Source: Escherichia phage vB_EcoM-CHD16UKE1. Taken from it: DNA of 64,000 nucleotides. The translations under genes and the position numbers were made by a program. This document shows positions 1-64,000 of this stretch, one piece after another (within the stretch, counting starts at the first letter, position 1; every line of letters begins with the position of its first letter). The stretch lies in the sequence record MZ234030.1. One strand, written 5' to 3'. A model generated the notes under the pieces. That model ran no database searches, had not been told where the DNA came from, and saw nothing but the letters and a program-made list of their open reading frames with translations.

Positions 1-969
1 ATGAAAACTGTAACTATCAATAAGGGTATCTACTTCGGTAAAGAAATCTCTGGAACTTTTGAGCTCTTAGGTGAATGGTTCCCAGATAATGCTCCGGTAG
101 ATGCACAAGGAGATGGTAAAGTTTTTGTTGAAATTGACGGTAAGCGTCGCGGTGTTTGGGTTTACAAATCAGACATTTCATATGATGGTGTAAAAGTTGA
201 AGAAGTTAAAGAATCATATGAAGATATGAAAACCCGCATTAATAAAAGATTTAATGTTATGGGAATGATGACGAATGGTATTATTAACGGAAACATTCGT
301 TCATTAATTATCTCTGGTGCGGCGGGTATTGGTAAAACGTATTCTTTAGATAAAGCTTTGAATAAAGCAAATGATAATGGATACATTGAATATAAAAGCA
401 TTAACGGTAAAATCTCCGGTATCGGTCTTTATGAACAACTTTGGAATAATCGTGAAGAGAATTCTGTCCTTTTGATTGATGATGTGGATGTTTTCTCTGA
501 TATGGACATTCTTAATCTTCTGAAAGCTGCTCTGGACACTGGAGAGACCCGTAAAGTCTGCTGGAGCACTGCATCTTCTTACTTAGAAGAAAAAGGCATT
601 GAGCGTGAGTTTGAATTTAAAGGAACGATTGTTTTTATCACAAACGTTGATATTGACCGCGAATTAGACCGTGGTACTAAACTTGCTCCACATTTACAAG
701 CATTAGTGTCCCGCTCAGTTTATTTAGATTTGGGTGTTCACACTAATGAAGAAATTATGGTCAGGGTTGAAGATGTTATTCTTTCAACCGACATGATGCA
801 AAAGCGCGGTCTTTCTGATGAAGAAACTTATAAAGCATTATCATGGATGAAAGTTAATGTTAATCGTTTACGCAATGTTTCACTGCGTACTGCTCTTTAT
901 CTTGCTGACTTTATTATGACCGACAAAAACGGTTGGGAAGAAATCGCTGAGGTTACTCTTCTGAAATAA
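1..969 (+). CDS. P-loop NTPase of unknown function (322 aa; starts at window edge, may be 5' partial)
   Basis: ORF track; Walker A GAAGIGKT and Walker B-like LLIDDVD in translation. Confidence 0.55.
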   Translation: MKTVTINKGIYFGKEISGTFELLGEWFPDNAPVDAQGDGKVFVEIDGKRRGVWVYKSDISYDGVKVEEVKESYEDMKTRINKRFNVMGMMTNGIINGNIRSLIISGAAGIGKTYSLDKALNKANDNGYIEYKSINGKISGIGLYEQLWNNREENSVLLIDDVDVFSDMDILNLLKAALDTGETRKVCWSTASSYLEEKGIEREFEFKGTIVFITNVDIDRELDRGTKLAPHLQALVSRSVYLDLGVHTNEEIMVRVEDVILSTDMMQKRGLSDEETYKALSWMKVNVNRLRNVSLRTALYLADFIMTDKNGWEEIAEVTLLK

Positions 970-1059
970 ATTCATAAGAGGACTTCTATGACAAAAAGGC
1001 AGTTCAGAAATAGATTATATGGACTGCCATTAAAAAGATGACTAGAATTAAACTGGTGA

Positions 1060-1374
1060 ATGGAGGTAATGATGTTATACTCAAAGGCTCGTGAAATTTA
1101 CGAAACTAAAATTAAAGAAGCAGTATTTAAGTTCGCAACGACAATGCGATGGACAAATGACTGGGAGTATTCAAAAAATCATAAGAAGCCCATGGTGACA
1201 AGAAAGGCTCATATGTTAGTGTTAATAGACCGTGAGCAGATTAAAGCCCGAGAAGCCCTCCAGAATCATAAAAAGGCTGCCTTTGAATGGTTTATGGATA
1301 ACACTGCTCCTGAGACTAAGAAAGCGGTAAGCGCATGGTTCAGTGGAAAAAATTGTGAAAGAAGTTTCTTTTAG
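1060..1374 (+). CDS. hypothetical protein (104 aa)
   Basis: ORF track; ATG start, same strand as neighbours. Confidence 0.35.
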   Translation: MEVMMLYSKAREIYETKIKEAVFKFATTMRWTNDWEYSKNHKKPMVTRKAHMLVLIDREQIKAREALQNHKKAAFEWFMDNTAPETKKAVSAWFSGKNCERSFF

Positions 1375-1376
1375 TG

Positions 1377-1406
1377 GTTTACAAGACTGTTCCTCTGTGG
1401 TACTAT
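1377..1406 (+). promoter_or_regulatory. T4-type early promoter (GTTTAC -35, 18-nt spacer, TACTAT -10) with conserved leader ending in GGAGG
   Basis: gtttacaagactgttcctctgtggtactat followed by caactatcaactacggagg and ATG at 1435. Confidence 0.55.
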
Positions 1407-1434
1407 ACAACTATCAACTACGGAGGAACACAAA

Positions 1435-1962
1435 ATGAACGCTAAAGATATTTTCAACCTGGTAAATTACAACGATGGTAAATTTAAATCTGAAGCACAA
1501 AGCAAGTTCTTTAATGACATCTCAATCGGAGGTGAAATCACGGTTGACGGAGGACAAATTTACAAATCTCGTTGGAATTGGATCGTTATTATCGATGAGA
1601 TTGGTATTGTAGAAATTTACAAGAATACGAATAAAAATCGTACATTACACTGGTCTCGTGATACTAACGAACAGTACAAAAAGGATAAAGCATCTAAATT
1701 ATCTCGTGTAACTCAAGAAGATATTGAGTTCATCAAGAAAGATATTTTGATGTATGATAACTTAATTGCTGAAGAGCAAGCAGTTATTGATAAATTTGAC
1801 GAGATTAAAGCTTCTCGTGAAATTCCTGATTTTATGAAAGAATCAGTAAATGAACGATACACTCTCATTTCAGAGCGTATTGAAACTTACAAAAAGCAAA
1901 GAGCTGAACGCCAAAATACTCTTCGGAAGTTTGAAGAACGGTTAAAGACGGTACTCGCATAA
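1435..1962 (+). CDS. hypothetical protein with C-terminal coiled coil (175 aa)
   Basis: ORF track; promoter and SD upstream; heptad-like charged C-terminus. Confidence 0.45.
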   Translation: MNAKDIFNLVNYNDGKFKSEAQSKFFNDISIGGEITVDGGQIYKSRWNWIVIIDEIGIVEIYKNTNKNRTLHWSRDTNEQYKKDKASKLSRVTQEDIEFIKKDILMYDNLIAEEQAVIDKFDEIKASREIPDFMKESVNERYTLISERIETYKKQRAERQNTLRKFEERLKTVLA

Positions 1963-2017
1963 CCGCTTTATACCAAGGATGGTATAATGGTTCTAAGCCC
2001 TTTTAATTGAGATTATT

Positions 2018-2425
2018 ATGAAACAGTTGATAATTAAAAGATTGAATTTATTGATATGTTGTTTATGTGTAGTAGTTGCATATGGTTATTATGCAATTAA
2101 TGATTATATGCATTATAAAGATTATGATGTTACTGTAGTTAATACCCTTACAGGAACTCAAGGAAAGGGGTCTAGTTTATCGTTTATTGCCGTATATGAA
2201 CTCAAAGACGGTTATAGATTTAGTGAATATATTTCACCAGAGATGTATTCATCAATAGAAAAAGGCGATAATATTACTGTAAGTTTACGTCCTTTCGACG
2301 TAAAACAGACATTGTTTGATAATATTGTTTGGTTCTTTGGAATGGTATTAGTTCAATCTGTGTGTGGTGCTTATATAGTCTGTTCCATCTTATTCTGTAT
2401 ATTTAGTAAAATTGAAATTGAGTGA
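2018..2425 (+). CDS. predicted membrane protein (135 aa)
   Basis: ORF track; hydrophobic N- and C-terminal segments. Confidence 0.4.
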   Translation: MKQLIIKRLNLLICCLCVVVAYGYYAINDYMHYKDYDVTVVNTLTGTQGKGSSLSFIAVYELKDGYRFSEYISPEMYSSIEKGDNITVSLRPFDVKQTLFDNIVWFFGMVLVQSVCGAYIVCSILFCIFSKIEIE

Positions 2426-2432
2426 GGAAAAT

Positions 2433-3320
2433 ATGTCAGTAGTAATTAATAATGTCAATGCAGTAATTAAATCTTTAGTTAATAAAAAATTAAATGAATG
2501 GACTGTACTTCGTCGTGGAGAGCCAGATAAATTTTTTCATAGATTTAACCCAACTTTGGATTTGAATGTTATTGACAGAGATGTTCATGCTGAAATTTTA
2601 GATAAATTTAAAGTTGATATTGGGTTTGGGTTAGATAAACATTTGCAACGAACAAACGGATCTGGAATGGGTTTATCTAATCGCATCATGAAAGCCCTTA
2701 ATAAAATTGGAGCGTTGTCTCGTATTAATGCGAGTGAAATCCTTCGCAATTATAATAAAGGATATGACCTTTATGGTCGACTAATGCCGAAATTATCATT
2801 TGACCAAATGATTGCGGATTTGTGGGAAAATCAACGACGATTATTAGCATTAGGCGCTCGATTAGCTAAAGGTCTAGATAAACAAATGATTTTTAAGACC
2901 AATAATACAGAAGACCTTAAATGCTTTAAATTTAGTACTCGTGGAGATGATTATTACATCAGAGCTCGCTCTACAGATTATGTTAATATGGGGCATCATC
3001 TCTGTTTAGCTTTTGAAGTTTTAAAAGAAGCCGGAACATTAGAATATGTGTCTGGTGCTAAATGTCCGATTGGTTCAAATTGCATTTTAATTTATCGCCC
3101 AGATGAATCCAGTTCAACTAAATTACCTACAAAACCTGTACCAGTTCGCAGTAATGAAAAACATTCTGAACAAATTGCTTATTTTAATAAGCAGATTGAA
3201 GAGCTAAATATTTCTATTCAGCAATATGATGATGAAATTTTCAGACTATCTGGATTGAGTAGTAAAGCTAAATCTGAGCGTGAAAAATTAATTAAAATCG
3301 TTGATTTACTTAAATCTTAA
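2433..3320 (+). CDS. coiled-coil paralogue family member 1 (295 aa from ATG 2433)
   Basis: ORF track 2412..3320; ATG at 2433 preceded by GAGG; shared W..F..LF.KQ motif and C-terminal coiled coil with next three ORFs. Confidence 0.5.
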   Translation: MSVVINNVNAVIKSLVNKKLNEWTVLRRGEPDKFFHRFNPTLDLNVIDRDVHAEILDKFKVDIGFGLDKHLQRTNGSGMGLSNRIMKALNKIGALSRINASEILRNYNKGYDLYGRLMPKLSFDQMIADLWENQRRLLALGARLAKGLDKQMIFKTNNTEDLKCFKFSTRGDDYYIRARSTDYVNMGHHLCLAFEVLKEAGTLEYVSGAKCPIGSNCILIYRPDESSSTKLPTKPVPVRSNEKHSEQIAYFNKQIEELNISIQQYDDEIFRLSGLSSKAKSEREKLIKIVDLLKS

Positions 3321-3328
3321 GGAACACC

Positions 3329-4351
3329 ATGAAAACTCGTTCTCAAATTGAAGATATGGTTCGTAATGCCAGCTATACTCGTGATGTTATGACATTTTTG
3401 TGTGAAAATAATTTAGACCCTGATAAAGTTAATCGTGTTATTCATCACTTTAAGTATATGAATAGCAGTGAATGGCTGCGACATTTTGATAAAGCTGGAT
3501 ATATTACGCAAATGACTGCTCGCGAACAGCTCACCGATTTCTGTAAAACTATTGATTATAAAAATCCTCTATTTGTTCAAGGCGTTGGTCAGAGTAAGGT
3601 TGATTTATCAACAGGATTTTTTAATCCAAATCATTACCGTCTTGAATGGAGATTTATTGCTCTATTCCGTAAACAATTAAAGCAAATTTTGTCGACGGCT
3701 AGTCGATTAAAAGGTTCTGACATTAACTTAAAGAACCTGAAATTTGATGGTTATACTCTTCAGATGGAAGTAAGACCATTAAAAGAAAATAATAGAACTG
3801 CACGAATTAGCTTTAAACCTAATACAAAAAATTCTCTTTCAATTTGTGAATGCCTTAAATCACAGTTGACAGAAGCATTTAAGTATATGGATGTTGTTGC
3901 CGCTGTTCAGTCTAAGATTTTACCTCATTTTGAGCGAAATTGGGAACATACAACAACGTATGAACTTGATATGATCGTTTCATTTAAATACGATTTTTTG
4001 AGAAAGGATGAAGTCCCGCAAGAGAAAAAGCAGGAAGTGCAAGATAACTTAAATTTATCTAATTGCTCATCAAACGATCCTAAATTTTGGATGTATAGCT
4101 CAGGTAATAAAGATGCATGGAAATTCAATAAAGTGAATTTTCTTCCTATTGAAAATCCGAGTCTTAAACCTGTTGAAAAATGGCACGCGGATGCGATTGA
4201 GAAGTCTATCAAGGCAGTAGATGATGAACTCGTTAAAGCAACTAATGAAGTGCTAGAAGCTGAAAAGATGCTAGAAAAAGCTCAAGAAAAAGTCAAAAAT
4301 CTTACGAAGCAACGTTCTAAACTGAACAATGCACTAAATGCACTAAACTAG
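3329..4351 (+). CDS. coiled-coil paralogue family member 2 (340 aa)
   Basis: ORF track; motif WRFIALFRKQLKQILSTASRLKG; C-terminal coiled coil. Confidence 0.5.
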   Translation: MKTRSQIEDMVRNASYTRDVMTFLCENNLDPDKVNRVIHHFKYMNSSEWLRHFDKAGYITQMTAREQLTDFCKTIDYKNPLFVQGVGQSKVDLSTGFFNPNHYRLEWRFIALFRKQLKQILSTASRLKGSDINLKNLKFDGYTLQMEVRPLKENNRTARISFKPNTKNSLSICECLKSQLTEAFKYMDVVAAVQSKILPHFERNWEHTTTYELDMIVSFKYDFLRKDEVPQEKKQEVQDNLNLSNCSSNDPKFWMYSSGNKDAWKFNKVNFLPIENPSLKPVEKWHADAIEKSIKAVDDELVKATNEVLEAEKMLEKAQEKVKNLTKQRSKLNNALNALN

Positions 4352-4380
4352 TTTACTTTGCCACAAGGATGTGGTATAAT
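4351..4380 (+). promoter_or_regulatory. T4-type early promoter (GTTTAC / TATAAT)
   Basis: gtttactttgccacaaggatgtggtataat; near-identical copy at 51396. Confidence 0.55.
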
Positions 4381-4408
4381 GTTCTTACTTTCTACTGAGG
4401 AGATTAAT

Positions 4409-5410
4409 ATGACTCGTAACGAATATATCAAATCATTCAATAGCGTTATTGATGATAAAGTTAAACCTGTGTTTAGTCAGAATAGTGTTATTTCCATTAT
4501 CAATCAATGGCTTAATAATATTGATGCAAGTATTGTTTCTTCAAGCAAATTTATTCATGAAGTTCATAAAATTTCTAGTCGCGAATATAAAGATGATATT
4601 AAGGAAACTTTTAAAGGTTCTCGTCTTCTTTCATATTTAGTTAATCAAGATATTCTTGGTAAATTTGGGAAAGAAATTAAACGAACTAAAGATGTAGTAG
4701 GATACAGTTGGTTCGGTGATGTTAATTCTTATCATCTTAATAATAAAGAAGACCCTGAGAATATTTTTACTCGTCGTTGGATTAGTAATTTTAGACTTTT
4801 CAAGAAGCAAATTCTAAAATCAACTTCTAAATTATGCTATGGTGATTATCGTCAAATCCATCCTTGGGCTTCTGATATGATTATCATAAAAGAATATGAG
4901 CTTGATAAAAATAAAGCAGCTATTTTTGTGAATTATGAATTTTTTACACCAGAAGCTAATCAAAAGAACATTAATAAATTTTTCTCAATTGCTAGCGATA
5001 TAACTCGTCAGTTAGAGACCGCATTACTTTGTATGGAAACAGTAGAAAATATTCATACTTATCCTTTTAAGAATATATGCGGTTGGGAAGGATATAAAAT
5101 TGTAGTTAGTCTCCGTGAAGTAAAGTGTGCGTACTCACCGACTGATAAAGAAATTTACCAACAAAAATGTGATGAAATTGTGAATACTCCTAAAGAAGAA
5201 ACTACCCTTGAGGAACTAATGGAATGTCTTGACGATTCGCCTGAACCAGTAGAAATTCGTCCAGAAGTTATTGCACTAGAAAAAGCTTATAAAGAAGTTC
5301 TAGAAATTTCTAATAAAGCGCAGAAAGAATATGAGCAGGCTAAAAAGATTTGGGAAGAATCCGTTAATCGTCTTGATCGTCTTGAACAAGCTTTACAGTT
5401 AATTAAGTAA
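4409..5410 (+). CDS. coiled-coil paralogue family member 3 (333 aa from ATG 4409)
   Basis: ORF track 4358..5410; ATG 4409 with GAGGAG SD; motif RRWISNFRLFKKQILKSTSKLCYG. Confidence 0.5.
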   Translation: MTRNEYIKSFNSVIDDKVKPVFSQNSVISIINQWLNNIDASIVSSSKFIHEVHKISSREYKDDIKETFKGSRLLSYLVNQDILGKFGKEIKRTKDVVGYSWFGDVNSYHLNNKEDPENIFTRRWISNFRLFKKQILKSTSKLCYGDYRQIHPWASDMIIIKEYELDKNKAAIFVNYEFFTPEANQKNINKFFSIASDITRQLETALLCMETVENIHTYPFKNICGWEGYKIVVSLREVKCAYSPTDKEIYQQKCDEIVNTPKEETTLEELMECLDDSPEPVEIRPEVIALEKAYKEVLEISNKAQKEYEQAKKIWEESVNRLDRLEQALQLIK

Positions 5411-5462
5411 TTTAAAGCCAAGGATGGCTCGGAGTATAAACCATTAACCAAGTGAGAAGAAT

Positions 5463-6392
5463 ATGAAAACTCGTAAACATTATATTGATTATTTTGACAG
5501 TCTTATTACTAAACATCGTGATTATCAGATAGGACACAGAGCAGTAATCAATAATATTCTTCGTGATTTCCTTCAGTATGTTGGCCAGGAAAATCATATC
5601 TGTAAAGATACTCAGAACGCTTATTCTCATTCGTTAGGCAATTTACTTGAATGGTTTAAACGTTCTCGTATGTTATCTTCTACTGTAGCTCGCGATAACA
5701 TTAAAAACTTTATGAAGCCGAGATTCATTAAAACTGCGACATCTATAACCGATTTGGTTGAATTTACTATTGTTAACGATGTTAAAAAGACCCATTTGGC
5801 TGATTGGTTATCTACCATTCCCGAAACTAAATTTGCTGATAAATTCGCTTGTCAATTCAATGACCAAGTGAATATGCTTTTTAAGCATGCTCGTAAACTA
5901 TTTACCGCGGGCGATGACCGTACAAATACAGTTCATGTTAAGGATTGGGTTATTGCTGATGAAGTAACACACAAGCCAGGTGGTTCATCAGTATTAATTA
6001 ATATCCAGGTTCCTTATTATTACTCACGTAATCTCGGCACCATGACAGCTAGAGAAATTAATAAGCACAACAAAATTATTCGTTCGTTGTCTTATAAACT
6101 CTGCACGATGGTGGAGATGATGGACGTAGTGGAAATGTATGACGAAACCGAAGATAATGATTCAATGCTGTACAGTTCACGCATTCTAATTAAACTGAAG
6201 AACCCTAATACATATAAGCAAGTTGTAAAAGAACCTAAAGCAGAAAAGGCTGATAATCTGAGTGAAGAACGCGAATATCTCAATGCTCGTTTGATTGAAG
6301 TTGAAGCCCAAATTGCAGAACACACCAAATTGTTAAAAGCTCTTAATGCAAAAGCAAATGGTTTACGTAATGCTATTGAGGTATTGAAATGA
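5463..6392 (+). CDS. coiled-coil paralogue family member 4 (309 aa)
   Basis: ORF track; C-terminal coiled coil; weaker shared motif. Confidence 0.45.
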   Translation: MKTRKHYIDYFDSLITKHRDYQIGHRAVINNILRDFLQYVGQENHICKDTQNAYSHSLGNLLEWFKRSRMLSSTVARDNIKNFMKPRFIKTATSITDLVEFTIVNDVKKTHLADWLSTIPETKFADKFACQFNDQVNMLFKHARKLFTAGDDRTNTVHVKDWVIADEVTHKPGGSSVLINIQVPYYYSRNLGTMTAREINKHNKIIRSLSYKLCTMVEMMDVVEMYDETEDNDSMLYSSRILIKLKNPNTYKQVVKEPKAEKADNLSEEREYLNARLIEVEAQIAEHTKLLKALNAKANGLRNAIEVLK

Positions 6393-6778
6393 AAAAGCGT
6401 CTATTAGAAGACATTGCAGCTTCAAGTAATTCCAGTTTAATTAAAATTATTATGGCTGGTGAGGAAGATGATATGGAAATGCGTGGAAAGATTCACGGCT
6501 GCGACGATTTAGATTTTAAACCTCCAGCATGGGATGCTATTATGGCTATGGTTGAACGACGTGAAAGGGCTTCTAAAAACGTTCCTAATTGCCCTGAATG
6601 TGGAACTGAACAAGTTCAATTGATTAACTGGCGTAAACCAGAGCTTGAATATAAATGCCGTCAATGTAAACATAAATTCAGTAAGCATGCTCCGGAAATG
6701 GTTAAATTGCCTGACTCTACTGAGTTCTTTAAAGAACTTGTGAGTGTTCAACCAATGCCTAATAATATTTTGGATTAA
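6389..6778 (+). CDS. zinc-ribbon protein (CPEC..CRQC), 129 aa
   Basis: ORF track; two CxxC pairs. Confidence 0.45.
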
Positions 6779-6780
6779 AA

Positions 6781-7023
6781 ATGACCAAGCGTAAAGAATA
6801 TATGGAGGCTGCTGAAAAGGCAGTCCGTGAATTAGCAATAGCTTATTATAATGAACATGGTAAATTTCCTGATAGATACAGCGTGCTTAAATCTGCTTTA
6901 ACTCGTTCATATAAAAATATGCTATCAGAAGTAAGTGATATTATATACAAACATAAAGAACAAACGGGCCAAAGTCTTGATTACGACGAGACTTTTAAAC
7001 AAGTACTAGGAATTAAGGAATAA
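6781..7023 (+). CDS. hypothetical protein (80 aa)
   Basis: ORF track. Confidence 0.4.
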
Positions 7024-7024
7024 T

Positions 7025-7288
7025 ATGTTTAAAGTATATGGTTATGATAGCAACATTCATAAATGTGTGTATTGCGATAATGCAAAACGTCTTTTGACCG
7101 TGAAGAAACAGCCGTTTGAATTTATCAACATTATGCCGGAAAAAGGTGTTTTTGATGATGAGAAAATTGCTGAGCTTCTGACTAAACTAGGTCGTGATAC
7201 TCAAATCGGCTTGACAATGCCTCAGGTATTTGCTCCTGATGGAAGTCATATTGGTGGATTTGACCAACTGCGAGAATATTTTAAATGA
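7025..7288 (+). CDS. nrdC: thioredoxin/glutaredoxin NrdC (87 aa)
   Basis: ORF track; CVYC redox motif; length and position as recalled for T4 NrdC. Confidence 0.8.
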   Translation: MFKVYGYDSNIHKCVYCDNAKRLLTVKKQPFEFINIMPEKGVFDDEKIAELLTKLGRDTQIGLTMPQVFAPDGSHIGGFDQLREYFK

Positions 7289-7500
7289 TGCTCGAAGGAA
7301 CTGACTATATTCATGATTACCGCGGAAGCGCGGTATATGTAGGTGATGAAGTTGCAGTTTATTATGGGTATGGAACTTTGATGACAGCCAAGGTTATTCA
7401 AATTAAAAATAATCGTGCTAAACTCGAAGTTTATTATTCTAATGGTGAAAAGTCTATTTCTAAGTGGAAATACGGCGATTGTATGGTTAAATTGGGGTAA
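7285..7500 (+). CDS. hypothetical protein (71 aa)
   Basis: ORF track; overlapping stop/start with nrdC. Confidence 0.4.
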   Translation: MMLEGTDYIHDYRGSAVYVGDEVAVYYGYGTLMTAKVIQIKNNRAKLEVYYSNGEKSISKWKYGDCMVKLG

Positions 7501-7502
7501 AT

Positions 7503-7673
7503 ATGATTTACGATATTAATGTATCACGAGCTCCGTCAATGGTTACTATTCCAGCCGAAGAACTAGATCGTCTTCAGAAAATTGAAGAGCTTCTTTGGGA
7601 AATTGAATCTGATTTGCCATCAGGATTAGAATCCTGGATTGATTATGAAGAACTTAATAAGCTTCGGGGTTAA
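7503..7673 (+). CDS. hypothetical small acidic protein (56 aa)
   Basis: ATG 7503 to TAA 7671-7673, read from sequence. Confidence 0.3.
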   Translation: MIYDINVSRAPSMVTIPAEELDRLQKIEELLWEIESDLPSGLESWIDYEELNKLRG

Positions 7674-7795
7674 ACCTTGGTGGGCGGCTAGATGGGAAAC
7701 TGTAGAGCCAGAGCCGGAAGAACCGGTTTACACTGATGAAGAAACAGTATATAATGAACCAACGATAAATGACTTAATTGATATGGAGATGGGAC

Positions 7796-8281
7796 ATGAT
7801 TACAGTAGATAAGTGGTTTAGAATTAATCGTGTTGATACAGGGCTATGTAATTACTGGCCGGAACTTAGTGCAGGTACTGTCTTTAAAGTTCGTGAACTT
7901 GTAAAAGAATGTGAAGATGATATAGAGCCTGACACTGGAATTATTGAAATTGAACTTTCCGACGGAAAGATTATTAACATCTACGATAAGCCAATTACGT
8001 ATTGGTGCTTGTGGAATACTGAATCAGTCGAAAATGGCGAAATTGAAGAAGTTGTAGAGCGAACTAATCAAGTTGTTCAGAAGCCTAAAGCCGATTTTCA
8101 AGGTGAACGTATTTCATACGCATTAGCTAAATTAGCTGCACAAGAAAATAACGATGGCTATGAAGGTAACCTGATGCAAGCTGCCGCAGAGTACATTGAA
8201 TGGCTTGAAACTCAAATTTCTTTTTCTGACCAAAAGATTCGGCAATATAAGCGATTGCATCAAATGTTTTACAATACTTGA
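7796..8281 (+). CDS. pin: Pin-like protein (161 aa from ATG 7796)
   Basis: ORF track 7778..8281 (TTG); first ATG 7796 gives 161 aa; position between nrdC and 49 as in T4. Confidence 0.5.
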   Translation: MITVDKWFRINRVDTGLCNYWPELSAGTVFKVRELVKECEDDIEPDTGIIEIELSDGKIINIYDKPITYWCLWNTESVENGEIEEVVERTNQVVQKPKADFQGERISYALAKLAAQENNDGYEGNLMQAAAEYIEWLETQISFSDQKIRQYKRLHQMFYNT

Positions 8282-8492
8282 AAAAACTCAAAATTCTTTT
8301 TCTGACAGGACATTTTAATGAAAACCGAATTGGTTTATACTGAAAAGTTAAATGGCGGTAAGGTTTGGAAACTTTTTATTAAAGGACATTCTACGGACCC
8401 TCATATGACCACTTGCGTAGGAACCTATTCTCGTCCTACTAAAAAGATGATTCGACAGTATAAACGATTGCATCGAATGTTTTACAATACTT
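8211..8492 (+). repeat. split direct repeat: pin 3' segment (8211-8279) recurs as 8287-8306 plus 8444-8492 around an inserted small ORF
   Basis: ctcaaatttctttttctgac vs ctcaaaattctttttctgac; aagattcggcaatataagcgattgcatcaaatgttttacaatactt vs aagatgattcgacagtataaacgattgcatcgaatgttttacaatactt. Confidence 0.7.
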
Positions 8493-8494
8493 AA
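8318..8494 (+). CDS. small ORF (58 aa) whose last 15 aa duplicate the Pin C-terminus (KMIRQYKRLHRMFYNT)
   Basis: ATG 8318 to TAA 8492-8494; C-terminus encoded by repeat copy. Confidence 0.35.
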   Translation: MKTELVYTEKLNGGKVWKLFIKGHSTDPHMTTCVGTYSRPTKKMIRQYKRLHRMFYNT

Positions 8495-8505
8495 AAATAA
8501 TAAAT

Positions 8506-8536
8506 ACCCTTATCTATTTAAGGTAAGGGTTTTATT
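8506..8536 (+). terminator. hairpin (ACCCTTA / TAAGGGT, 11-nt loop) followed by TTTTATT
   Basis: inverted repeat read from sequence directly upstream of gene 49 ATG. Confidence 0.4.
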
Positions 8537-9010
8537 ATGTTATTGACTGGCAAATTATACAAAGAAGAAAAACAAAAATTTTATAATGCACAAAACGGTA
8601 AATGCTTAATTTGCCAACGAGAACTAAATCCTGATGTTCAAGCTAATCACCTCGACCATGACCATGAATTAAATGGACCAAAAGCAGGAAAGATACGTGG
8701 ATTGCTTTGTAATCTCTGCAATGCCGCAGAAGGTCAAATGAAGCATAAATTTAATCGTTCTGGCTTAAAGGGACAAGGTGTTGATTATCTTGAATGGTTA
8801 GAAAATTTACTTACTTATTTAAAATCCGATTACACCCAAAATAATATTCACCCTAACTTTGTTGGAGATAAATCAAAGGAATTTTCTCGTTTAGGAAAAG
8901 AGGAAATGATGGCCGAGATGCTTCAAAGAGGATTTGAATATAATGAATCTGACACCAAAACACAGTTAATAGCTTCATTTAAGAAGCAGCTTAGAAAGAG
9001 TTTAAAATGA
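8537..9010 (+). CDS. 49: endonuclease VII (Holliday junction resolvase), 157 aa
   Basis: ORF track; sequence and length match recalled T4 gp49. Confidence 0.85.
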   Translation: MLLTGKLYKEEKQKFYNAQNGKCLICQRELNPDVQANHLDHDHELNGPKAGKIRGLLCNLCNAAEGQMKHKFNRSGLKGQGVDYLEWLENLLTYLKSDYTQNNIHPNFVGDKSKEFSRLGKEEMMAEMLQRGFEYNESDTKTQLIASFKKQLRKSLK

Positions 9011-10824
9011 CAATTGAAAAAGAAATTGAAGGATTGATTCATAAAACTAATAAAGACCTTTTAAACGAGAATGCTAATAAAGATTCTCGTGTTTTTCCAA
9101 CTCAACGGGACCTTATGGCTGGTATTGTGTCTAAACACATTGCCAAAAATATGGTCCCGTCTTTTATTATGAAAGCGCATGAAAGCGGAATTATCCATTT
9201 CCACGATATTGATTATTCCCCTGCTCTTCCATTTACTAATTGTTGTTTAGTAGATTTAAAAGGAATGCTTGAGAACGGATTTAAGCTTGGTAATGCACAG
9301 ATTGAAACTCCTAAATCAATCGGTGTTGCTACTGCAATTATGGCACAAATTACTGCACAGGTTGCTTCTCACCAATATGGCGGAACTACATTTGCTAATG
9401 TCGATAAAGTACTTTCTCCTTATGTTAAACGCACCTATGCAAAACATATTGAGGATGCAGAAAAATGGCAAATCGCTGATGCGTTAAATTATGCTCAATC
9501 TAAAACAGAAAAAGATGTATACGATGCATTCCAAGCTTATGAATATGAAGTAAATACTCTCTTTAGTTCAAACGGACAGACTCCTTTTGTAACAATTACA
9601 TTTGGTACGGGAACTGACTGGACTGAACGAATGATTCAGAAAGCAATTCTGAAAAATCGTATTAAAGGTCTCGGTCGTGATGGGATAACTCCTATTTTCC
9701 CTAAGCTTGTTATGTTCGTTGAAGAAGGTGTTAATCTTTATAAAGACGATCCGAACTATGATATTAAGCAGCTTGCTCTAGAGTGTGCAAGCAAAAGGAT
9801 GTATCCTGATATTATTTCAGCTAAGAACAATAAAGCTATCACTGGTTCATCTGTTCCTGTTTCTCCAATGGGTTGCCGCAGTTTCTTGGGCGTATGGAAA
9901 GATTCGACTGGTAATGAAATTCTTGATGGACGTAATAATCTTGGTGTTGTAACACTGAATCTTCCTCGCATCGCGTTAGATTCTTATATTGGAACACAGT
10001 TCAATGAACAGAAATTTGTTGAATTGTTCAATGAACGAATGGATTTATGTTTTGAAGCTTTGATGTGTAGAATTAGTTCCTTAAAAGGAGTTAAAGCTAC
10101 TGTTGCTCCTATTCTTTACCAAGAAGGTGCATTTGGGGTTCGTCTTAAACCTGATGACGATATAATTGAGTTATTTAAAAACGGTAGAAGTTCAGTGTCT
10201 TTAGGATACATTGGTATTCACGAATTGAATATTCTTGTCGGTCGTGATATTGGACGAGAAATTTTAACTAAAATGAATGCTCATCTTAAACAGTGGACTG
10301 AAAGAACCGGATTTGCTTTTAGTTTATATTCGACTCCTGCTGAAAACCTTTGTTATCGCTTCTGTAAACTCGATACAGAAAAATATGGAAGCGTAAAAGA
10401 TGTTACCGATAAAGGCTGGTACACTAACAGTTTCCATGTCTCAGTAGAAGAAAATATTACTCCGTTTGAAAAGATTTCTCGTGAAGCGCCATATCATTTC
10501 ATTGCGACAGGTGGTCACATTTCTTATGTTGAACTTCCTGATATGAAAAATAACTTGAAAGGTCTTGAGGCCGTATGGGATTATGCTGCACAACATTTAG
10601 ATTATTTTGGTGTTAATATGCCAGTGGATAAATGTTTTACATGCGGAAGTACCCATGAAATGACTCCTACTGAAAACGGATTTGTTTGTTCTATTTGTGG
10701 AGAAACTGATCCTAAAAAGATGAATACAATAAGAAGAACATGTGGTTATTTGGGAAATCCGAACGAACGCGGATTTAATCTCGGCAAAAATAAAGAAATC
10801 ATGCATAGGGTTAAGCATCAATGA
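9007..10824 (+). CDS. nrdD: anaerobic ribonucleoside-triphosphate reductase NrdD (605 aa), uninterrupted
   Basis: ORF track; C-terminal glycyl-radical motif RRTCGYLG and Cys cluster. Confidence 0.9.
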   Translation: MTIEKEIEGLIHKTNKDLLNENANKDSRVFPTQRDLMAGIVSKHIAKNMVPSFIMKAHESGIIHFHDIDYSPALPFTNCCLVDLKGMLENGFKLGNAQIETPKSIGVATAIMAQITAQVASHQYGGTTFANVDKVLSPYVKRTYAKHIEDAEKWQIADALNYAQSKTEKDVYDAFQAYEYEVNTLFSSNGQTPFVTITFGTGTDWTERMIQKAILKNRIKGLGRDGITPIFPKLVMFVEEGVNLYKDDPNYDIKQLALECASKRMYPDIISAKNNKAITGSSVPVSPMGCRSFLGVWKDSTGNEILDGRNNLGVVTLNLPRIALDSYIGTQFNEQKFVELFNERMDLCFEALMCRISSLKGVKATVAPILYQEGAFGVRLKPDDDIIELFKNGRSSVSLGYIGIHELNILVGRDIGREILTKMNAHLKQWTERTGFAFSLYSTPAENLCYRFCKLDTEKYGSVKDVTDKGWYTNSFHVSVEENITPFEKISREAPYHFIATGGHISYVELPDMKNNLKGLEAVWDYAAQHLDYFGVNMPVDKCFTCGSTHEMTPTENGFVCSICGETDPKKMNTIRRTCGYLGNPNERGFNLGKNKEIMHRVKHQ

Positions 10825-11291
10825 ATTATGATAGATTTTATCCTTGCGATTTTGTGAATGGCCCTGGTTGCAGGGTCGTTCTTTTCGTTACAGGTTGTTT
10901 GCATAAATGCGAAGGGTGTTATAATAAATCAACATGGAATGCTAGAAATGGTATTCCATTCACTGGTGAAACACTAGAACAATTAATTGAATGTTTGAAT
11001 AATGATTATATAGAAGGATTAACTATAACTGGAGGAGACCCTCTCTATCCTGATAATCGAGATGTTATTCATTGCATTGTTCAAACAGTAAAAAATCTTT
11101 ATCCAAATAAAAGCATTTGGTTGTGGACAGGATATAAGTTTGAAGATATTAAACAACTAGAAATGCTTAAATATGTTGATGTTATTATTGATGGGAAGTA
11201 TGAGAAAAATCTTCCGACCAAAAAGCTGTGGAGAGGATCAGATAATCAGCGGCTTTGGTCAAATACCGATGGGGTGTGGACACATGATTAA
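10821..11291 (+). CDS. nrdG: anaerobic RNR activating protein NrdG (156 aa)
   Basis: ORF track; N-terminal Cys cluster; overlaps nrdD stop. Confidence 0.85.
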   Translation: MNYDRFYPCDFVNGPGCRVVLFVTGCLHKCEGCYNKSTWNARNGIPFTGETLEQLIECLNNDYIEGLTITGGDPLYPDNRDVIHCIVQTVKNLYPNKSIWLWTGYKFEDIKQLEMLKYVDVIIDGKYEKNLPTKKLWRGSDNQRLWSNTDGVWTHD

Positions 11292-11406
11292 ATTGAATTA
11301 CATTATGGATACTATAAATGATATGATTTTTCATTTTGGTCCAGAATTTTATTCGCAGTATAGTTTAGTGCTTATCAATGCTTGGTTAATCAATTAAGGG
11401 TAAAAT

Positions 11407-11622
11407 ATGTATAAATTTCGTAAAGGTTTAGCTGATTTTCTTACAACTGTAACATTCTTTCTGTTTATGGCAGTTGGAGCTATTTTCCTTATTCCTTTTA
11501 TTGCTATATTTTTCGTGATTAGTTTGATTTCTCCAGAAAAGGGTTTATCTTCTAGCGAGTTCAATGAGCGTCTGGATAAAATTACTAACAAGCTGAATTC
11601 TGTTCTTGATAAAAAGGCTTAA
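11407..11622 (+). CDS. small membrane protein (71 aa)
   Basis: ORF track; long hydrophobic segment. Confidence 0.4.
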   Translation: MYKFRKGLADFLTTVTFFLFMAVGAIFLIPFIAIFFVISLISPEKGLSSSEFNERLDKITNKLNSVLDKKA

Positions 11623-11624
11623 TT

Positions 11625-11936
11625 ATGATTAGTTTTGAGCGGTATGTGGTAGAGAGTTGGAAGGGTTTTGATATGTTCGGTAATGACTATTATTTTTACG
11701 AATGTAGTCTAAATCCTAGTTTTTGGGCTGGACGTGAACGAGATCTCGAAGAAATTAATGCTCGTGCCGAATTGTTAGGTGAACTGCCTACGGTTTATTT
11801 TACCTTTGATGCATCTGGATTTGTTATCCAGGTTTATTTTCCTGAAGAAAACTCTGGTGAGGATTCTGTTAACCCGCCATACTGGGCTTATCAAGGAATT
11901 ATTTCTCGTGGAACAAAACTCGAACTTAAAGAATAA
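11625..11936 (+). CDS. hypothetical protein (103 aa)
   Basis: ORF track. Confidence 0.45.
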   Translation: MISFERYVVESWKGFDMFGNDYYFYECSLNPSFWAGRERDLEEINARAELLGELPTVYFTFDASGFVIQVYFPEENSGEDSVNPPYWAYQGIISRGTKLELKE

Positions 11937-11937
11937 G

Positions 11938-12231
11938 ATTGAAATCTATGGCATCCCCGAAGAAGTAGGTCGTTGTCCTGGATGCCAATCAGTTACAAAA
12001 CTTCTAAAGGAGCTCAATGCTCCTTTTACTTTCTATAAAGTTCTTACAAATAACGGTAAGATTGAGTATGATCGTCCACTGATTGTATCTCTTGCTAAAC
12101 GCGCTGGATTCACATCTCTTAACATTCGTTATCCAGTCATTTTCATTAATGATTCTAGACAAAAGAACATTAAACATTTCAAAGAAACTCTCATTTCACT
12201 TGGATATGATAGAGATATCATAGAAGACTAA
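11938..12231 (+). CDS. glutaredoxin-like protein (NrdH-like; CPGC active site), start codon unresolved (no in-frame ATG)
   Basis: frame of ORF track 11779..12231; translation KIEIYGIPEEVGRCPGCQ...YPVIFIND begins right after upstream stop. Confidence 0.45.
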   Translation: MEIYGIPEEVGRCPGCQSVTKLLKELNAPFTFYKVLTNNGKIEYDRPLIVSLAKRAGFTSLNIRYPVIFINDSRQKNIKHFKETLISLGYDRDIIED

Positions 12232-12234
12232 GAC

Positions 12235-12258
12235 GGGCCCTCTGGGTCCTTCTTTCTC
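12235..12258 (+). terminator. GC-rich hairpin (GGGCCC tct GGGTCC) with T-rich tail
   Basis: read from sequence after the glutaredoxin-like ORF. Confidence 0.4.
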
Positions 12259-12329
12259 ACATTCTGTATATTACCATTCTAAGCTATCGTTCCCTTCTTA
12301 TCATTCCCTAAAATAATTTTCACAAAGTT

Positions 12330-12359
12330 GTTTACAACGAGCTCAAACTGTGGTATTAT
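12330..12359 (+). promoter_or_regulatory. T4-type early promoter (GTTTAC / TATTAT)
   Basis: gtttacaacgagctcaaactgtggtattat. Confidence 0.55.
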
Positions 12360-12389
12360 TAACATATGAATTGCCTTTGAGGAATTGAT

Positions 12390-12572
12390 ATGGTTATGGT
12401 TGATAAAGAAATTAAAAAGGGACAGTATTATCTCATTAATGGTAATGCTGTTCGTGTTACTTACGTAAATGGTTATGATGTTTATTATCTTATACTTAAG
12501 TTACATAAACACATGATTTGCGATCGTGCTGCATTTAGTTCAGTTGCTAAGGAAATTAAACTCCATGGGTAA
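12390..12572 (+). CDS. hypothetical protein (60 aa)
   Basis: ORF track. Confidence 0.4.
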   Translation: MVMVDKEIKKGQYYLINGNAVRVTYVNGYDVYYLILKLHKHMICDRAAFSSVAKEIKLHG

Positions 12573-12858
12573 AACGTATCGTCGTAAAGACTTGAAAGTT
12601 CGTGATTATGACTATTTCGGAAAGCGTAAAGCTCCTGATGGTGTAAGTCATAAAGATATGGTTGAAAACATTTTTCGCTCTGATAAATGGCGTAGAATGA
12701 AAGGCATCGATTCAGAAGTTAAAGATGAGCTAAATCGCCAATTACGTGGTGAAGTAAGAAAGTTGAAAAAATCAGTTTACATTGACGATGATTTTGATTA
12801 CAATACTTCTCAACGAGTTGCTAAGCGTAAATCAAACGAGTGTTATCGTTATAGCTGA
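12565..12858 (+). CDS. hypothetical basic protein (97 aa from ATG 12565)
   Basis: ORF track 12526..12858; ATG 12565 overlapping upstream stop. Confidence 0.4.
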   Translation: MGKTYRRKDLKVRDYDYFGKRKAPDGVSHKDMVENIFRSDKWRRMKGIDSEVKDELNRQLRGEVRKLKKSVYIDDDFDYNTSQRVAKRKSNECYRYS

Positions 12859-12997
12859 GGAAAATATGAATATCAAACGAATGCTTTTTAAGCAGGGGTT
12901 ATATACTTTAAATGTTACTCCAAAAGGCGATACAACTAAGTGGTCAGTAAATGACTGGATTAAATTTATTGATGAAAATGGCAATTGGGAAATTTAA

Positions 12998-13198
12998 ATG
13001 AATCCTGAATCTAAATTATCGCAGCGAATTGCTGAAGAACGCGCCAAATTTTTCCAGAACATGAAACACAATGGTATTGAGGATGAAGTTTTTCTAAATT
13101 GGTTCTGGAATAATAAGTATGCAGCATGTGAAGGAGCTTTGTCATTGTCAGTCGCAATGATGTACGAAGGCTGGAAGGGTGCCAAAAAGTTTAGCTAA
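12998..13198 (+). CDS. hypothetical protein (66 aa)
   Basis: ORF track. Confidence 0.4.
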   Translation: MNPESKLSQRIAEERAKFFQNMKHNGIEDEVFLNWFWNNKYAACEGALSLSVAMMYEGWKGAKKFS

Positions 13199-13215
13199 GG
13201 GCTTCGGCCCTTTTT
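13199..13215 (+). terminator. GGGC-UUCG-GCCC tetraloop hairpin with T-run
   Basis: gggcttcggccctttttt read from sequence. Confidence 0.6.
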
Positions 13216-13250
13216 GGATAATAAAATTTTAACGTAATTGAGGATAATGT

Positions 13251-13577
13251 ATGACTATTCAAATTAAAAACGCCATCAATTCTTACGCATATGATAAAGT
13301 AGTTTCTTTGCTAGAAAAAGGCGATATTGTAACTCCTCAAATTTTGGATAAATGGGAAAAAGAGCTTCATCAGACGATGAAACAGAATGATCAGAAGATT
13401 GGACGCAATACTGTCCGTGAATTGTTGGTTCAATATATCTTGTCAGAATTTGATGTTAAAGCTTTTGGTGTAGAATCTAAAGCTTATCAAAAGCATGAAA
13501 TTTCCGATAAAACTATTCGTCGCATGAAAAATCAACGTAAGAAAAAATTTGCAGACCTGAAAATTACTAAGGTATAA
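13251..13577 (+). CDS. hypothetical protein (108 aa)
   Basis: ORF track. Confidence 0.45.
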   Translation: MTIQIKNAINSYAYDKVVSLLEKGDIVTPQILDKWEKELHQTMKQNDQKIGRNTVRELLVQYILSEFDVKAFGVESKAYQKHEISDKTIRRMKNQRKKKFADLKITKV

Positions 13578-13579
13578 TT

Positions 13580-13795
13580 ATGAACGAAGCTCTTATTAAC
13601 GATTTGCGTCTTGCTGGATATGAAGTAAATACAAATGGCATTGGTTTAACTCAAATTGAAGGAAACGGATTCATCCTTGAGTATGAATTTAGCCAATGGT
13701 GGTTATATGCTAATTACGGCGAATTGATTGAATATGTTGATCAATTTGATTCACTAGATGCAGCTCTTGAAGCGGCTAAGTTGATGAATGTATGA
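13580..13795 (+). CDS. hypothetical protein (71 aa)
   Basis: ORF track. Confidence 0.4.
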   Translation: MNEALINDLRLAGYEVNTNGIGLTQIEGNGFILEYEFSQWWLYANYGELIEYVDQFDSLDAALEAAKLMNV

Positions 13796-14061
13796 AATTT
13801 ATTAATATTTCTATTACTATTGAAAATTATGGCATTTTCTATGTTGACAAATACATGAAAATTTCATTTTTCCCAAATAAGACTGGTGTTGGATATTGGG
13901 AAAGCCATGTTTCTGAATTAAATGAAAGTGAATATGTTAGTACACATGAAAAGTTTTTAGACTTTTTATATCATGCTGATTTAACTAGTCATTACATAGA
14001 TATTCATGAATTTAAAAAGATGATGGAAAAAGTGTTCCAAGCATACTGTTTACTTAGATAA
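13792..14061 (+). CDS. hypothetical protein (89 aa)
   Basis: ORF track. Confidence 0.4.
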   Translation: MKFINISITIENYGIFYVDKYMKISFFPNKTGVGYWESHVSELNESEYVSTHEKFLDFLYHADLTSHYIDIHEFKKMMEKVFQAYCLLR

Positions 14062-14139
14062 CTGATATCCTCTATGCTTTAAGATAGATCTTCAAATATT
14101 ATGATATAATAGATCTATGAATTGAGCTAAGAGGTGAAA

Positions 14140-14697
14140 ATGTCAGAAACTAAGCCTAAATATAATTACGTAAACAATAAAGAGCTTTTACAAGCTATTA
14201 TTGATTGGAAAACAGAATTAGCAAATAATAAAGACCCAAATAAAGTAGTTCGTCAGAATGATACTATCGGATTAGCCATTATGCTTATTGCAGAAGGCTT
14301 ATCTAAACGTTTCAACTTTTCAGGATACACCCAGTCTTGGAAACAAGAAATGATTGCAGATGGTATAGAAGCTTCTATTAAGGGGCTTCACAATTTTGAT
14401 GAAACGAAATATAAAAACCCGCATGCATATATAACTCAAGCTTGTTTTAATGCATTCGTCCAACGTATTAAAAAAGAACGTAAGGAAGTTGCAAAGAAAT
14501 ACAGTTACTTCGTTCACAATGTCTATGACAGCCGTGACGACGATATGGTTGCGTTAGTAGATGAAACTTTTATTCAAGACATCTACGATAAAATGACGCA
14601 TTACGAAGAATCAACCTATAGAACACCGGGGGCTGAAAAGAAAAGTGTTGTAGACGATTCTCCTAGTTTGGATTTTTTATATGAGGCTAACGATTAA
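14140..14697 (+). CDS. 55: late-transcription sigma factor gp55 (185 aa from ATG 14140)
   Basis: ORF track 14134..14697; sequence [17 protein letters not shown] and length match recalled T4 gp55. Confidence 0.85.
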
Positions 14698-14899
14698 CCT
14701 CTCCGGATTCTTGGAAGAAATACCTGAAGTTGAAGCTATTCCCTATTTACTTAAAATGTATCTCAGGGAAGTTTTAGCTCTTGACATTGATATTGATCCA
14801 GAAAATCCGTATGATACCGCTTTTAAATCTAATGGTGTAGAATTAAATTACAGGTATCATTTAACAGATGATGATTTTTATTTTATATTAGAGAAATAA
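14681..14899 (+). CDS. hypothetical protein (72 aa)
   Basis: ORF track. Confidence 0.35.
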
Positions 14900-14900
14900 T

Positions 14901-15218
14901 ATGACTGATAAACCCGAAATTAATGATGAAGTGGAAAAGCTTATTTCTTCTATTGAAGAAAAGAACCGTCTTGAAGCAGAAAGAAAAGCAAATAAGTTAT
15001 TGTCTAAAAACAAACGCGAACTGAATCGTCTTTATAAGCACGCTCAGATCGCAGCTGAAAACAATAATTTTGCTCAATACGAATATGCTATCAAGAAAAG
15101 TCGGGATATTCTGAAACAGCCATATAACGATGAACTCATCAGTATTCTTTGGAAGACTACTAGATCGCAGATTGAGGATATGATTGATGCTTACACACGT
15201 AAAATTCAAGCGTCTTAA
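14901..15218 (+). CDS. hypothetical coiled-coil protein (105 aa)
   Basis: ORF track. Confidence 0.4.
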   Translation: MTDKPEINDEVEKLISSIEEKNRLEAERKANKLLSKNKRELNRLYKHAQIAAENNNFAQYEYAIKKSRDILKQPYNDELISILWKTTRSQIEDMIDAYTRKIQAS

Positions 15219-15390
15219 AATTAATGCAGGATTTACTGAATCTTTGAATGGTCATCTTTGTGTGAAAATTTCTGAAAAAGAATACCATGATAGTTCAATT
15301 AAAGAAGTTAATCCTCCTATTGTAAGAGCAGACCCCAATATGAAAGTGTGGGTTGATTCTTATCAAGTCAAAAAATGGTGGCAGTTATGA
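15184..15390 (+). CDS. hypothetical protein (68 aa)
   Basis: ORF track. Confidence 0.3.
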   Translation: MMLTHVKFKRLKINAGFTESLNGHLCVKISEKEYHDSSIKEVNPPIVRADPNMKVWVDSYQVKKWWQL

Positions 15391-15566
15391 AAGATGAACA
15401 CCAGACTTCTGAAATAGATTATAATAAAATTCGTTCCTCTCAAGAGGAAATGATGAGACGCTTTAAAGAGTCTCATGATAAAGCTAAAGCAGAAGGAACT
15501 ATAAAATATAAGCGCATAAAATTTAAAAGTTCTAACGAGCCTCTGTATGGCGTATTATGTGGATAG
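15375..15566 (+). CDS. hypothetical protein (63 aa)
   Basis: ORF track. Confidence 0.3.
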   Translation: MVAVMKDEHQTSEIDYNKIRSSQEEMMRRFKESHDKAKAEGTIKYKRIKFKSSNEPLYGVLCG

Positions 15567-15579
15567 GAGCTTCGGCTCC
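15566..15579 (+). other. GGAGC-UUCG-GCUCC tetraloop hairpin (no U-run; RNA-stability or processing element)
   Basis: ggagcttcggctcc read from sequence. Confidence 0.5.
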
Positions 15580-15584
15580 TATAT

Positions 15585-15608
15585 TGCTTTATAAATTTTT
15601 GGTAAAAT
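15585..15608 (+). promoter_or_regulatory. candidate middle promoter (MotA box TGCTTTA, 11 nt, TAAAAT -10)
   Basis: tgctttataaatttttggtaaaat upstream of a-gt. Confidence 0.4.
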
Positions 15609-15632
15609 AAACCAAAACAAAGAGGATATTAA

Positions 15633-16835
15633 ATGAAAGTATGTATTTTTATGGCTCGAGGTCTTGAAGGTTGTGGTGTAACAAAATTCTCACTCGAGCA
15701 ACGTGATTGGTTTATTAAAAATGGTCATGAAGTAACTTTGGTTTATGCTAAAGATAAATCATTTACTCGTAATTGCGCGCATGATTATAAATCATTTTCA
15801 ATTCCGGTTTTATTGGCAAAAGAATATGATAAAACACTTAAGCTGGTAAATGATTGTGATATTCTAATTATCAATTCAGTTCCTGCTACTTCGGTTGAAG
15901 AAGACACTATTAATAACTATAAAAAAATTATTGATAACATTAAACCTTCTGTTCGTGTTGTAGTTTATCAACATGACCATTCTTCTCTTTCTTTGCGTCG
16001 AAATTTGGGATTAGAAGAAACTGTTCGTCGAGCTGATGTTATTTTTAGTCATTCTGATAATGGTGATTTTAATAAAGTTCTGATGAAAGAATGGTATCCA
16101 GAAACTGTTTCTCTGTTTGATGATATTGAAGAAGCACCGACAGTATATAACTTTCAGCCTCCTATGGATATTGCGAAGGTTCGGTCAACCTACTGGAAAG
16201 ATGTTTCTGAAATTAACATGAATATCAACCGTTGGATTGGTCGTACGACTACATGGAAAGGTTTTTATCAGATGTTTGATTTTCATGAAAAACATCTTAA
16301 ACCTGCAGGACTAAGTACTATTATGGAAGGTCTGGAACGTTCTCCAGCGTTCATTCCTATTAAAGAAAAAGGAATTCCATACGAGTATTATCGTCTTCAT
16401 CAAGTAGACCAAATTAAAATTGCTCCTAATTTGCCAACGCAAATTCTTGACCGTTATGTAAATAGCGAAATGCTTGAACGCATGAGTAAATCCGGATTTG
16501 GTTATCAGCTGAGTAAGTTGGACAAAAAATATCTACAACGTTCTTTAGAATATACTCATCTCGAGCTTGGTGCATGTGGAACAATTCCGGTATTTTGGAA
16601 ATCTACTGGCGAAAATTTAAAATTCCGTGTTGATAATACTCCTTTGACCTCGCATGATAGCGGTATCATTTGGTTTGATGAAAATGATATGGAATCAACG
16701 TTTGAACGTATTAAAGAACTGTCATCTGACCGAGCTCTTTATGACCGTGAGCGAGAAAAAGCATATGAATTTTTGTATCAGCATCAAGATTCAAGCTTCT
16801 GCTTTAAAGAACAGTTTGACATTATTACAAAATAA
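15633..16835 (+). CDS. a-gt: DNA alpha-glucosyltransferase (400 aa)
   Basis: ORF track; length and position (between 55 and 47) as in T4. Confidence 0.75.
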   Translation: MKVCIFMARGLEGCGVTKFSLEQRDWFIKNGHEVTLVYAKDKSFTRNCAHDYKSFSIPVLLAKEYDKTLKLVNDCDILIINSVPATSVEEDTINNYKKIIDNIKPSVRVVVYQHDHSSLSLRRNLGLEETVRRADVIFSHSDNGDFNKVLMKEWYPETVSLFDDIEEAPTVYNFQPPMDIAKVRSTYWKDVSEINMNINRWIGRTTTWKGFYQMFDFHEKHLKPAGLSTIMEGLERSPAFIPIKEKGIPYEYYRLHQVDQIKIAPNLPTQILDRYVNSEMLERMSKSGFGYQLSKLDKKYLQRSLEYTHLELGACGTIPVFWKSTGENLKFRVDNTPLTSHDSGIIWFDENDMESTFERIKELSSDRALYDREREKAYEFLYQHQDSSFCFKEQFDIITK

Positions 16836-16836
16836 A

Positions 16837-16851
16837 GGGCTTCGGCCCTTT
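16837..16851 (+). terminator. GGGC-UUCG-GCCC hairpin with T-run
   Basis: gggcttcggcccttt immediately after a-gt stop. Confidence 0.6.
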
Positions 16852-16874
16852 AGCTTTATACGGAGTTTGATATA

Positions 16875-17015
16875 ATGATATTTCTTGGATATGTGATACT
16901 TTTTCTTGCATTTTATCTATTCACTAGAGCATGCTGGATTGGTTTCTTTAGCACTCCAGATGGATTTATTTCAATAATTTTATTTTGCATTTCAATGACG
17001 GTTCTTGATATATGA
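16875..17015 (+). CDS. small membrane protein (46 aa)
   Basis: ATG 16875 to TGA 17013-17015; hydrophobic translation. Confidence 0.3.
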   Translation: MIFLGYVILFLAFYLFTRACWIGFFSTPDGFISIILFCISMTVLDI

Positions 17016-18031
17016 AAATTTTAAATTTAGGTGATTGGCATTTAGGCGTTAAAGCCGATGATGAGTGGGTTCAATCCATTCAGTTGGATGGAATTAAACA
17101 AGCAATAGAATATTCTAAGAAAAATGGAATTACTACATGGATTCAATACGGCGATATTTTTGATGTGCGAAAAGCAATCACGCATAAAACTATGGAGTTC
17201 GCTCGTGAAATAGTTCAAATGCTTGATGATGCTGGTATTACCCTACATACTGTTGTAGGAAACCATGATATGCACTTTAAAAATACTTTAACTCCAAATG
17301 CCTCTACTGAGCTTTTGGCTAAATATCATAATGTTAAAGTATATGATAAGCCTACTACAGTAGATTTTGACGGATGTTTGATTGATTTAATTCCTTGGAT
17401 GTGTGAAGAAAATACTGGTGAAATTCTTGAACACATCAAAACTTCATCTGCTTCTTTTTGTGTTGGTCACTGGGAGCTGAATGGATTTTATTTTTATAAA
17501 GGAATGAAATCTCACGGTCTTGAACCTGATTTCCTTAAGACTTATAAAGAAGTGTGGTCTGGTCACTTCCATACTATTTCTGAGGCTGCTAACGTCAGAT
17601 ATATTGGGACACCATGGACACTAACAGCAGGTGACGAGAATGACCCTCGTGGGTTCTGGATGTTTGATACAGAAACAGAACGAATGGAATTTATTCCAAA
17701 TAATACTACCTGGCATCGTAGAATTCATTATCCATTTAAAGGAAAAATTGACTATAAAGATTTTACAAATCTATCAGTACGTGTTATAGTAACTGAAGTA
17801 GACAAAAATCTGACGAAGTTCGAATCTGAACTAGAGAAAGTTGTGCATTCATTACGAGTTGTGTCAAAGATTGATAACTCTGTCGAGTCAGATGACAGTG
17901 AAGAAGTTGAAGTTCAATCGCTTCAGACATTGATGGAAGAATACATTAATGCAATTCCAGACATCACCGATTCTGACCGTGAAGCACTTATTCAATATGC
18001 AAATCAGCTATATGTAGAGGCAACACAATGA
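17012..18031 (+). CDS. 47: recombination nuclease subunit gp47 (Mre11-like), 339 aa
   Basis: ORF track; phosphoesterase motifs (GDWH, GNHD); length matches T4 gp47. Confidence 0.85.
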   Translation: MKILNLGDWHLGVKADDEWVQSIQLDGIKQAIEYSKKNGITTWIQYGDIFDVRKAITHKTMEFAREIVQMLDDAGITLHTVVGNHDMHFKNTLTPNASTELLAKYHNVKVYDKPTTVDFDGCLIDLIPWMCEENTGEILEHIKTSSASFCVGHWELNGFYFYKGMKSHGLEPDFLKTYKEVWSGHFHTISEAANVRYIGTPWTLTAGDENDPRGFWMFDTETERMEFIPNNTTWHRRIHYPFKGKIDYKDFTNLSVRVIVTEVDKNLTKFESELEKVVHSLRVVSKIDNSVESDDSEEVEVQSLQTLMEEYINAIPDITDSDREALIQYANQLYVEATQ

Positions 18032-18291
18032 CTTTTGATGAATTTAAAAATGTTATGATGAGTCAGCATTTTGAATGCGAAGTAAAAGATGATATTGGGC
18101 ATAAAGAAATTATTGAATATTGGTTTGAACCGTTAGAGGTTGAAGATAATTGTATTAAAAAGGTTACAGTCTGCACTGACTGGGCTGTATCTTTTAACTT
18201 CAACATTTTAGATAATGACACACCTAAATCATTACGAGATATGGCCGTATCTTGTATTAAGGATGCATACTGTGAAGTTTTCGACATTTGA
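18028..18291 (+). CDS. hypothetical protein (87 aa)
   Basis: ORF track. Confidence 0.4.
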   Translation: MTFDEFKNVMMSQHFECEVKDDIGHKEIIEYWFEPLEVEDNCIKKVTVCTDWAVSFNFNILDNDTPKSLRDMAVSCIKDAYCEVFDI

Positions 18292-18478
18292 CATTAATGA
18301 TGAATTCATAGCAAACATTGATTATACCGAAGAAGATTCTAGATATGTTGGAATAATTTATATTACATCAAAAACAGCACAAGGCGTTGTTTGCATGGCT
18401 GAATTTGATGAATACTTTTTAGATTATGATGATATGATAGAATGGTCTAAAAGATACATTAAAAGGAATCTTTTGTGA
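18215..18478 (+). CDS. hypothetical protein (87 aa)
   Basis: ORF track. Confidence 0.35.
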   Translation: MTHLNHYEIWPYLVLRMHTVKFSTFDINDEFIANIDYTEEDSRYVGIIYITSKTAQGVVCMAEFDEYFLDYDDMIEWSKRYIKRNLL

Positions 18479-20157
18479 AGAATTTTAAACTAAACCGAGT
18501 TAGGTATCAAAATATAATGTCAGTAGGTGGAAATCCTATTGACATTCAATTAGATAAGGTTCAAAAAACTCTTATTACTGGACGAAATGGCGGTGGTAAG
18601 TCTACTATGTTAGAAGCCATCACATTTGGGCTTTTTGGCAAGCCATTTCGTGATGTAAAGAAAGGTCAATTAATAAACAGCACAAATAAGAAAGAACTTT
18701 TAGTTGAACTGTGGATGGAATATGATGAGAAAAAGTACTATATCAAAAGAGGACAAAAACCGAACGTTTTTGAAATCACCGTTAACGGTACACGTCTTAA
18801 TGAATCTGCCAGCAGTAAAGATTTCCAAGCAGAATTTGAACAGCTTATCGGAATGTCATATGCCAGTTTCAAGCAGATTGTTGTCCTTGGTACAGCAGGG
18901 TATACCCCTTTCATGGGTTTGTCGACCCCTGCGCGAAGAAAGCTTGTGGAAGACCTGCTTGAGGTAGGAACATTAGCTGAAATGGATAAGCTTAATAAAG
19001 CACTAATACGTGAATTAAATTCACAAAACCAAGTGCTTGACGTTAAAAAAGATAGTATTATCCAACAAATTAAAATATATAATGATAACGTTGAACGCCA
19101 GAAAAAATTAACGGGTGACAATCTTACTCGTCTGCAAAATATGTATGATGATTTGGCAAAAGAAGCTAGAACGCTAAAATCGGAAATAGAAGAAGCTAAT
19201 GAAAGATTAGTTAATATTGTTTTAGATGAAGACCCGACTGATGCATTTAATAAAATCGGTCAAGAAGCAGTTTTAATTAAATCAAAAATTGACTCGTATA
19301 ATAAAGTCATTAATATGTATCACGAAGGTGGATTATGTCCAACCTGTTTGTCACAATTGAGTTCCGGTGATAAAGTTGTTTCTAAAATTAAAGATAAAGT
19401 TTCTGAATGTACGCATTCGTTTGAACAGCTTTCAACACATCGTGATAATTTAAAAGTTCTTGTTGATGAATACCGAGATAATATTAAAACCCAACAGTCG
19501 TTAGCAAATGATATTCGCAATAAAAAGCAATCTCTGATCGCAGCAGTAGATAAAGCTAAAAAGGTTAAAGCGGCTATAGAAAAAGCATCTTCTGAGTTTA
19601 TTGACCATGCTGATGAAATAGCACTGCTTCAAGAAGAACTTGATAAAATTGTTAAGACAAAAACTAATTTAGTAATGGAAAAATACCACCGAGGAATTTT
19701 GACTGATATGCTCAAAGATTCTGGTATTAAAGGTGCTATTATTAAAAAGTACATTCCATTATTTAATAAGCAGATTAACCATTATCTTAAAATAATGGAA
19801 GCGGATTATGTGTTTACATTAGATGAAGAATTTAATGAGACAATTAAATCCCGTGGTCGCGAAGATTTTAGTTATGCTTCATTCAGTCAAGGTGAAAAAG
19901 CACGAATTGATATTGCTCTTTTATTTACTTGGCGTGATATTGCTGAAAAAGTTTCAGGTGTTAAAATAAACACGTTAATTCTTGACGAAGTTTTTGATTC
20001 AGCGACCGACGTTGAAGGTGTAAAAGCTATTTCAACTATTTTAGATAGTTTAAAAAATACTAACGTTTTTGTTATTTCACATAGAGACCATGACCCGCAA
20101 GCATACGGTCAGCATCTTCAAATGAAGAAAGTTGGTCGATTTACTGTAATGGTTTAA
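18475..20157 (+). CDS. 46: recombination ATPase gp46 (Rad50/SbcC-like), 560 aa, predicted GTG start
   Basis: ORF track; Walker A GRNGGGKST, coiled coil, CPTC zinc hook, Walker B LILDEV. Confidence 0.85.
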   Translation: MKNFKLNRVRYQNIMSVGGNPIDIQLDKVQKTLITGRNGGGKSTMLEAITFGLFGKPFRDVKKGQLINSTNKKELLVELWMEYDEKKYYIKRGQKPNVFEITVNGTRLNESASSKDFQAEFEQLIGMSYASFKQIVVLGTAGYTPFMGLSTPARRKLVEDLLEVGTLAEMDKLNKALIRELNSQNQVLDVKKDSIIQQIKIYNDNVERQKKLTGDNLTRLQNMYDDLAKEARTLKSEIEEANERLVNIVLDEDPTDAFNKIGQEAVLIKSKIDSYNKVINMYHEGGLCPTCLSQLSSGDKVVSKIKDKVSECTHSFEQLSTHRDNLKVLVDEYRDNIKTQQSLANDIRNKKQSLIAAVDKAKKVKAAIEKASSEFIDHADEIALLQEELDKIVKTKTNLVMEKYHRGILTDMLKDSGIKGAIIKKYIPLFNKQINHYLKIMEADYVFTLDEEFNETIKSRGREDFSYASFSQGEKARIDIALLFTWRDIAEKVSGVKINTLILDEVFDSATDVEGVKAISTILDSLKNTNVFVISHRDHDPQAYGQHLQMKKVGRFTVMV

Positions 20158-20168
20158 TTTATAAGAGA

Positions 20169-20195
20169 TTATGCTTTAATTTATTAGAGTATAAT
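20169..20195 (+). promoter_or_regulatory. candidate middle promoter (MotA box TGCTTTA, 11 nt, TATAAT)
   Basis: atgctttaatttattagagtataat. Confidence 0.4.
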
Positions 20196-20212
20196 CTCTA
20201 TGGAGGAAAAAC

Positions 20213-20401
20213 ATGGAATATTCAACCGGACAGCATCTATTAACTATTCCTGAAATAAAACGATATATTCTGAGAAATAATTTTTCTAATGAAGAGCATA
20301 TAGTTACTGAATCTATGCTTAGGAATGCATTTAAAGCAGAATATACAAAAATAATGTCCAATAGAAATGAAGCTTGGACTGTTACTGATTATTATGACTA
20401 A
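20213..20401 (+). CDS. hypothetical protein (62 aa)
   Basis: ORF track. Confidence 0.4.
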   Translation: MEYSTGQHLLTIPEIKRYILRNNFSNEEHIVTESMLRNAFKAEYTKIMSNRNEAWTVTDYYD

Positions 20402-20410
20402 AGGTGTATT

Positions 20411-20800
20411 ATGACTAAAATTACTGTGAATTATACTGTTGATGTAAAAGATATTCAGCCAAAACACGTGCGTTCTGAATCAAATCCACAAAACCAAAAT
20501 AAAATTCGTCGAGCATGGGTTTTGTCTCTTTCTGATAACGCAATGGAAGTTATTCAGAACAAAATTAAATCTGCACCTGCTCGTCATGCGTATTATGAAG
20601 CTATCGATCGTGAAGTAAGTAATAAATGGATTGAACTAATGCGCAAACATACTACAGAATCCCTAAACGCCGGTGCTAAATTTATTATGACTTCATGTGG
20701 TGAACGTCTTGAAGATGATTATTGCGGTAATGCAGATGAACGTCTAATTGTTGCTGCTCAAATTGTTGCGGAAACAATTGCGGCTGATTTTAATCGTTAA
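20411..20800 (+). CDS. rpbA: RNA polymerase binding protein RpbA-like (129 aa)
   Basis: ORF track; length and position between 46 and 45. Confidence 0.55.
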
Positions 20801-20826
20801 TTGCTTTATTAAATTAGTTATAAAAT
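20799..20826 (+). promoter_or_regulatory. candidate middle promoter for gene 45 (MotA box TGCTTTA, 12 nt, TAAAAT)
   Basis: ttgctttattaaattagttataaaat. Confidence 0.4.
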
Positions 20827-20855
20827 TAAATCTCATTTGAATTGAAGGAAATTAC

Positions 20856-21542
20856 ATGAAACTGTCTAAAGATACTACTGCTCTGCTTAAAAATTTCGCT
20901 ACTATTAACTCTGGCATTATGCTTAAATCCGGTCAATTTATTATGACTCGCGCAGTTAATGGTACAACTTACGCGGAAGCAAATATTTCTGACGTTATTG
21001 ATTTTGATGTAGCAATTTACGATTTGAACGGTTTTCTCGGTATTCTGTCGCTAGTTAATGATGATGCAGAAATTTCCCAGTCAGAAGATGGAAATATTAA
21101 AATTGCTGATGCCCGTTCAACAATTTTTTGGCCAGCAGCCGATCCGAGTACAGTAGTTGCTCCTAATAAACCAATTCCATTCCCGGTAGCATCTGTTGTT
21201 ACCGAAATTAAAGCTGAAGACCTTCAACAGTTGTTGCGTGTATCTCGCGGTCTGCAGATTGATACAATTGCTATCACAGTAAAAGAAGGTAAAATCGTAA
21301 TTAACGGTTTTAATAAAGTAGAAGATTCTGCTTTGACTCGTGTTAAATATTCTTTGACTCTTGGTGATTATGATGGTGAAAACACATTTAATTTCATTAT
21401 CAATATGGCAAATATGAAAATGCAACCAGGAAATTATAAACTTCTGCTTTGGGCAAAAGGTAAACAAGGCGCTGCTAAATTTGAAGGTGAACATGCGAAT
21501 TATGTAGTAGCTCTTGAAGCTGATTCTACCCATGATTTTTAA
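20856..21542 (+). CDS. 45: sliding clamp gp45 (228 aa)
   Basis: ORF track; length and position. Confidence 0.85.
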   Translation: MKLSKDTTALLKNFATINSGIMLKSGQFIMTRAVNGTTYAEANISDVIDFDVAIYDLNGFLGILSLVNDDAEISQSEDGNIKIADARSTIFWPAADPSTVVAPNKPIPFPVASVVTEIKAEDLQQLLRVSRGLQIDTIAITVKEGKIVINGFNKVEDSALTRVKYSLTLGDYDGENTFNFIINMANMKMQPGNYKLLLWAKGKQGAAKFEGEHANYVVALEADSTHDF

Positions 21543-21546
21543 TAGA

Positions 21547-21561
21547 GGGCTTCGGCCCTTT
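21547..21561 (+). terminator. GGGC-UUCG-GCCC hairpin with T-run
   Basis: gggcttcggcccttt after gene 45. Confidence 0.6.
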
Positions 21562-21593
21562 ATAATTTACACTAAAACTTGAATGAGGAAATT

Positions 21594-22553
21594 ATGATTA
21601 CCGTAAATGAAAAAGAACACATTCTTGAACAGAAATATCGTCCATCTACTATCGATGAATGTATTCTTCCCGCCTTTGATAAAGAAACCTTTAAATCTAT
21701 TACAAGTAAAGGTAAGATTCCACATATTATTCTTCATTCTCCTTCTCCAGGAACAGGTAAAACAACTGTAGCAAAAGCATTGTGTCATGATGTAAATGCT
21801 GATATGATGTTTGTGAATGGTTCAGATTGTAAAATTGATTTCGTTCGTGGTCCTTTGACTAATTTTGCCAGCGCCGCTTCATTTGATGGTCGTCAAAAAG
21901 TAATCGTTATTGATGAATTTGACCGTTCAGGTTTAGCAGAATCTCAGCGACATCTTCGTTCCTTTATGGAAGCTTATAGTTCAAACTGTAGTATTATTAT
22001 TACTGCTAACAATATTGATGGTATTATTAAACCACTTCAGTCACGCTGCCGAGTTATTACGTTCGGTCAACCGACCGATGAAGATAAAATTGAAATGATG
22101 AAGCAGATGATTCGTCGATTGACTGAAATCTGTAAGCATGAAGGAATTGCTATAGCTGATATGAAAGTTGTAGCAGCTTTGGTTAAAAAGAATTTTCCTG
22201 ATTTTCGTAAAACTATTGGCGAGCTCGATAGTTATTCATCTAAAGGTGTTTTGGATGCTGGTATTTTATCACTGGTTACTAACGATCGTGGTGCTATTGA
22301 TGATGTTCTTGAGTCTCTCAAAAATAAAGATGTTAAACAACTCAGAGCTTTAGCACCAAAATATGCAGCTGATTATTCGTGGTTCGTTGGTAAACTTGCC
22401 GAAGAAATCTATTCACGTGTAACTCCGCAGAGTATTATTCGTATGTACGAAATTGTAGGCGAAAATAATCAGTATCATGGTATTGCAGCTAATACTGAAT
22501 TGCATTTAGCTTATCTTTTCATTCAATTAGCATGCGAAATGCAGTGGAAGTGA
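21594..22553 (+). CDS. 44: clamp loader large subunit gp44 (319 aa from ATG 21594)
   Basis: ORF track 21579..22553; Walker [11 protein letters not shown]; DEFD Walker B. Confidence 0.85.
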
Positions 22554-22554
22554 T

Positions 22555-23118
22555 ATGAGCTTATTTGAAGATGATATTCAATTAAACGAGCATCAAGTTG
22601 CTTGGTATTCAAAAGATTGGACAGCTGTCCAATCCGCTGCTGATTCTTTTAAAGAAAAAGCTGAAAATGAATTTTTTGAAATAATTGGAGCTATTAATAA
22701 TAAAACTAAATGCTCTATTGCTCAAAAAGATTATTCAAAATTCATGGTTGAAAATGCATTATCACAATTTCCAGAGTGCATGCCAGCTGTATATGCTATG
22801 AATTTAATCGGTTCTGGATTAAGTGATGAAGCTCATTTTAATTATCTAATGGCTGCAGTTCCTCGTGGTAAAAGATATGGTAAATGGGCAAAACTGGTTG
22901 AAGATTCCACCGAAGTATTGATTATTAAGTTACTTGCTAAGCGGTATCAAGTTAATACAAATGATGCAATTAACTATAAATCAATTCTTACTAAAAATGG
23001 AAAACTTCCTTTAGTATTAAAAGAACTAAAAGGTTTAGTCACGGATGATTTTTTGAAAGAAGTGACTAAGAACGTAAAAGAACAGAAACAACTCAAAAAA
23101 CTAGCATTGGAATGGTAA
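22555..23118 (+). CDS. 62: clamp loader small subunit gp62 (187 aa)
   Basis: ORF track; length and position. Confidence 0.8.
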
Positions 23119-23119
23119 A

Positions 23120-23488
23120 ATGATTGAAATTACTCTTAAAAAACCTGAAGATTTTCTGAAAGTAAAAGAAACTTTGACTCGTATGGGAATTGCTAATAAT
23201 AAAGATAAAGTTCTGTATCAGTCCTGTCATATTCTTCAGAAAAAAGGACTATACTATATCGTTCATTTTAAAGAAATGCTTCGTATGGATGGTCGCCAGG
23301 TTGAAATGACAGAAGAAGATGAAGTTCGTCGTGATTCGATTGCATGGCTATTAGAAGATTGGGGACTGATTGAAATCGTTCCTGGTCAAAGAACTTTTAT
23401 GAAAGATTTAACTAATAACTTCCGAGTTATTTCTTTTAAACAAAAACATGAATGGAAACTCGTTCCTAAATATACGATTGGTAATTAA
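23120..23488 (+). CDS. regA: translational repressor RegA (122 aa)
   Basis: ORF track; length and position. Confidence 0.8.
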   Translation: MIEITLKKPEDFLKVKETLTRMGIANNKDKVLYQSCHILQKKGLYYIVHFKEMLRMDGRQVEMTEEDEVRRDSIAWLLEDWGLIEIVPGQRTFMKDLTNNFRVISFKQKHEWKLVPKYTIGN

Positions 23489-23489
23489 T

Positions 23490-23711
23490 ATGACTGCTAT
23501 AACTCCGCAAGAATACATGGCGTCTCTTAAAGAAAAATATAATCTTTCTGCAACAGAAACACTTTTCGATTTACCAGAAAACCTTCAACTAAAATTTCAG
23601 GTAGAATTTCAAAAATTAGTTCACCCAGAACAAAAACACTTTACTGCAGTCGTTAAGTCAATTAATGCAGATGGATTGACAATTTTCACCCGACAAATAG
23701 TACTAATTTAA
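23490..23711 (+). CDS. hypothetical protein (73 aa from ATG 23490)
   Basis: ORF track 23448..23711; ATG right after regA stop. Confidence 0.4.
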   Translation: MTAITPQEYMASLKEKYNLSATETLFDLPENLQLKFQVEFQKLVHPEQKHFTAVVKSINADGLTIFTRQIVLI

Positions 23712-23715
23712 GCAA

Positions 23716-23735
23716 GGGGCTTCGGCCCCTTATTT
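23716..23735 (+). terminator. GGGGC-UUCG-GCCCC hairpin with T-rich tail
   Basis: ggggcttcggccccttattt. Confidence 0.55.
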
Positions 23736-23789
23736 GGAGTATAATATATCAAGAGCCTAATAACTCGGGCTATAAACTAAGGAATATCT

Positions 23790-26486
23790 ATGAAAGAATT
23801 TTATATCTCTATCGAAACAGTCGGAAATAACATTGTTGAACGTTATATTGATGAAAATGGAAAGGAACGTACTCGCGAAGTAGAATATCTTCCAACTATG
23901 TTTAGACATTGTAAGGAAGAGTCAAAGTACAAAGACATCTATGGTAAAAATTGCGCTCCTCAAAAATTTCCATCAATGAAAGATGCTCGAGATTGGATGA
24001 AGCGAATGGAAGACATCGGTCTCGAAGCTCTTGGTATGAACGATTTTAAACTCGCTTATATCAGTGATACGTATGGTTCAGAAATTGTTTATGACCGAAA
24101 ATTTGTTCGTGTAGCTAACTGTGACATTGAGGTTACTGGTGATAAATTTCCTGATCCAATGAAAGCTGAATATGAAATTGATGCTATCACTCATTATGAT
24201 TCAATTGATGATCGTTTTTATGTTTTCGACCTTTTGAATTCAATGTACGGTTCAGTATCAAAATGGGATGCAAAGTTAGCTGCTAAGCTTGACTGTGAAG
24301 GTGGTGATGAAGTTCCTCAAGAAATTCTTGACCGAGTAATTTATATGCCATTCGATAATGAGCGTGATATGCTCATGGAATATATCAATCTCTGGGAACA
24401 GAAACGACCTGCTATTTTTACTGGTTGGAATATTGAGGGATTTGACGTTCCGTATATCATGAATCGTGTTAAAATGGTTCTCGGTGAACGTAGTATGAAA
24501 CGCTTCTCTCCAATCGGTCGAGTAAAATCTAAACTAATTCAAAATATGTACGGTAGCAAAGAAATTTATTCTATTGATGGCGTATCTATTCTTGATTATT
24601 TAGATTTGTACAAGAAATTCGCTTTTACTAATTTGCCGTCATTCTCTTTGGAATCAGTTGCTCAACATGAAACCAAAAAAGGTAAATTACCGTATGATGG
24701 TCCTATTAATAAACTTCGTGAGACTAATCATCAACGATACATTAGTTATAACATCATTGACGTAGAATCAGTTCAAGCAATTGATAAAATTCGCGGGTTT
24801 ATCGATCTAGTTTTAAGTATGTCTTATTATGCTAAAATGCCTTTTTCTGGTGTAATGAGTCCTATTAAAACTTGGGATGCTATTATTTTTAACTCATTGA
24901 AAGGTGAACATAAGGTTATTCCTCAACAGGGTTCGCACGTTAAACAGAGTTTTCCGGGTGCATTCGTATTTGAACCTAAACCAATTGCTCGTCGATATAT
25001 TATGAGTTTTGACTTGACGTCTCTGTATCCGAGCATTATTCGTCAGGTTAACATTAGTCCTGAGACTATTCGTGGTCAGTTTAAAGTTCATCCAATTCAT
25101 GAATATATTGCAGGAACAGCTCCTAAACCGAGTGATGAATATTCTTGTTCTCCGAATGGATGGATGTATGATAAGCATCAAGAAGGTATCATTCCAAAGG
25201 AAATCGCTAAAGTATTTTTCCAGCGTAAAGACTGGAAAAAGAAAATGTTCGCTGAAGAAATGAATGCCGAAGCTATTAAAAAGATTATTATGAAAGGCGC
25301 AGGGTCTTGTTCAACTAAACCAGAAGTTGAACGATATGTTAAGTTCAGTGATGATTTCTTAAATGAACTGTCGAATTATACTGAATCTGTTCTCAATAGT
25401 CTGATTGAGGAATGTGAAAAAGCTGCTACACTTGCTAATACAAATCAGCTGAACCGTAAAATTCTTATTAACAGTCTTTATGGTGCTCTTGGTAATATTC
25501 ATTTCCGTTACTATGATTTGCGAAATGCTACTGCTATCACAATTTTCGGCCAAGTTGGTATTCAGTGGATTGCTCGTAAAATTAATGAGTATCTGAATAA
25601 AGTATGTGGAACTAATGGCGAAGATTTCATCGCAGCAGGTGATACTGATTCGGTATATGTTTGTGTAGATAAAGTTATTGAAAAAGTTGGTCTTGACCGA
25701 TTCAAAGAGCAGAACGATTTGGTTGAATTTATGAATCAGTTCGGTAAGAAAAAGATGGAACCTATGATTGATGTTGCATATCGTGAGTTATGTGATTATA
25801 TGAATAACCGCGAGCATCTGATGCATATGGACCGTGAAGCTATTTCTTGCCCTCCACTTGGTTCAAAGGGTATTGGTGGATTTTGGAAAGCGAAAAAGCG
25901 TTATGCTCTGAACGTTTATGATATGGAAGATAAACGATTTGCTGAACCGCATCTAAAAATCATGGGTATGGAAACTCAGCAGAGTTCAACGCCTAAAGCG
26001 GTCCAAGAAGCTCTCGAAGAAAGTATTCGTCGTATTCTTCAAGAAGGTGAAGAGTCTGTCCAAGAATACTACAAGAACTTCGAGAAAGAATATCGTCAAC
26101 TTGACTATAAAGTTATTGCTGAAGTAAAAACTGCGAACGATATAGCGAAATATGATGATAAAGGTTGGCCAGGATTTAAATGCCCGTTCCATATTCGCGG
26201 TGTGCTAACTTATCGTCGAGCTGTTAGCGGTTTAGGTGTAGCTCCAATTTTGGATGGAAATAAAGTAATGGTTCTTCCATTGCGTGAAGGAAATCCATTT
26301 GGTGACAAATGCATTGCTTGGCCGTCGGGTACAGAACTTCCAAAAGAAATTCGTTCTGACGTACTGTCTTGGATTGACTACTCAACTTTGTTCCAAAAAT
26401 CGTTTGTTAAACCGCTTGCGGGCATGTGTGAATCGGCTGGTATGGACTATGAAGAAAAAGCTTCGTTAGACTTCCTGTTTGGCTGA
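23790..26486 (+). CDS. 43: DNA polymerase gp43 (898 aa)
   Basis: ORF track; exo motifs and polymerase motifs (DTDS); length matches T4 gp43. Confidence 0.9.
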   Translation: MKEFYISIETVGNNIVERYIDENGKERTREVEYLPTMFRHCKEESKYKDIYGKNCAPQKFPSMKDARDWMKRMEDIGLEALGMNDFKLAYISDTYGSEIVYDRKFVRVANCDIEVTGDKFPDPMKAEYEIDAITHYDSIDDRFYVFDLLNSMYGSVSKWDAKLAAKLDCEGGDEVPQEILDRVIYMPFDNERDMLMEYINLWEQKRPAIFTGWNIEGFDVPYIMNRVKMVLGERSMKRFSPIGRVKSKLIQNMYGSKEIYSIDGVSILDYLDLYKKFAFTNLPSFSLESVAQHETKKGKLPYDGPINKLRETNHQRYISYNIIDVESVQAIDKIRGFIDLVLSMSYYAKMPFSGVMSPIKTWDAIIFNSLKGEHKVIPQQGSHVKQSFPGAFVFEPKPIARRYIMSFDLTSLYPSIIRQVNISPETIRGQFKVHPIHEYIAGTAPKPSDEYSCSPNGWMYDKHQEGIIPKEIAKVFFQRKDWKKKMFAEEMNAEAIKKIIMKGAGSCSTKPEVERYVKFSDDFLNELSNYTESVLNSLIEECEKAATLANTNQLNRKILINSLYGALGNIHFRYYDLRNATAITIFGQVGIQWIARKINEYLNKVCGTNGEDFIAAGDTDSVYVCVDKVIEKVGLDRFKEQNDLVEFMNQFGKKKMEPMIDVAYRELCDYMNNREHLMHMDREAISCPPLGSKGIGGFWKAKKRYALNVYDMEDKRFAEPHLKIMGMETQQSSTPKAVQEALEESIRRILQEGEESVQEYYKNFEKEYRQLDYKVIAEVKTANDIAKYDDKGWPGFKCPFHIRGVLTYRRAVSGLGVAPILDGNKVMVLPLREGNPFGDKCIAWPSGTELPKEIRSDVLSWIDYSTLFQKSFVKPLAGMCESAGMDYEEKASLDFLFG

Positions 26487-26499
26487 TAGAATAAATCTA

Positions 26500-26520
26500 G
26501 GGACCTCCGGGTCCCTTTTT
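26500..26520 (+). terminator. intrinsic terminator (GGGACC-UCCG-GGUCCC + T5)
   Basis: gggacctccgggtcccttttt after gene 43. Confidence 0.65.
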
Positions 26521-26602
26521 CATACAAGTAATATAAATCTATACTTATGAAAAACAGATGATTCTGGACATTTAGAATTCCCTAAAAAATTTTCACAAAA
26601 CT

Positions 26603-26632
26603 GTTTACAAGACTGTTCTTCCATGGTACTAT
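26603..26632 (+). promoter_or_regulatory. T4-type early promoter with conserved leader (PeSL-like cassette)
   Basis: gtttacaagactgttcttccatggtactat + caactatcaactactga. Confidence 0.55.
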
Positions 26633-26669
26633 ACAACTATCAACTACTGATACGGATTTGGAGAATGAA

Positions 26670-26906
26670 ATGAAAATTGTTATGGGATGCTTAGCAGTTT
26701 GTTTAGTTGCATTAGCAGCAGTTCCATTTGTTAGTGTTGAAAATGATACTCAACCTGTGATTGAATCTAGCACCGTTATTCACACTAATGGTAAAATATC
26801 AGTTAAAATTGATGATAATCTTCATGTGAATACAAATGGATCTTTAGGTGTGCAAATGGGTAATACCTGCATAAGCACTACTGGAGTAATTACTACTTGC
26901 ATTTGA
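26670..26906 (+). CDS. small secreted protein with signal peptide (78 aa)
   Basis: ORF track 26658..26906; ATG 26670 with GGAG SD; hydrophobic N-terminus. Confidence 0.45.
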   Translation: MKIVMGCLAVCLVALAAVPFVSVENDTQPVIESSTVIHTNGKISVKIDDNLHVNTNGSLGVQMGNTCISTTGVITTCI

Positions 26907-26916
26907 GGAAATTATT

Positions 26917-27297
26917 ATGAAAATCGCTATTTTGGTTATTGCATTAGGTCTTACTGGTTGTGTAGCTCAAGGACCGGTAGTAAATCAGTCTGATGTAGGA
27001 AAAATTGTAAACTGTTCAAGCAAATTTTATAATCCTAATGTCAAGTGTTATAAAGAAGCTCCAAAGCAAACAGTCGAACAAATGCAGGCGAATTTTGACG
27101 AAGCTATTCGTCCAGATGAATCTGCTCAAGCATATCGTAATTCTGATGTAATTACACACGAAGAAAAAATTGAAAACTACTGCGCCGAAATTTGGGCTAA
27201 TTGGGCTAATAATTACCAATGGCGTACTGATAAAAATGCTCCGATGGAGTATGTAGTGAATTCTTATAATTCATGCGTAAAAAATTTGACTAAGTGA
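26917..27297 (+). CDS. lipoprotein (lipobox LTGC), 126 aa
   Basis: ORF track; MKIAILVIALGLTGC signal. Confidence 0.5.
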   Translation: MKIAILVIALGLTGCVAQGPVVNQSDVGKIVNCSSKFYNPNVKCYKEAPKQTVEQMQANFDEAIRPDESAQAYRNSDVITHEEKIENYCAEIWANWANNYQWRTDKNAPMEYVVNSYNSCVKNLTK

Positions 27298-27304
27298 GGA
27301 AAAC

Positions 27305-27556
27305 ATGGAAACTTTAGTAGCAGGTTCAATTTTTATGGTTTTAGTTTCAGGCGTGTTGGCTATTATTATATACATGCTTCCATGGTTTATTGCTTTGATG
27401 CGTGGGTCAAAATCGACAGTAGGAATCTTTTTCACATCTTTACTGTTTAACTGGTCAATTATTGGTTGGTTTATTACATTTATTTGGTCAATTGCGGGTG
27501 AAACTAAAAAGTCTGCACAACCAAATCAGGTAATTATCATCAGAGAGAAGGAATGA
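27305..27556 (+). CDS. imm: superinfection immunity protein Imm (83 aa)
   Basis: ORF track; membrane protein; length and position next to 42/43. Confidence 0.75.
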   Translation: METLVAGSIFMVLVSGVLAIIIYMLPWFIALMRGSKSTVGIFFTSLLFNWSIIGWFITFIWSIAGETKKSAQPNQVIIIREKE

Positions 27557-27702
27557 AAAGCAAAATTATAGCAGTGTTGCTTTTAATCTTGATGATTATA
27601 ATAAGTATATACTATAGTGTAACGGTTCCTCTTATGATTCCAACTATTATTTTAGGTTGGAGTTTATTACTGTTACAAGTTAAATATGAATGTATCAATT
27701 GA
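27553..27702 (+). CDS. small membrane protein (49 aa; imm.1-like position)
   Basis: ATG 27553 overlapping imm stop to TGA 27700-27702. Confidence 0.35.
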   Translation: MKSKIIAVLLLILMIIISIYYSVTVPLMIPTIILGWSLLLLQVKYECIN

Positions 27703-27709
27703 GGTTTAA

Positions 27710-28450
27710 ATGATTAGTGACTCTATGACAGTTGAAGAAATCCGTCTTCATTTGGGGCTTGCATTAAAAGAAAAAGATTTCGTAGTTGATAAAACTGGTG
27801 TTAAAACTATTGAAATTATTGGCGCATCATTTGTAGCAGATGAACCGTTTATTTTTGGCGCTCTTAATGATGAATACATTCAGCGTGAACTTGAATGGTA
27901 TAAATCTAAGAGTTTGTTTGTTAAAGATATTCCAGGTGAAACACCAAAGATTTGGCAGCAGGTAGCATCTTCTAAAGGCGAAATTAACTCGAATTATGGT
28001 TGGGCTATTTGGTCAGAAGATAACTATGCCCAGTATGATATGTGTTTAGCTGAACTTGGTCAAAATCCTGATTCTCGACGTGGTATCATGATTTATACTC
28101 GTCCATCTATGCAGTTTGACTACAATAAAGATGGTATGTCAGATTTCATGTGTACTAATACAGTACAGTACTTGATTCGTGATAAGAAAGTCAATGCGGT
28201 AGTAAGCATGCGCTCAAATGACGTGGTCTTCGGATTCCGTAATGATTATGCATGGCAAAAATACGTATTAGATAAATTAGTATCTGATTTGAATGCAGGC
28301 GATTCAACTCGTCAGTATAAAGCAGGTTCTATTATATGGAATGTTGGAAGTCTTCATGTATATTCTCGTCATTTTTATTTGGTTGATCATTGGTGGAATA
28401 CTGGCGAAACTCATATTGTGAAAAAAGACTATAAAGGTGAGTGGAAATGA
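27710..28450 (+). CDS. 42: dCMP hydroxymethylase gp42 (246 aa)
   Basis: ORF track; thymidylate-synthase-like fold motifs; length matches T4 gp42. Confidence 0.85.
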   Translation: MISDSMTVEEIRLHLGLALKEKDFVVDKTGVKTIEIIGASFVADEPFIFGALNDEYIQRELEWYKSKSLFVKDIPGETPKIWQQVASSKGEINSNYGWAIWSEDNYAQYDMCLAELGQNPDSRRGIMIYTRPSMQFDYNKDGMSDFMCTNTVQYLIRDKKVNAVVSMRSNDVVFGFRNDYAWQKYVLDKLVSDLNAGDSTRQYKAGSIIWNVGSLHVYSRHFYLVDHWWNTGETHIVKKDYKGEWK

Positions 28451-29298
28451 TTCAATTCGTAATTCCAAGTTATCAACGTGTCGGGGCAGTTTCTGCCCTT
28501 GATATGTTTCCGACTGATTATGAACCGCATATTATAGTGCGTGAACACGAAGAAAAAGCTTATTATGATGCCTATGGGTCTAGAGCTAAAATTGTAACTA
28601 TTCCTGATGATGTTAATGGAATTGCCGGTACTCGTAAAGCAATTACTGATATGTATGCAGGTCAACGAATCTGGATGATTGACGATGATACTACTATCCG
28701 TATGAGTTCAATACGAAAGAGAGACGATAAACGGCGCGTAGATAAAATTAATCAATTAACTCGTGAACAGTTCTATGAATTGATTCAATATGTTGAAGAT
28801 GCCATGGATTGCGGGTATTATCACGGTCATGCTCGTCTACCAATTTTTAAAATTACTTCATCTTGGGGTAATTATCGTGAAAATTCATATGGATTCACGA
28901 ATACATGGTATGATCTCGGAAAACTTACGACAGAACAAATTGGGTATGGAAAAATTGATTTATGCGAAGATATGTATGCATTTCTCAATTTAATTAATCA
29001 AGGTTATCCGCATTTGGCCTTGTTCAAATATCTAGTTGTATCTGGAAAAGCACAAGCTCCTGGCGGGTGTAGTTCAATTCGTAGTAATTCTAAACATAAT
29101 AGAGCGCTTGAGCAAATCAATAGAGAGTTTCCAGAGCAAGCTCGTTGGAAAACTTCTAATATTGAAAAACGAAAATCGTTGGGTGAAGAAGACGAGCCAT
29201 TAAAGGTTCTTCGCATGTGCGTTTCGCGTAAAGAAAAATCAGAAGCATTTCATAAGTTTAATGCTATTCACAAAGTTGAAGTTACGGAAATATCATGA
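28447..29298 (+). CDS. GT-A fold glycosyltransferase (283 aa from ATG 28447)
   Basis: ORF track 28441..29298; N-terminal FVIPSYQR and DxD-like WMIDDDTT; ATGA overlap with gene 42 stop. Confidence 0.55.
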   Translation: MIQFVIPSYQRVGAVSALDMFPTDYEPHIIVREHEEKAYYDAYGSRAKIVTIPDDVNGIAGTRKAITDMYAGQRIWMIDDDTTIRMSSIRKRDDKRRVDKINQLTREQFYELIQYVEDAMDCGYYHGHARLPIFKITSSWGNYRENSYGFTNTWYDLGKLTTEQIGYGKIDLCEDMYAFLNLINQGYPHLALFKYLVVSGKAQAPGGCSSIRSNSKHNRALEQINREFPEQARWKTSNIEKRKSLGEEDEPLKVLRMCVSRKEKSEAFHKFNAIHKVEVTEIS

Positions 29299-30371
29299 AA
29301 ATAGCTATTCTAAATTTAAGTAATACTGTGAGTGATTTTAAAATAGTATCATCAGCCGAAACTATTTTAATAGGCAGGTCTTTAACTGAATTAGGGCATT
29401 CCGTTGATATAATTTCAATGCGAAATACTGAATACACTATATCATTTGATGTAGTAACTGATATAAATTCATACGATAGACTAATAGTAATTAATGGCGC
29501 TATCAATTTCTTCGGTGGAAAGAAAAATCCAATCGTTTTAAATTCATATAAATTGATGGCTGAATATAGAAGTAAAATTTATTATATTTTTACTGATGGC
29601 CGTCTTGGATTTATGCAAGTTCTTCCGGTAGTTCGCAGAAAGAAATTTTCAAGTGAATACAAAGATGAAGACTTATTTGTGTCATCTGACTTTAAAGTAA
29701 TATCTCAGGGCAGAAATCTAGAAATTGCTAAAAAGGCTCATAAGAAAACAACCGAAAGATACGGTAAAGAATTTGAGTATGATTACTTTCCTGTAGATAG
29801 ATATTTTATTCATTCACAGAAACTTAAACCTGCGAATCAAACTATTAAAAAATATGACGTTGTGTACTGCGGCGCGTTTAGAGGTGGGCAACGAGAGTCT
29901 AAAATAGTTGAATTTCTTTTTGATACCAATTTAAATATTAAAATGTTTGGAACTATTAAAGAGAAACAGTTTAAAAATCCTAAATTTCCGTGGAATGTAG
30001 CTCCATCATTCAGTCAAAAAATAGCATCAAATTTGGTTATTGACACGAATAGCCAAGCGATAGCAACTATAGTCATTGGTGATAAAGATTACAATGATAA
30101 TTTTATCACAATTAGAGTCTGGGAGGCCATGGCATCAGATGCTGTGATGCTTATCGATGAAGAGTTTGATAGCGAGCATCTTATTATTGACGACCCTAGA
30201 TTCTACGTTAAGAATAAAAATGATTTTGAAACTTTAGTAAATGAGTTAAAAACCAATGAGTGCTTGAGGCGGGAATTGATTACAATACAACATCAAACCC
30301 TATTTAAGTATCAAAGTTTAAAATCAGAATGGCAAGAAGAGCTTCTTCGCGTTCTCGATATCACCGCTTAA
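29295..30371 (+). CDS. b-gt: beta-glucosyltransferase-family protein (358 aa; diverged from recalled T4 beta-gt)
   Basis: ORF track; blocks INFFGGK, FRGGQRESK, NFITIRVWEAMASDAVMLIDEEFD resemble T4 beta-gt. Confidence 0.65.
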   Translation: MKIAILNLSNTVSDFKIVSSAETILIGRSLTELGHSVDIISMRNTEYTISFDVVTDINSYDRLIVINGAINFFGGKKNPIVLNSYKLMAEYRSKIYYIFTDGRLGFMQVLPVVRRKKFSSEYKDEDLFVSSDFKVISQGRNLEIAKKAHKKTTERYGKEFEYDYFPVDRYFIHSQKLKPANQTIKKYDVVYCGAFRGGQRESKIVEFLFDTNLNIKMFGTIKEKQFKNPKFPWNVAPSFSQKIASNLVIDTNSQAIATIVIGDKDYNDNFITIRVWEAMASDAVMLIDEEFDSEHLIIDDPRFYVKNKNDFETLVNELKTNECLRRELITIQHQTLFKYQSLKSEWQEELLRVLDITA

Positions 30372-30383
30372 TTTGAGGTTAAT

Positions 30384-30497
30384 ATGTTAGGACCTTTATT
30401 ATTCATTACTGGCTTAGGAATATTTACCGCAGTTAGTCTTGCTGGATTGTATCTGTATGACCTTTATGAAAGTAAGAAATCAAAAAGTAAATGCTAA
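30384..30497 (+). CDS. small membrane protein (37 aa)
   Basis: ATG 30384 to TAA 30495-30497. Confidence 0.3.
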   Translation: MLGPLLFITGLGIFTAVSLAGLYLYDLYESKKSKSKC

Positions 30498-30613
30498 ATG
30501 ATAAGGTGATATAATTATCTCATTATTAAATATGATGTAGTTAAACTCTGGGTATAACAATACCCTTTATTATAAACATGAGTAAAATATAATGCTGCCT
30601 ATGGAAAAATATA

Positions 30614-31789
30614 ATGTCTGATTTAAAATCCCGTTTGATTAAAGCTTCCACTTCTAAAATGACTGCAGAGCTTACTAAAAGCAAGTTCTTTAATGAAAAG
30701 GATGTGGTTCGTACTAAAATTCCAATGCTGAATATTGCAATTAGCGGTGCGTTGGACGGTGGTATGCAGTCTGGTTTAACTATTTTCGCAGGGCCTTCTA
30801 AACATTTTAAATCTAATATGTCACTGACAATGGTAGCAGCTTATTTGAATAAGTATCCTGATGCTATCTGTTTGTTCTATGACTCAGAGTTTGGTATCAC
30901 TCCGGCTTATCTTAAGTCTATGGGAGTTGACCCAGAACGAGTAATTCATACGCCAATCCAGTCAGTTGAACAGCTGAAAATTGATATGGTGAATCAGCTT
31001 GAAACTATTGAGCGTGGTGAAAAAGTTATTGTATTCATCGATTCAATTGGTAATATGGCTTCTAAGAAAGAAACTGAAGATGCCTTGAATGAAAAATCTG
31101 TGGCAGATATGACTCGTGCTAAATCACTGAAGTCATTATTCCGTATTGTTACTCCTTATTTTAGCATTAAAAATATTCCATGTGTTGCAGTTAACCATAC
31201 AATTGAAACCATTGAAATGTTTAGTAAAACCGTGATGACAGGTGGTACAGGCGTAATGTATTCGGCTGATACCGTATTCATTATCGGTAAGCGTCAGATT
31301 AAAGATGGTTCTGATCTTCAGGGGTATCAATTTGTTCTAAATGTAGAAAAATCTCGTACCGTTAAAGAAAAAAGTAAATTCTTTATTGATGTTAAATTTG
31401 ACGGTGGTATCGATCCTTATTCTGGATTGTTAGATATGGCTCTAGAATTAGGATTTGTGGTAAAACCTAAAAATGGTTGGTATGCTCGTGAATTTCTTGA
31501 TGAAGAAACCGGCGAGATGATTCGCGAAGAAAAATCTTGGCGTGCAAAAGATACTAACTGCACTACATTCTGGGGTCCTTTATTTAAGCATCAACCATTC
31601 CGAGATGCTATTAAACGTGCTTATCAGTTAGGTGCTATTGATAGTAATGAAATTGTTGAAGCTGAAGTTGATGAATTGATTAACTCAAAGGTTGAAAAAT
31701 TTAAATCTCCAGAAAGTAAAAGTAAATCAGCTGCTGATTTAGAAACTGACCTCGAACAGTTAAGTGATATGGAAGAATTTAATGAATAA
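30614..31789 (+). CDS. uvsX: recombinase UvsX (RecA-like), 391 aa
   Basis: ORF track; Walker A GPSKHFKS; length matches T4 UvsX. Confidence 0.9.
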   Translation: MSDLKSRLIKASTSKMTAELTKSKFFNEKDVVRTKIPMLNIAISGALDGGMQSGLTIFAGPSKHFKSNMSLTMVAAYLNKYPDAICLFYDSEFGITPAYLKSMGVDPERVIHTPIQSVEQLKIDMVNQLETIERGEKVIVFIDSIGNMASKKETEDALNEKSVADMTRAKSLKSLFRIVTPYFSIKNIPCVAVNHTIETIEMFSKTVMTGGTGVMYSADTVFIIGKRQIKDGSDLQGYQFVLNVEKSRTVKEKSKFFIDVKFDGGIDPYSGLLDMALELGFVVKPKNGWYAREFLDEETGEMIREEKSWRAKDTNCTTFWGPLFKHQPFRDAIKRAYQLGAIDSNEIVEAEVDELINSKVEKFKSPESKSKSAADLETDLEQLSDMEEFNE

Positions 31790-32126
31790 AGATGATTTAG
31801 ATTTAGATCTAGAAATTATCGATGAATCCCCCTCTTCGGAGGGGGAAGAAGAAAGAAAAGAACGTCTTTTTAATGAGTCTCTTAAGATAATTAAATCCGC
31901 TATGGAAAATGTTATCCAGGAGATTGTCATTAAACTAGAAGATGGTTCTACACATATAGTGTATGTAACTAAACTGGATTGGGTTGATGGAAAGGTTGTA
32001 ATGGACTTTGCTGTTCTTGATCAAGAAAGAAAAGCTGAGTTAGCTCCTCATGTAGAAAAATGTATTACAATGCAACTGCAAGATGCATTCAATAAAAGGT
32101 CAAAGAAAAAGTTTAAATTCTTTTAA
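31782..32126 (+). CDS. 40: gp40-like protein (114 aa from ATG 31782)
   Basis: ORF track 31764..32126 (GTG); first ATG 31782; position between uvsX and 41. Confidence 0.5.
   Translation: MNKDDLDLDLEIIDESPSSEGEEERKERLFNESLKIIKSAMENVIQEIVIKLEDGSTHIVYVTKLDWVDGKVVMDFAVLDQERKAELAPHVEKCITMQLQDAFNKRSKKKFKFF
31828..31845 (+). other. CCCCCUC-UUCG-GAGGGGG hairpin inside gene 40 coding sequence
   Basis: ccccctcttcggaggggg read from sequence. Confidence 0.5.
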
Positions 32127-32135
32127 GGAGTAAGT

Positions 32136-33563
32136 GTGGTAGAAATTATTCTTTCCCATCTCATATTTGATCAAGCTTATTTTTCAAAAGTTTGGCCATA
32201 TATGGATTCAGAATATTTTGAAAGTGGTCCAGCTAAAAATACATTCAAATTAATTAAATCTCATGTTAATGAGTACCATAGCGTTCCATCTATTAATGCG
32301 TTAAATGTTGCATTAGAAAATAGTTCATTTACTGAAACAGAATATTCTGGTGTAAAAACACTTATTTCGAAACTAGCCGATTCTCCAGAAGACCATAGCT
32401 GGTTAGTAAAAGAAACAGAAAAATATGTTCAGCAAAGGGCGATGTTTAATGCTACGTCTAAAATAATTGAAATTCAAACTAATGCTGAGCTTCCTCCGGA
32501 AAAACGAAATAAGAAAATGCCAGATGTAGGTGCTATTCCTGACATCATGCGCCAAGCATTATCAATTTCATTTGATAGTTACGTTGGTCATGATTGGATG
32601 GATGACTACGAAGCACGTTGGCTATCTTATATGAATAAAGCTCGTAAGGTTCCATTTAGACTCAAAATTCTAAATAAAATTACTAAAGGTGGAGCTGAAA
32701 CTGGAACACTGAACGTTTTAATGGCTGGTGTTAACGTCGGTAAGTCATTAGGTCTGTGTTCATTGGCAGCAGATTATTTGCAGCTCGGACATAATGTTCT
32801 TTACATTTCCATGGAAATGGCAGAAGAAGTCTGTGCTAAGCGTATTGATGCTAATATGCTTGATGTTTCTCTTGATGACATTGATGACGGGCATATTTCT
32901 TACGCTGAGTATAAAGGAAAAATGGAAAAATGGCGCGAGAAATCTACTCTCGGTCGTTTAATAGTTAAACAGTATCCTACTGGTGGAGCAGATGCTAATA
33001 CATTTCGTTCGCTTTTAAACGAATTAAAGCTCAAGAAGAATTTTGTTCCAACAATCATTATTGTCGACTATCTGGGTATTTGTAAATCTTGCCGCATTAG
33101 AGTTTACTCAGAAAATAGTTACACAACTGTTAAAGCCATTGCAGAGGAATTACGTGCTCTTGCTGTTGAAACCGAAACTGTTCTTTGGACTGCAGCACAG
33201 GTTGGTAAACAAGCTTGGGATTCTTCTGATGTTAACATGAGCGATATTGCAGAATCTGCCGGTCTTCCAGCAACAGCTGATTTTATGCTTGCGGTCATTG
33301 AAACCGAGGAGCTAGCAGCTGCTGAACAACAACTCATTAAGCAAATCAAATCACGATACGGTGATAAGAATAAATGGAATAAGTTTTTGATGGGTGTTCA
33401 AAAAGGAAATCAGAAATGGGTAGAAATTGAACAAGATTCTACTCCAACTGAAGTGAACGAAGTAGCAGGTTCACAGCAAATTCAGGCTGAACAGAATCGC
33501 TATCAAAGAAACGAATCCGCTCGAGCTCAGTTAGATGCTTTGGCAAATGAATTAAAATTTTAG
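32136..33563 (+). CDS. 41: replicative helicase gp41 (475 aa), predicted GTG start
   Basis: ORF track; Walker A GVNVGKS; SD AAGGAG upstream; length matches T4 gp41. Confidence 0.9.
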   Translation: MVEIILSHLIFDQAYFSKVWPYMDSEYFESGPAKNTFKLIKSHVNEYHSVPSINALNVALENSSFTETEYSGVKTLISKLADSPEDHSWLVKETEKYVQQRAMFNATSKIIEIQTNAELPPEKRNKKMPDVGAIPDIMRQALSISFDSYVGHDWMDDYEARWLSYMNKARKVPFRLKILNKITKGGAETGTLNVLMAGVNVGKSLGLCSLAADYLQLGHNVLYISMEMAEEVCAKRIDANMLDVSLDDIDDGHISYAEYKGKMEKWREKSTLGRLIVKQYPTGGADANTFRSLLNELKLKKNFVPTIIIVDYLGICKSCRIRVYSENSYTTVKAIAEELRALAVETETVLWTAAQVGKQAWDSSDVNMSDIAESAGLPATADFMLAVIETEELAAAEQQLIKQIKSRYGDKNKWNKFLMGVQKGNQKWVEIEQDSTPTEVNEVAGSQQIQAEQNRYQRNESARAQLDALANELKF

Positions 33564-33592
33564 TTTACAAGCTGACAAGACTATGGTATAGT
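33563..33592 (+). promoter_or_regulatory. T4-type early promoter (GTTTAC / TATAGT)
   Basis: gtttacaagctgacaagactatggtatagt. Confidence 0.55.
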
Positions 33593-33621
33593 AGTCTTGT
33601 TGGTTAAATGAGGAGATTGTT

Positions 33622-33804
33622 ATGGAATTGGTAAAGGTAGTTTTTATGGGGTGGTTTAAGAACGAAAGCATGTTTACTAAAGAGATCACAATGATGAAAG
33701 ATGACGTTCAATGGGCTACTACTCAATATGCTGAAGTTAATAAAGCACTAGTTAAAGCTTTCATTGATGACAAGAAGGTATGTGAAGTGGATTGCCGAGG
33801 ATAA
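33622..33804 (+). CDS. dmd: Dmd-like protein (60 aa; antitoxin against host RnlA/LsoA in T4)
   Basis: ORF track; 60 aa; position between 41 and sp. Confidence 0.5.
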   Translation: MELVKVVFMGWFKNESMFTKEITMMKDDVQWATTQYAEVNKALVKAFIDDKKVCEVDCRG

Positions 33805-33805
33805 T

Positions 33806-34063
33806 ATGCATATCGTTTTATTTAAACCTACTCCGTATAATGTCAGGAAAAATACTCAATTCAAAGCACTTATTGCAGATACGTGGGAATTAGTATTAGA
33901 TATTCCGGCAGAAGAAAGCCCTCCATTTGGTCGAGTGGAATTTATTAAGTTTGCTGTGCGCCCTACAAAGCGACAGATTCGTCAATGCAAAAGATACTTT
34001 CGTAAAATCGCCAAGTTAGAGAAACAGTTTGTAACATGTGATTATGCAGAAGTTTTAAAATAA
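33806..34063 (+). CDS. hypothetical protein (85 aa from ATG 33806)
   Basis: ORF track 33764..34063; first ATG 33806. Confidence 0.4.
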   Translation: MHIVLFKPTPYNVRKNTQFKALIADTWELVLDIPAEESPPFGRVEFIKFAVRPTKRQIRQCKRYFRKIAKLEKQFVTCDYAEVLK

Positions 34064-34065
34064 CT

Positions 34066-34095
34066 GTTTACTTTTATTGGAAATTGAGATACTAT
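34066..34095 (+). promoter_or_regulatory. T4-type early promoter (GTTTAC / TACTAT)
   Basis: gtttacttttattggaaattgagatactat. Confidence 0.5.
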
Positions 34096-34123
34096 ATAAA
34101 CATAAACTACTGAGGAGATTATC

Positions 34124-34417
34124 ATGAAAAAATTTATCTTTGCTGCAATTTTTGCTTTATCTTCTTGCGCTGCTCAGCCTGCTATGGCGGGTTATGACAA
34201 AGATTTGTGCGAATGGTCTATGACTGCAGATCAGACTGAAGTTGAAATTCAAATTGAAGCGGATATTATGAATATCGTTGAACGTGATCGTCCTGAAATG
34301 AAAGCTGAAGTGCAAAAACAACTTAAATCTGGTGGTGTAATGCAGTATAATTATGTTCTGTATTGCGATAAAAACTTTAATAATAAAAATATCATCGCTG
34401 AAGTGGTAGGTGAGTAA
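34124..34417 (+). CDS. sp: Spackle (Sp) periplasmic superinfection-exclusion protein, 97 aa
   Basis: ORF track; signal peptide; length and position. Confidence 0.65.
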   Translation: MKKFIFAAIFALSSCAAQPAMAGYDKDLCEWSMTADQTEVEIQIEADIMNIVERDRPEMKAEVQKQLKSGGVMQYNYVLYCDKNFNNKNIIAEVVGE

Positions 34418-34429
34418 TTAGAGGTTAGT

Positions 34430-34786
34430 ATGTATAGTTCTGAATTTTCATATTTAAAAATGGAAAAAATTTCATACGATTTTATAGATGAAAAGGTTTA
34501 TTACAGTTTCCATGAACCACGTTTTAATAGTGAGGTTGGGTTTATTGTAGTAAAAGACAATTTTATTTTAAAAATATATTCAGCATTAAAGGATTTTCAT
34601 TACGAAAATATTAACCTAAAATTTAATAAAGAAAACGTTCGTAATTGTGCAGTAACAATTACAGGAAATAAAGGCACATGTGTTATGCTATCTGATGAAA
34701 TTAATGATTTGCTAAATGATGCCGAAAAGGTTGCTATTCCATCTATTGATGACCAAATTTTTAATGCTTTTATGAATAGAGGTTAA
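34430..34786 (+). CDS. hypothetical protein (118 aa; 61.2-like position)
   Basis: ORF track. Confidence 0.45.
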   Translation: MYSSEFSYLKMEKISYDFIDEKVYYSFHEPRFNSEVGFIVVKDNFILKIYSALKDFHYENINLKFNKENVRNCAVTITGNKGTCVMLSDEINDLLNDAEKVAIPSIDDQIFNAFMNRG

Positions 34787-34787
34787 T

Positions 34788-34952
34788 ATGAAAACATATA
34801 AAGAATTTATTAAAGAAGATATGGTAGCTGGAGATTCAGGTGGTAATCCTGAAAATATCTCCACTGGAACAACGTCAGGTGCTGTAGTAAATAAAGGTCC
34901 TGAACAGATTCCTAAAAAGAAAAAAGAGGAATCTAAAGAAAAAGAAGAGTAA
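34788..34952 (+). CDS. hypothetical small protein (54 aa)
   Basis: ATG 34788 to TAA 34950-34952. Confidence 0.35.
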   Translation: MKTYKEFIKEDMVAGDSGGNPENISTGTTSGAVVNKGPEQIPKKKKEESKEKEE

Positions 34953-34954
34953 AA

Positions 34955-35983
34955 ATGTCATCAATACCTTGGATTGATAATGAGTTTGCGTATCGTGCAT
35001 TAGCTCATTTACCTAAATTCACACAAGTAAATAATAGTTCAACTTTTAAATTGCGGTTTAGATGCCCTGTTTGTGGAGATTCAAAAACCGACCAGAATAA
35101 AGCTCGTGGATGGTATTATGGTGATAATAATGAAGGAAATATTCATTGTTATAACTGTAACTATCATGCACCAATCGGAATATATCTAAAGGAGTTTGAA
35201 CCTGATTTATATCGTGAGTATATCTTTGAAATAAGAAAAGAAAAAGGTAAAAGTCGTCCAGTAGAAAAACCTAAAGAACTTCCTAAACAACCTGAGAAGA
35301 AAATAATTAAATCTCTTCCGTCATGCGTTAGATTAGATAAACTGGTGGAAGACCATCCAATTATAAAATACGTAAAAGCTCGTTGTATTCCAAAGGATAA
35401 ATGGAAATATCTTTGGTTTACAACTGAATGGCCTAAATTAGTTAATAGCATAGCACCGGGAACATACAAAAAGGAAATTTCTGAGCCTCGTCTTGTTATT
35501 CCAATTTATAATGCTAATGGAAAAGCTGAGTCTTTTCAAGGACGTGCATTAAAGAAAGATGCTCCTCAAAAATATATCACCATTAAAGCTTATCCTGAGG
35601 CAACAAAAATATATGGAGTCGAACGAGTTAAAGATGGCGATGTATATGTTCTAGAAGGACCTATAGATTCACTTTTTATTGAAAATGGTATAGCTATTAC
35701 GGGTGGTCAATTAGACCTAGAAGTTGTTCCATTTAAAGATAGACGAGTGTGGGTTTTAGATAATGAACCTCGTCACCCTGACACTATCAAGCGAATGACT
35801 AAATTAGTTGATGCAGGAGAAAGGGTTATGTTTTGGGATAAATCTCCCTGGAAATCAAAAGATGTTAATGATATGATTAGAAAGGAAGGTGCAACCCCTG
35901 AACAAATTATGGAATATATGAAAAATAATATTGCCCAGGGGTTGATGGCTAAAATGCGGTTATCTAAATATGCCAAGATTTAA
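34955..35983 (+). CDS. 61: DNA primase gp61 (342 aa)
   Basis: ORF track; N-terminal zinc ribbon CPVCGDS..CYNC; length matches T4 gp61. Confidence 0.85.
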   Translation: MSSIPWIDNEFAYRALAHLPKFTQVNNSSTFKLRFRCPVCGDSKTDQNKARGWYYGDNNEGNIHCYNCNYHAPIGIYLKEFEPDLYREYIFEIRKEKGKSRPVEKPKELPKQPEKKIIKSLPSCVRLDKLVEDHPIIKYVKARCIPKDKWKYLWFTTEWPKLVNSIAPGTYKKEISEPRLVIPIYNANGKAESFQGRALKKDAPQKYITIKAYPEATKIYGVERVKDGDVYVLEGPIDSLFIENGIAITGGQLDLEVVPFKDRRVWVLDNEPRHPDTIKRMTKLVDAGERVMFWDKSPWKSKDVNDMIRKEGATPEQIMEYMKNNIAQGLMAKMRLSKYAKI

Positions 35984-36180
35984 ATTAACCCAACTAAAGC
36001 AAATGCTAGATCTACGAATGTATCAAGAGTAACTACTGGAATATTAATACCATGTGCAATTGCAATGGGTGATAAAATAAAGTTCCAGAGTAAAATTCCT
36101 ACCATAGCAGAAATAGTAAAAGCTATACGTTTTTTATTACCTTTTATGGCATCAACAAGTGCCATTAATTTTTGTGCCAT
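35980..36180 (-). CDS. small membrane protein (66 aa) on opposite strand
   Basis: ORF track; strong SD AAGGAGG before ATG; hydrophobic; fills otherwise non-coding 300-bp gap. Confidence 0.45.
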   Translation of the reverse strand: MAQKLMALVDAIKGNKKRIAFTISAMVGILLWNFILSPIAIAHGINIPVVTLDTFVDLAFALVGLI

Positions 36181-36199
36181 GTGTCCTCCTTTAAATTAA

Positions 36200-36207
36200 T
36201 ATTTATC
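36200..36207 (-). promoter_or_regulatory. late-promoter-like box (GATAAATA; consensus TATAAATA) upstream of minus-strand ORF
   Basis: reverse complement of aatatttatc. Confidence 0.3.
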
Positions 36208-36224
36208 ACAAATTTCATAAATTT

Positions 36225-36254
36225 GTTTACTTTCTCAGCTTGTTATGGTATTAT
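36225..36254 (+). promoter_or_regulatory. T4-type early promoter (GTTTAC / TATTAT)
   Basis: gtttactttctcagcttgttatggtattat. Confidence 0.55.
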
Positions 36255-36279
36255 AAAATAAATTGCTGAGGATGATATA

Positions 36280-37619
<1,340 letters not shown>

Positions 37620-37620
37620 T

Positions 37621-37645
37621 TGCTTACATACTCAAATGATATAAT
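37621..37645 (+). promoter_or_regulatory. candidate middle promoter (TGCTTAC box, 12 nt, TATAAT)
   Basis: tgcttacatactcaaatgatataat. Confidence 0.35.
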
Positions 37646-37679
37646 TATTTAACTTATTAATGAATTGAAAGGAAAAATA

Positions 37680-38198
37680 ATGGCTTACTTTAACGAATGT
37701 AGTCAACTGATCGAAGGCGCTGATAAAGCTCAAAATGAATATTGGGATATTCTCGGTGATGAAAAAGACCCGCTGCAGGTTATGCTTGATATGCAGAAAT
37801 CTCTACAGGTTCGTTTAGCTAAAGATAAACCTGAATATAACCGTCATCCTGATGATTTGGCTACTGCGGGTGAAGTTGTTGATTGGCTGCGTAATCAGAA
37901 AGATTATATTGATGATGAATTCCGCGAACTATTGACTTCTCTTGGTGGTATGAGCAATGGTGAAAAAGATGCATCTGCTGTATGGAAGCCTTGGAAAGCT
38001 CAACATGGTGAACGACGTGAAACTCTGATTACTGATTTGTCTCCACAAGACCAGTTGGAAATTAAATTCGAAATGATTGATATTCTTCATTTCGTTCTGA
38101 ACATGTTCCAAGGTCTCGGTCTTACGGCTGAAGAAATCTTTAAACTTTATTATCTGAAAAATGCTGAAAATTTCGCTCGTCAAGACCGAGGTTATTAA
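37680..38198 (+). CDS. 56: dCTPase-dUTPase gp56 (172 aa from ATG 37680)
   Basis: ORF track 37665..38198; first ATG 37680; MazG-like; position between dam and soc. Confidence 0.75.
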   Translation: MAYFNECSQLIEGADKAQNEYWDILGDEKDPLQVMLDMQKSLQVRLAKDKPEYNRHPDDLATAGEVVDWLRNQKDYIDDEFRELLTSLGGMSNGEKDASAVWKPWKAQHGERRETLITDLSPQDQLEIKFEMIDILHFVLNMFQGLGLTAEEIFKLYYLKNAENFARQDRGY

Positions 38199-38398
38199 TG
38201 GCTCGTTTAAATAAACGTCAACTTAAGAAAGCCCACAAGAAACGTATTGACCAGCTATTTAAAAATTATGACAAGGAGCTCACATACGAGCTCCTATCTA
38301 ATCAGCTCCACAAAGCTTACACAATTAAAACTGGACATATACAATTAGGTAAGGTGCATGAAGAAGCCTTAAAATTAATTATAGAGCATTCAAAATGA
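38198..38398 (+). CDS. hypothetical basic protein (66 aa)
   Basis: ORF track. Confidence 0.4.
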   Translation: MARLNKRQLKKAHKKRIDQLFKNYDKELTYELLSNQLHKAYTIKTGHIQLGKVHEEALKLIIEHSK

Positions 38399-38604
38399 AA
38401 TTTGATTTTTATGCATGGCAAAAAGCCGGGAGACCGGCTAGTTGAGCATTTGGTTCTGATGGATATAATATTAGAGCTCATTGGAAGTTTAATGCTCCAG
38501 CCGATTATTCTCCGGTAATTATTAACGGTGATGTTGTTATATTAACTAAAATTGGGTATTTTAACGTTCCGCAAGAATTTATTATAAATAGTCATGTAAT
38601 TTAA
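38395..38604 (+). pseudogene. 69-codon reading frame interrupted by in-frame TGA at codon 17 (38443-38445)
   Basis: ATG 38395, TGA 38443-38445, frame stays open and protein-like to TAA 38602-38604. Confidence 0.3.
38583..38590 (+). promoter_or_regulatory. late promoter TATAAATA for soc
   Basis: exact TATAAATA 30 nt upstream of soc ATG. Confidence 0.6.
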
Positions 38605-38619
38605 ATAAAGGAGAATTAC

Positions 38620-38865
38620 ATGGCTAGTACTCGCGGTTATGTTAATATTAAAACATTTGAGCAAAAATTAGATGGAAATAAGAAAATTGAAGGAAAGGAA
38701 ATTTCTGTAGCTTTCCCTCTTTATTCTGACGTTCACAAAATTTCTGGCGCTCATTATCAGATATTCCCTTCAGAAAAAGCAGCATATTCTACAGTATATG
38801 AAGAAAATCAACGTACTGAATGGATTACTGCAAACGAAGATTTGTGGAAAGTAACTGGTGAATAA
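38620..38865 (+). CDS. soc: small outer capsid protein Soc (81 aa)
   Basis: ORF track; sequence and length match recalled T4 Soc. Confidence 0.85.
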   Translation: MASTRGYVNIKTFEQKLDGNKKIEGKEISVAFPLYSDVHKISGAHYQIFPSEKAAYSTVYEENQRTEWITANEDLWKVTGE

Positions 38866-38871
38866 ATTCAA

Positions 38872-38895
38872 GGACTCCTTCGGGAGTCCTTTTTT
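38872..38895 (+). terminator. intrinsic terminator (GGACUCC-UUCG-GGAGUCC + T6)
   Basis: ggactccttcgggagtcctttttt. Confidence 0.7.
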
Positions 38896-38961
38896 CATTT
38901 TACCGGTTTACTTTCCAAAATGAGTATGGTATAATAAAATTATCTTATAGAGGAGAGCACT

Positions 38962-39174
38962 ATGTTAAATCGCTGGATTAAACCAAATGAAGACCTCCAG
39001 AAGGTTCTTGATAAAGCTATCTCTGATAAATGGGGTATGAAAAGCTGGGATTGTGATATCGTCACGCATTCATTCATGATGCATGCAGATGGTTCAGTCG
39101 AGTTCAATGCTGAAATGCGATACACTGATTGGGGTGGATTTCAAAGAGTCGAATTTCAAAGAGGCTTTTTGTAA
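38962..39174 (+). CDS. hypothetical protein (70 aa)
   Basis: ORF track. Confidence 0.4.
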   Translation: MLNRWIKPNEDLQKVLDKAISDKWGMKSWDCDIVTHSFMMHADGSVEFNAEMRYTDWGGFQRVEFQRGFL

Positions 39175-39512
39175 TGTTTATCTTTAATTGGTTTAAAAGT
39201 TTCTTTACGGATTTTTTCTCTACAACTCCCGGAGAAGGTGTAGTTCCTATTTCAAATGACTACCTTCCTTTAACTGTAGTTGAATATGTTTATATGGGAG
39301 ATGGAACAGTAGAAGCAGTTACTATGACTTATGAAGAAGCCCAGGAATATTATAAAAATCCTTGGCGTTGGTCAACACCTACATCATCTAATACGCAGAA
39401 TACACAGTCTAGTTCTGATTCATATGATACTAATGTTCCTGTTCATGTGTGGACGGGCGATTCATGTGGAAGTTCTTGTGATTCTAGTTGTTCATCTACA
39501 TCTTGTGATTGA
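39174..39512 (+). CDS. membrane-anchored protein with Cys/Ser-rich C-terminal tail (112 aa)
   Basis: ORF track 39129..39512; ATG 39174 (TAATG overlap); tail [18 protein letters not shown]. Confidence 0.4.
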
Positions 39513-39520
39513 GGAAAATT

Positions 39521-40006
39521 ATGGAAGCGATTTTGTTTGAAATGTATATTAGCAGTAATAGTTTGTCATTTGCTAAAGATGTTCCAATTACTGTAGCAGT
39601 AATGATTGATAAGGGTTATTGTGACCCAATGTATCTCGTAGAAAATTTCGTTTCAATGCCAGTTCCAGAAGATGCTGAAATAAAACTTAAAAAGATTGGT
39701 ATTATTGAAACTGTACCAAATATTCCGTTTAGAGCAATTGAAGCATTTACTAAATCAGAATACATTAATGTTAGCGCAGAACAATATAATGATAAACCTT
39801 TATCTTTTTATTCGTACGATTCAGTATATAGTTGGAAAATAGATAAAGGAAATAAATTTATAATTGCGAGTGAAGATGCTTTATCATACTTTATTTCTTC
39901 TGTATGGAATAGTTTACATCCAAATTTGCTCAAAATTCATGAATTTGATGATGCTCCTACTGTTGTTTTAGGTAAAACAAATGAAAGCTCTGAAGAAGAT
40001 GCTTGA
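39521..40006 (+). CDS. hypothetical protein (161 aa from ATG 39521)
   Basis: ORF track 39509..40006 (TTG); first ATG 39521. Confidence 0.45.
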
Positions 40007-40184
40007 ATGGTTCAATAGACCAAACTCGATGTATATTGATGATGGTTGGGTTGAACAAGCAAATAAAGAAATGCAGAACGAATCGGAAGAATGGATGAAA
40101 TCAATGATTAGTGCTGAGAAAGAAAAGAAATTAGAACGCTCAGCGCTTAAATTGATGAGAGACATCTATGGTGATAAATCATGA
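39981..40184 (+). CDS. hypothetical protein (67 aa)
   Basis: ORF track. Confidence 0.35.
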
Positions 40185-40345
40185 ACAAAGATATAACGTT
40201 AGAAGAGGCTAAAGCAAAAGCAAATGAAGCACTGGATTTGCTTCTTAAAATTGGCAGTAAAATGATGGAAGAAAATGAGAAATATATCCAGGAAAACAAA
40301 ATTCCCGATGGTCCATTAGTAGGCAAAAGGAAATCACATGATTGA
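40181..40345 (+). CDS. hypothetical small protein (54 aa)
   Basis: ATG 40181 to TGA 40343-40345. Confidence 0.3.
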
Positions 40346-40808
40346 AGTAGCAAAACATTATTCAGTAGAATTCATGTCTAAAGAAGGTAAATCAGTAAAT
40401 ACTCTTGGTAAAAAATGCTCATTAATTATTCCTTTAGCAGAAAATCCGGATTTTTTAATTAAAGATATAAAAGAAAGAAAATATCCAGAAAATGTTATTC
40501 TAATTATAAAGCATACTGAAGATATTTTGCAGAATACAGATTCACCGTTTTCTTCTTCTGAAGCTTTAACTATTAAAGGCTATAAAAGAGCTCATGAATA
40601 TGGTCTTTTTGACCTGTTTGAAGATGATAAAGTTAAATTAGTGAGTCAACCTTCTAAAAGTAAAACATTCATTATTGAAGATATTAAAGATATAAATGCA
40701 TTTGTTAAGATGGTCTGGGCTCATTTTGATGTTGGACTACGTTGGAGAATGTCCGAAGAAGAAAGAAAGATTATTGAAGCTAATCGTCAATTTGGTTTTT
40801 ATCGCTAG
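40338..40808 (+). CDS. hypothetical protein (156 aa)
   Basis: ORF track. Confidence 0.45.
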
Positions 40809-40816
40809 GAATTAAT

Positions 40817-40999
40817 ATGGATTTATTTGAGATGTTAGAAGATAATCATTCTACGAATAACCAGAATGATTCTAGTGATTATAAGAAAGAGTACCGTATA
40901 GTATTACAGAATTATGGAATTGAAGCCCCAGATGCTCTTCTAGAAGAACTAGCTTCATACCATCTTGACCCTCCGCCTTGGGCTCCCTGGGCAAAATAA
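40817..40999 (+). CDS. hypothetical acidic protein (60 aa)
   Basis: ORF track. Confidence 0.4.
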   Translation: MDLFEMLEDNHSTNNQNDSSDYKKEYRIVLQNYGIEAPDALLEELASYHLDPPPWAPWAK

Positions 41000-41010
41000 T
41001 TCAAAAAGTT

Positions 41011-41040
41011 GTTTACTTTCCTTTCTAACGATGATATGAT
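41011..41040 (+). promoter_or_regulatory. T4-type early promoter (GTTTAC / TATGAT)
   Basis: gtttactttcctttctaacgatgatatgat. Confidence 0.5.
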
Positions 41041-41066
41041 AGCTTCTGAAGTATACGGAGGCTATC

Positions 41067-41690
41067 ATGATTATTAATCTTGCAGATGTTGAACAGTTAT
41101 CTATAAAAGCTGAAAGCGTTGATTTTCAATATGATATGTATAAAAAGGTCTGTGAAAAATTTACTGACTTTGAACAGTCAGTTCTTTGGCAGTGTATGGA
41201 AGCCAAAAAGAATGAAGCTCTTCATCGGCAGTTGAATAAAATCGTTAAAAAGCATTTAACTAAATCGCCTTATCAGCTATATCGTGGTATATCAAAATCG
41301 ACAAAAGAACTCATTAAAGATTTACAAGTCGGAGAAGTGTTTTCAACGAACAGAGTAGATTCATTTACTACTAGTTTGCACACAGCATGTGGTTTTTCTT
41401 ATGTTGAGTATTTCACTGAAATAATATTTCGCTTAAAAACTGATAAAGCTTTTAATTATTCTGACCATATCAGCGATATTATACTTTCTTCTCCTAATAC
41501 TGAATTTAAGTATACATATGAAGATACTGATGGATTAGATTCAGAACGTACTGATAACTTAATGATGATTGTACGTGAACAAGAATGGATGATTCCAATT
41601 GGAAAGTATAAAATAACTTCTATTTCAAAAGAAAAATTACACGATTCATTTGGAACATTTAAAGTTTATGATATTGAGGTAGTTGAATGA
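41067..41690 (+). CDS. modB: ADP-ribosyltransferase ModB (207 aa)
   Basis: ORF track; paralogue of next ORF; lengths 207/200 as in T4 ModB/ModA. Confidence 0.7.
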   Translation: MIINLADVEQLSIKAESVDFQYDMYKKVCEKFTDFEQSVLWQCMEAKKNEALHRQLNKIVKKHLTKSPYQLYRGISKSTKELIKDLQVGEVFSTNRVDSFTTSLHTACGFSYVEYFTEIIFRLKTDKAFNYSDHISDIILSSPNTEFKYTYEDTDGLDSERTDNLMMIVREQEWMIPIGKYKITSISKEKLHDSFGTFKVYDIEVVE

Positions 41691-42289
41691 AATACTCAAT
41701 AATGCAACTAAAAGATTTTAAAATAAAATCAATGGATGCATCGGTGCGTGCTTCTATTCGTGAAGAATTACTTTCTGAAGGGTTTAATTTATCTGAAATT
41801 GAACTTTTAATTCATTGTATTACTAATAAACCAGATGACCATACTTGGTTAAATGAAATAATCAAATCTCGTTTGGAACCAAACGATAAACCTCTTTGGA
41901 GAGGTGTTCCAGCTGAGACTAAGCAAGTATTAAATCAAGGAATTGATATTATTACATTTGATAAAGTCGTATCAGCTTCATATGATAAAAATATAGCTCT
42001 ACATTTTGCTTCCGGTTTAGAGTATAACACACAAGTTATTTTTGAATTCAAAGCTCCTATGGTATTCAATTTCCAGGAGTATGCTATAAAAGCTCTACGC
42101 TGTAAAGAATACAATCCAAACTTTAAGTTTCCGGATAGTCATCGTTATCGTAATATGGAATTAGTTTCAGATGAACAAGAAGTAATGATACCAGCTGGAA
42201 GTGTATTTAGAATTGCAGATAGATATGAGTATAAAAAGTGTTCAACATACACTATCTATACTCTTGATTTTGAAGGATTTAATCTATAA
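41687..42289 (+). CDS. modA: ADP-ribosyltransferase ModA (200 aa)
   Basis: ORF track; paralogue pair. Confidence 0.7.
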   Translation: MKYSIMQLKDFKIKSMDASVRASIREELLSEGFNLSEIELLIHCITNKPDDHTWLNEIIKSRLEPNDKPLWRGVPAETKQVLNQGIDIITFDKVVSASYDKNIALHFASGLEYNTQVIFEFKAPMVFNFQEYAIKALRCKEYNPNFKFPDSHRYRNMELVSDEQEVMIPAGSVFRIADRYEYKKCSTYTIYTLDFEGFNL

Positions 42290-42346
42290 TGGAAGGACTT
42301 AGATTCATTATACCATGAAATTTTTAAAGCATTTTTACATAAAGTT

Positions 42347-42376
42347 GTTTACAATCTGAAGTAAAAATGTTATAGT
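42347..42376 (+). promoter_or_regulatory. T4-type early promoter (GTTTAC / TATAGT)
   Basis: gtttacaatctgaagtaaaaatgttatagt. Confidence 0.55.
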
Positions 42377-42414
42377 AATAAAGTATTAAATCGTCCGTAA
42401 GATGTGAGAAAAAT

Positions 42415-43161
42415 ATGAAGCTGTCTAATAATCAAATTCGTAAAATTAAACGTCGTCTAGAGCATACTCAGGCATCTGCAAAAAGACGTTCTAAAGATTT
42501 TAACTTAGACTTCAATTACATTAAGAACATTTTAGATCAAAAAGTTTGTGCCTATTCAGGAGAACCTTTTGATAATCGTATTGAAGGAGAGAAATTATCA
42601 TTAGAACGTTTTGATAATAACGTTGGATACATTAAAGGGAATGTTATTGCAGTAAAGAAAAAGTATAATACATTTCGTTCTGATTATACTTTAGAGGAGT
42701 TGATTGAAAAGCGTGATTTATTTGCTTTGCGAATTGGTCGTTCATCTGCGAAAAAAGTTCATAAACTAAATTTAGATGAAAAGAAATGGGCTAAAATCAA
42801 AAAGACTTATAATCAAATTAAAGCTATACAGAAAAAACGTGAAAACCGAATTGAACACATTTCTCAGCTTTCTAAATCAAAACAGACCTCTGACATTAAG
42901 CTAAGGATTATAGCACTTAAAGCTCGTATTGATGGTTCTCGCATAGCAGAAGGCGCTGAAGTTGTTAAATTGAACGTTCTTCTTAAAGGCTCGGATTGGA
43001 AAATTGTGAAAAAGTTGTCAGAAGCAGAAATGCAATATGATATGTGTGATAAAATTATTCAAGGTGTAGAGCGGTATCAAAACTTGTCTTTTATTGATAA
43101 ACTTAAACTGAAAAGAGGATATCCGCTAAATTGTTCAATTTTTAAACTTATCCGAGGATAA
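42415..43161 (+). CDS. basic protein with degenerate HNH-like segment (248 aa; occupies the T4 srd position)
   Basis: ORF track; CAYSGEPF...LSLERFDNNVGYIKGNVIAV resembles HNH core but lacks the catalytic His. Confidence 0.4.
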   Translation: MKLSNNQIRKIKRRLEHTQASAKRRSKDFNLDFNYIKNILDQKVCAYSGEPFDNRIEGEKLSLERFDNNVGYIKGNVIAVKKKYNTFRSDYTLEELIEKRDLFALRIGRSSAKKVHKLNLDEKKWAKIKKTYNQIKAIQKKRENRIEHISQLSKSKQTSDIKLRIIALKARIDGSRIAEGAEVVKLNVLLKGSDWKIVKKLSEAEMQYDMCDKIIQGVERYQNLSFIDKLKLKRGYPLNCSIFKLIRG

Positions 43162-43162
43162 T

Positions 43163-43474
43163 ATGGTTTATGTATATGCGATAGTTTACCGAGACAAAGA
43201 CGGATTTACGGCGCCAGTTCCGCTTGATGAACATCGTCCTGCTGTATTTTTTGAATGGAATATTGCTGATAAAGTATTTACTACTCTTAAAGAGCAGTAT
43301 CGATTAGCTTTAGGTAAGGGAATTCCAAGATTAGTTGAGACTCCACGCAAGTTTTGGTTTAATAAAATAGAAGTTAAACATGTTAAGCCTGACGTAGACA
43401 CGCAAAGATTATATCAGCGAATTTTAGATACTGGGCGTATTGTTAGTATACCAATTGCAGGGAATTTACGATGA
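43163..43474 (+). CDS. hypothetical protein (103 aa)
   Basis: ORF track. Confidence 0.4.
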   Translation: MVYVYAIVYRDKDGFTAPVPLDEHRPAVFFEWNIADKVFTTLKEQYRLALGKGIPRLVETPRKFWFNKIEVKHVKPDVDTQRLYQRILDTGRIVSIPIAGNLR

Positions 43475-44790
43475 CATTTGATGATTTGACCGAAGGCCAG
43501 AAAAATGCCTTTAACATCGTTATGAGGGCTATTAAAGAAAAGAAACATCATGTAACTATTAATGGACCTGCTGGTACTGGTAAGACTACTCTTACTAAGT
43601 TCATCATTGAAGCTTTAATATCAACAGGCGAAACTGGTATCATTTTGGCAGCTCCTACACATGCAGCTAAAAAGATTCTTTCAAAACTGTCGGGGAAAGA
43701 AGCGAGTACTATTCACAGTATTCTCAAAATTAACCCAGTTACGTATGAAGAAAACGTTCTTTTTGAACAGAAGGAAGTACCGGATTTAGCTAAATGCAGG
43801 GTATTAATCTGCGACGAAGTGTCAATGTATGATAGAAAGCTATTTAAAATTCTGCTTTCAACTATCCCGCCGTGGTGTACTATAATTGGAATAGGTGATA
43901 ATAAGCAAATTAGACCTGTTGATCCAGGAGAAAATACTGCTTATATCAGTCCATTCTTTACACACAAAGATTTTTATCAGTGTGAACTTACTGAAGTTAA
44001 ACGCAGTAATGCTCCTATTATTGATGTAGCTACTGATGTTCGCAACGGTAAGTGGATTTATGATAAAGTTGTTGACGGTCATGGAGTACGTGGATTTACT
44101 GGTGATACCGCTTTACGCGATTTTATGGTAAATTATTTTTCAATCGTCAAATCACTAGATGATTTGTTTGAAAATCGCGTAATGGCATTTACGAATAAAT
44201 CTGTTGACAAGTTAAATAGCATTATTCGTAAAAAGATTTTTGAAACTGATAAAGATTTTATTGTCGGTGAAATTATTGTAATGCAGGAACCATTAATTAA
44301 AACATATAAAATTGATGGAAAGCCTGTGTCAGAAATTATTTTTAATAACGGACAATTAGTTCGTATTATAGAAGCAGAGTATACATCGACGTTTGTTAAA
44401 GCTCGTGGTGTTCCTGGAGAATATCTAATTCGTCATTGGGATTTAACAGTAGAAACTTATGGCGATGATGAATATTATCGTGAAAAGATTAAAATAATTT
44501 CATCTGATGAAGAACTGTATAAGTTTAACCTATTTTTAGGTAAAACGGCAGAAACTTATAAAAATTGGAACAAAGGCGGAAAAGCTCCATGGAGTGATTT
44601 TTGGGATGCTAAATCACAGTTTAGTAAAGTGAAAGCACTTCCTGCATCAACATTCCATAAAGCACAGGGCATGTCTGTAGACCGTGCTTTCATTTATACG
44701 CCTTGTATTCATTATGCAGATGCTGAATTGGCTCAACAACTTCTTTATGTTGGTGTCACCCGTGGTCGTTATGATGTATTTTATGTGTGA
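43471..44790 (+). CDS. dda: DNA helicase Dda (439 aa)
   Basis: ORF track; Walker A GPAGTGKTT; length matches T4 Dda. Confidence 0.9.
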   Translation: MTFDDLTEGQKNAFNIVMRAIKEKKHHVTINGPAGTGKTTLTKFIIEALISTGETGIILAAPTHAAKKILSKLSGKEASTIHSILKINPVTYEENVLFEQKEVPDLAKCRVLICDEVSMYDRKLFKILLSTIPPWCTIIGIGDNKQIRPVDPGENTAYISPFFTHKDFYQCELTEVKRSNAPIIDVATDVRNGKWIYDKVVDGHGVRGFTGDTALRDFMVNYFSIVKSLDDLFENRVMAFTNKSVDKLNSIIRKKIFETDKDFIVGEIIVMQEPLIKTYKIDGKPVSEIIFNNGQLVRIIEAEYTSTFVKARGVPGEYLIRHWDLTVETYGDDEYYREKIKIISSDEELYKFNLFLGKTAETYKNWNKGGKAPWSDFWDAKSQFSKVKALPASTFHKAQGMSVDRAFIYTPCIHYADAELAQQLLYVGVTRGRYDVFYV

Positions 44791-44796
44791 GGATAT

Positions 44797-45057
44797 ATGA
44801 TTAACATCAATTCAAAATATTTAAATCGTCTAATAGATGGTATAAGGAAGCATACTAATAAGCAAGATAATCTTAATGTTATGGTAACAGGAGCTGAGCT
44901 CCTTCATAAGCTTTATCTTATAAGTGATACTATATTAGCAATTAAACGAATTGAAAAACAATCATATCACAGTAATACAGATACGGTAATTACACTAGAT
45001 GAAAGTGTTTGTAAATTACTGATTAAATTTGAGGAAGCTATTCGTGGAAATAACTAA
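44797..45057 (+). CDS. hypothetical protein (86 aa)
   Basis: ORF track. Confidence 0.4.
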   Translation: MININSKYLNRLIDGIRKHTNKQDNLNVMVTGAELLHKLYLISDTILAIKRIEKQSYHSNTDTVITLDESVCKLLIKFEEAIRGNN

Positions 45058-45289
45058 AGATCAGTTTTATCTTCTTCAAGATAAAGTAAGCGAAATTTAT
45101 GAAATTGCTTATAGCAAAAATCGTGAAACTGTAAAAATAGAATCTAGTAAGTTGATGCTTCAATTAGAAGAAATTGAACGAGATTTAATTGCGTTAGAAT
45201 TCTTTTGTGGTGAAGTTAAAACTGTTACAATCAATGATTACGTTTTAGGCGAAATTAGCTATCTTTATAAGGCGATTATTAATGATTGA
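45029..45289 (+). CDS. hypothetical protein (about 81-86 aa; non-ATG start TTG 45029 or GTG 45044)
   Basis: ORF track; paralogous to next ORF. Confidence 0.35.
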   Translation: MRKLFVEITKDQFYLLQDKVSEIYEIAYSKNRETVKIESSKLMLQLEEIERDLIALEFFCGEVKTVTINDYVLGEISYLYKAIIND

Positions 45290-45524
45290 ATTAAGTTGGT
45301 ACCAATTTAAATCTCTTATGACAAATGTTAAAGCTGTCATTGAAGAAAATCCGGGTCCTGAAAATATTACTATTCGCGAAAAAGCTTTAAAGATAGTATA
45401 CAGTCTTGAAGAAATACAAAAAGATATTGAATCTATGGCAAAATTTATTGATGAGCCTATCAATAAAGTTTATATTCAAGACTATACTGTAGGTCAAATT
45501 CGTGATTTAGCGAGGAAAATTTAA
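45282..45524 (+). CDS. hypothetical protein (80 aa)
   Basis: ORF track. Confidence 0.4.
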   Translation: MIELSWYQFKSLMTNVKAVIEENPGPENITIREKALKIVYSLEEIQKDIESMAKFIDEPINKVYIQDYTVGQIRDLARKI

Positions 45525-46207
45525 TGTTTGATTTTATTATAGATTTTGAAACAATGGGAAGCGGTGAAAAAGCAGCTGTTATTGATTTGGCTGTAATTGC
45601 TTTTGACCCTAACCCAGAAGTAGTTGAAACATTTGATGAATTAGTTTCACGCGGCATTAAAATCAAATTTGATTTAAAAAGCCAAAAAGGACATCGTCTT
45701 TTTACTAAAAGCACTATCGAATGGTGGAAGAATCAATCTCCTGAAGCTCGAAAAAATATTGCACCATCAGATGAAGATGTAAGCACTATCGATGGTATTG
45801 CAAAATTTAATGATTACATCAATGCACATAATATCGATCCTTGGAAATCTCAAGGCTGGTGCCGTGGAATGTCGTTTGATTTTCCAATTTTAGTCGATCT
45901 CATTCGTGATATTCAACGTCTTAATGGTGTTTCTGAGAATGAGCTTGACACATTTAAGTTAGAACCATGTAAATTCTGGAATCAGCGTGATATTCGTACC
46001 AGAATTGAAGCACTTCTCCTTGTTCGTGATATGACCACTTGTCCTCTTCCAAAGGGAACTTTAGATGGATTCGTTGCACATGATTCTATTCATGACTGTG
46101 CGAAAGACATCTTGATGATGAAGTATGCTTTGCGCTATGCTATGGGTCTTGAAGACGCTCCATCAGAGGAAGAATGCGATCCTCTATCTCTTCCAACAAA
46201 ACGATAA
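45524..46207 (+). CDS. dexA: exonuclease A DexA (227 aa)
   Basis: ORF track; DEDD-like exonuclease start FIIDFETMG; length matches T4 DexA. Confidence 0.8.
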   Translation: MFDFIIDFETMGSGEKAAVIDLAVIAFDPNPEVVETFDELVSRGIKIKFDLKSQKGHRLFTKSTIEWWKNQSPEARKNIAPSDEDVSTIDGIAKFNDYINAHNIDPWKSQGWCRGMSFDFPILVDLIRDIQRLNGVSENELDTFKLEPCKFWNQRDIRTRIEALLLVRDMTTCPLPKGTLDGFVAHDSIHDCAKDILMMKYALRYAMGLEDAPSEEECDPLSLPTKR

Positions 46208-46213
46208 AAAGTT

Positions 46214-46243
46214 ATTTACTTCCTCGGTTAGTTGTGGTATTAT
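46214..46243 (+). promoter_or_regulatory. T4-type early promoter (ATTTAC / TATTAT)
   Basis: atttacttcctcggttagttgtggtattat. Confidence 0.5.
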
Positions 46244-46270
46244 AACACCATAGCTACTGAGGATAATAAA

Positions 46271-46771
46271 ATGAAAATTTATCGTGTTGAATCATCGTTT
46301 AGTATTCTTGATTATGAAGATGCTATAATAATACGTCGAAATCTTTGTGTTCAAATAACGCCGTACAGGAGTATAATAGATTCATGGAGCGAAGAGTGGC
46401 TATTACACGTAGGTTATGACAGACCTAATTTTATGCATCATAGCGATAATAATAAAAGAATTCCTTTACCACACGAAGATAAACTATTAGTTAAAAACGC
46501 TAATATAGTAATTAATACTAAGTTCAAGAAAGATTATGTTGGAGTAGAATATCATATTCCAGGATGGTTTATAGGTCTTTATCATTTTGCTTTCGCTAGT
46601 GAATATGATATGATGAGATGGTTCACACGAGAAGAGCGGGAAGAATTATCTTCTAAAGGATTTTATCTCGCTGTATACGAAGTTCCTGAAGATGAAGTTA
46701 TCATTGGTGGGCACCAAGTAATGTTCCGCAAATCGCATGCTGAACTCGTAGATTTTATTGAAATGAGATAA
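46271..46771 (+). CDS. hypothetical protein (166 aa from ATG 46271; motB-region)
   Basis: ORF track 46232..46771 start lies inside promoter; ATG 46271 with GAGGA SD. Confidence 0.45.
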   Translation: MKIYRVESSFSILDYEDAIIIRRNLCVQITPYRSIIDSWSEEWLLHVGYDRPNFMHHSDNNKRIPLPHEDKLLVKNANIVINTKFKKDYVGVEYHIPGWFIGLYHFAFASEYDMMRWFTREEREELSSKGFYLAVYEVPEDEVIIGGHQVMFRKSHAELVDFIEMR

Positions 46772-46773
46772 TT

Positions 46774-47319
46774 ATGAAATTTAATTATAATCCTGAATAC
46801 ATACCAAATCCGGTAGCTAAACTGATTGATTTTGATGTTGTAAGCACTTATGTATGCCCTGTTAAACCACTGGAAATTAAGGAACCTACTATGACTACCG
46901 CTATTGAAATCGGCAAAACCTACAAACTGGTTGAACCTAAAATTAAAACTAATGCCTTGATTTCTGGTCATAAAACTCTGACTGATGTTTTTGGCGAAGG
47001 CGAATTTATTGTTGAAGAATTTGCCAAAAGTGAGTGGTTTGACAAATCTTACGTCATCCACGGTCGCCGGTTAGATAATAACAAAATAAAGAAAAACCTG
47101 GTTTATGAAGATGAGTTCATCCTGTTCCAAGAAGTTGAAGAACAAGACCCTACAGACCTGTTGTGTGCTGCTGTGTCTATCCGTCGTCCTTTTGATAATC
47201 CTATCTGTGGTTGGGTAACAGACCAGTGGATTGAAGATGGTGTTGAGCTTCTGAACGTTGTCCATGCAGGAGATTTTAGTGTAGTACCTCGTAGTGCGGT
47301 GGTAGCTATTTTGAATTAA
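46774..47319 (+). CDS. hypothetical protein (181 aa), paralogue of 47396..47887
   Basis: ORF track; shared C-terminal TDQW(I/V)EDGV block. Confidence 0.45.
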   Translation: MKFNYNPEYIPNPVAKLIDFDVVSTYVCPVKPLEIKEPTMTTAIEIGKTYKLVEPKIKTNALISGHKTLTDVFGEGEFIVEEFAKSEWFDKSYVIHGRRLDNNKIKKNLVYEDEFILFQEVEEQDPTDLLCAAVSIRRPFDNPICGWVTDQWIEDGVELLNVVHAGDFSVVPRSAVVAILN

Positions 47320-47321
47320 TA

Positions 47322-47351
47322 GTTTACAAACTCTTGGGACCAGAGTATAAT
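47322..47351 (+). promoter_or_regulatory. T4-type early promoter (GTTTAC / TATAAT)
   Basis: gtttacaaactcttgggaccagagtataat. Confidence 0.55.
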
Positions 47352-47395
47352 GGTCCTGTGGAGTATAAAATCTTTTTAACAAGTGAGAGATAATT

Positions 47396-47887
47396 ATGAA
47401 TATTAATATCGGTGAAATTGCTCGTGTATCTGATAAATCCCGTTCTAAAGCAGCAGGAAAATTGGTCGAAGTTGTAAGCATTCAGCTTAAACACGGTGTT
47501 AAAGATGAAGATTCTGAAGTAAAAGTACGTATCATTGCTAAAGATGGAATGTCTAAGCCCCAGTTTGGTTATGTTCGATGGAAATTTCTTGAGCCTGCGT
47601 TTTTGAAAGCTGTTCCTGCTAAAGGAATTGAAACGATTGATACTTCGCATGTAGGTGTAGACTTTAAGTGGAAACTTGGTCAAGCTATCAAGTTCATTGC
47701 TCCTTATGAGTTTGAATTTACCGAAGGTGGACAACCACTTCCTCAGCGTACTCGCGCTATGTGTGCATACATTACTGATCAATGGGTAGAAGATGGCGTT
47801 AAGTTATACAACGCGGTATTTTTAGGAACATACAAAGTCATTCCTGAAAGTTGGATTAAACACTACAGCAAAGCTCGCTATGCATAA
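47396..47887 (+). CDS. hypothetical protein (163 aa), paralogue of 46774..47319
   Basis: ORF track. Confidence 0.45.
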   Translation: MNINIGEIARVSDKSRSKAAGKLVEVVSIQLKHGVKDEDSEVKVRIIAKDGMSKPQFGYVRWKFLEPAFLKAVPAKGIETIDTSHVGVDFKWKLGQAIKFIAPYEFEFTEGGQPLPQRTRAMCAYITDQWVEDGVKLYNAVFLGTYKVIPESWIKHYSKARYA

Positions 47888-47917
47888 AGTTTAAAATTTT
47901 TTCATAAAACTATATAC

Positions 47918-47960
47918 ATCAGTAGTTGATTATGGTACTATATCAATATCAACTACTGAT
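47918..47960 (+). repeat. inverted repeat, 13-bp arms (ATCAGTAGTTGAT / ATCAACTACTGAT) around a -10-like TGGTACTATAT
   Basis: read from sequence in 170-bp non-coding gap. Confidence 0.6.
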
Positions 47961-48058
47961 ACAGAAAACAACTTGAAGAATAAAATGGATAATTCGTTAA
48001 AGGTGCGCTGATACTCTTCTGAAACGCATCGCTCCAATGTTCAATTAATGAGGAAATT

Positions 48059-48277
48059 ATGATGAAACGTAAAATTGTTCAGAATTGCACTAATGATGAA
48101 TTTGAAGATGTATTATTCGATCCAGATTTGGTAGTAGTTCAAAAGGAACACACTGCTAAGTTTACTCACTTGACTTCGGTTTATGTGTATGAAAAGGTTG
48201 GGGATAAACAACCAATTTACGGTGTATTTCGTGAAATCACTGAAGATGGCACAACTTACTGGAAGGAAATTTATTAA
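48059..48277 (+). CDS. hypothetical protein (72 aa)
   Basis: ORF track. Confidence 0.35.
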
Positions 48278-48690
48278 TGGCTATTAGATTTGAAGTTAAT
48301 AAATGGTATCAATTTAAAAATAAACAAGCTCAAGAAAATTTTATTAAAGACCATACTGATAACGGAATCTATGCACGCCGTTTAGGTATGCATCCTTTTA
48401 AAATTTTAGATGTGGATGCTCTTGGGCGTCCTATTAAAATTATGTCATTTGCTGGAAATTTAGTACTATCTTCTGGTAAAGATATTTTGGATGAAGATTT
48501 TATTTGGCTTTCATCGAATGAAGCTGAATTTTTTGATGAAGTTGAAAATCCATACCAGGCGGCTGAAGAGCAGGAAGAATCTGCACCGATAACTGATCAA
48601 TCTAAATTCCCTGTAATGAAAGTTACTATTGAAAATGATGAACAGGCATGGTCCTTGTATCAGATGTTGAAAGCTCACTTTAAGGAATAA
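48277..48690 (+). CDS. hypothetical acidic protein (137 aa)
   Basis: ORF track. Confidence 0.4.
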
Positions 48691-48692
48691 TT

Positions 48693-48869
48693 ATGCCGCT
48701 TTATGATTATAAATGTCAATCAAAAGACTGCGCAAAAGAATACGAAAAAATCAAGAAAATTTCTGAAAGAGATACTGATGTATGTCCTGATTGTCATCGG
48801 ATTGCTATTCGGTTAGTCTCTGCCCCTAAGCATGTGAATGGCGGATTTTACGACTTACTTAAAGGGTAA
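48693..48869 (+). CDS. small zinc-ribbon protein (58 aa; CxxC...CxxC)
   Basis: ATG 48693 to TAA 48867-48869; YDYKCQSKDC ... CPDCH. Confidence 0.4.
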   Translation: MPLYDYKCQSKDCAKEYEKIKKISERDTDVCPDCHRIAIRLVSAPKHVNGGFYDLLKG

Positions 48870-48871
48870 TT

Positions 48872-49243
48872 ATGTTTAAAATCGGTAAGAAATATCGCAT
48901 TCGCGAAGGTGAAGAAAAGAAATATCTATTTTCTGCTATTTATAGGAATGGTTCTATTAATGCTGTAATATCTACAAGCGAATTTATCGTTGAAGATATG
49001 AAAGGTAATAATGTTACAATGATTAGTACAGCATCTGGAAATGACGGAAAAATTCTTCACAGTTTTCAGAGTAATGTTCTAATTTATGATGAAGAATTTG
49101 ACTTCTTCGAAGAAGTTCCCGAAGGTTTTGCTTTTGAATGCACTATCACTATGAAATCTGGTGACCCTCTTTCTTTTACAGTTAAAGATGAAGGAAGTCG
49201 CTTGAGAATTATTAGTCTTCTTCAAGCCATTAAATTTAAGTGA
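48872..49243 (+). CDS. hypothetical protein (123 aa)
   Basis: ORF track. Confidence 0.4.
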   Translation: MFKIGKKYRIREGEEKKYLFSAIYRNGSINAVISTSEFIVEDMKGNNVTMISTASGNDGKILHSFQSNVLIYDEEFDFFEEVPEGFAFECTITMKSGDPLSFTVKDEGSRLRIISLLQAIKFK

Positions 49244-49509
49244 AAATTATGAAATATATTAATCGTTCTATCGCGGCATTAGTATTAGCAGTGTCTTTAA
49301 TAGGATGTACTGATGCTGATAATGCAACCAAAGTTTTGTCTTCAAGTGGTTTTACTAATATTGAAATCACTGGATATAATTGGTTCGGTTGCTCTGAAAA
49401 TGATTTCCAGCATACTGGATTTCGTGCTATTGGACCTACCGGGCAGAAAGTAGAAGGAACAGTATGTTCTGGACTATTCTTCAAGGATTCGACTATTCGT
49501 TTTAAATAA
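49240..49509 (+). CDS. small lipoprotein (lipobox LIGC), 89 aa
   Basis: ORF track; signal peptide with Cys. Confidence 0.45.
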   Translation: MKIMKYINRSIAALVLAVSLIGCTDADNATKVLSSSGFTNIEITGYNWFGCSENDFQHTGFRAIGPTGQKVEGTVCSGLFFKDSTIRFK

Positions 49510-49510
49510 A

Positions 49511-49526
49511 AGGCCTTCGGGCCTTT
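49511..49526 (+). terminator. AGGCC-UUCG-GGCCU hairpin with short T-run
   Basis: aggccttcgggccttt. Confidence 0.5.
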
Positions 49527-49578
49527 AGCTTTATGATTACCGGAGTATAATATTCCCGAAACCAAACGAGGATAAGTG

Positions 49579-51396
49579 ATGATTAAGAATGAAATTAAAA
49601 TTCTGAGCGATATTGAACATATCAAAAAGCGTAGCGGCATGTATATTGGCTCTTCTGCTAATGAAATGCATGAGCGCTTTCTGTTTGGTAAATGGGAAAG
49701 TGTTCAGTATGTACCTGGTCTTGTTAAGCTTATTGATGAAATTATCGATAACTCAGTAGATGAAGGTATTCGTACTAAGTTTAAATTCGCAAATAAAATT
49801 AATGTTACTATTAAAAACAATCAAGTAACAGTTGAAGATAACGGTCGCGGTATTCCACAAGCGATGGTCAAAACACCTACCGGTGAAGAAATTCCTGGTC
49901 CTGTTGCTGCATGGACTATTCCAAAAGCAGGTGGTAACTTCGGTGATGATAAAGAACGCGTCACCGGTGGTATGAATGGTGTTGGTTCTAGTTTGACAAA
50001 CATTTTTTCTGTGATGTTTGTCGGTGAAACTGGTGATGGTCAAAATAATATTGTAGTTCGTTGTTCAAATGGCATGGAAAATAAATCATGGGAAACTATT
50101 CCAGGAAAATGGAAAGGAACTCGCGTTACTTTCATTCCTGATTTTATGTCATTTGAAACTAATGAGCTGTCCCAAGTTTATCTTGACATTACACTAGATC
50201 GTCTCCAGACACTTGCAGTAGTTTATCCTGATATTCAATTTACCTTTAATGGTAAAAAGGTTCAGGGCAATTTTAAGAAATATGCACGCCAATATGATGA
50301 GCATGCTATCGTTCAAGAACAAGAAAATTGCTCTATTGCGGTTGGTCGTTCACCGGATGGTTTTCGTCAATTAACTTATGTGAATAACATTCACACTAAG
50401 AATGGTGGCCATCACATTGACTGTGTTATGGATGATATTTGTGAAGACCTTATTCCACAAATCAAACGTAAGTTCAAAATTGATGTGACTAAAGCACGCG
50501 TTAAAGAATGTTTGACTATCGTTATGTTTGTCCGTGATATGAAAAACATGCGATTTGATTCTCAAACTAAAGAGCGTTTGACTTCTCCATTTGGTGAAAT
50601 CCGTAGTCATATTCAACTTGATGCTAAAAAGATTTCACGTGCTATTCTAAATAATGAAGCAATTCTAATGCCGATTATTGAAGCTGCTTTGGCTCGTAAA
50701 TTAGCGGCAGAAAAAGCAGCAGAAACTAAAGCAGCTAAAAAGGCTTCTAAAGCTAAGGTTCATAAACATATTAAAGCGAATCTTTGTGGTAAAGATGCTG
50801 ATACTACTCTTTTCTTGACTGAGGGTGATTCGGCTATCGGATATCTTATTGATGTTCGTGATAAAGAACTTCACGGTGGTTATCCATTACGTGGTAAAGT
50901 TCTCAACAGTTGGGGTATGTCATATGCTGACATGCTTAAAAACAAAGAACTGTTTGATATTTGCGCAATCACTGGATTAGTTCTTGGTGAAAAAGCTGAA
51001 AACTTGAATTATCATAATATTGCTATTATGACCGATGCTGACCATGATGGTCTAGGAAGCATTTATCCTTCTCTGCTCGGGTTTTTTAGTAATTGGCCAG
51101 AATTGTTTGAGCAAGGACGAATTCGCTTTGTCAAAACTCCTGTAATCATCGCTCAGGTCGGTAAAAAACAAGAATGGTTTTATACAGTCGCTGAATATGA
51201 GAGTGCCAAAGATGCTCTACCTAAACATAGCATCCGTTATATTAAAGGACTTGGCTCTTTGGAAAAATCTGAATATCGTGAGATGATTCAAAACCCAGTA
51301 TATGATGTTGTTAAACTTCCTGAGAACTGGAAAGAGCTTTTTGAAATGCTCATGGGAGATAATGCTGACCTTCGTAAAGAATGGATGAGCCAGTAG
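49579..51396 (+). CDS. 39: DNA topoisomerase II large subunit gp39, single 605-aa ORF (GyrB-like ATPase + Toprim)
   Basis: ORF track 49576..51396; first ATG 49579; continuous ORF with no gene 60 split. Confidence 0.85.
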   Translation: MIKNEIKILSDIEHIKKRSGMYIGSSANEMHERFLFGKWESVQYVPGLVKLIDEIIDNSVDEGIRTKFKFANKINVTIKNNQVTVEDNGRGIPQAMVKTPTGEEIPGPVAAWTIPKAGGNFGDDKERVTGGMNGVGSSLTNIFSVMFVGETGDGQNNIVVRCSNGMENKSWETIPGKWKGTRVTFIPDFMSFETNELSQVYLDITLDRLQTLAVVYPDIQFTFNGKKVQGNFKKYARQYDEHAIVQEQENCSIAVGRSPDGFRQLTYVNNIHTKNGGHHIDCVMDDICEDLIPQIKRKFKIDVTKARVKECLTIVMFVRDMKNMRFDSQTKERLTSPFGEIRSHIQLDAKKISRAILNNEAILMPIIEAALARKLAAEKAAETKAAKKASKAKVHKHIKANLCGKDADTTLFLTEGDSAIGYLIDVRDKELHGGYPLRGKVLNSWGMSYADMLKNKELFDICAITGLVLGEKAENLNYHNIAIMTDADHDGLGSIYPSLLGFFSNWPELFEQGRIRFVKTPVIIAQVGKKQEWFYTVAEYESAKDALPKHSIRYIKGLGSLEKSEYREMIQNPVYDVVKLPENWKELFEMLMGDNADLRKEWMSQ

Positions 51397-51425
51397 TTTA
51401 CTTTACCACAAGGATGTGGTATAAT
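51396..51425 (+). promoter_or_regulatory. T4-type early promoter (GTTTAC / TATAAT), near-identical to 4351..4380
   Basis: gtttactttaccacaaggatgtggtataat. Confidence 0.55.
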
Positions 51426-51450
51426 TAATTGGGCAAATGAGGATATTGAA

Positions 51451-51654
51451 ATGAAATCATATAAAGTAAATTTAGAACTTTTTGATAAAGCAGTTCATCG
51501 AGAATATAGAATCATTCAACGCTTTTTCGATATGGGAGAAGCCGAAGAATTTAAAAACCGCTTTAAGGATATTAGAGATAAAATTCAATCCGATACCGCA
51601 ACTAAAGATGAACTACTAGAAGTTGCCGAAGTTATTAAACGTAATATGAATTAA
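51451..51654 (+). CDS. hypothetical protein (67 aa)
   Basis: ORF track. Confidence 0.4.
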
Positions 51655-51664
51655 TGAGGAAATT

Positions 51665-53842
51665 ATGATTATCACCACTGAAAAAGAAACAATTCTTGGC
51701 AATGGTTCTAAATCAAAAGCATTTAGCATCACAGCATCTCCTAAAGTATTTAAAATTCTGTCATCTGATTTGTATACAAACAAGATTCGTGCAGTAGTCC
51801 GTGAATTAATTACTAATATGATTGATGCCCATGCACTTAATGGAAATCCTGAAAAATTTATCATACAAGTTCCAGGACGATTAGATCCGCGATTTGTTTG
51901 TCGAGATTTTGGTCCGGGTATGAGTGATTTTGATATTCAGGGTGATGATAATTCTCCTGGGTTATATAATTCATACTTCAGTTCATCTAAGGCTGAATCT
52001 AATGACTTTATTGGCGGGTTTGGTTTAGGTTCTAAATCTCCGTTTAGTTATACTGATACGTTTAGTATTACTTCGTATCATAAAGGTGAAATTCGTGGTT
52101 ATGTAGCTTACATGGATGGTGATGGCCCACAGATTAAACCTACATTCGTAAAAGAAATGGGTCCAGATGATAAAACTGGTATTGAAATCGTAGTTCCAGT
52201 TGAAGAAAAAGACTTTAGAAACTTTGCTTATGAAGTTTCTTATATCATGCGACCATTCAAAGATTTGGCTATCATTAATGGTCTTGACCGCGAAATTGAT
52301 TATTTTCCGGATTTTGATGATTATTATGGCGTAAATCCAGAAAGATACTGGCCAGATCGTGGTGGATTATATGCTATCTATGGCGGTATTGTTTATCCTA
52401 TCGATGGTGTTATTAGAGACCGTAACTGGCTAAGCATTCGCAATGAAGTGAATTACATTAAGTTTCCAATGGGTTCACTTGATATTGCTCCATCTCGCGA
52501 GGCTCTTTCACTGGATGATCGCACTCGTAAAAATATTATTGAACGAGTTAAAGAACTCAGTGAGAAAGCATTTAATGAAGATGTAAAACGATTTAAAGAA
52601 TCTACATCTCCTCGTCACACATATCGTGAATTGATGAAGATGGGGTATTCTGCTCGAGATTATATGATTAGTAATTCAGTCAAATTCACGACTAAAAATC
52701 TGTCATATAAGAAGATGCAGAGTATGTTTGAACCTGATAGTAAGTTATGCAACGCGGGAGTTGTGTATGAAGTAAATCTTGACCCTCGACTGAAACGCAT
52801 TAAGCAAAGCCATGAAACTTCAGCCGTTGCATCAAGTTATCGTCTGTTTGGTATTAATACAACAAAAATTAATATCGTTATTGATAATATTAAAAATCGT
52901 GTTAATATTGTCCGTGGATTAGCACGTGCGTTAGATGATAGTGAATTTAATAACACTTTGAATATTCATCATAACGAACGCCTTCTGTTTATTAACCCAG
53001 AAGTAGAATCACAGATTGATTTACTTCCTGATATTATGGCGATGTTTGAAAGTGATGAAGTTAACATTCATTATTTGTCAGAAATCGAAGCTTTAGTTAA
53101 AAGCTATATTCCAAAGGTAGTTAAAAGTAAAGCTCCTCGTCCTAAAGCTGCTACAGCATTTAAGTTTGAAATTAAAGACGGGCGCTGGGAAAAAGAGGAA
53201 TTATTTACGCTCACATCAGAAGCAGATGAAATTACTGGGTATGTAGCGTATATGCATCGTTCTGATATTTTCTCTATGGATGGTACTACATCTCTTTGTC
53301 ATCCATCTATGAATATTTTGATTCGTATGGCTAATCTTATTGGCATTAATGAGTTTTATGTTATTCGTCCGCTTTTGCAGAAAAAGGTAAAAGAACTCGG
53401 TCAGTGCCAATGTATTTTTGAAACTTTGCGTGATTTATATGTAGATGCTTTTGATGATGTAGATTATGATAAGTACGTAGGTTATTCAAGTTCAGCTCAA
53501 CGATATATTGATAAAATTATCAAGTATCCTGAGTTAGATTTTATGATGAAGTACTTCAGTACAGATGAAGTTTCTGAAGAATATACACGACTCGCTAATA
53601 TAGTTAGTTCATTGCGCGGTGTATATTTTAATGGTGGAAAAGATACCATCGGTCATGACATCTGGACAGTAACTAATCTCTTTGATGAATTATCACGTAA
53701 TGCTTCAAAAAATAGTGATAAAATGGTTGCTGAGTTTACCAAGAAATTCCGTATTGTTTCCGACTTCATCGGTTATCGTAACTCTTTGAGTGATGATGAA
53801 GTTTCCCAAATCGCTAAAACTATGAAGGCCCTTGCGGCCTAA
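51665..53842 (+). CDS. rIIA: rIIA protein (725 aa)
   Basis: ORF track; N-terminal GHKL-type ATPase-like region; length matches T4 rIIA. Confidence 0.9.
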
Positions 53843-53853
53843 TAAGGAAAATT

Positions 53854-54792
53854 ATGTACAATATTAAATGCCTGACCAAAAACGAACAAGCTGAAATTGT
53901 TAAACTGTATTCAAGTGGTAATTACACCCAACAGGAATTGGCTGATTGGCAAGGTGTATCGGTTGACACAATCCGTCGTGTTTTGAAAAATGCCGAAGAA
54001 GCTAAACGCCCTAAAGTTACTATTAGTGGTGATATTACAGTTAAAGTTAATAGCGATGCAGTTATTGCTCCAGTTGCTAAATCTGACATTATTTGGAATG
54101 CATCTAAAAAATTCATTTCAATTACTGTTGACGGTGTAACTTATAACGCAACTCCTAATACTCATTCAAACTTCCAGGAAATTCTTAATCTGCTTGTAGC
54201 GGATAAGTTGGAAGAAGCGGCACAAAAAATTAATGTTCGTCGCGCTGTTGAAAAATATATTTCCGGCGATGTTCGAATTGAAGGTGGAAGCTTGTTCTAT
54301 CAAAATATTGAATTGCGGTCTGGTTTGGTTGATCGTATTCTTGACTCGATGGAAAAAGGCGAAAACTTTGAATTTTATTTTCCGTTCTTGGAAAATCTGT
54401 TGGAAAACCCAAGCCAAAAAGCGGTATCTCGACTCTTTGATTTCTTGGTAGCAAACGATATTGAAATTACAGAAGATGGCTACTTCTATGCTTGGAAAGT
54501 AGTTCGCAGCAATTACTTTGACTGTCACTCAAATACCTTTGATAACAGTCCGGGTAAAGTAGTTAAAATGCCACGTACTCGTGTGAATGACGATGATACA
54601 CAAACTTGTTCTCGTGGTCTGCATGTGTGTTCTAAATCTTATATTCGTCACTTTGGCAATTCAACCAGCCGAGTCGTAAAAGTTAAAGTGCATCCTCGCG
54701 ATGTGGTATCAATTCCGATTGATTACAACGACGCTAAAATGCGTACCTGCCAATACGAAGTAGTTGAAGACGTTACTGAACAATTTAAATAA
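53854..54792 (+). CDS. rIIB: rIIB protein (312 aa)
   Basis: ORF track; length and adjacency to rIIA. Confidence 0.9.
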   Translation: MYNIKCLTKNEQAEIVKLYSSGNYTQQELADWQGVSVDTIRRVLKNAEEAKRPKVTISGDITVKVNSDAVIAPVAKSDIIWNASKKFISITVDGVTYNATPNTHSNFQEILNLLVADKLEEAAQKINVRRAVEKYISGDVRIEGGSLFYQNIELRSGLVDRILDSMEKGENFEFYFPFLENLLENPSQKAVSRLFDFLVANDIEITEDGYFYAWKVVRSNYFDCHSNTFDNSPGKVVKMPRTRVNDDDTQTCSRGLHVCSKSYIRHFGNSTSRVVKVKVHPRDVVSIPIDYNDAKMRTCQYEVVEDVTEQFK

Positions 54793-54806
54793 GGGCTTCG
54801 GCCCTT
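54793..54806 (+). terminator. GGGC-UUCG-GCCC hairpin
   Basis: gggcttcggccctt right after rIIB stop. Confidence 0.5.
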
Positions 54807-54820
54807 AACTAAGGAAAATT

Positions 54821-55015
54821 ATGTTAGGTTATCAAGCACGAGTAAAAGAAGAATACGATCAATTAATGCTCAAAATTAATGCACTGAGTAAATTTTTAGA
54901 AAGCGCAAAGTTTCTAACAGTTAGTGTAGTTGAGCAAGAACTGCTACTTTCACAGTTCATCTCAATGAAATCTTATGCTGAATGTCTAGAGAAAAGAATT
55001 GCACAATTCAAGTAA
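54821..55015 (+). CDS. hypothetical protein (64 aa)
   Basis: ORF track. Confidence 0.4.
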   Translation: MLGYQARVKEEYDQLMLKINALSKFLESAKFLTVSVVEQELLLSQFISMKSYAECLEKRIAQFK

Positions 55016-55021
55016 AATAAA

Positions 55022-55037
55022 GGGCTTCGGCCCTTTT
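55022..55037 (+). terminator. GGGC-UUCG-GCCC hairpin with T4
   Basis: gggcttcggccctttt. Confidence 0.6.
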
Positions 55038-55053
55038 GTTTTAAGGAAAAATT

Positions 55054-55383
55054 ATGATTTATTGTATGAATATCGGTGATTCCGACATAAAAGAGATTAA
55101 ACTGCACGGAAATCATCACGCTAATATTGTGTACTGTAATAAATTTGAGTTTGGTCACGAAAAACTTGGGTTTCTTTACTGTAATGATGTTATAGTCATG
55201 GATAAAAAGGAGCTCGATGAACTTGACCGCGAGTCTTTAGATGAAAATGACCGAATTTATTACGGCACTCTTAAAGTATATAACGCTTATCTCAGTGGTA
55301 AAAAGGAAAGTCTAAATGCAGAAAACGAATCCGGGTTTACAGAGACTATTTCAGATTCCGACATTTACCCTATCGAACAGTGA
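55054..55383 (+). CDS. hypothetical protein (109 aa)
   Basis: ORF track. Confidence 0.4.
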   Translation: MIYCMNIGDSDIKEIKLHGNHHANIVYCNKFEFGHEKLGFLYCNDVIVMDKKELDELDRESLDENDRIYYGTLKVYNAYLSGKKESLNAENESGFTETISDSDIYPIEQ

Positions 55384-55873
55384 CTTGACTAGTGAAATGA
55401 AGGTCAAAATTGCTGATACTGCAAGATACTCTTTAAAACAAAACCCGAACCAGGATAAAGCAGAAGTTATTGAAAGATGTCGTATTGCTGTATACGCAGA
55501 GTTTTTTGTAGCAGATTGGCTAAGCGGGTATGTTAATAAAGGTCAAGAAGATGTCGATGATCCATATACATACGCGTGGGATGTTTTAGCACATCCAAAA
55601 TACTGTGGGCTTCGTGTAGAAGTTAAGACACATCAAACTGGCTCACGTTGGATTTCTGTAACAACAGGATGCAGCGGAGAGTATCCATACGGTTCTGGAA
55701 TAAATCTAGGGCCCATTTTAAATCATCAAGTCGCTGACTGTATAATTATATTCAACACTAAAGAAATTCATCCAGGTGTTATCCAGTACACTCCGAAGTT
55801 CATCGGTGACAGAGAAGACCTTCGTAAGGTTGTAAGAAAAAGCAACTACAATGGATGGTATCTTTCCATTTAA
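55316..55873 (+). CDS. denB: endonuclease IV DenB-like (185 aa; alternative ATG at 55397)
   Basis: ORF track; length and position after rIIB as in T4. Confidence 0.55.
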   Translation: MQKTNPGLQRLFQIPTFTLSNSDLTSEMKVKIADTARYSLKQNPNQDKAEVIERCRIAVYAEFFVADWLSGYVNKGQEDVDDPYTYAWDVLAHPKYCGLRVEVKTHQTGSRWISVTTGCSGEYPYGSGINLGPILNHQVADCIIIFNTKEIHPGVIQYTPKFIGDREDLRKVVRKSNYNGWYLSI

Positions 55874-55890
55874 AAAATTTTCACAAAACA

Positions 55891-55920
55891 GTTTACATAC
55901 CACAAGGACCGTGGTACTAT
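55891..55920 (+). promoter_or_regulatory. T4-type early promoter with conserved leader (PeSL-like)
   Basis: gtttacataccacaaggaccgtggtactat + caactatcagctacggagg. Confidence 0.55.
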
Positions 55921-55947
55921 ACAACTATCAGCTACGGAGGAGTAAAA

Positions 55948-56211
55948 ATGAAATTTAAATTTTATTACGCTAAACATAAAATTACCGGTGAATTTATTGC
56001 ATTTACGACTTCAACTACAGATGAAGGAGATATTTTTACTGCAGTATTTTTATCAAAATGGGAATCAGATCAACCTTACTTATCATCACGTGAAGATCTC
56101 CAACGATTAGTTAATGGAGAATATAATGATTCATGGTCATATTTAGTCCATGATTGTGTTAAAAAGGCAATAAAACAAAAACACTTGGAAATCGTTGAGA
56201 TTGAACTATGA
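55948..56211 (+). CDS. hypothetical protein (87 aa from ATG 55948)
   Basis: ORF track 55855..56211; ATG 55948 after GGAGG. Confidence 0.4.
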   Translation: MKFKFYYAKHKITGEFIAFTTSTTDEGDIFTAVFLSKWESDQPYLSSREDLQRLVNGEYNDSWSYLVHDCVKKAIKQKHLEIVEIEL

Positions 56212-56290
56212 GTTCATTATGTTGGTGTTTTGTTTGGTTAATTAGTATTCCAGTAATTTGTTTAACATTTACTTTTGTGATGAGGTTATT

Positions 56291-56881
56291 ATGAAAATTT
56301 TGAATTCTGTACTTATTGCTTGTGCGTGGTGGGTTGCACAGGTTTCAGCGGTAGTAGTTGGTATTCACATTTATTACGAATATTTTTAAAAAAAGTTGTT
56401 TACAAGACTGTTCTTCCGTGGTACTATTACCCTATCAACTACGGAGGAACAGAAAATGAAAAAGATTGTTAAAGCTATATGGAATGTAGTTATAATACTA
56501 GTAGTTTTGAGTATATTCCCAATCGTTTTAATGATTGATGTATTAAACGCTTACTTTGGATTTATGTGAGGAAAATATGAAGCGTAAACGCAGTGCTTTT
56601 ACATTTATTGAATGGTTTTTCGATAATATTTTTCCGGCTTTATTCATTTTCATGCTGATTTTTGCCTTAGGTTCAGTTGTAGTTGGAATCTATTTGATGA
56701 CAGTAGTCGGAATTGATATTCATCAAAATGGTTTAAAATCAGTGGTTGAAACAATTTGGAATGGTGTAAAATGATGAATTTGCTGAGCGGTTGGTTTTAT
56801 ATTCTTATGTTTTACATTGGTGCAAATTTTCCATATTGGATGGGATGGTCAACAACTGCGTTTGGATTTTATACTCCTTGA
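56291..56881 (+). other. cluster of very small hydrophobic ORFs (32-65 aa; 56291-56389, 56456-56569, 56577-56774, 56771-56881)
   Basis: ATG/stop pairs read from sequence; all translations strongly hydrophobic. Confidence 0.3.
56398..56427 (+). promoter_or_regulatory. T4-type early promoter with conserved leader (PeSL-like)
   Basis: gtttacaagactgttcttccgtggtactat + ccctatcaactacggagg. Confidence 0.55.
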
Positions 56882-56889
56882 GGTGAATT

Positions 56890-57105
56890 ATGAAAAGTTT
56901 TAAAGATGTAAAAGTTGGTGAAATTTTTTGTTTAGATAACGGTGATCAGTTAATTCGTATTTCACCTCTTAAGAGCACTAGCGAAAAAATGACAGTTAAT
57001 GCTACTTTAGCAAATAACAGTAATGAACGTTTCTGTATTGAAAATGATACTGAAACTTATACCGTAGAAGAGTTTTGGGAATTGAGCGTCGACTGCGACG
57101 ATTAA
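56890..57105 (+). CDS. hypothetical protein (71 aa)
   Basis: ORF track. Confidence 0.4.
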   Translation: MKSFKDVKVGEIFCLDNGDQLIRISPLKSTSEKMTVNATLANNSNERFCIENDTETYTVEEFWELSVDCDD

Positions 57106-57111
57106 TTTAAT

Positions 57112-57133
57112 GGCCGCGTGTATTCATGCGGCC
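57112..57133 (+). other. 9-bp-stem hairpin GGCCGCGUG-UAUU-CAUGCGGCC
   Basis: read from sequence between ORF 56890..57105 and ndd. Confidence 0.5.
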
Positions 57134-57165
57134 TTGGAGTAGAAAATAATTTAGAGGAAATTAAT

Positions 57166-57624
57166 ATGAAATACATGACTGTTACTGATCTGAATAATGC
57201 AGGCGCTACTGTTATTGGTACAATCAAGGGTGGTGAGTGGTTTTTGGGAACTCCGCATAAAGATATTTTATCTAAACCTGGATTTTATTTTTTAGTAAGT
57301 AAATTAGATGGTCGTCCATTTAGTAATCCATGTGTGTCTGCACGATTTTATGTAGGTAATCAGCGTTCTAAGCAAGGATTCAGTGCAGTTCTAAGTCATA
57401 TTCGTCAACGTCGGTCTCAGCTTGCACGTACTATTGCAAATAACAATATGGTATACACAGTATTTTATCTGCCTGCTTCTAAGATGAAACCTCTGACGAC
57501 GGGATTTGGAAAAGGACAGTTAGCTTTAGCGTTTACTCGTAATCATCATTCTGAGTATCAAACACTTGAAGAAATGAACCGTATGTTGGCTGATAATTTT
57601 AAATTCGTTTTGCAGGCATATTAA
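57166..57624 (+). CDS. ndd: nucleoid disruption protein Ndd-like (152 aa from ATG 57166)
   Basis: ORF track 57118..57624; ATG 57166; length and position between denB and 52. Confidence 0.5.
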
Positions 57625-57683
57625 TGAGTAATTTCCACAACGAACACGTGATGCAGTTCTATCGTAATAATCTTAAAACTAAA

Positions 57684-57699
57684 GGCGTCTTCGGACGCC
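57684..57699 (+). other. GGCGUC-UUCG-GACGCC hairpin directly upstream of an SD (no U-run)
   Basis: ggcgtcttcggacgcc. Confidence 0.5.
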
Positions 57700-57711
57700 A
57701 GTGAGGAAAAT

Positions 57712-57870
57712 ATGAATATCGCAAAATTATTAGGAGTTATTTCATTTATTTGTTGGATAGTAGCATGTGTTTTAACTATCTGTATTGATGCCAGCAGTGT
57801 GTTTTCGCAAGCTTTAGCTCAGGGTATGTGTGCATATTTAACATTTGTGTTGTTATCTACTAATGATTAA
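57712..57870 (+). CDS. small membrane protein (52 aa)
   Basis: ATG 57712 to TAA 57868-57870; hydrophobic. Confidence 0.3.
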   Translation: MNIAKLLGVISFICWIVACVLTICIDASSVFSQALAQGMCAYLTFVLLSTND

Positions 57871-58007
57871 GAAAATCTTGGGCTATTCATTAGCCCTTGC
57901 TATTTTATTGATAGCATTATATTACGGAATAATGTTCGGATTAATTCAAGTCGTGCTTTTCATTTCTGATGTTATTATGGCACTACATTCACTAGTATGG
58001 TAAATTT

Positions 58008-59336
58008 ATGCAACTGAATAATCGTGATTTAAAAAGTATCATTGATAATGAAGCATTGGCTTATGCTATGTACACGGTTGAAAATCGTGCCATTCCAAAT
58101 ATGATTGACGGATTTAAGCCAGTTCAACGATTTGTTATTGCTCGAGCTCTTGATTTGGCACGAGGAAATAAAGATAAGTTTCACAAACTCGCTTCTATCG
58201 CAGGCGGTGTAGCGGACCTTGGATATCATCATGGTGAAAACTCTGCGCAAGACGCAGGTGCTTTGATGGCTAACACTTGGAATAATAACTTTCCTCTGTT
58301 AGACGGTCAAGGAAACTTTGGTTCTCGTACTGTCCAAAAGGCAGCAGCAAGTCGTTATATTTTTGCTCGTGTAAGTAAAAATTTCTATAACGTATATAAA
58401 GATACTGAATATGCTCCAGTACATCAAGATAAAGAACACATTCCGCCTGCTTTCTATTTGCCTATTATTCCTACTGTTCTTCTTAATGGCGTTTCCGGTA
58501 TTGCAACTGGTTATGCAACTTACATTCTTCCTCATAGTGTTTCTTCTGTCAAGAAAGCTGTACTGCAAGCTCTTCAAGGAAAGAAAGTAACTAAACCGAA
58601 GGTAGAATTCCCAGAATTTCGTGGTGAAGTCGTTGAAATTGATGGGCAATATGAAATTCGTGGAACATATAAGTTTACTTCACGAACTCAAATGCATATC
58701 ACTGAGATTCCATATAAGTATGATCGTGAAACTTATGTGAGTAAAATCTTAGACCCGCTTGAAGATAAAGGCTTCATTACATGGGATGATGCTTGTGGTG
58801 AGCATGGCTTTGGCTTCAAAGTTAAATTCCGAAAAGAATACTCTTTGAGCGATAATGAAGAAGAACGCCATGCAAAAATTATGAAAGACTTCGGACTGAT
58901 TGAGCGTCGTTCTCAGAATATTACAGTCATTAATGAGAAAGGAAAGCTGCAAGTTTACGATAACGTAGTTGATTTAATCAAAGACTTCGTTGAAGTTCGT
59001 AAAACTTATGTCCAAAAACGAATTGATAACAAAATCAAAGAAACTGAATCAGCATTTCGTTTAGCTTTTGCCAAGGCACATTTCATTAAGAAAGTAATTT
59101 CAGGTGAAATTGTTGTACAAGGTAAAACTCGCAAAGAACTGACCGAAGAACTTTCTAAAATTGATATGTATTCTTCTTATGTTGATAAACTAGTTGGAAT
59201 GAACATTTTTCATATGACTTCCGACGAAGCAAAGAAACTTGCTGAAGAAGCTAAAGCCAAAAAAGAAGAAAACGAATATTGGAAAACTACTGATGTAGTT
59301 ACAGAATACACCAAAGATTTAGAGGAAATCAAATGA
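58008..59336 (+). CDS. 52: DNA topoisomerase II medium subunit gp52 (GyrA-like), 442 aa
   Basis: ORF track; length matches T4 gp52. Confidence 0.85.
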   Translation: MQLNNRDLKSIIDNEALAYAMYTVENRAIPNMIDGFKPVQRFVIARALDLARGNKDKFHKLASIAGGVADLGYHHGENSAQDAGALMANTWNNNFPLLDGQGNFGSRTVQKAAASRYIFARVSKNFYNVYKDTEYAPVHQDKEHIPPAFYLPIIPTVLLNGVSGIATGYATYILPHSVSSVKKAVLQALQGKKVTKPKVEFPEFRGEVVEIDGQYEIRGTYKFTSRTQMHITEIPYKYDRETYVSKILDPLEDKGFITWDDACGEHGFGFKVKFRKEYSLSDNEEERHAKIMKDFGLIERRSQNITVINEKGKLQVYDNVVDLIKDFVEVRKTYVQKRIDNKIKETESAFRLAFAKAHFIKKVISGEIVVQGKTRKELTEELSKIDMYSSYVDKLVGMNIFHMTSDEAKKLAEEAKAKKEENEYWKTTDVVTEYTKDLEEIK

Positions 59337-59482
59337 GTCCATTCATTGGTATCACAAGCGCTGCATTAGTATCTGGTGGCATTTTACTGGCGGGTTTAGG
59401 TGTTGTTCCTGCCGTAGCAGGAGGTCTTCTTGCGTTCGGAATTCAACGTGTTATCATGACAGTTATCACAGTCATGCAGTAA
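59333..59482 (+). CDS. small membrane protein (49 aa; ac-like position)
   Basis: ATG 59333 overlapping gene 52 stop to TAA 59480-59482. Confidence 0.35.
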   Translation: MSPFIGITSAALVSGGILLAGLGVVPAVAGGLLAFGIQRVIMTVITVMQ

Positions 59483-59487
59483 TTTTA

Positions 59488-59513
59488 GGGAGAGCCGAGG
59501 CTCTCCCTTTTTT
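59488..59513 (+). terminator. intrinsic terminator (GGGAGAGC-CGAG-GCUCUCCC + T6)
   Basis: gggagagccgaggctctcccttttttatt. Confidence 0.65.
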
Positions 59514-59538
59514 ATTTCAAAAATTTTTTCACAAAATG

Positions 59539-59568
59539 GTTTACAACCAAAGCATACTGTGGTACTAT
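59539..59568 (+). promoter_or_regulatory. T4-type early promoter with conserved leader
   Basis: gtttacaaccaaagcatactgtggtactat. Confidence 0.55.
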
Positions 59569-59617
59569 ACAACTATCAAATAAATGAACTGAAACAAACA
59601 ACCCGGAGATACAAAAA

Positions 59618-59845
59618 ATGAAATTTAAAATCGAAAACGAAATCGTTAAAGCTAAAAATGCTCTGACTGCTAACAAACTGGTTGTAGATGGTATTGAATA
59701 TGATATCTGTGGAGTTCGTGAAGAAAAACCTGGTGTTCTGACTTTCTTCACAATGATTTTTAAATTTAAAGGTGACACAGAATTCAAACAGTTTGATTTT
59801 GCCCATGAAGACGAAATCGAAGTTCGTAATCTGAACATTAAGTAA
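59618..59845 (+). CDS. hypothetical protein (75 aa)
   Basis: ORF track. Confidence 0.4.
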   Translation: MKFKIENEIVKAKNALTANKLVVDGIEYDICGVREEKPGVLTFFTMIFKFKGDTEFKQFDFAHEDEIEVRNLNIK

Positions 59846-59884
59846 GTACTTTATTAGAGCTCTTGAAAAAGAGTGCAAAAAAGT

Positions 59885-59914
59885 GTTTACTTCTGCTTTA
59901 AACATGATACTATA
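59885..59914 (+). promoter_or_regulatory. T4-type early promoter upstream of motA
   Basis: gtttacttctgctttaaacatgatactata. Confidence 0.5.
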
Positions 59915-59950
59915 GACCTATCAAATAAATGAACTGAAACGGAGATTAAA

Positions 59951-60586
59951 ATGTCTAAAGTAACTTACATCATCAAAGCTTCTAACGATGTTCTGAATGA
60001 AAAAACTGCTGCGATTTTAATTACCATTGCTAAGAAAGATTTCATTACAGCTGCAGAAGTTCGTGAGGTGCATCCAGATTTAGGTAACGCAGTAGTTAAT
60101 AGTAATATTGGGGTATTGATTAAAAAAGGCCTGGTGGAGAAATCTGGTGATGGATTAATCATTACAGGTGAAGCTCAAGATATTATTTCAAACGCAGCAA
60201 CTTTATACGCGCAGGAAAATGCTCCGGAACTACTGAAAAAACGAGCAACTCGTAAAGCTCGTGAGATTACTTCTGATATGGAAGAAGATAAAGACCTCAT
60301 GTTAAAACTTTTAGATGAAAATGGATTTGTTCTTAAAAAGGTTGAAACTTATCGTAGTAATTATCTTGCCATTTTAGAAAAACGCACTCACGGAATTCGT
60401 AATTTTGAAATTAACAATAATGGAAATATGCGAATTTTTGGATACAAAATGATGGAACATCATATTCAGAAATTTACTGATATCGGAATGTCATGTAAAA
60501 TCGCTAAAAACGGTAATGTGTATCTTGACATTAAACGCTCGGCAGAAAACATTGAAGCTGTAATCACTGTAGCATCTGAACTGTGA
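59951..60586 (+). CDS. motA: middle-transcription activator MotA (211 aa)
   Basis: ORF track; length and sequence match recalled T4 MotA. Confidence 0.85.
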   Translation: MSKVTYIIKASNDVLNEKTAAILITIAKKDFITAAEVREVHPDLGNAVVNSNIGVLIKKGLVEKSGDGLIITGEAQDIISNAATLYAQENAPELLKKRATRKAREITSDMEEDKDLMLKLLDENGFVLKKVETYRSNYLAILEKRTHGIRNFEINNNGNMRIFGYKMMEHHIQKFTDIGMSCKIAKNGNVYLDIKRSAENIEAVITVASEL

Positions 60587-60596
60587 GGAATAAATA

Positions 60597-60926
60597 ATGA
60601 ACAAGTTAGAAATTGTCAATGAACTTCGTCGTTGTGTAGAACCTACTCAAGAGGGTTGGGACATCTGGTACCATGGAGCTTATCTTGGAACTATCGTAAA
60701 GATTAAGACTGGTAAATACATGATTATTCGTGAAAGTAAAGATGCTCCAGTAGGTATTCGCAATAATTTTATGGCAGCGATAAGTTCATTTACGGATGCA
60801 GCTTACGAAATTTACCTTGCTGATTATAAAGAATTTCAGGAATCTCAACCAGTTATTCGTTCAATTGGTGTTAACAAAGCTCAACAGAAAACTTTATGGC
60901 AACGTATTAAAGGATGGTTTAAATGA
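60597..60926 (+). CDS. hypothetical protein (109 aa)
   Basis: ORF track. Confidence 0.4.
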
Positions 60927-61384
60927 ACCCATTTATTAATCGTTTAAAAATGCTGAATGTTCCTTTATGTCGTGAAACTCCAGAAAGTCTTGTTGAAAAA
61001 TTTAAAGCGCATGGTTATAAATGCACAGAAGAAGATATTCTAAAAGAAGTTCCTGAAATCTGTTGGCAGACCGCATACTGGGATGAAAACCAAAAGTATC
61101 AACGACGAATTGTTTGTGCCGCCAACCGTTTTAAATTAAAAGATGGACGAACTCTTGTTATTCCAGGTGCTCGTCATTATTCTAAAGATATGGCAGAAGT
61201 TTTAGATGTAGTTAAACCCCAATTAGTTACTCAGCAAGTTTGTGATGATGACCAAGGGTTTATTGATCAGTATAGCAATTACTGGACACGTGAAGAAGCA
61301 ATGATTATTGCAACTTACGCTGGACAAGTGCGTATTGAACGTGGTGGTAGTGAAAAAGAACTTTACTCTGAGGACCTTTACTAA
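60923..61384 (+). CDS. hypothetical protein (153 aa)
   Basis: ORF track. Confidence 0.4.
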
Positions 61385-61680
61385 TGAATATTAAAAAGTT
61401 TCAAATTGATGGAATTAAGAATCAAATCCAGGCGTTGGAATATGCCAATAAAATGATGTCAACTAATTGGGGAATTTATGCCAATGAACCGGCATTTCAG
61501 TTCTGTGATATGGAATTCACTAAAAAGCTCGTAGGAAAAGATTATGTATGTCCATTTAGTTATCCAGTAAATGGAATGCTAAAACTTGCTTTACGCGATC
61601 TTTATATTGCGATGAACGAAGAGATGATAAAAGAGCTAAAACGCCAACTGAAGGTGATTCAAATTGGCCAGGGAAATTAA
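61384..61680 (+). CDS. hypothetical protein (98 aa)
   Basis: ORF track. Confidence 0.4.
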   Translation: MNIKKFQIDGIKNQIQALEYANKMMSTNWGIYANEPAFQFCDMEFTKKLVGKDYVCPFSYPVNGMLKLALRDLYIAMNEEMIKELKRQLKVIQIGQGN

Positions 61681-61882
61681 TTCAAAATCCGATTATTTTA
61701 ATTCTCTCAACGATAAAGATAAAAATCTAATACGGCATTTTATTGTTGAGATGGGATATACCGATACACGCGATTTAAGAGAACATATATTTGAATGTGG
61801 TGTAGCTAAAAAGTTTTCATTCACATGCAAATGTTTAAGAGAGGTAATTCAGCACTATGAACAATTTAGTCGCAAAGCATAA
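61664..61882 (+). CDS. hypothetical protein (72 aa)
   Basis: ORF track. Confidence 0.35.
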   Translation: MAREINSKSDYFNSLNDKDKNLIRHFIVEMGYTDTRDLREHIFECGVAKKFSFTCKCLREVIQHYEQFSRKA

Positions 61883-61965
61883 TTTTAATAAAGCTTCTGT
61901 TCATAAGGATAAGAAGAAAGCGTTTAAAGAATCTAATCGCAAACAGAAACATAAGGGGAAGGTCT

Positions 61966-62244
61966 ATGATTATTGATTCTCAGTCTGTGGTTCAATACAC
62001 AATCAAAATTGATATTCTAGAAAAGCTATATAAGTTTCTACCAAATTTATACCACTCAATTGTTAATGAATTAGTTGAAGAACTACATCTTGAGAATAAT
62101 GATTTCTTGATTGGAACTTATAAAGACCTCTCAAAAGCAGGATATTTTTACGTAATTCCAGCTCCAGGAAAAAGTATTGATGATGTATTAGAAACTATAA
62201 TGATTTATGTCCATGATTACGAAATTGAAGATTATTTCGAATGA
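61966..62244 (+). CDS. arn: Arn-like protein (92 aa; anti-restriction against McrBC in T4)
   Basis: ORF track; 92 aa; position between motA and asiA. Confidence 0.5.
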   Translation: MIIDSQSVVQYTIKIDILEKLYKFLPNLYHSIVNELVEELHLENNDFLIGTYKDLSKAGYFYVIPAPGKSIDDVLETIMIYVHDYEIEDYFE

Positions 62245-62344
62245 GTCATAATCTTGAAATGGTAATCGAGCATAATGTAGCTCAGGAACGCGAGTCGTTC
62301 AAGGAATTCGTAGAAAAAATTTTTGAAGAAAATAACACAGACCA

Positions 62345-62374
62345 GTTTACAAATCAAGCGTCTGATGATATTAT
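62345..62374 (+). promoter_or_regulatory. T4-type early promoter upstream of asiA
   Basis: gtttacaaatcaagcgtctgatgatattat. Confidence 0.55.
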
Positions 62375-62405
62375 AATAAAGTCAACTAATTGAGTGGTAT
62401 AGTTA

Positions 62406-62678
62406 ATGAATAAAAACATTGATACAGTTCGTGAAATTATTACTGTTGCATCTATTTTGATTAAATTTTCCAGAGAAGATATTGTTGAGAATCGTGCTAA
62501 TTTTATTGCATTTCTTAATGAGATTGGAGTAACGCATGAAGGTAGAAAGTTAAATCAGAATTCATTTCGTAAAATTGTTTCTGAATTAACTCAAGAAGAT
62601 AAGAAAACCCTCATCGACGAATTCAACGAGGGTTTTGAGGGTGTATATCGATATCTAGAAATGTATACGAACAAATAA
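62406..62678 (+). CDS. asiA: anti-sigma70 factor AsiA (90 aa)
   Basis: ORF track; sequence and length match recalled T4 AsiA. Confidence 0.85.
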   Translation: MNKNIDTVREIITVASILIKFSREDIVENRANFIAFLNEIGVTHEGRKLNQNSFRKIVSELTQEDKKTLIDEFNEGFEGVYRYLEMYTNK

Positions 62679-63335
62679 TTATTTAGCCCTTCCTAATATT
62701 CTGGCCGCCTGAGCACATATTGATTCAAGGCGGTCATTACTTATATGATCATTTCTATACCAGTACATGGTTATCGTTCCAGCATAGATATTATCCAAAT
62801 TAAAATATGGACAACTGTACATGTAGTTTATTTCGGGAGTAGGCTTTTTAGTTGGTAAAAAAGCAAATTTTGAGTCGGAATAATAATGACGTCCATTTAA
62901 ATGAACTGTATATTCATCCATAGTTTTATCAACAGGATATCCTCCAAGTGATTTTTCACTTATTGTTGAAGGTAATTTTCCTTCATATGCTATAATATCA
63001 ACAAAATAGTTTAAGTTTTTAGGGCGGAAAGAATACACCGCACTAAAGTCTGCCTCAGATGATATATGAACTATCTGGAGTTGTTCCAGGGCGACAGATT
63101 CAAAGCGTGCATTTCTTTCCTTTTCAATAATTTCACTGTATGTTTCATACTTTGATTGCTTATAGTACTCAAAGAAACTATCTCCCCTATACCAAACAAT
63201 CGCCATCATAAATAAAAGAATTACGACAGCTACCCGGGAAGCAAGAACTTTCCCGGTAGCGTTATCTTTGAACAAGCGATCTAGAACACCAAATAGAATA
63301 TCAGAGGGCGAAAATGATATTCTAGGTGCTGCCAT
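62679..63335 (-). CDS. t: holin T (218 aa)
   Basis: ORF track; single TM near N-terminus, large periplasmic domain; length matches T4 T. Confidence 0.85.
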   Translation of the reverse strand: MAAPRISFSPSDILFGVLDRLFKDNATGKVLASRVAVVILLFMMAIVWYRGDSFFEYYKQSKYETYSEIIEKERNARFESVALEQLQIVHISSEADFSAVYSFRPKNLNYFVDIIAYEGKLPSTISEKSLGGYPVDKTMDEYTVHLNGRHYYSDSKFAFLPTKKPTPEINYMYSCPYFNLDNIYAGTITMYWYRNDHISNDRLESICAQAARILGRAK

Positions 63336-63353
63336 AGACCCTCCTTTTAGGGG

Positions 63354-63361
63354 TATTTATT
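63354..63361 (-). promoter_or_regulatory. late-promoter-like box (AATAAATA) between gene 38 stop and t start
   Basis: reverse complement of tatttatt. Confidence 0.35.
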
Positions 63362-63366
63362 CAAAA

Positions 63367-63954
63367 TTATACTCTTGGACCATATATTACTCCAACATTT
63401 TGCCAAGTTGGAGCAGATCCTATGACAGCATAACCTGCTGCTCCTCCTGCACCAACCTTTAGAACTTTACCACCATCAGACCAGGCATTTTGTCCATTTC
63501 CTCCGGCATCGCCGCCCTGGCCAGAGTGAGCATTTCCGTATTGGTAACCACCTCCTGGGGCGACGTATGAAGCTGCGCCACCTGAGTAACCACCGCCACC
63601 ACCTGGGCCAAATGGTCTTCCGCCGCCACCACCAATATCTTGCCAGTCTGCCCCTGAGTGAACACGGTAAGCAATGCCGCCACCACCGCCTCCGCCACCA
63701 CAGATTACTCCACCATTGTTAATTCTTAATCGTCCACCAATGTCGTTTTGAATACAATGCCCGCCTTGTTGTCCATTACCATCTCCACCGGAATGAGTCC
63801 ATCCACCTTGTCCACCTCTACCCCACATATGAGCGCCAATAATATTTAACTGAACATATTCATTTGGTGTATCTCCGTACATGAAGAATAAAGGAACATC
63901 TTTAGAGAACATATTCATTTGGTGTATCTCCGTACATGAAGAATAAAGGAACAT
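63367..63954 (-). CDS. 38: gp38 receptor-recognising adhesin, glycine-rich C-terminal domain ORF (195 aa), T2-type
   Basis: ORF track; polyglycine motifs; [20 protein letters not shown] and [19 protein letters not shown] blocks as recalled from T2 gp38. Confidence 0.7.
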
Positions 63955-63961
63955 CTTTAGA
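63852..63961 (-). repeat. perfect 55-bp direct tandem duplication (2 copies) at the 5' end of the gene 38 ORF
   Basis: identical units at 63852-63906 and 63907-63961; flanks do not extend the match. Confidence 0.9.
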
Positions 63962-64000
63962 AATCACCTGTAATATTAAACACTATAGGTGCATTACCTG
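63957..64000 (-). CDS. 3' end of upstream ORF (...[13 protein letters not shown]), gp38 N-terminal domain fragment or gp37 C-terminus; truncated by window
   Basis: only open minus-strand frame at window edge; stop TAA at plus 63957-63959 inside distal repeat copy. Confidence 0.4.

Follow-up and report, generated by a model that had tools for sequence, protein, structure and literature searches.

dam.1, a conserved opposite-strand gene convergent with primase gene 61 in T4-like phages, probably encodes a late-expressed small membrane protein

The window analyzed here is a stretch of 64,000 nucleotides from Escherichia phage vB_EcoM-CHD16UKE1 (MZ234030.1). Genes 41, dmd, 61.4, sp, 61.2, 61.1 and 61, a 186-aa ORF, dam and gene 56 all lie on the + strand, as the ORF list confirms for the neighbors 41, 61, dam and 56 that a sequence-only reading of this DNA had placed there. 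That reading had also described a minus-strand ORF of 66 aa in a gap of about 300 bp after gene 61. The gap to the next + strand ORF, which starts at 36280, is 296 bp, and the ORF lies where it was described, with its ATG at 36180-36178 (Table 1). We call it dam.1, its name in phage T4T. Chance would seldom give an ORF of this length, since only 50 of 5000 shuffled gaps contain an ATG-ORF of at least 66 aa. The other features of the earlier description were recovered as well: the canonical AAGGAGG 4 nt before the ATG, a late-type box about 20 nt upstream, a hydrophobic core (residues 19-41, Kyte-Doolittle mean 2.0) and a convergent 4-nt overlap with the gene 61 stop codon. The same stop overlap is found in Mosigvirus, Gaprivervirus, Dhakavirus and Kanagawavirus KLB31. 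The terminator-like hairpin on the gene 61 strand has no significant folding stability (z = -1.5); were it active, the 3'UTR of gene 61 would be antisense to nearly the whole dam.1 mRNA. The minus strand has no terminator-like site from 35980 down to 32952, so the dam.1 transcript probably also continues antisense into gene 61.

Table 1. Features of the dam.1 locus, in positions of the window
Feature	Position	Strand	Basis or remark
dam.1 coding sequence (66 aa, stop included)	35980..36180	-	MAQKLMALVDAIKGNKKRIAFTISAMVGILLWNFILSPIAIAHGINIPVVTLDTFVDLAFALVGLI; ORF list, PHROG 2024 match, annotated CDS in MH355584 and MZ726795, dN/dS
Transmembrane helix, codons 19-42, with conserved Trp32-Asn33 and invariant Pro38	36055..36126	-	Hydropathy, AF2, alignments
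Loop H-G-x-x-x-P, then acidic hydrophobic C-terminal helix (D53, D57), codons 43-66	35983..36054	-	
Shine-Dalgarno AAGGAGG	36185-36191	-	Followed by 4 nt (ACAC), then ATG
Late-promoter-type box GATAAATA	36200..36207	-	gp55 consensus TATAAATA, here G at -13; 3' end 19 nt before ATG
Predicted late transcription start	36193..36195	-	Inferred from the -13 to -6 rule; leader ~13-15 nt
Gene 61 (DNA primase, 342 aa), constant convergent neighbor	34955..35983	+	
TTAA, overlapping stop codons of gene 61 (+) and dam.1 (-)	35980-35983		
Weak terminator-like hairpin and T-run, gene 61 strand	36146..36175	+	Within dam.1 codons 2-12; consensus scan; annotated terminator in MZ726795
T4 early-type promoter of the divergent 186-aa ORF (context, outside dam.1)	36226..36254	+	GTTTAC...TGGTATTAT

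As an ORF dam.1 is not new: hundreds of genomes list it as "hypothetical". The identical GenBank record annotates it as "hypothetical" or "putative membrane protein". It is dam.1 in T4T (HM137666, T4Tp032), RB69ORF029w in RB69, PHROG 2024 and pVOG VOG1982, which are the same gene at the same position convergent with gene 61, with no structural difference; these entries carry no function, promoter assignment or expression data. PHROG 2024 is a family of unknown function. The window protein matches it with E=4.3e-31 (residues 3-66 aligned with positions 2-65 of the 65-position profile), and the profile is matched by all 24 diverse family members. The window allele is 92% identical to the T4 allele, whose ORF occupies 17738-17938 on the + strand of NC_000866, with the box at 17709-17716. 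The annotations of both NC_000866 and AF158101 lack this conserved gene, although T4 is the reference model for the biology of lytic phages. In one published T4 omics study reads were counted only for features that NC_000866 annotates, so dam.1 went unmeasured. Our literature search found no paper naming "dam.1" together with phage T4 or naming RB69ORF029w, and no T4 ribosome-profiling study.

The sequence-only reading had proposed a conservation check across T4-like genomes, and the check came out in its favor. The ORF is intact in 691 phage records (at least 80% coverage) and is convergent with gene 61 in at least seven genera. This arrangement occurs in Tequatrovirus, Mosigvirus, Gaprivervirus, Dhakavirus, Kanagawavirus, Marfavirus and the Klebsiella T4-like phages, and in the T4-like genomes dam.1 stands alone on the opposite strand. 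The gene 61 side is constant, and the promoter-side flank varies (dam, the 186-aa ORF, gene 56, HNH, mazG-like). Gaprivervirus has two diverged tandem dam.1 paralogues. At 90% identity the family forms 115 clusters, nearly all from T4-like phages. Among 14 distinct Tequatrovirus alleles the mean dN/dS is 0.21, indicating purifying selection, and the variable sites are distributed over the three codon positions as 10/3/15, a third-position excess. Since no + strand gene overlaps the body of the ORF, its conservation cannot derive from another gene. Conservation of the amino acid sequence, with its invariant motif, extends to homologues only about 25% identical; together with the dN/dS of 0.21 and the retention of the strong Shine-Dalgarno sequence, it shows that selection acts on the protein. 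The comparative data show that the dam.1 ORF is a genuine protein-coding gene of T4-like phages.

The products of the family are very hydrophobic proteins of 57-82 aa with a basic N-terminus and one clear transmembrane helix, and they share the motif [WY]-N-x4-P-x-A-x3-G-x3-P-x4-[DE]. W32, N33, P38, G44 and P48 vary little or not at all (alignments A1-A3), and D/E53 is mostly conserved. In the AF2 model (pLDDT 75), helices at residues 16-42 and 52-63 are joined by a loop at 43-51. Residues 47-66 form a second hydrophobic stretch with a Kyte-Doolittle mean of 1.86. The N-terminus carries a charge of +4 and the C-terminus -2, with no basic residues in the C-terminal 24. LMALVNAIK is its sole convenient tryptic peptide. 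For RB69ORF029w a transmembrane segment at 21-41 and no signal peptide were predicted (Nolan 2006, Additional File 2). The dam.1 product is accordingly predicted to be a small inner-membrane protein. By the positive-inside rule it would insert N-in/C-out in the inner membrane, where it would act through helix-helix contacts of the buried Trp-Asn pair, either with a second copy of itself or with a partner membrane protein.

The box upstream of dam.1 matches the late consensus TATAAATA at seven of eight positions and deviates at the least conserved one, T(-13) (PMC2988020, PMC1524935). Deviation from the consensus is found in 18 of the 50 listed T4 late sites (PMC2988020, PMC1524935), and the late box occupies -13 to -6 (PMC1524935). 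In all ten upstream contexts compared, which come from seven genera, NATAAATA lies 12-22 nt before the ATG, and in two of them it takes the canonical form TATAAATA. The box begins with A in three contexts, with C in another three, and with T and G in two each; in one context of the C group a further G box lies 33 nt upstream. The upstream sequences are largely unalignable, yet NATAAATA is kept in every one, and a GGAGG-type Shine-Dalgarno sequence is kept in all ten as well. The motif ATAAATA is depleted six-fold in the 64-kb window (7 copies versus 41 +/- 6.5 expected), and its background in the orthologous dam.1 loci is 2.9e-4 per position. Of the other six window copies, three stand in front of genes known to be late (49, soc and holin t). 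Holin gene t (~63354, minus strand) has the layout AATAAATA, 18 nt, ATG, with AAGGAGGG; it shares with dam.1 a variant late box (AATAAATA and GATAAATA, respectively) 18-19 nt before the ATG and an AAGGAGG-type Shine-Dalgarno sequence.

Because the NATAAATA box and the strong Shine-Dalgarno sequence are kept in ten contexts, the motif is depleted elsewhere and the architecture resembles that of holin t, dam.1 is most probably expressed late from its own promoter. A point against the late reading is that G at -13 is absent from the commonly listed late-promoter variants; the late-promoter HMM scan of RB69 lists none at RB69ORF029w (Nolan 2006, Additional File 5). In the mechanism that we propose, the box 12-22 nt before the ATG would be recognized by RNA polymerase equipped with gp55, the phage sigma factor, together with gp33 and the gp45 clamp, and dam.1 would be transcribed alone in the late period as a short-leader mRNA with a strong Shine-Dalgarno sequence, laid out as for holin gene t. 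The sequence-only reading of a late-expressed membrane protein therefore stands as to a real opposite-strand gene and a small membrane protein, and late expression is most probable on the comparative evidence. The explanation that we consider likely overall is that dam.1 (PHROG 2024) is a genuine, conserved, probably late-transcribed membrane-protein gene. The comparative evidence also yields T4 coordinates, a testable prediction of late gp55-dependent expression and a family motif.

The window protein has no match in Pfam, NCBIfam or PADLOC, and the family profile gives insignificant matches only against PDB sequences. Foldseek against BFVD returns family members only, one of them labeled "Holin" in UniProt without support. 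A profile search of 1.84 billion representatives gave 17 matches, all small proteins with the same motif, and so provides no link to a characterized cellular family. Distant homologues come first in a closely spaced four-gene block (L023, L024), followed by a protein of 180 aa, one of 109 aa and a T4-type lysozyme (Phage_lysozyme). The 180-aa and 196-aa neighbors of distant homologues are related to each other (E=3e-8), but they are soluble and uncharacterized, and the neighbors of ~106-109 aa have no detectable relationship. E. coli prophages integrated in yegD carry the homologue at their end, as the gene adjoining the attachment site; their lysozyme gene lies close by, on the opposite strand. 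In Raoultella and metagenomic elements the homologue directly precedes a gene with a RelA_SpoT domain. The homologues in siphovirus-like elements have no primase neighbor.

Our guess at the role, a tentative one, is that dam.1 is an accessory of the late envelope or lysis program; it might, for instance, be holin-like or pair with a holin to adjust the timing of lysis. Of the roles suggested in the sequence-only reading (a lysis, superinfection or toxin-like factor), lysis draws weak hints from holin profiles and from the block of distant homologues that has a lysozyme gene at its end. Single family members match holin profiles (phrog_3427, E=5e-4; phrog_11161, E=8e-4), and three match Pfam GTA_holin_3TM (PF11351) with E=0.03-0.1 and 13.6-15.3 bits against a cut-off of 24.8. 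The two GTA_holin_3TM matches with listed coordinates fall on the same region of the profile. The matches of members to curated holin families are all sub-threshold, the window protein itself has none, and hydrophobic proteins give spurious profile matches. Small phage holins (PF11351; PHROG 3427 and 11161) resemble dam.1 in size class, membrane location and presumed late expression, and the weak matches of the dam.1 family fall repeatedly on the last transmembrane segment and tail region of their profiles; GTA_holin_3TM has three transmembrane segments, whereas dam.1 has one clear one. Of the usual holin features, dam.1 has the small size with at least one transmembrane domain (19-42) and lacks a hydrophilic, highly charged C-terminal tail, its last 24 residues being hydrophobic with a net charge of -2. 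A dual-start motif like that of lambda S was considered and rejected, as M6 has no Shine-Dalgarno sequence and is unconserved outside Tequatrovirus.

Holin T is N-in with one transmembrane helix, and the same topology is predicted for dam.1. The two differ in that T has 218 aa and a large periplasmic domain, whereas dam.1 has ~24 residues beyond the transmembrane helix; no sequence similarity between them was found. Imm, RI, Ac and the spanin PseT.3 are other small inner-membrane proteins through which T4 acts on the envelope. No homology of dam.1 to any of them was detected (Pfam, NCBIfam, PADLOC), and imm and sp are early genes on the strand opposite to dam.1. Several points speak against lysis as the role: holin T, the antiholins RI and RIII and spanins are already present in T4, and the positions of homologues at attachment sites and before RelA_SpoT genes are typical of accessory or defense genes. 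We know of no r or lysis mutant that maps at dam.1, and the gene has no linkage to an endolysin gene in T4-like phages. A bolder version of the proposal, in our view rather doubtful, is that dam.1 is an unrecognized late envelope or lysis component, for example a transmembrane partner that tunes the triggering of holin T or lysis inhibition through the buried Trp-Asn pair, or a holin-like remnant shared with a group of siphovirus-like prophages; its absence from the reference annotation would explain how it escaped sixty years of T4 genetics and the recent omics. If dam.1 acts in lysis timing, exclusion or defense, it would be a new component of a system thought to be fully catalogued; otherwise it joins the small conserved membrane proteins that have no assigned function.

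A somewhat unlikely alternative to a lysis role is that dam.1 encodes a membrane factor for superinfection exclusion, immunity or counter-defense, altering the envelope of the infected or lysogenic cell so as to block other phages or a host defense system. The RelA_SpoT family includes toxSAS and CapRel-type defense toxins. The position of the homologue before such a gene in Raoultella and metagenomic elements, its place next to the attachment site of the yegD prophages, the tandem paralogues of Gaprivervirus and a promoter-side flank that is a hot spot of accessory genes all fit this explanation. Late timing fits it poorly, since imm and sp, the exclusion genes known from T4, are expressed early. 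PADLOC gives no match, and the strong conservation and synteny across genera are unlike those of accessory genes with fast turnover.

It is improbable that the promoter serves mainly to produce an antisense RNA reading into gene 61, which would shut off primase mRNA late in infection and leave the peptide secondary. The conserved convergent layout with overlapping stop codons would suit such an RNA, as would the lack of a minus-strand terminator-like site down to 32952. Conservation at the protein level, the motif, the dN/dS and the strong Shine-Dalgarno sequence point instead to a selected protein, and homologues occur in siphovirus-like elements where there is no primase gene alongside. Such an antisense output is compatible with a genuine late membrane-protein gene and does not exclude it.

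Cleavage of residues 1-42 as a signal peptide, freeing a periplasmic peptide of 24 residues, is very unlikely. The sequence has a basic n-region, a hydrophobic h-region and P-x-A-x-A before H43; P38 is invariant, A40 is nearly so in the T4-like members and the residue at 42 is small throughout the family, which together resemble a -3/-1 site. RB69ORF029w is nevertheless SignalP-negative with a transmembrane segment predicted instead (Nolan 2006, Additional File 2), the h-region is long (~20-24 residues), and the most conserved residues, W32 and N33, lie inside it, which would be unusual for a mere export signal.

We give as little credence to a membrane-depolarizing peptide of the type I toxin kind, silenced early by the complementary gene 61 3'UTR. 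The product is a small hydrophobic peptide, a hairpin at 36146-36175 that ended gene 61 transcripts would make their 3'UTR complementary to almost all of the ORF, and one of 24 members matches Pfam Ldr_toxin (E=0.1). This match is insignificant and confined to a single member, the hairpin is not significantly stable, and nothing in a lytic phage calls for toxin-antitoxin logic. No significant match to an Ldr/Hok-like family was found, and the sole antisense candidate is the inferred gene 61 3'UTR.

A chance ORF in an AT-rich spacer occupied only by a terminator for gene 61 and the promoter that serves the following gene might be suggested by the lack of annotation in the T4 reference genome and several other records and by the ATG-ORFs of at least 66 aa that arise in 50 of 5000 shuffles of the gap (1%), but the comparative data effectively refute it, with 691 intact records under purifying selection, a conserved Shine-Dalgarno sequence and promoter box, and a protein conserved across seven genera and into unrelated phage types.

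The minus-strand ORF dam.1 is a real gene. It was found by tblastn in 691 phage records at 80% coverage or more, about 500 of them Tequatrovirus records with 86-100% identity and the others with about 50% identity or below. Across 14 distinct Tequatrovirus alleles the mean dN/dS is 0.21 and the variable sites fall 10/3/15 on codon positions 1/2/3; with no plus-strand gene running across the ORF body, this conservation does not derive from a second reading frame. Length by itself is only mildly unusual, with an equally long ATG-initiated ORF occurring in 1% of gap shuffles, and it is the comparative data that decide. Syntenic homologs occur in seven groups (Tequatrovirus, Mosigvirus, Gaprivervirus, Kanagawavirus, Dhakavirus, Marfavirus and the Klebsiella T4-like phages), where they stand alone on the opposite strand, convergent with the primase gene 61; the conservation across T4-like genomes on which the sequence-only reading was to be checked is present. 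The Mosigvirus homolog is annotated as similar to RB69ORF029w.

Escherichia phage vB_EcoM-PM123 matches the region at 100% identity, and about 500 Tequatrovirus records resemble it closely. The plus strand of the region carries genes 41, dmd, 61.4, sp, 61.2, 61.1, 61, a 186-aa ORF, dam and 56 in the T4 order, and so represents the T4 early/middle transcription direction. The sequence-only reading had described, among these plus-strand genes, a minus-strand 66-aa ORF with a Shine-Dalgarno sequence 4 nt ahead of its ATG, a late-promoter-like box about 20 nt upstream, a convergent 4-nt overlap with the gene 61 stop and a gap of about 300 bp after gene 61. All of these elements are in place, the gap to the next plus-strand ORF measuring 296 bp.

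Features of the dam.1 locus and related sites, in window coordinates
Feature	Position	Strand	Basis or remark
dam.1 ORF, 66 aa	35980..36180	-	sequence
Shine-Dalgarno AAGGAGG, then ACAC, then ATG	36185-36191	-	sequence
Late-promoter-type box GATAAATA, 19 nt between box and ATG	36200-36207	-	sequence
TTAA, overlapping stops of gene 61 and dam.1	35980-35983		
Weak hairpin and T-run	36146-36175	+	annotated terminator in one record; stability not significant
186-aa ORF	36280-36840	+	directly upstream of dam
8-bp direct repeat ATCACAAA, first copy	36205-36212	+	bounds the T4 deletion
8-bp direct repeat ATCACAAA, second copy	36753-36760	+	bounds the T4 deletion
Perfect TATAAATA box	48937-48944	-	next 80 nt downstream free of ORF starts
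CATAAATA box	63208-63215	+	sole downstream ORF of 64 aa, TTG start, 53 nt away

The 3' partner of dam.1 is always gene 61, and the promoter-side flank is variable even inside Tequatrovirus, the neighbor being dam (T4), the 186-aa ORF (window), gene 56 or an HNH endonuclease gene. The comparison covered ten orthologous upstream contexts, the majority of which cannot be aligned with one another. In all ten, NATAAATA lies 12-22 nt ahead of the ATG and is followed by a GGAGG-type Shine-Dalgarno sequence. The box is GATAAATA in the window (19 nt) and T4 (21 nt), AATAAATA in the second Tequatrovirus flank type (22 nt), Mosigvirus and Dhakavirus (21 nt each), CATAAATA in Gaprivervirus (16 nt), Kanagawavirus KLB31 (15 nt) and Klebsiella phage Lion (12 nt, with a second box, GATAAATA, at 33 nt), and TATAAATA in Kanagawavirus Q7622 (20 nt) and Marfavirus (19 nt). 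The background frequency of the core heptamer ATAAATA in the compared loci is 2.9e-4 per position. The window holds six-fold fewer copies than expected (7 versus 41 +/- 6.5 in dinucleotide-preserving shuffles), the pattern expected of a signal purged where unwanted; selection against stray late-promoter boxes would fit this deficit. Three of the other six copies precede established late genes: gene 49 (AATAAATA, 30 nt), soc (TATAAATA, 29 nt) and holin gene t (AATAAATA, 18 nt, Shine-Dalgarno AAGGAGGG), the last having essentially the same promoter and Shine-Dalgarno layout as dam.1. Published work reports T(-13) as the least conserved late-promoter position, only 32 of the 50 late sites listed for T4 as perfect, and either polarity as possible for late transcripts (PMC2988020, PMC1524935); a published HMM scan of RB69 does not list a late promoter at RB69ORF029w. 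The reading of dam.1 as a late-expressed membrane peptide has good support from the comparative evidence. The boxes at 48937 and 63208 could be orphan late promoters, for example of an antisense or long-leader transcript.

Scanning of the window revealed no minus-strand terminator-like site 3' of dam.1 before 32952, so that a late dam.1 transcript would continue antisense across gene 61. Conversely, if the weak plus-strand hairpin terminates transcription, the gene 61 3'UTR would be antisense to almost all of dam.1.

The protein begins with an amphipathic helix (residues 1-18) ending in KGNKKR with a net charge of +4, followed by a strongly hydrophobic helix (residues 19-42, Kyte-Doolittle mean 2.0), an H-G-I-N-I-P loop (residues 43-51) and a short helix (residues 52-63) with D53 and D57; the C-terminal part has an overall net charge of -2. 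By the positive-inside rule the orientation would be N-in/C-out. With a Kyte-Doolittle mean of 1.86 over residues 47-66, the protein may alternatively form a two-helix hairpin. Family members show little or no variation at W/Y32, N33, P38, G44 and P48; A40 hardly varies among the T4-like ones, and most members keep an acidic residue at 53. Conserved asparagine residues at mid-helix are well known for driving membrane helices to associate, and dam.1 may therefore oligomerize or bind a partner.

When 1.84 billion representatives were searched exhaustively with the family profile, only 17 clusters were recovered, all of proteins of 82 aa or less with the same motif, and some members lie outside T4-like phages. 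In metagenomic siphovirus-like contigs the genes preceding it encode a tail-tip protein and endonuclease VII, and in L023 and L024 it is first in a tight codirectional block continuing with 180-aa and 109-aa proteins and a T4-type lysozyme. The 180-aa and a 196-aa neighbor are homologous to each other (E=3e-8), soluble and uncharacterized. Enterobacterial prophages carry members too. In E. coli prophages within yegD (L027-L030, L034) the member is the last gene, adjoining the disrupted yegD, with a lysozyme gene nearby on the other strand. Raoultella and metagenomic contigs (L031, L033, L026) have it immediately 5' of a gene with a RelA_SpoT domain, perhaps of the toxSAS or CapRel-like defense type; one version so placed has 97 aa. 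Gaprivervirus phage VR25 encodes two tandem diverged paralogs (L010 2495-2692 and 2701-2901), one of T4/RB69 type and the other of Kanagawavirus/Dhakavirus type; the first has a NATAAATA box of its own and the second does not.

The sequence-only reading had suggested a lysis, superinfection or toxin-like factor. A lysis-modulating role is a tentative possibility: two family members weakly match "holin" profiles (phrog_3427, E=5e-4; phrog_11161, E=8e-4), three match Pfam GTA_holin_3TM at E=0.03-0.1, the two such matches with listed coordinates sharing the same profile region and both being below the cut-off, distant homologs sit in the lysozyme-linked block, and the promoter layout resembles that of gene t. 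However, dam.1 lacks a charged C-terminal tail and is not linked to an endolysin gene in T4-like phages, and the T4 lysis system is already complete and genetically defined. An exclusion or defense-type accessory role is a slightly less probable candidate, one that the prophage-end position, the RelA_SpoT neighborhood and the Gaprivervirus duplication suit about equally well.

As an object dam.1 is already known: it is an annotated hypothetical gene, labeled "hypothetical protein" or "putative membrane protein" in many records and named in the T4T record HM137666, and it falls into PHROG 2024, a family of unknown function (E=4e-31). For RB69ORF029w, Additional File 2 of Nolan et al. 2006 (PMC1524935) gives a transmembrane segment at 21-41 without a signal peptide. 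Within the searchable literature library no paper names dam.1 alongside phage T4, and none names RB69ORF029w. The 309-bp dam-61 gap (17626-17934 in NC_000866) carries no annotation in NC_000866 or AF158101; an intact T4 ORF, 92% identical to the window protein, is at NC_000866 17738-17938 (+). Intact yet unannotated copies of dam.1 or its ortholog are also present in NC_048694 (Marfavirus F48), MW822011, OM386655 and NC_014595. One T4 transcriptome and proteome study quantified reads solely over NC_000866-annotated features, which do not include dam.1. What is added here is the conserved late-promoter architecture, the T4 reference annotation gap, the family motif and the finding that the family reaches beyond T4-like phages.

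Among Tequatrovirus relatives (L015-L020) the gene 56 to dam.1 segment is a swap site, containing dam, dam with the 186-aa ORF, an HNH endonuclease gene or nothing, and the dam.1 upstream sequence exists in two unrelated versions. The 186-aa ORF occurs with hardly any variation in 154 phage records, that of T2 among them. It matches PADLOC REase_II (E=9e-5) and, over the same region, Pfam DpnII (E=0.0045). With its D72...E85-x-K87 motif it resembles the core of a type II restriction endonuclease of the PD-(D/E)XK class; the structure model was of insufficient quality for confirmation. The ORF stop and the dam start overlap (TAATG). Since DpnII cleaves GATC, the Dam site, the ORF and dam may form a phage-borne restriction-modification-like pair. 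Most of the ORF and its early promoter are missing from T4 through a 548-bp deletion bounded by the ATCACAAA repeat (T4 site, L003 about 3200-3217). The repeat copy kept in T4 extends over the initial three bases of the dam.1 GATAAATA box, which places the end of the deletion exactly at the dam.1 promoter; of the ORF, T4 retains about 20 C-terminal codons, frameshifted.

Follow-up and report, generated by a model that had tools for sequence, protein, structure and literature searches.

The analysed window comprises the first 64 kb (64,000 nt) of sequence record MZ234030, the 168,543-bp genome of Escherichia phage vB_EcoM-CHD16UKE1 (CHD16UKE1). This phage is a Tequatrovirus, and its gene 38, which is of the T2/S16 type, lies upstream of the holin gene t on the same strand. 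The features at the locus are the following:

63957 to 64000, running off the window, minus strand: 3' end of a truncated N-terminal gp38 ORF; its database entry is QZI80779.1 (83 aa, 'receptor recognizing protein')
Between plus 63961 and 63962, minus strand: position of 11 missing nt (sense TAGTATCATAT, LVSY codons in all intact relatives), located by alignment to relatives
63907 to 63961, minus strand: distal copy of a 55-nt unit, matching the proximal one at every base and redundant if the duplication is an untrimmed assembly overlap
63852 to 63906, minus strand: proximal copy of this unit, read in the conserved frame of gp38; its 3' side is collinear with the relatives
63367 to 63954, minus strand: ORF of 195 aa with the C-terminal part of gp38, in which Pfam GP38 positions 40-218 follow a 16-codon out-of-frame leader derived from the distal copy
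62679 to 63335, minus strand: holin gene t, directly downstream of gene 38 in the standard T-even order 37-38-t

Tandem Repeats Finder reported a single array, 63852-63961, with a period of 55, 2.0 copies, 100% matches and a score of 220. An exact-match scan of the 64-kb window for perfect tandem duplications (periods 20-400 nt) revealed no other one, and 20 shuffles of the window contained none. Both programs confirmed that 63852-63906 and 63907-63961 are identical head-to-tail copies, as the first-pass annotation of this DNA had stated. The repeat cannot be extended by even one base on either side. Its unit reads TCTAAAG...ATATGTTC in the sense direction and encodes a conserved stretch of gp38, residues 83-101; the choice of which copy counts as the 'extra' one is arbitrary.

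Translation of the region bore out the reading frames that had been proposed. The minus-strand frame entering from the window edge stops at a TAA (plus 63957-63959), and an ATG 2 nt past this stop (63954-63952) opens the 195-aa ORF, the first 16 codons of which read the distal copy out of frame before the adhesin frame (SKDVPLFF...) is entered in the proximal copy. With one copy, the same ATG would open an ORF of 17 codons, again as claimed. The C-terminal fragment was deposited from an internal ATG at 63918 (QZI80778.1, 183 aa, 'hypothetical protein CHD16UKE1_131'), and the MNMF leader of this product is possible only with the duplication. As deposited, the sequence therefore holds an 83-aa and a 183- or 195-aa ORF in place of a single uninterrupted gp38 ORF of about 260-266 aa. 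Exact-sequence look-ups retrieved the 83-aa (...NITGDF) and 183-aa products from public data solely as QZI80779.1 and QZI80778.1 of CHD16UKE1, and an exact-protein look-up in Logan/ENA found neither of them in any independent assembly.

The close relatives CHD2BS1, JK08, PM107 and G3G7 encode an uninterrupted gp38 of 265 aa. In the intact protein of a relative, PF21721 (Gp38_N) covers residues 1-42 (1.5e-19) and PF05268 (GP38) residues 47-265 (1.2e-66); the 195-aa ORF of the window matches PF05268 over profile positions 40-218 with E=1.1e-46. Chains 9v85_A and 6f45_D were the PDB matches of gp38. In this phage type gp38 is the receptor-binding adhesin, its beta-helix combines segments from both the N- and the C-terminal part, and its glycine-rich motifs and hypervariable segments extend from about residue 120 onward (PMC12032242). 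The locus shares the gene order 37-38-t with phages carrying gp38 of the T2/T6/S16 type (PF21721 plus PF05268; PDB 6F45, 9V85), and, minus one copy and plus the 11 nt, the part of the gene lying in the window is identical to the 265-aa gp38 of CHD2BS1, G3G7 and PM107. In contrast to that type, the ORF in the window is interrupted and annotated as two CDSs (83 and 183 aa).

The 11-nt deletion borders the distal copy on its outer side. In intact relatives the sequence is GGTGATT-TAGTATCATAT-TCTAAAG, with one 55-nt copy together with TAGTATCATAT, whereas the window has two copies and lacks TAGTATCATAT, a net change of +44 nt. The deletion directly abuts the distal copy with a positional ambiguity of 2 nt (TT). 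It is this deletion, not the duplication, that creates the TAA closing the N-terminal gp38 frame. Apart from these two changes, window positions 61987-64000 are base-for-base the same as in the intact relatives. Strings diagnostic of the alternative forms are GGTGATTTAGTATCATATTCTAAAG for the repaired form (one copy plus the 11 nt), GAATATGTTC followed directly by TCTAAAGATG for the deposited junction, and GGTGATTTCTAAAG for the deletion.

The first-pass annotation had regarded the duplication as a frame-restoring or domain-splitting rearrangement that provides the receptor-binding domain with a start, and had named an assembly artefact as the fallback. Translation of all frames contradicted a restoration of the frame, as with a net gain of 44 nt neither one nor two copies yields an intact gp38. 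The proposed splitting of domains did not hold either, because the break at residue 83 falls inside Pfam GP38 (47-265) and the beta-helix region and not at a domain boundary. A newly acquired start is likewise at odds with the close relatives, all of which have the intact 265-aa ORF with one copy and the 11 nt. All 507 matching phage records carry one 55-nt copy, so that no relative combining the two-copy arrangement with an intact in-frame gp38 was found among them. Neither novel junction occurred in 50,697 phage records (megablast) or in IMG/VR (exact-pattern scans), and the rearrangement thus lacks a counterpart in any other public sequence. A biological precedent reportedly exists in the tandem His-box duplications of T4 gene 37, likewise a host-range gene of the distal tail fibre (Tetart et al. 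1996, cited in PMC8614997), which are said to expand the host range and to lie in frame in the receptor-binding region. The duplication in the window resembles these in being tandem and in such a gene, but its unit of 55 nt and net gain of 44 nt are not multiples of 3 and destroy the frame; moreover, residues 83-101 are conserved, precede the glycine-rich motifs and hypervariable segments, and do not belong to a receptor-contacting segment.

SPAdes writes a circular genome as a linear contig with identical first and last k bases, and its default values of k are 21, 33, 55, 77, 99 and 127. The genome of CHD16UKE1 was obtained from MiSeq reads with SPAdes 3.13/3.14, Geneious and Prokka; the k used is not given in that study (PMC8614997). 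[quoted passage not shown] The window and all sibling Tequatrovirus records have a common start base, with a first CDS at 1..969 and position 1 of the window aligning to position 1 of PM107. This shared start base across the series indicates that the contigs were rotated after assembly. Five sibling records of the same study contain duplications or terminal repeats of exactly 55 or 127 nt:

CHD2BS1 (MZ234027), 18015-18125: 55 nt twice, spanning the gp47 stop and the start of the next gene, with clean flanks; absent from G3F6 and from the window
G3G7 (MZ234040), gene 37, record about 66463-66716: 127 nt twice; distal tail-fibre gp37 split into CDSs G3G7_132 and G3G7_133, spanning 3115 versus 2988 nt
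101117UKE2 (MZ234019), 6391-6500: 55 nt twice; absent from all relatives
101118B1 (MZ234020), 30940-31049: 55 nt twice; essential gp16 gene split into two CDSs
101114BS4 (MZ234016), 1-127 and 45125-45251: prefix of 127 nt identical to the suffix, in an unrotated record with the first CDS at base 49

Together with CHD16UKE1, six records of the study thus carry exact-k duplications of 55 or 127 nt at unrelated places. The Vectrevirus genomes 101117UKE2 and 101118B1 (44,526 bp each) belong to podophages unrelated to the window phage and are 100% identical except at the duplication site; G3A1 (MZ234032) is without the duplication of 101117UKE2 and measures 44,471 bp, i.e. 44,526 - 55. An apparent mismatch at the join of 101117UKE2 proved to be an alignment-edge effect and no true difference. 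Exact-k repeats were absent from 22664UKE3-2, PM107 (1-70 kb), PM105 (1-41 kb) and G3F6 (1-41 kb). For PM105, a 127-nt duplication had been suspected from an offset of +129 nt relative to PM107; none is present in its first 41 kb, and the offset is due to mosaic allele differences. In 101114BS4, where the k=127 overlap is still attached, the stated genome size is 127 nt too long. Separately, the first ten CDSs in positions 1-7000 of the sibling records are all named 'thioredoxin' and several of their neighbours 'molybdenum ABC transporter'; these labels look like propagated annotation errors and not like true functions.

The flanks are clean at three of the four internal duplications in the siblings. 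The only comparable anomaly is a single base in G3G7: within 3 kb of gene 37, its sole private difference is T at 66462, where G3F6, PM107 and CHD2BS1 have C, and this base sits directly before the duplicated 127-mer. Of the three joins in Tequatrovirus records, two lie within the host-range block of genes 37-38, in which a polymorphism within the phage stock is plausible.

These observations agree with what an untrimmed SPAdes overlap, such as the 127-bp case in the literature (PMC5923482), should look like: the copies are perfect and head to tail, their length equals a default k (55), the genome is a SPAdes assembly re-opened at a chosen start, near-identical relatives are without the duplication, and genomes from the same pipeline have exact-k duplications elsewhere. 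The fallback of the first-pass annotation, an assembly artefact, is thereby supported. As six records from one pipeline share exact 55- or 127-nt duplications, several of which break essential genes of viable phages, little room is left for a biological reading. The duplication is almost certainly a database error to be corrected and not a host-range rearrangement.

Two points count against a plain overlap. Such an overlap would be a pure insertion with collinear, intact flanks, yet at this join 11 nt are absent beside the distal copy. Furthermore, for 2x300 reads the largest default k of SPAdes is 127, and a value of 55 points to either altered settings or reads trimmed short; on the other hand, three siblings likewise show 55. 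Concerning the missing 11 nt, the probability that a deletion touches the contig join by chance in a 168-kb genome is about 1e-5. Contact at roughly 1 in 10^5 by chance ties the deletion causally to the join, and its most likely origin is an error made at the join or a minority variant. More specific origins were considered and rejected: a bubble between wild type and deletion at k=55 predicts the anchor k-mer T+U[1..54], which is one base off the observed unit, and an in-frame 12-nt deletion combined with duplication of a (k+1)-mer does not reproduce the observed junction.

Taken together, an untrimmed SPAdes overlap of k=55 accompanied by a join-associated 11-nt error or minority variant is very probably the correct explanation, and the true gene 38 would then encode an intact 265-aa adhesin. 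According to this explanation, the linear SPAdes contig of the circularly permuted genome carried the same k bases at both ends, and the depositors rotated the record so that a chosen gene begins at position 1. Joining the old contig ends untrimmed left the k-mer, with k = 55, twice in tandem, and, as the join fell in gene 38, the annotation pipeline called two fragments (83 and 183 aa) where a single adhesin of 265 aa belongs. The 11-nt deletion would be part of the same contig-end join. Most likely, the assembler anchored its circular path at a vertex of the graph that is also reached by a variant or erroneous branch, in which case the bases beside the terminal k-mer, presumably the least reliable of the contig, would stem from a minority or erroneous path. 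The original contig of CHD16UKE1 is expected to start or end with TCTAAAG...ATATGTTC or its reverse complement, and the actual gene 38 should be intact and single-copy as in G3G7, CHD2BS1 and the bred progeny.

CHD16UKE1 was isolated from wastewater and forms plaques on 42% of 79 E. coli strains; in kinetic host range it ranked in the top two of the ancestral phages (PMC8614997). Plaquing on this proportion of strains and a top kinetic host range fit poorly with a broken adhesin. All bred progeny on the CHD16UKE1/G3G7 backbone have an intact 265-aa gp38. In the progeny phage PM107, CHD16UKE1-specific alleles are found at more than 130 consecutive markers (60025-61986), the nearest of them 1.9 kb away from the site, and thus descent from CHD16UKE1 is shown on this one flank; after 61986 both ancestors are identical through the stretch holding gene 38, and the gp38 of PM107 is intact. 

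The same comparisons revealed further differences between these genomes. Window positions 60025-61986, which hold motA-adjacent 'anti-restriction nuclease' genes, differ between CHD16UKE1 and G3G7 at more than 130 positions and by a 15-nt indel at 60737. PM107 is of the CHD16UKE1 type there and of the G3G7 type at 56897-56985 and 59347-59613, which represents a breeding mosaic on a sub-kb scale. At about 10760-10821 the window is without a homing-endonuclease insertion of approximately 1.03 kb that PM107 carries between nrdD and nrdG (11025-11855). Conversely, about 1.25 kb of the window (29270-30573) with a gene for a hypothetical protein is missing from PM107 and present in CHD2BS1 and G3F6.

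A different possibility is that only the duplication is artefactual and that CHD16UKE1 is truly fixed for the 11-nt deletion. Gene 38 would then be frameshifted after residue 83, and only the 83-aa N-terminal fragment would be made, plus at best a poorly initiated C-terminal fragment starting at GTG; adsorption would have to rely on another route or on occasional frameshifting at TTC-TAA-A. The deposited sequence does contain the deletion, which a simple overlap leaves unexplained, its flanking 2-nt microhomology (TT) is that of an ordinary mutation type, and with a single copy a frame-B ORF could reinitiate at a GTG that precedes the TAA by 8 nt. We nevertheless consider a fixed deletion improbable. 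The exact contact of the deletion with the contig join would be the coincidence of about 1e-5 calculated above, and G3G7 demonstrates that an aberrant base can occur beside a join. In addition, the deletion junction is found in none of more than 500 matching records, progeny with this backbone keep the intact gene, and loss of gp38, the receptor-binding adhesin (PMC12032242), is difficult to reconcile with the plaquing host range of 42%.

It is also conceivable that both changes are real and arose in one complex rearrangement, replacing the monomeric gp38 adhesin by two translationally coupled polypeptides, an N-terminal fragment and the 195-aa protein. The arrangement AGGTGAT-TTCTAAAG-ATG would be suited to such coupling: stop and start are 2 nt apart, and the deletion places the Shine-Dalgarno-like AGGTGAT 8 nt from the ATG, compared with 19 nt in the relatives. 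The 195-aa ORF moreover retains Pfam GP38 positions 40-218. If true, a broad-host-range phage would possess a split, non-covalently assembled receptor-binding tip. We regard this as highly improbable, since the duplication has the length of a SPAdes k and the study contains five further records with exact-k duplications at unrelated sites, including twin genomes that differ only in the site. The arrangement is also confined to one record, and the break inside a folded domain would deprive the receptor-binding part of its covalent link to the fibre (PMC12032242).

With the untrimmed overlap as the preferred explanation, overlaps should be trimmed from MZ234030 and from at least five siblings (MZ234027, MZ234040, MZ234019, MZ234020 and MZ234016). 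Three of these overlaps break essential virion genes in the annotation, namely those for gp38, gp37 and gp16. Searching records for perfect repeats, tandem or terminal, with a length of 55, 77, 99 or 127 nt would be a simple way to detect such overlaps and should precede any scan for tail-fibre rearrangements. The phages are proposed for therapy, and sequences of gp38 and gp37 serve for the prediction of receptors and host range. This prediction, like scans for tail-fibre rearrangements, will be misled by adhesin entries in fragments and by false 'frameshifts'. The best reading of the locus is that gene 38 of CHD16UKE1 is ordinary and intact and that the feature is not biological.

Follow-up and report, generated by a model that had tools for sequence, protein, structure and literature searches.

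The window analyzed here, a stretch of 64,000 nucleotides from the sequence record MZ234030.1 of Escherichia phage vB_EcoM-CHD16UKE1 (CHD16UKE1), ends within gene 38. In the maps of the sibling phages the locus order is gp37, gp38, t and asiA, with gene 38 and the holin gene t on the same strand. The features at this end of the window are the following.

62679-63335, minus strand: holin gene t, 218 aa, directly downstream of gene 38 in all relatives (ORF list and sibling annotations).
63367-63954, minus strand: ORF of 195 aa, rich in glycine and a member of the family of gp38 adhesins (ORF list and translation).
63370-63906, minus strand: native-frame portion of gp38, residues S87-V265 of the intact 265-aa protein (identity to sibling gp38, and Pfam).
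63852-63906, no strand assigned: repeat copy A, the second in gene sense, in the native gp38 frame (TRF and exact-match scan).
63907-63961, no strand assigned: repeat copy B, the extra copy and the first in gene sense, which occupies the place of 11 missing bp (alignment).
63957-64000, minus strand: end of the gp38 N-terminal frame, consisting of residues G71-D82, one non-native Phe and TAA (translation and sibling gp38).

The 195-aa ORF presents the motifs GGGGGGGG, GGGGG, GGGGG and GGG, with variable segments between them. Translation places its ATG at 63952-63954. The upstream frame differs from that of the ORF and terminates with the TAA at 63957-63959, leaving 2 nt between this stop codon and the ATG. 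Codons 1-70 of the N-terminal part of gp38 lie beyond the end of the window; residues 1-82 were taken from sibling gp38. The glycine-rich ORF with these motifs and the separate frame upstream of it were both reported in a preliminary description of this DNA, and both are confirmed by translation and by the match of the ORF to Pfam PF05268 ('Phage tail fibre adhesin Gp38', E=1e-46).

This Pfam match reaches 159.8 bits (cut-off 25) and covers profile positions 40-218 of 218, and the ORF also matches PHROG 2056 (E=2e-60). The 195-aa product was looked up by exact match in a gene-position collection, with no record found. Intact sibling gp38, identical over the shared part, matches the structures 9v85_A (E=8e-73) and 6f45_D (E=3e-51), and its residues 1-42 constitute the Pfam domain PF21721 (Gp38_N). 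Five glycine-rich motifs, four hypervariable segments and a conserved C-terminus align column-for-column with the gp38 proteins of AV119, FL08 and G3F10; the motifs and the variable receptor-binding loops are contained in the native-frame portion S87-V265. The protein thus shares gene position and motif/segment layout with the T2/S16-type gp38 (PF05268 plus PF21721; PDB 6F45 chain D and 9V85), and differs from it, and from the 'type 1' proteins of AV119 and FL08, only in a record-level lesion after codon 82. The T4-type gp38 has the same gene number and the same locus, but it is an unrelated protein, a gp37 assembly chaperone that is not in the virion, a distinction drawn previously (PMC12892980); the 195-aa ORF matches the adhesin family and not the chaperone of T4. 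The proposal of a T2/Ox2-type glycine-rich adhesin is borne out by the PF05268 match and the sibling alignment. Its presence in a T4-like backbone had been presented as unusual, and this part does not hold, as more than 430 Tequatrovirus and related records have a T2-type gp38 at the same position.

The structural basis of receptor recognition by adhesins of this type has been described. They are monomers that attach by their N-terminal domain to the gp37 trimer's tip; the beta-helix domain is built jointly from N- and C-terminal segments, and the hypervariable loops protrude from a polyglycine-II sandwich, for which the layout of the glycine motifs is described as well (PMC12032242). Over residues 87-265 the CHD16UKE1 protein shows one difference from the gp38 of AV119 (D173 here, N in AV119) and three from that of FL08. 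The residues of AV119 that contact OmpA (R165, G169 and A170) correspond to R167, G171 and A172 here and are conserved. Both AV119 and FL08 are OmpA-dependent by knockout and belong to 'type 1', the class with a broad range of OmpA variants (PMC12032242). On account of this near-identity to the two proteins, the receptor of CHD16UKE1 gp38 is predicted to be OmpA. The adhesin type and the receptor class are hence ones already known in a common phage genus.

What sets the CHD16UKE1 record apart is the interruption of the gene. In all siblings Gp38_N is contiguous with the receptor-binding part in one ORF of 260-265 aa; in this record the ORF breaks after codon 82, and we attribute the missing contiguity to the lesion in the record and not to the gene. 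The closest public genomes are those of the Tequatrovirus vB_EcoM-CHD2BS1, G3F6, G3G7, PM107 and others, together with JK08 and PYPS2T. In the closest relatives the place between gene 37 and the holin gene t is taken by just one gene 38, 798 bp long (265 aa), and the intact protein measures 263-265 aa in the siblings and 260-265 aa across the relatives. According to the preliminary description, in intact gp38 the peptide of the upstream frame stands shortly before the segment that follows, and the sibling translations agree; the gene is indeed broken in two frames, of which the upstream one is the N-terminal part of gp38, corresponding to sibling residues 71-82. It was also considered that the upstream frame might be the normal C-terminus of gp37, with a gp38 of 195 aa standard in the lineage. 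This reading is refuted. In the siblings this DNA codes for residues 71-82 within one gp38 of 265 aa, gene 37 is a separate ORF of ~995 aa that starts more than 30 nt further upstream in these genomes, and the gp38 of the relatives spans 260-265 aa. What was found is therefore a gp38 frame upstream, in a lineage whose intact siblings have 263-265 aa.

The cause of the split frames, which the preliminary description had not seen, is a 55-bp duplication together with an 11-bp loss. Tandem Repeats Finder (TRF) detects an exact repeat at 63852-63961 (period 55, 2.0 copies, 100% match), the sole tandem repeat of the entire 64-kb window. Alignment with CHD2BS1 and JK08 identifies the lost 11 bp as TAGTATCATAT (gene sense), which comprise codons L83-Y86 and normally precede the 55-bp unit. 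The loss is sited at the 63961|63962 junction, with zero spacing from the duplication, and the net change in gene 38 is +44 nt, a second copy of 55 bp standing in place of 11 bp. The two mutant junctions are thus the copy|copy junction, ...CATCTTTAGA|GAACATATTC..., and the loss site, ...CTTTAGA|AATCACC...; the wild-type junction reads GGAACATCTTTAGAATATGATACTAAATCACCTG. As a consequence the 195-aa ORF is composed of 16 non-native residues, followed by gp38 residues 87-265 and the stop codon, as seen in the alignment, and the non-native residues are repeat copy 1 (gene sense) translated out of frame. Restoring the 11 bp and removing one copy yields 0 mismatches in 590 nt relative to the gp38 of CHD2BS1. 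Removal of a single copy was tried as a full repair and rejected: the frame is still broken, and the 11 bp are needed too.

The lesion is the only frame-breaking indel relative to the siblings in 24 kb. Window positions 62988-63906 are 100% identical to G3G7, and the other indels relative to the siblings in these 24 kb are intergenic or in-frame only, for which reason the CHD16UKE1 record is otherwise sound.

The remaining indels are small. At window position 60737, G3G7 has 15 bp, TCTGAATTACCTAAC, that the window and PM107 lack, an in-frame indel. It falls in the ORF at 60597-60926, a small ORF downstream of motA that the siblings annotate as 'anti-restriction nuclease'. Indels of 1-2 bp occur at 42331, 42378, 59524 and 59613, all of them intergenic.

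We searched for the lesion in other sequences. It was present in 0 of 433 matching phage records, all of which span 117 nt where the window spans 161 nt. Neither of the two mutant junctions was present in IMG/VR, and the duplication junction was absent from metagenome contigs, while the wild-type junction was found. As there was no match in the phage records, in IMG/VR or in the metagenome contigs, the lesion is not a circulating variant of gene 38.

If the lesion were real, the adhesin could be made as two polypeptides, as the preliminary description had proposed, or could have lost its attachment domain. A fragment of ~83 aa for attachment to gp37 and a translationally coupled receptor-binding fragment of 195 aa would reassociate at the tip of the fiber. 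The local geometry is compatible with coupling: TAA and ATG are 2 nt apart, a weak Shine-Dalgarno (SD)-like GGTGA stands 9 nt upstream, and, owing to the +1 shift that a copy of 55 nt brings, the ATG of copy 1 enters the native frame of copy 2. The structure of the protein argues against it. The break after residue 82 falls inside the Pfam GP38 domain (at approximately profile position 40 of 218) and not between Gp38_N and the rest, the published fold joins N- and C-terminal segments in the beta-helix domain (PMC12032242), and a chimera required the N-terminal 113 aa to be matched to gp37 (PMC12892980). The C-terminal fragment would, moreover, bear 16 junk residues, and all of the evidence for an artifact given below applies to this arrangement too. 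We regard it as very unlikely. Neither two polypeptides nor a lost attachment domain is supported by a break that is unique to this record and has the length of a SPAdes k, when sibling records show the same type of lesion, the phage plaques on ~43% of the panel and gene 38 is essential.

A translational bypass of the type known from T4 gene 60 would be a second way for a real lesion to be tolerated. The ribosome would take off with peptidyl-tRNA-Phe at TTC 63960-63962, which is followed by the TAA, skip 50 nt, land at TTC 63907-63909 and continue from S87 in frame, to give a 262-aa gp38 in which LVSY is replaced by F. The likeness to gene 60 extends to the TTC/TTC codons, the stop after the take-off site, the 50-nt gap and the setting in a late gene of a T-even phage. 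The matched take-off and landing codons, the immediate stop and a gap of exactly 50 nt, after which SKDVP follows in frame, speak for it; the a posteriori chance of a codon match with an immediate stop is roughly 0.1%. The elements that direct bypassing in gene 60 are, in contrast, not in evidence. There is no take-off hairpin, the local minimum free energy (MFE) being -2.3 kcal/mol, and the 86-nt segment gives -14.8, with -10.7 as the average of its shuffled versions (z=-1.5). Offsets 8, 12, 16 and 19 of the gap, within its first 22 nt, are occupied by four competing TTC/TTT sites, and the SD-like GGAG is placed ~19 nt before the landing site instead of ~6 nt. The nascent-peptide signal of gp60 is rich in basic residues; the upstream peptide, known from the siblings, does not look so by eye. 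Furthermore, the 'gap' is a perfect copy of downstream coding sequence with a length of k=55, and sibling records contain the same class of artifact. The window departs from gene 60 in its absent stem-loop, competing landing codons and misplaced SD-like element, and shows no evident nascent-peptide signal; the geometry looks like a coincidence. Bypassing is in our estimation the least probable of the readings that take the lesion as real, at the edge of what merits consideration. Were it true, T-even phages would have a second natural hop like that of gene 60, this one located in a host-range determinant.

The length of the duplication directs attention to the assembler. CHD16UKE1 belongs to the series MZ234008-MZ234053, produced from MiSeq reads with SPAdes 3.13.0/3.14.1, Geneious and Prokka (Loose et al. 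2021, PMC8614997). A search for publicly deposited raw reads found none. Base 1 of the window coincides with the first base of over ten records in the series; this common start is the start of a CDS. Two other records of the series possess duplications of the same kind. CHD2BS1 (MZ234027.1) has an exact two-copy tandem duplication of 55 bp at 18015-18125, a stretch that takes in the gp47 stop codon and the start of the following ORF. The window does not have this duplication, nothing else is altered at the joint, and in the alignment 25,000 window bases are covered by 25,055 bases of CHD2BS1. The record lengths of G3G6 (168,522), CHD2BS1 (168,577; +55) and G3G7 (168,649; +127) predicted a 127-bp duplication in G3G7 beforehand, and it was then found. 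The G3G7 record (MZ234040.1) has an exact two-copy tandem duplication of 127 bp at record positions 66463-66718. The duplication lies within gene 37, shifts its frame and leads to its annotation as two overlapping tail-fiber ORFs. At this joint a private C>T change occupies the base directly 5' of the duplicated 127-bp unit, and over 5.8 kb there is no other mismatch to CHD2BS1; PM107 has C at this position too. Each of the three duplications, those of CHD2BS1, G3G7 and the window, is absent from the other two records, and they are the only exact tandem duplications with a period of 20-400 in ~310 kb of phage DNA scanned. Both 55 and 127 are standard SPAdes k values, and 55 is a default one.

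Comparable duplications have been traced to the assembler in other phages: duplications of 127 bp at the ends of SPAdes assemblies of circular or permuted genomes were assembly products according to PCR and Sanger sequencing and were removed (PMC9206674, PMC9009655). The window resembles this end-overlap artifact in that its exact copies are as long as a SPAdes k (55), use of the assembler in the series is documented, and the series includes a clean example of 55 bp in MZ234027 and one of 127 bp in MZ234040. It differs in that its duplication is internal and tandem, the contig having been rotated to the common start, and in that its joint has an abutting loss of 11 bp, where the G3G7 joint has an abutting change of 1 nt. 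In MZ234012, a small genome from the batch, a scan detected neither tandem nor terminal k-overlaps, and the artifact is thus not universal in the batch.

The reported behavior of the phages can be set against these lesions. CHD16UKE1 was 'ancestor A' of a breeding experiment and plaques on 42-43% of the test strains; it had the best kinetic host range among the ancestors and a normal appearance by TEM, and was used as a breeding parent (PMC8614997). 'Ancestor B' was G3G7, with plaques on 49% of the strains (PMC8614997). Since gene 37, an essential gene, is frameshifted in the G3G7 record and the phage nevertheless plaques on 49% of strains, its 127-bp duplication cannot be in the virus. Phages with T2-type fibers cannot form plaques without gene 38, and gp38 must match gp37 in its N-terminal ~113 aa (PMC12892980). 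For both reasons, if gp38 were truly interrupted after residue 82, no plaques would be expected, against the reported phenotype of CHD16UKE1.

The bred phages are described as A/B mosaics (PMC8614997). Consistent with this description, a three-way alignment over window positions 40000-64000 resolves PM107 into long blocks identical to the window or to G3G7, essentially without private sites. The window-identical blocks, at ~42432-45589, 57000-58418 and 60025-61986, alternate with G3G7-identical blocks; this pattern marks the window very probably as ancestor A, and the block edges give recombination breakpoints.

From these data we conclude, with a probability of about 0.86, that the 'split' gp38 is a normal T2-type gene broken by an artifact of assembly or finishing, and not by phage biology. 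SPAdes would have assembled the genome as a circular path, and the linear output would have repeated the final k-mer (k=55) at both ends. Rotation of this contig to the common start of the series without trimming of the overlap would then have left the old contig joint as an exact 55-bp tandem duplication accompanied by a small contig-end error, the abutting 11-bp loss. We infer the in-silico origin of this particular duplication, and likewise that the loss belongs to the same joint. Because the loss abuts the duplication with zero spacing, it is very improbable that the two arose independently; either both come from the joint or both are real. The actual phage would most likely have one intact 265-aa gp38 that reads ...CTTTAGAATATGATACTAAATCACC... 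at the site. The N-terminal part of this protein would sit on the gp37 trimer, and its polyglycine-II core would present the variable loops to the outer-membrane protein.

Some observations do not fit this explanation easily. An overlap that is simply left untrimmed yields a duplication with nothing else changed, like that of CHD2BS1, and the 11-bp loss requires an extra error. A de Bruijn bubble between the wild-type and the delta-11 sequences was examined as the exact route and rejected, as under this model the duplicated 55-mer would be displaced by 1 nt, with A and not G at 63907. A private change directly beside the duplicated unit occurs at two of the three joints, as would result from opening the circular path at a branch point of the assembly graph, which supports the origin at a joint. 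Two of the three k-length duplications also lie in the gene 37-38 module, ~2% of the genome, with roughly p=0.002 if joints were random. This bias suggests that heterogeneity of the lysate in the receptor-binding genes sets where the assembler cuts the circular path. The bias itself, a frameshift in the gp38 of G3F7 and the gene 60-like geometry are further points against an artifact.

The frameshift in G3F7 (MZ234035.1) is of another kind. Its gene 38 (record 61353-62107) has a 28-bp deletion, GATATGCAATCAGGCGCGACTGGCGGTA, in a variable loop, flanked by the 5-bp direct repeat CTATT, and is split by it into two CDS annotated as 'receptor recognizing protein'. The deletion is unique among 76 matching records, and 28 is not a k-mer length. 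It thus has the appearance of a genuine deletion by slipped mispairing, in a gene that is essential.

The last alternative to weigh is that the lesion, or at least the 11-bp deletion, was real in the sequenced stock, as a null allele of gene 38. In one variant the defective form could have been carried along with functional phage, possibly causing the branch of the graph that placed the joint. Several of the observations above accord with such an allele: a clean k-overlap leaves the 11-bp loss unaccounted for, the joints seem to be placed at variant sites, two of the three fall in genes 37-38, and G3F7 provides a gp38 frameshift of a non-assembler type in the same collection. Yet gene 38 is essential and the phage was plaque-purified with a broad host range, so a null allele cannot be the majority genotype. 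Were the duplication real, the equality of its 55 bp with the assembler k would be a coincidence. The progeny PM phages, finally, carry the intact allele beside window-type markers. We consider a real null allele unlikely, although clearly less so than the two-polypeptide arrangement or bypassing, and retain the assembly joint as the explanation of the lesion.

The annotations of the series deserve a separate remark. Product names in MZ234027 and MZ234042 are often plainly wrong, with ten consecutive 'thioredoxin' CDS at the start of the record and 'molybdenum ABC transporter' on small early genes near modA. For this reason the annotations of the MZ2340xx series should not be used for the transfer of function.

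For data quality the finding means that untrimmed k-mer overlaps occur in no fewer than three public records (MZ234030, MZ234040 and MZ234027) from a single phage-therapy collection. Automated annotation yields 'two ORFs' from such lesions, which can mislead comparative or machine-learning analyses. A screen for exact tandem duplications of length 21, 33, 55, 77, 99 or 127 is able to catch them. In two of the three affected records the break hits gene 37 or gene 38, the receptor-binding genes on which host-range prediction, receptor assignment and fiber engineering draw. The biological weight of the finding is small: CHD16UKE1 is a common Tequatrovirus with a known, OmpA-type gp38, and the 'split' of this adhesin is very probably not in the virus.
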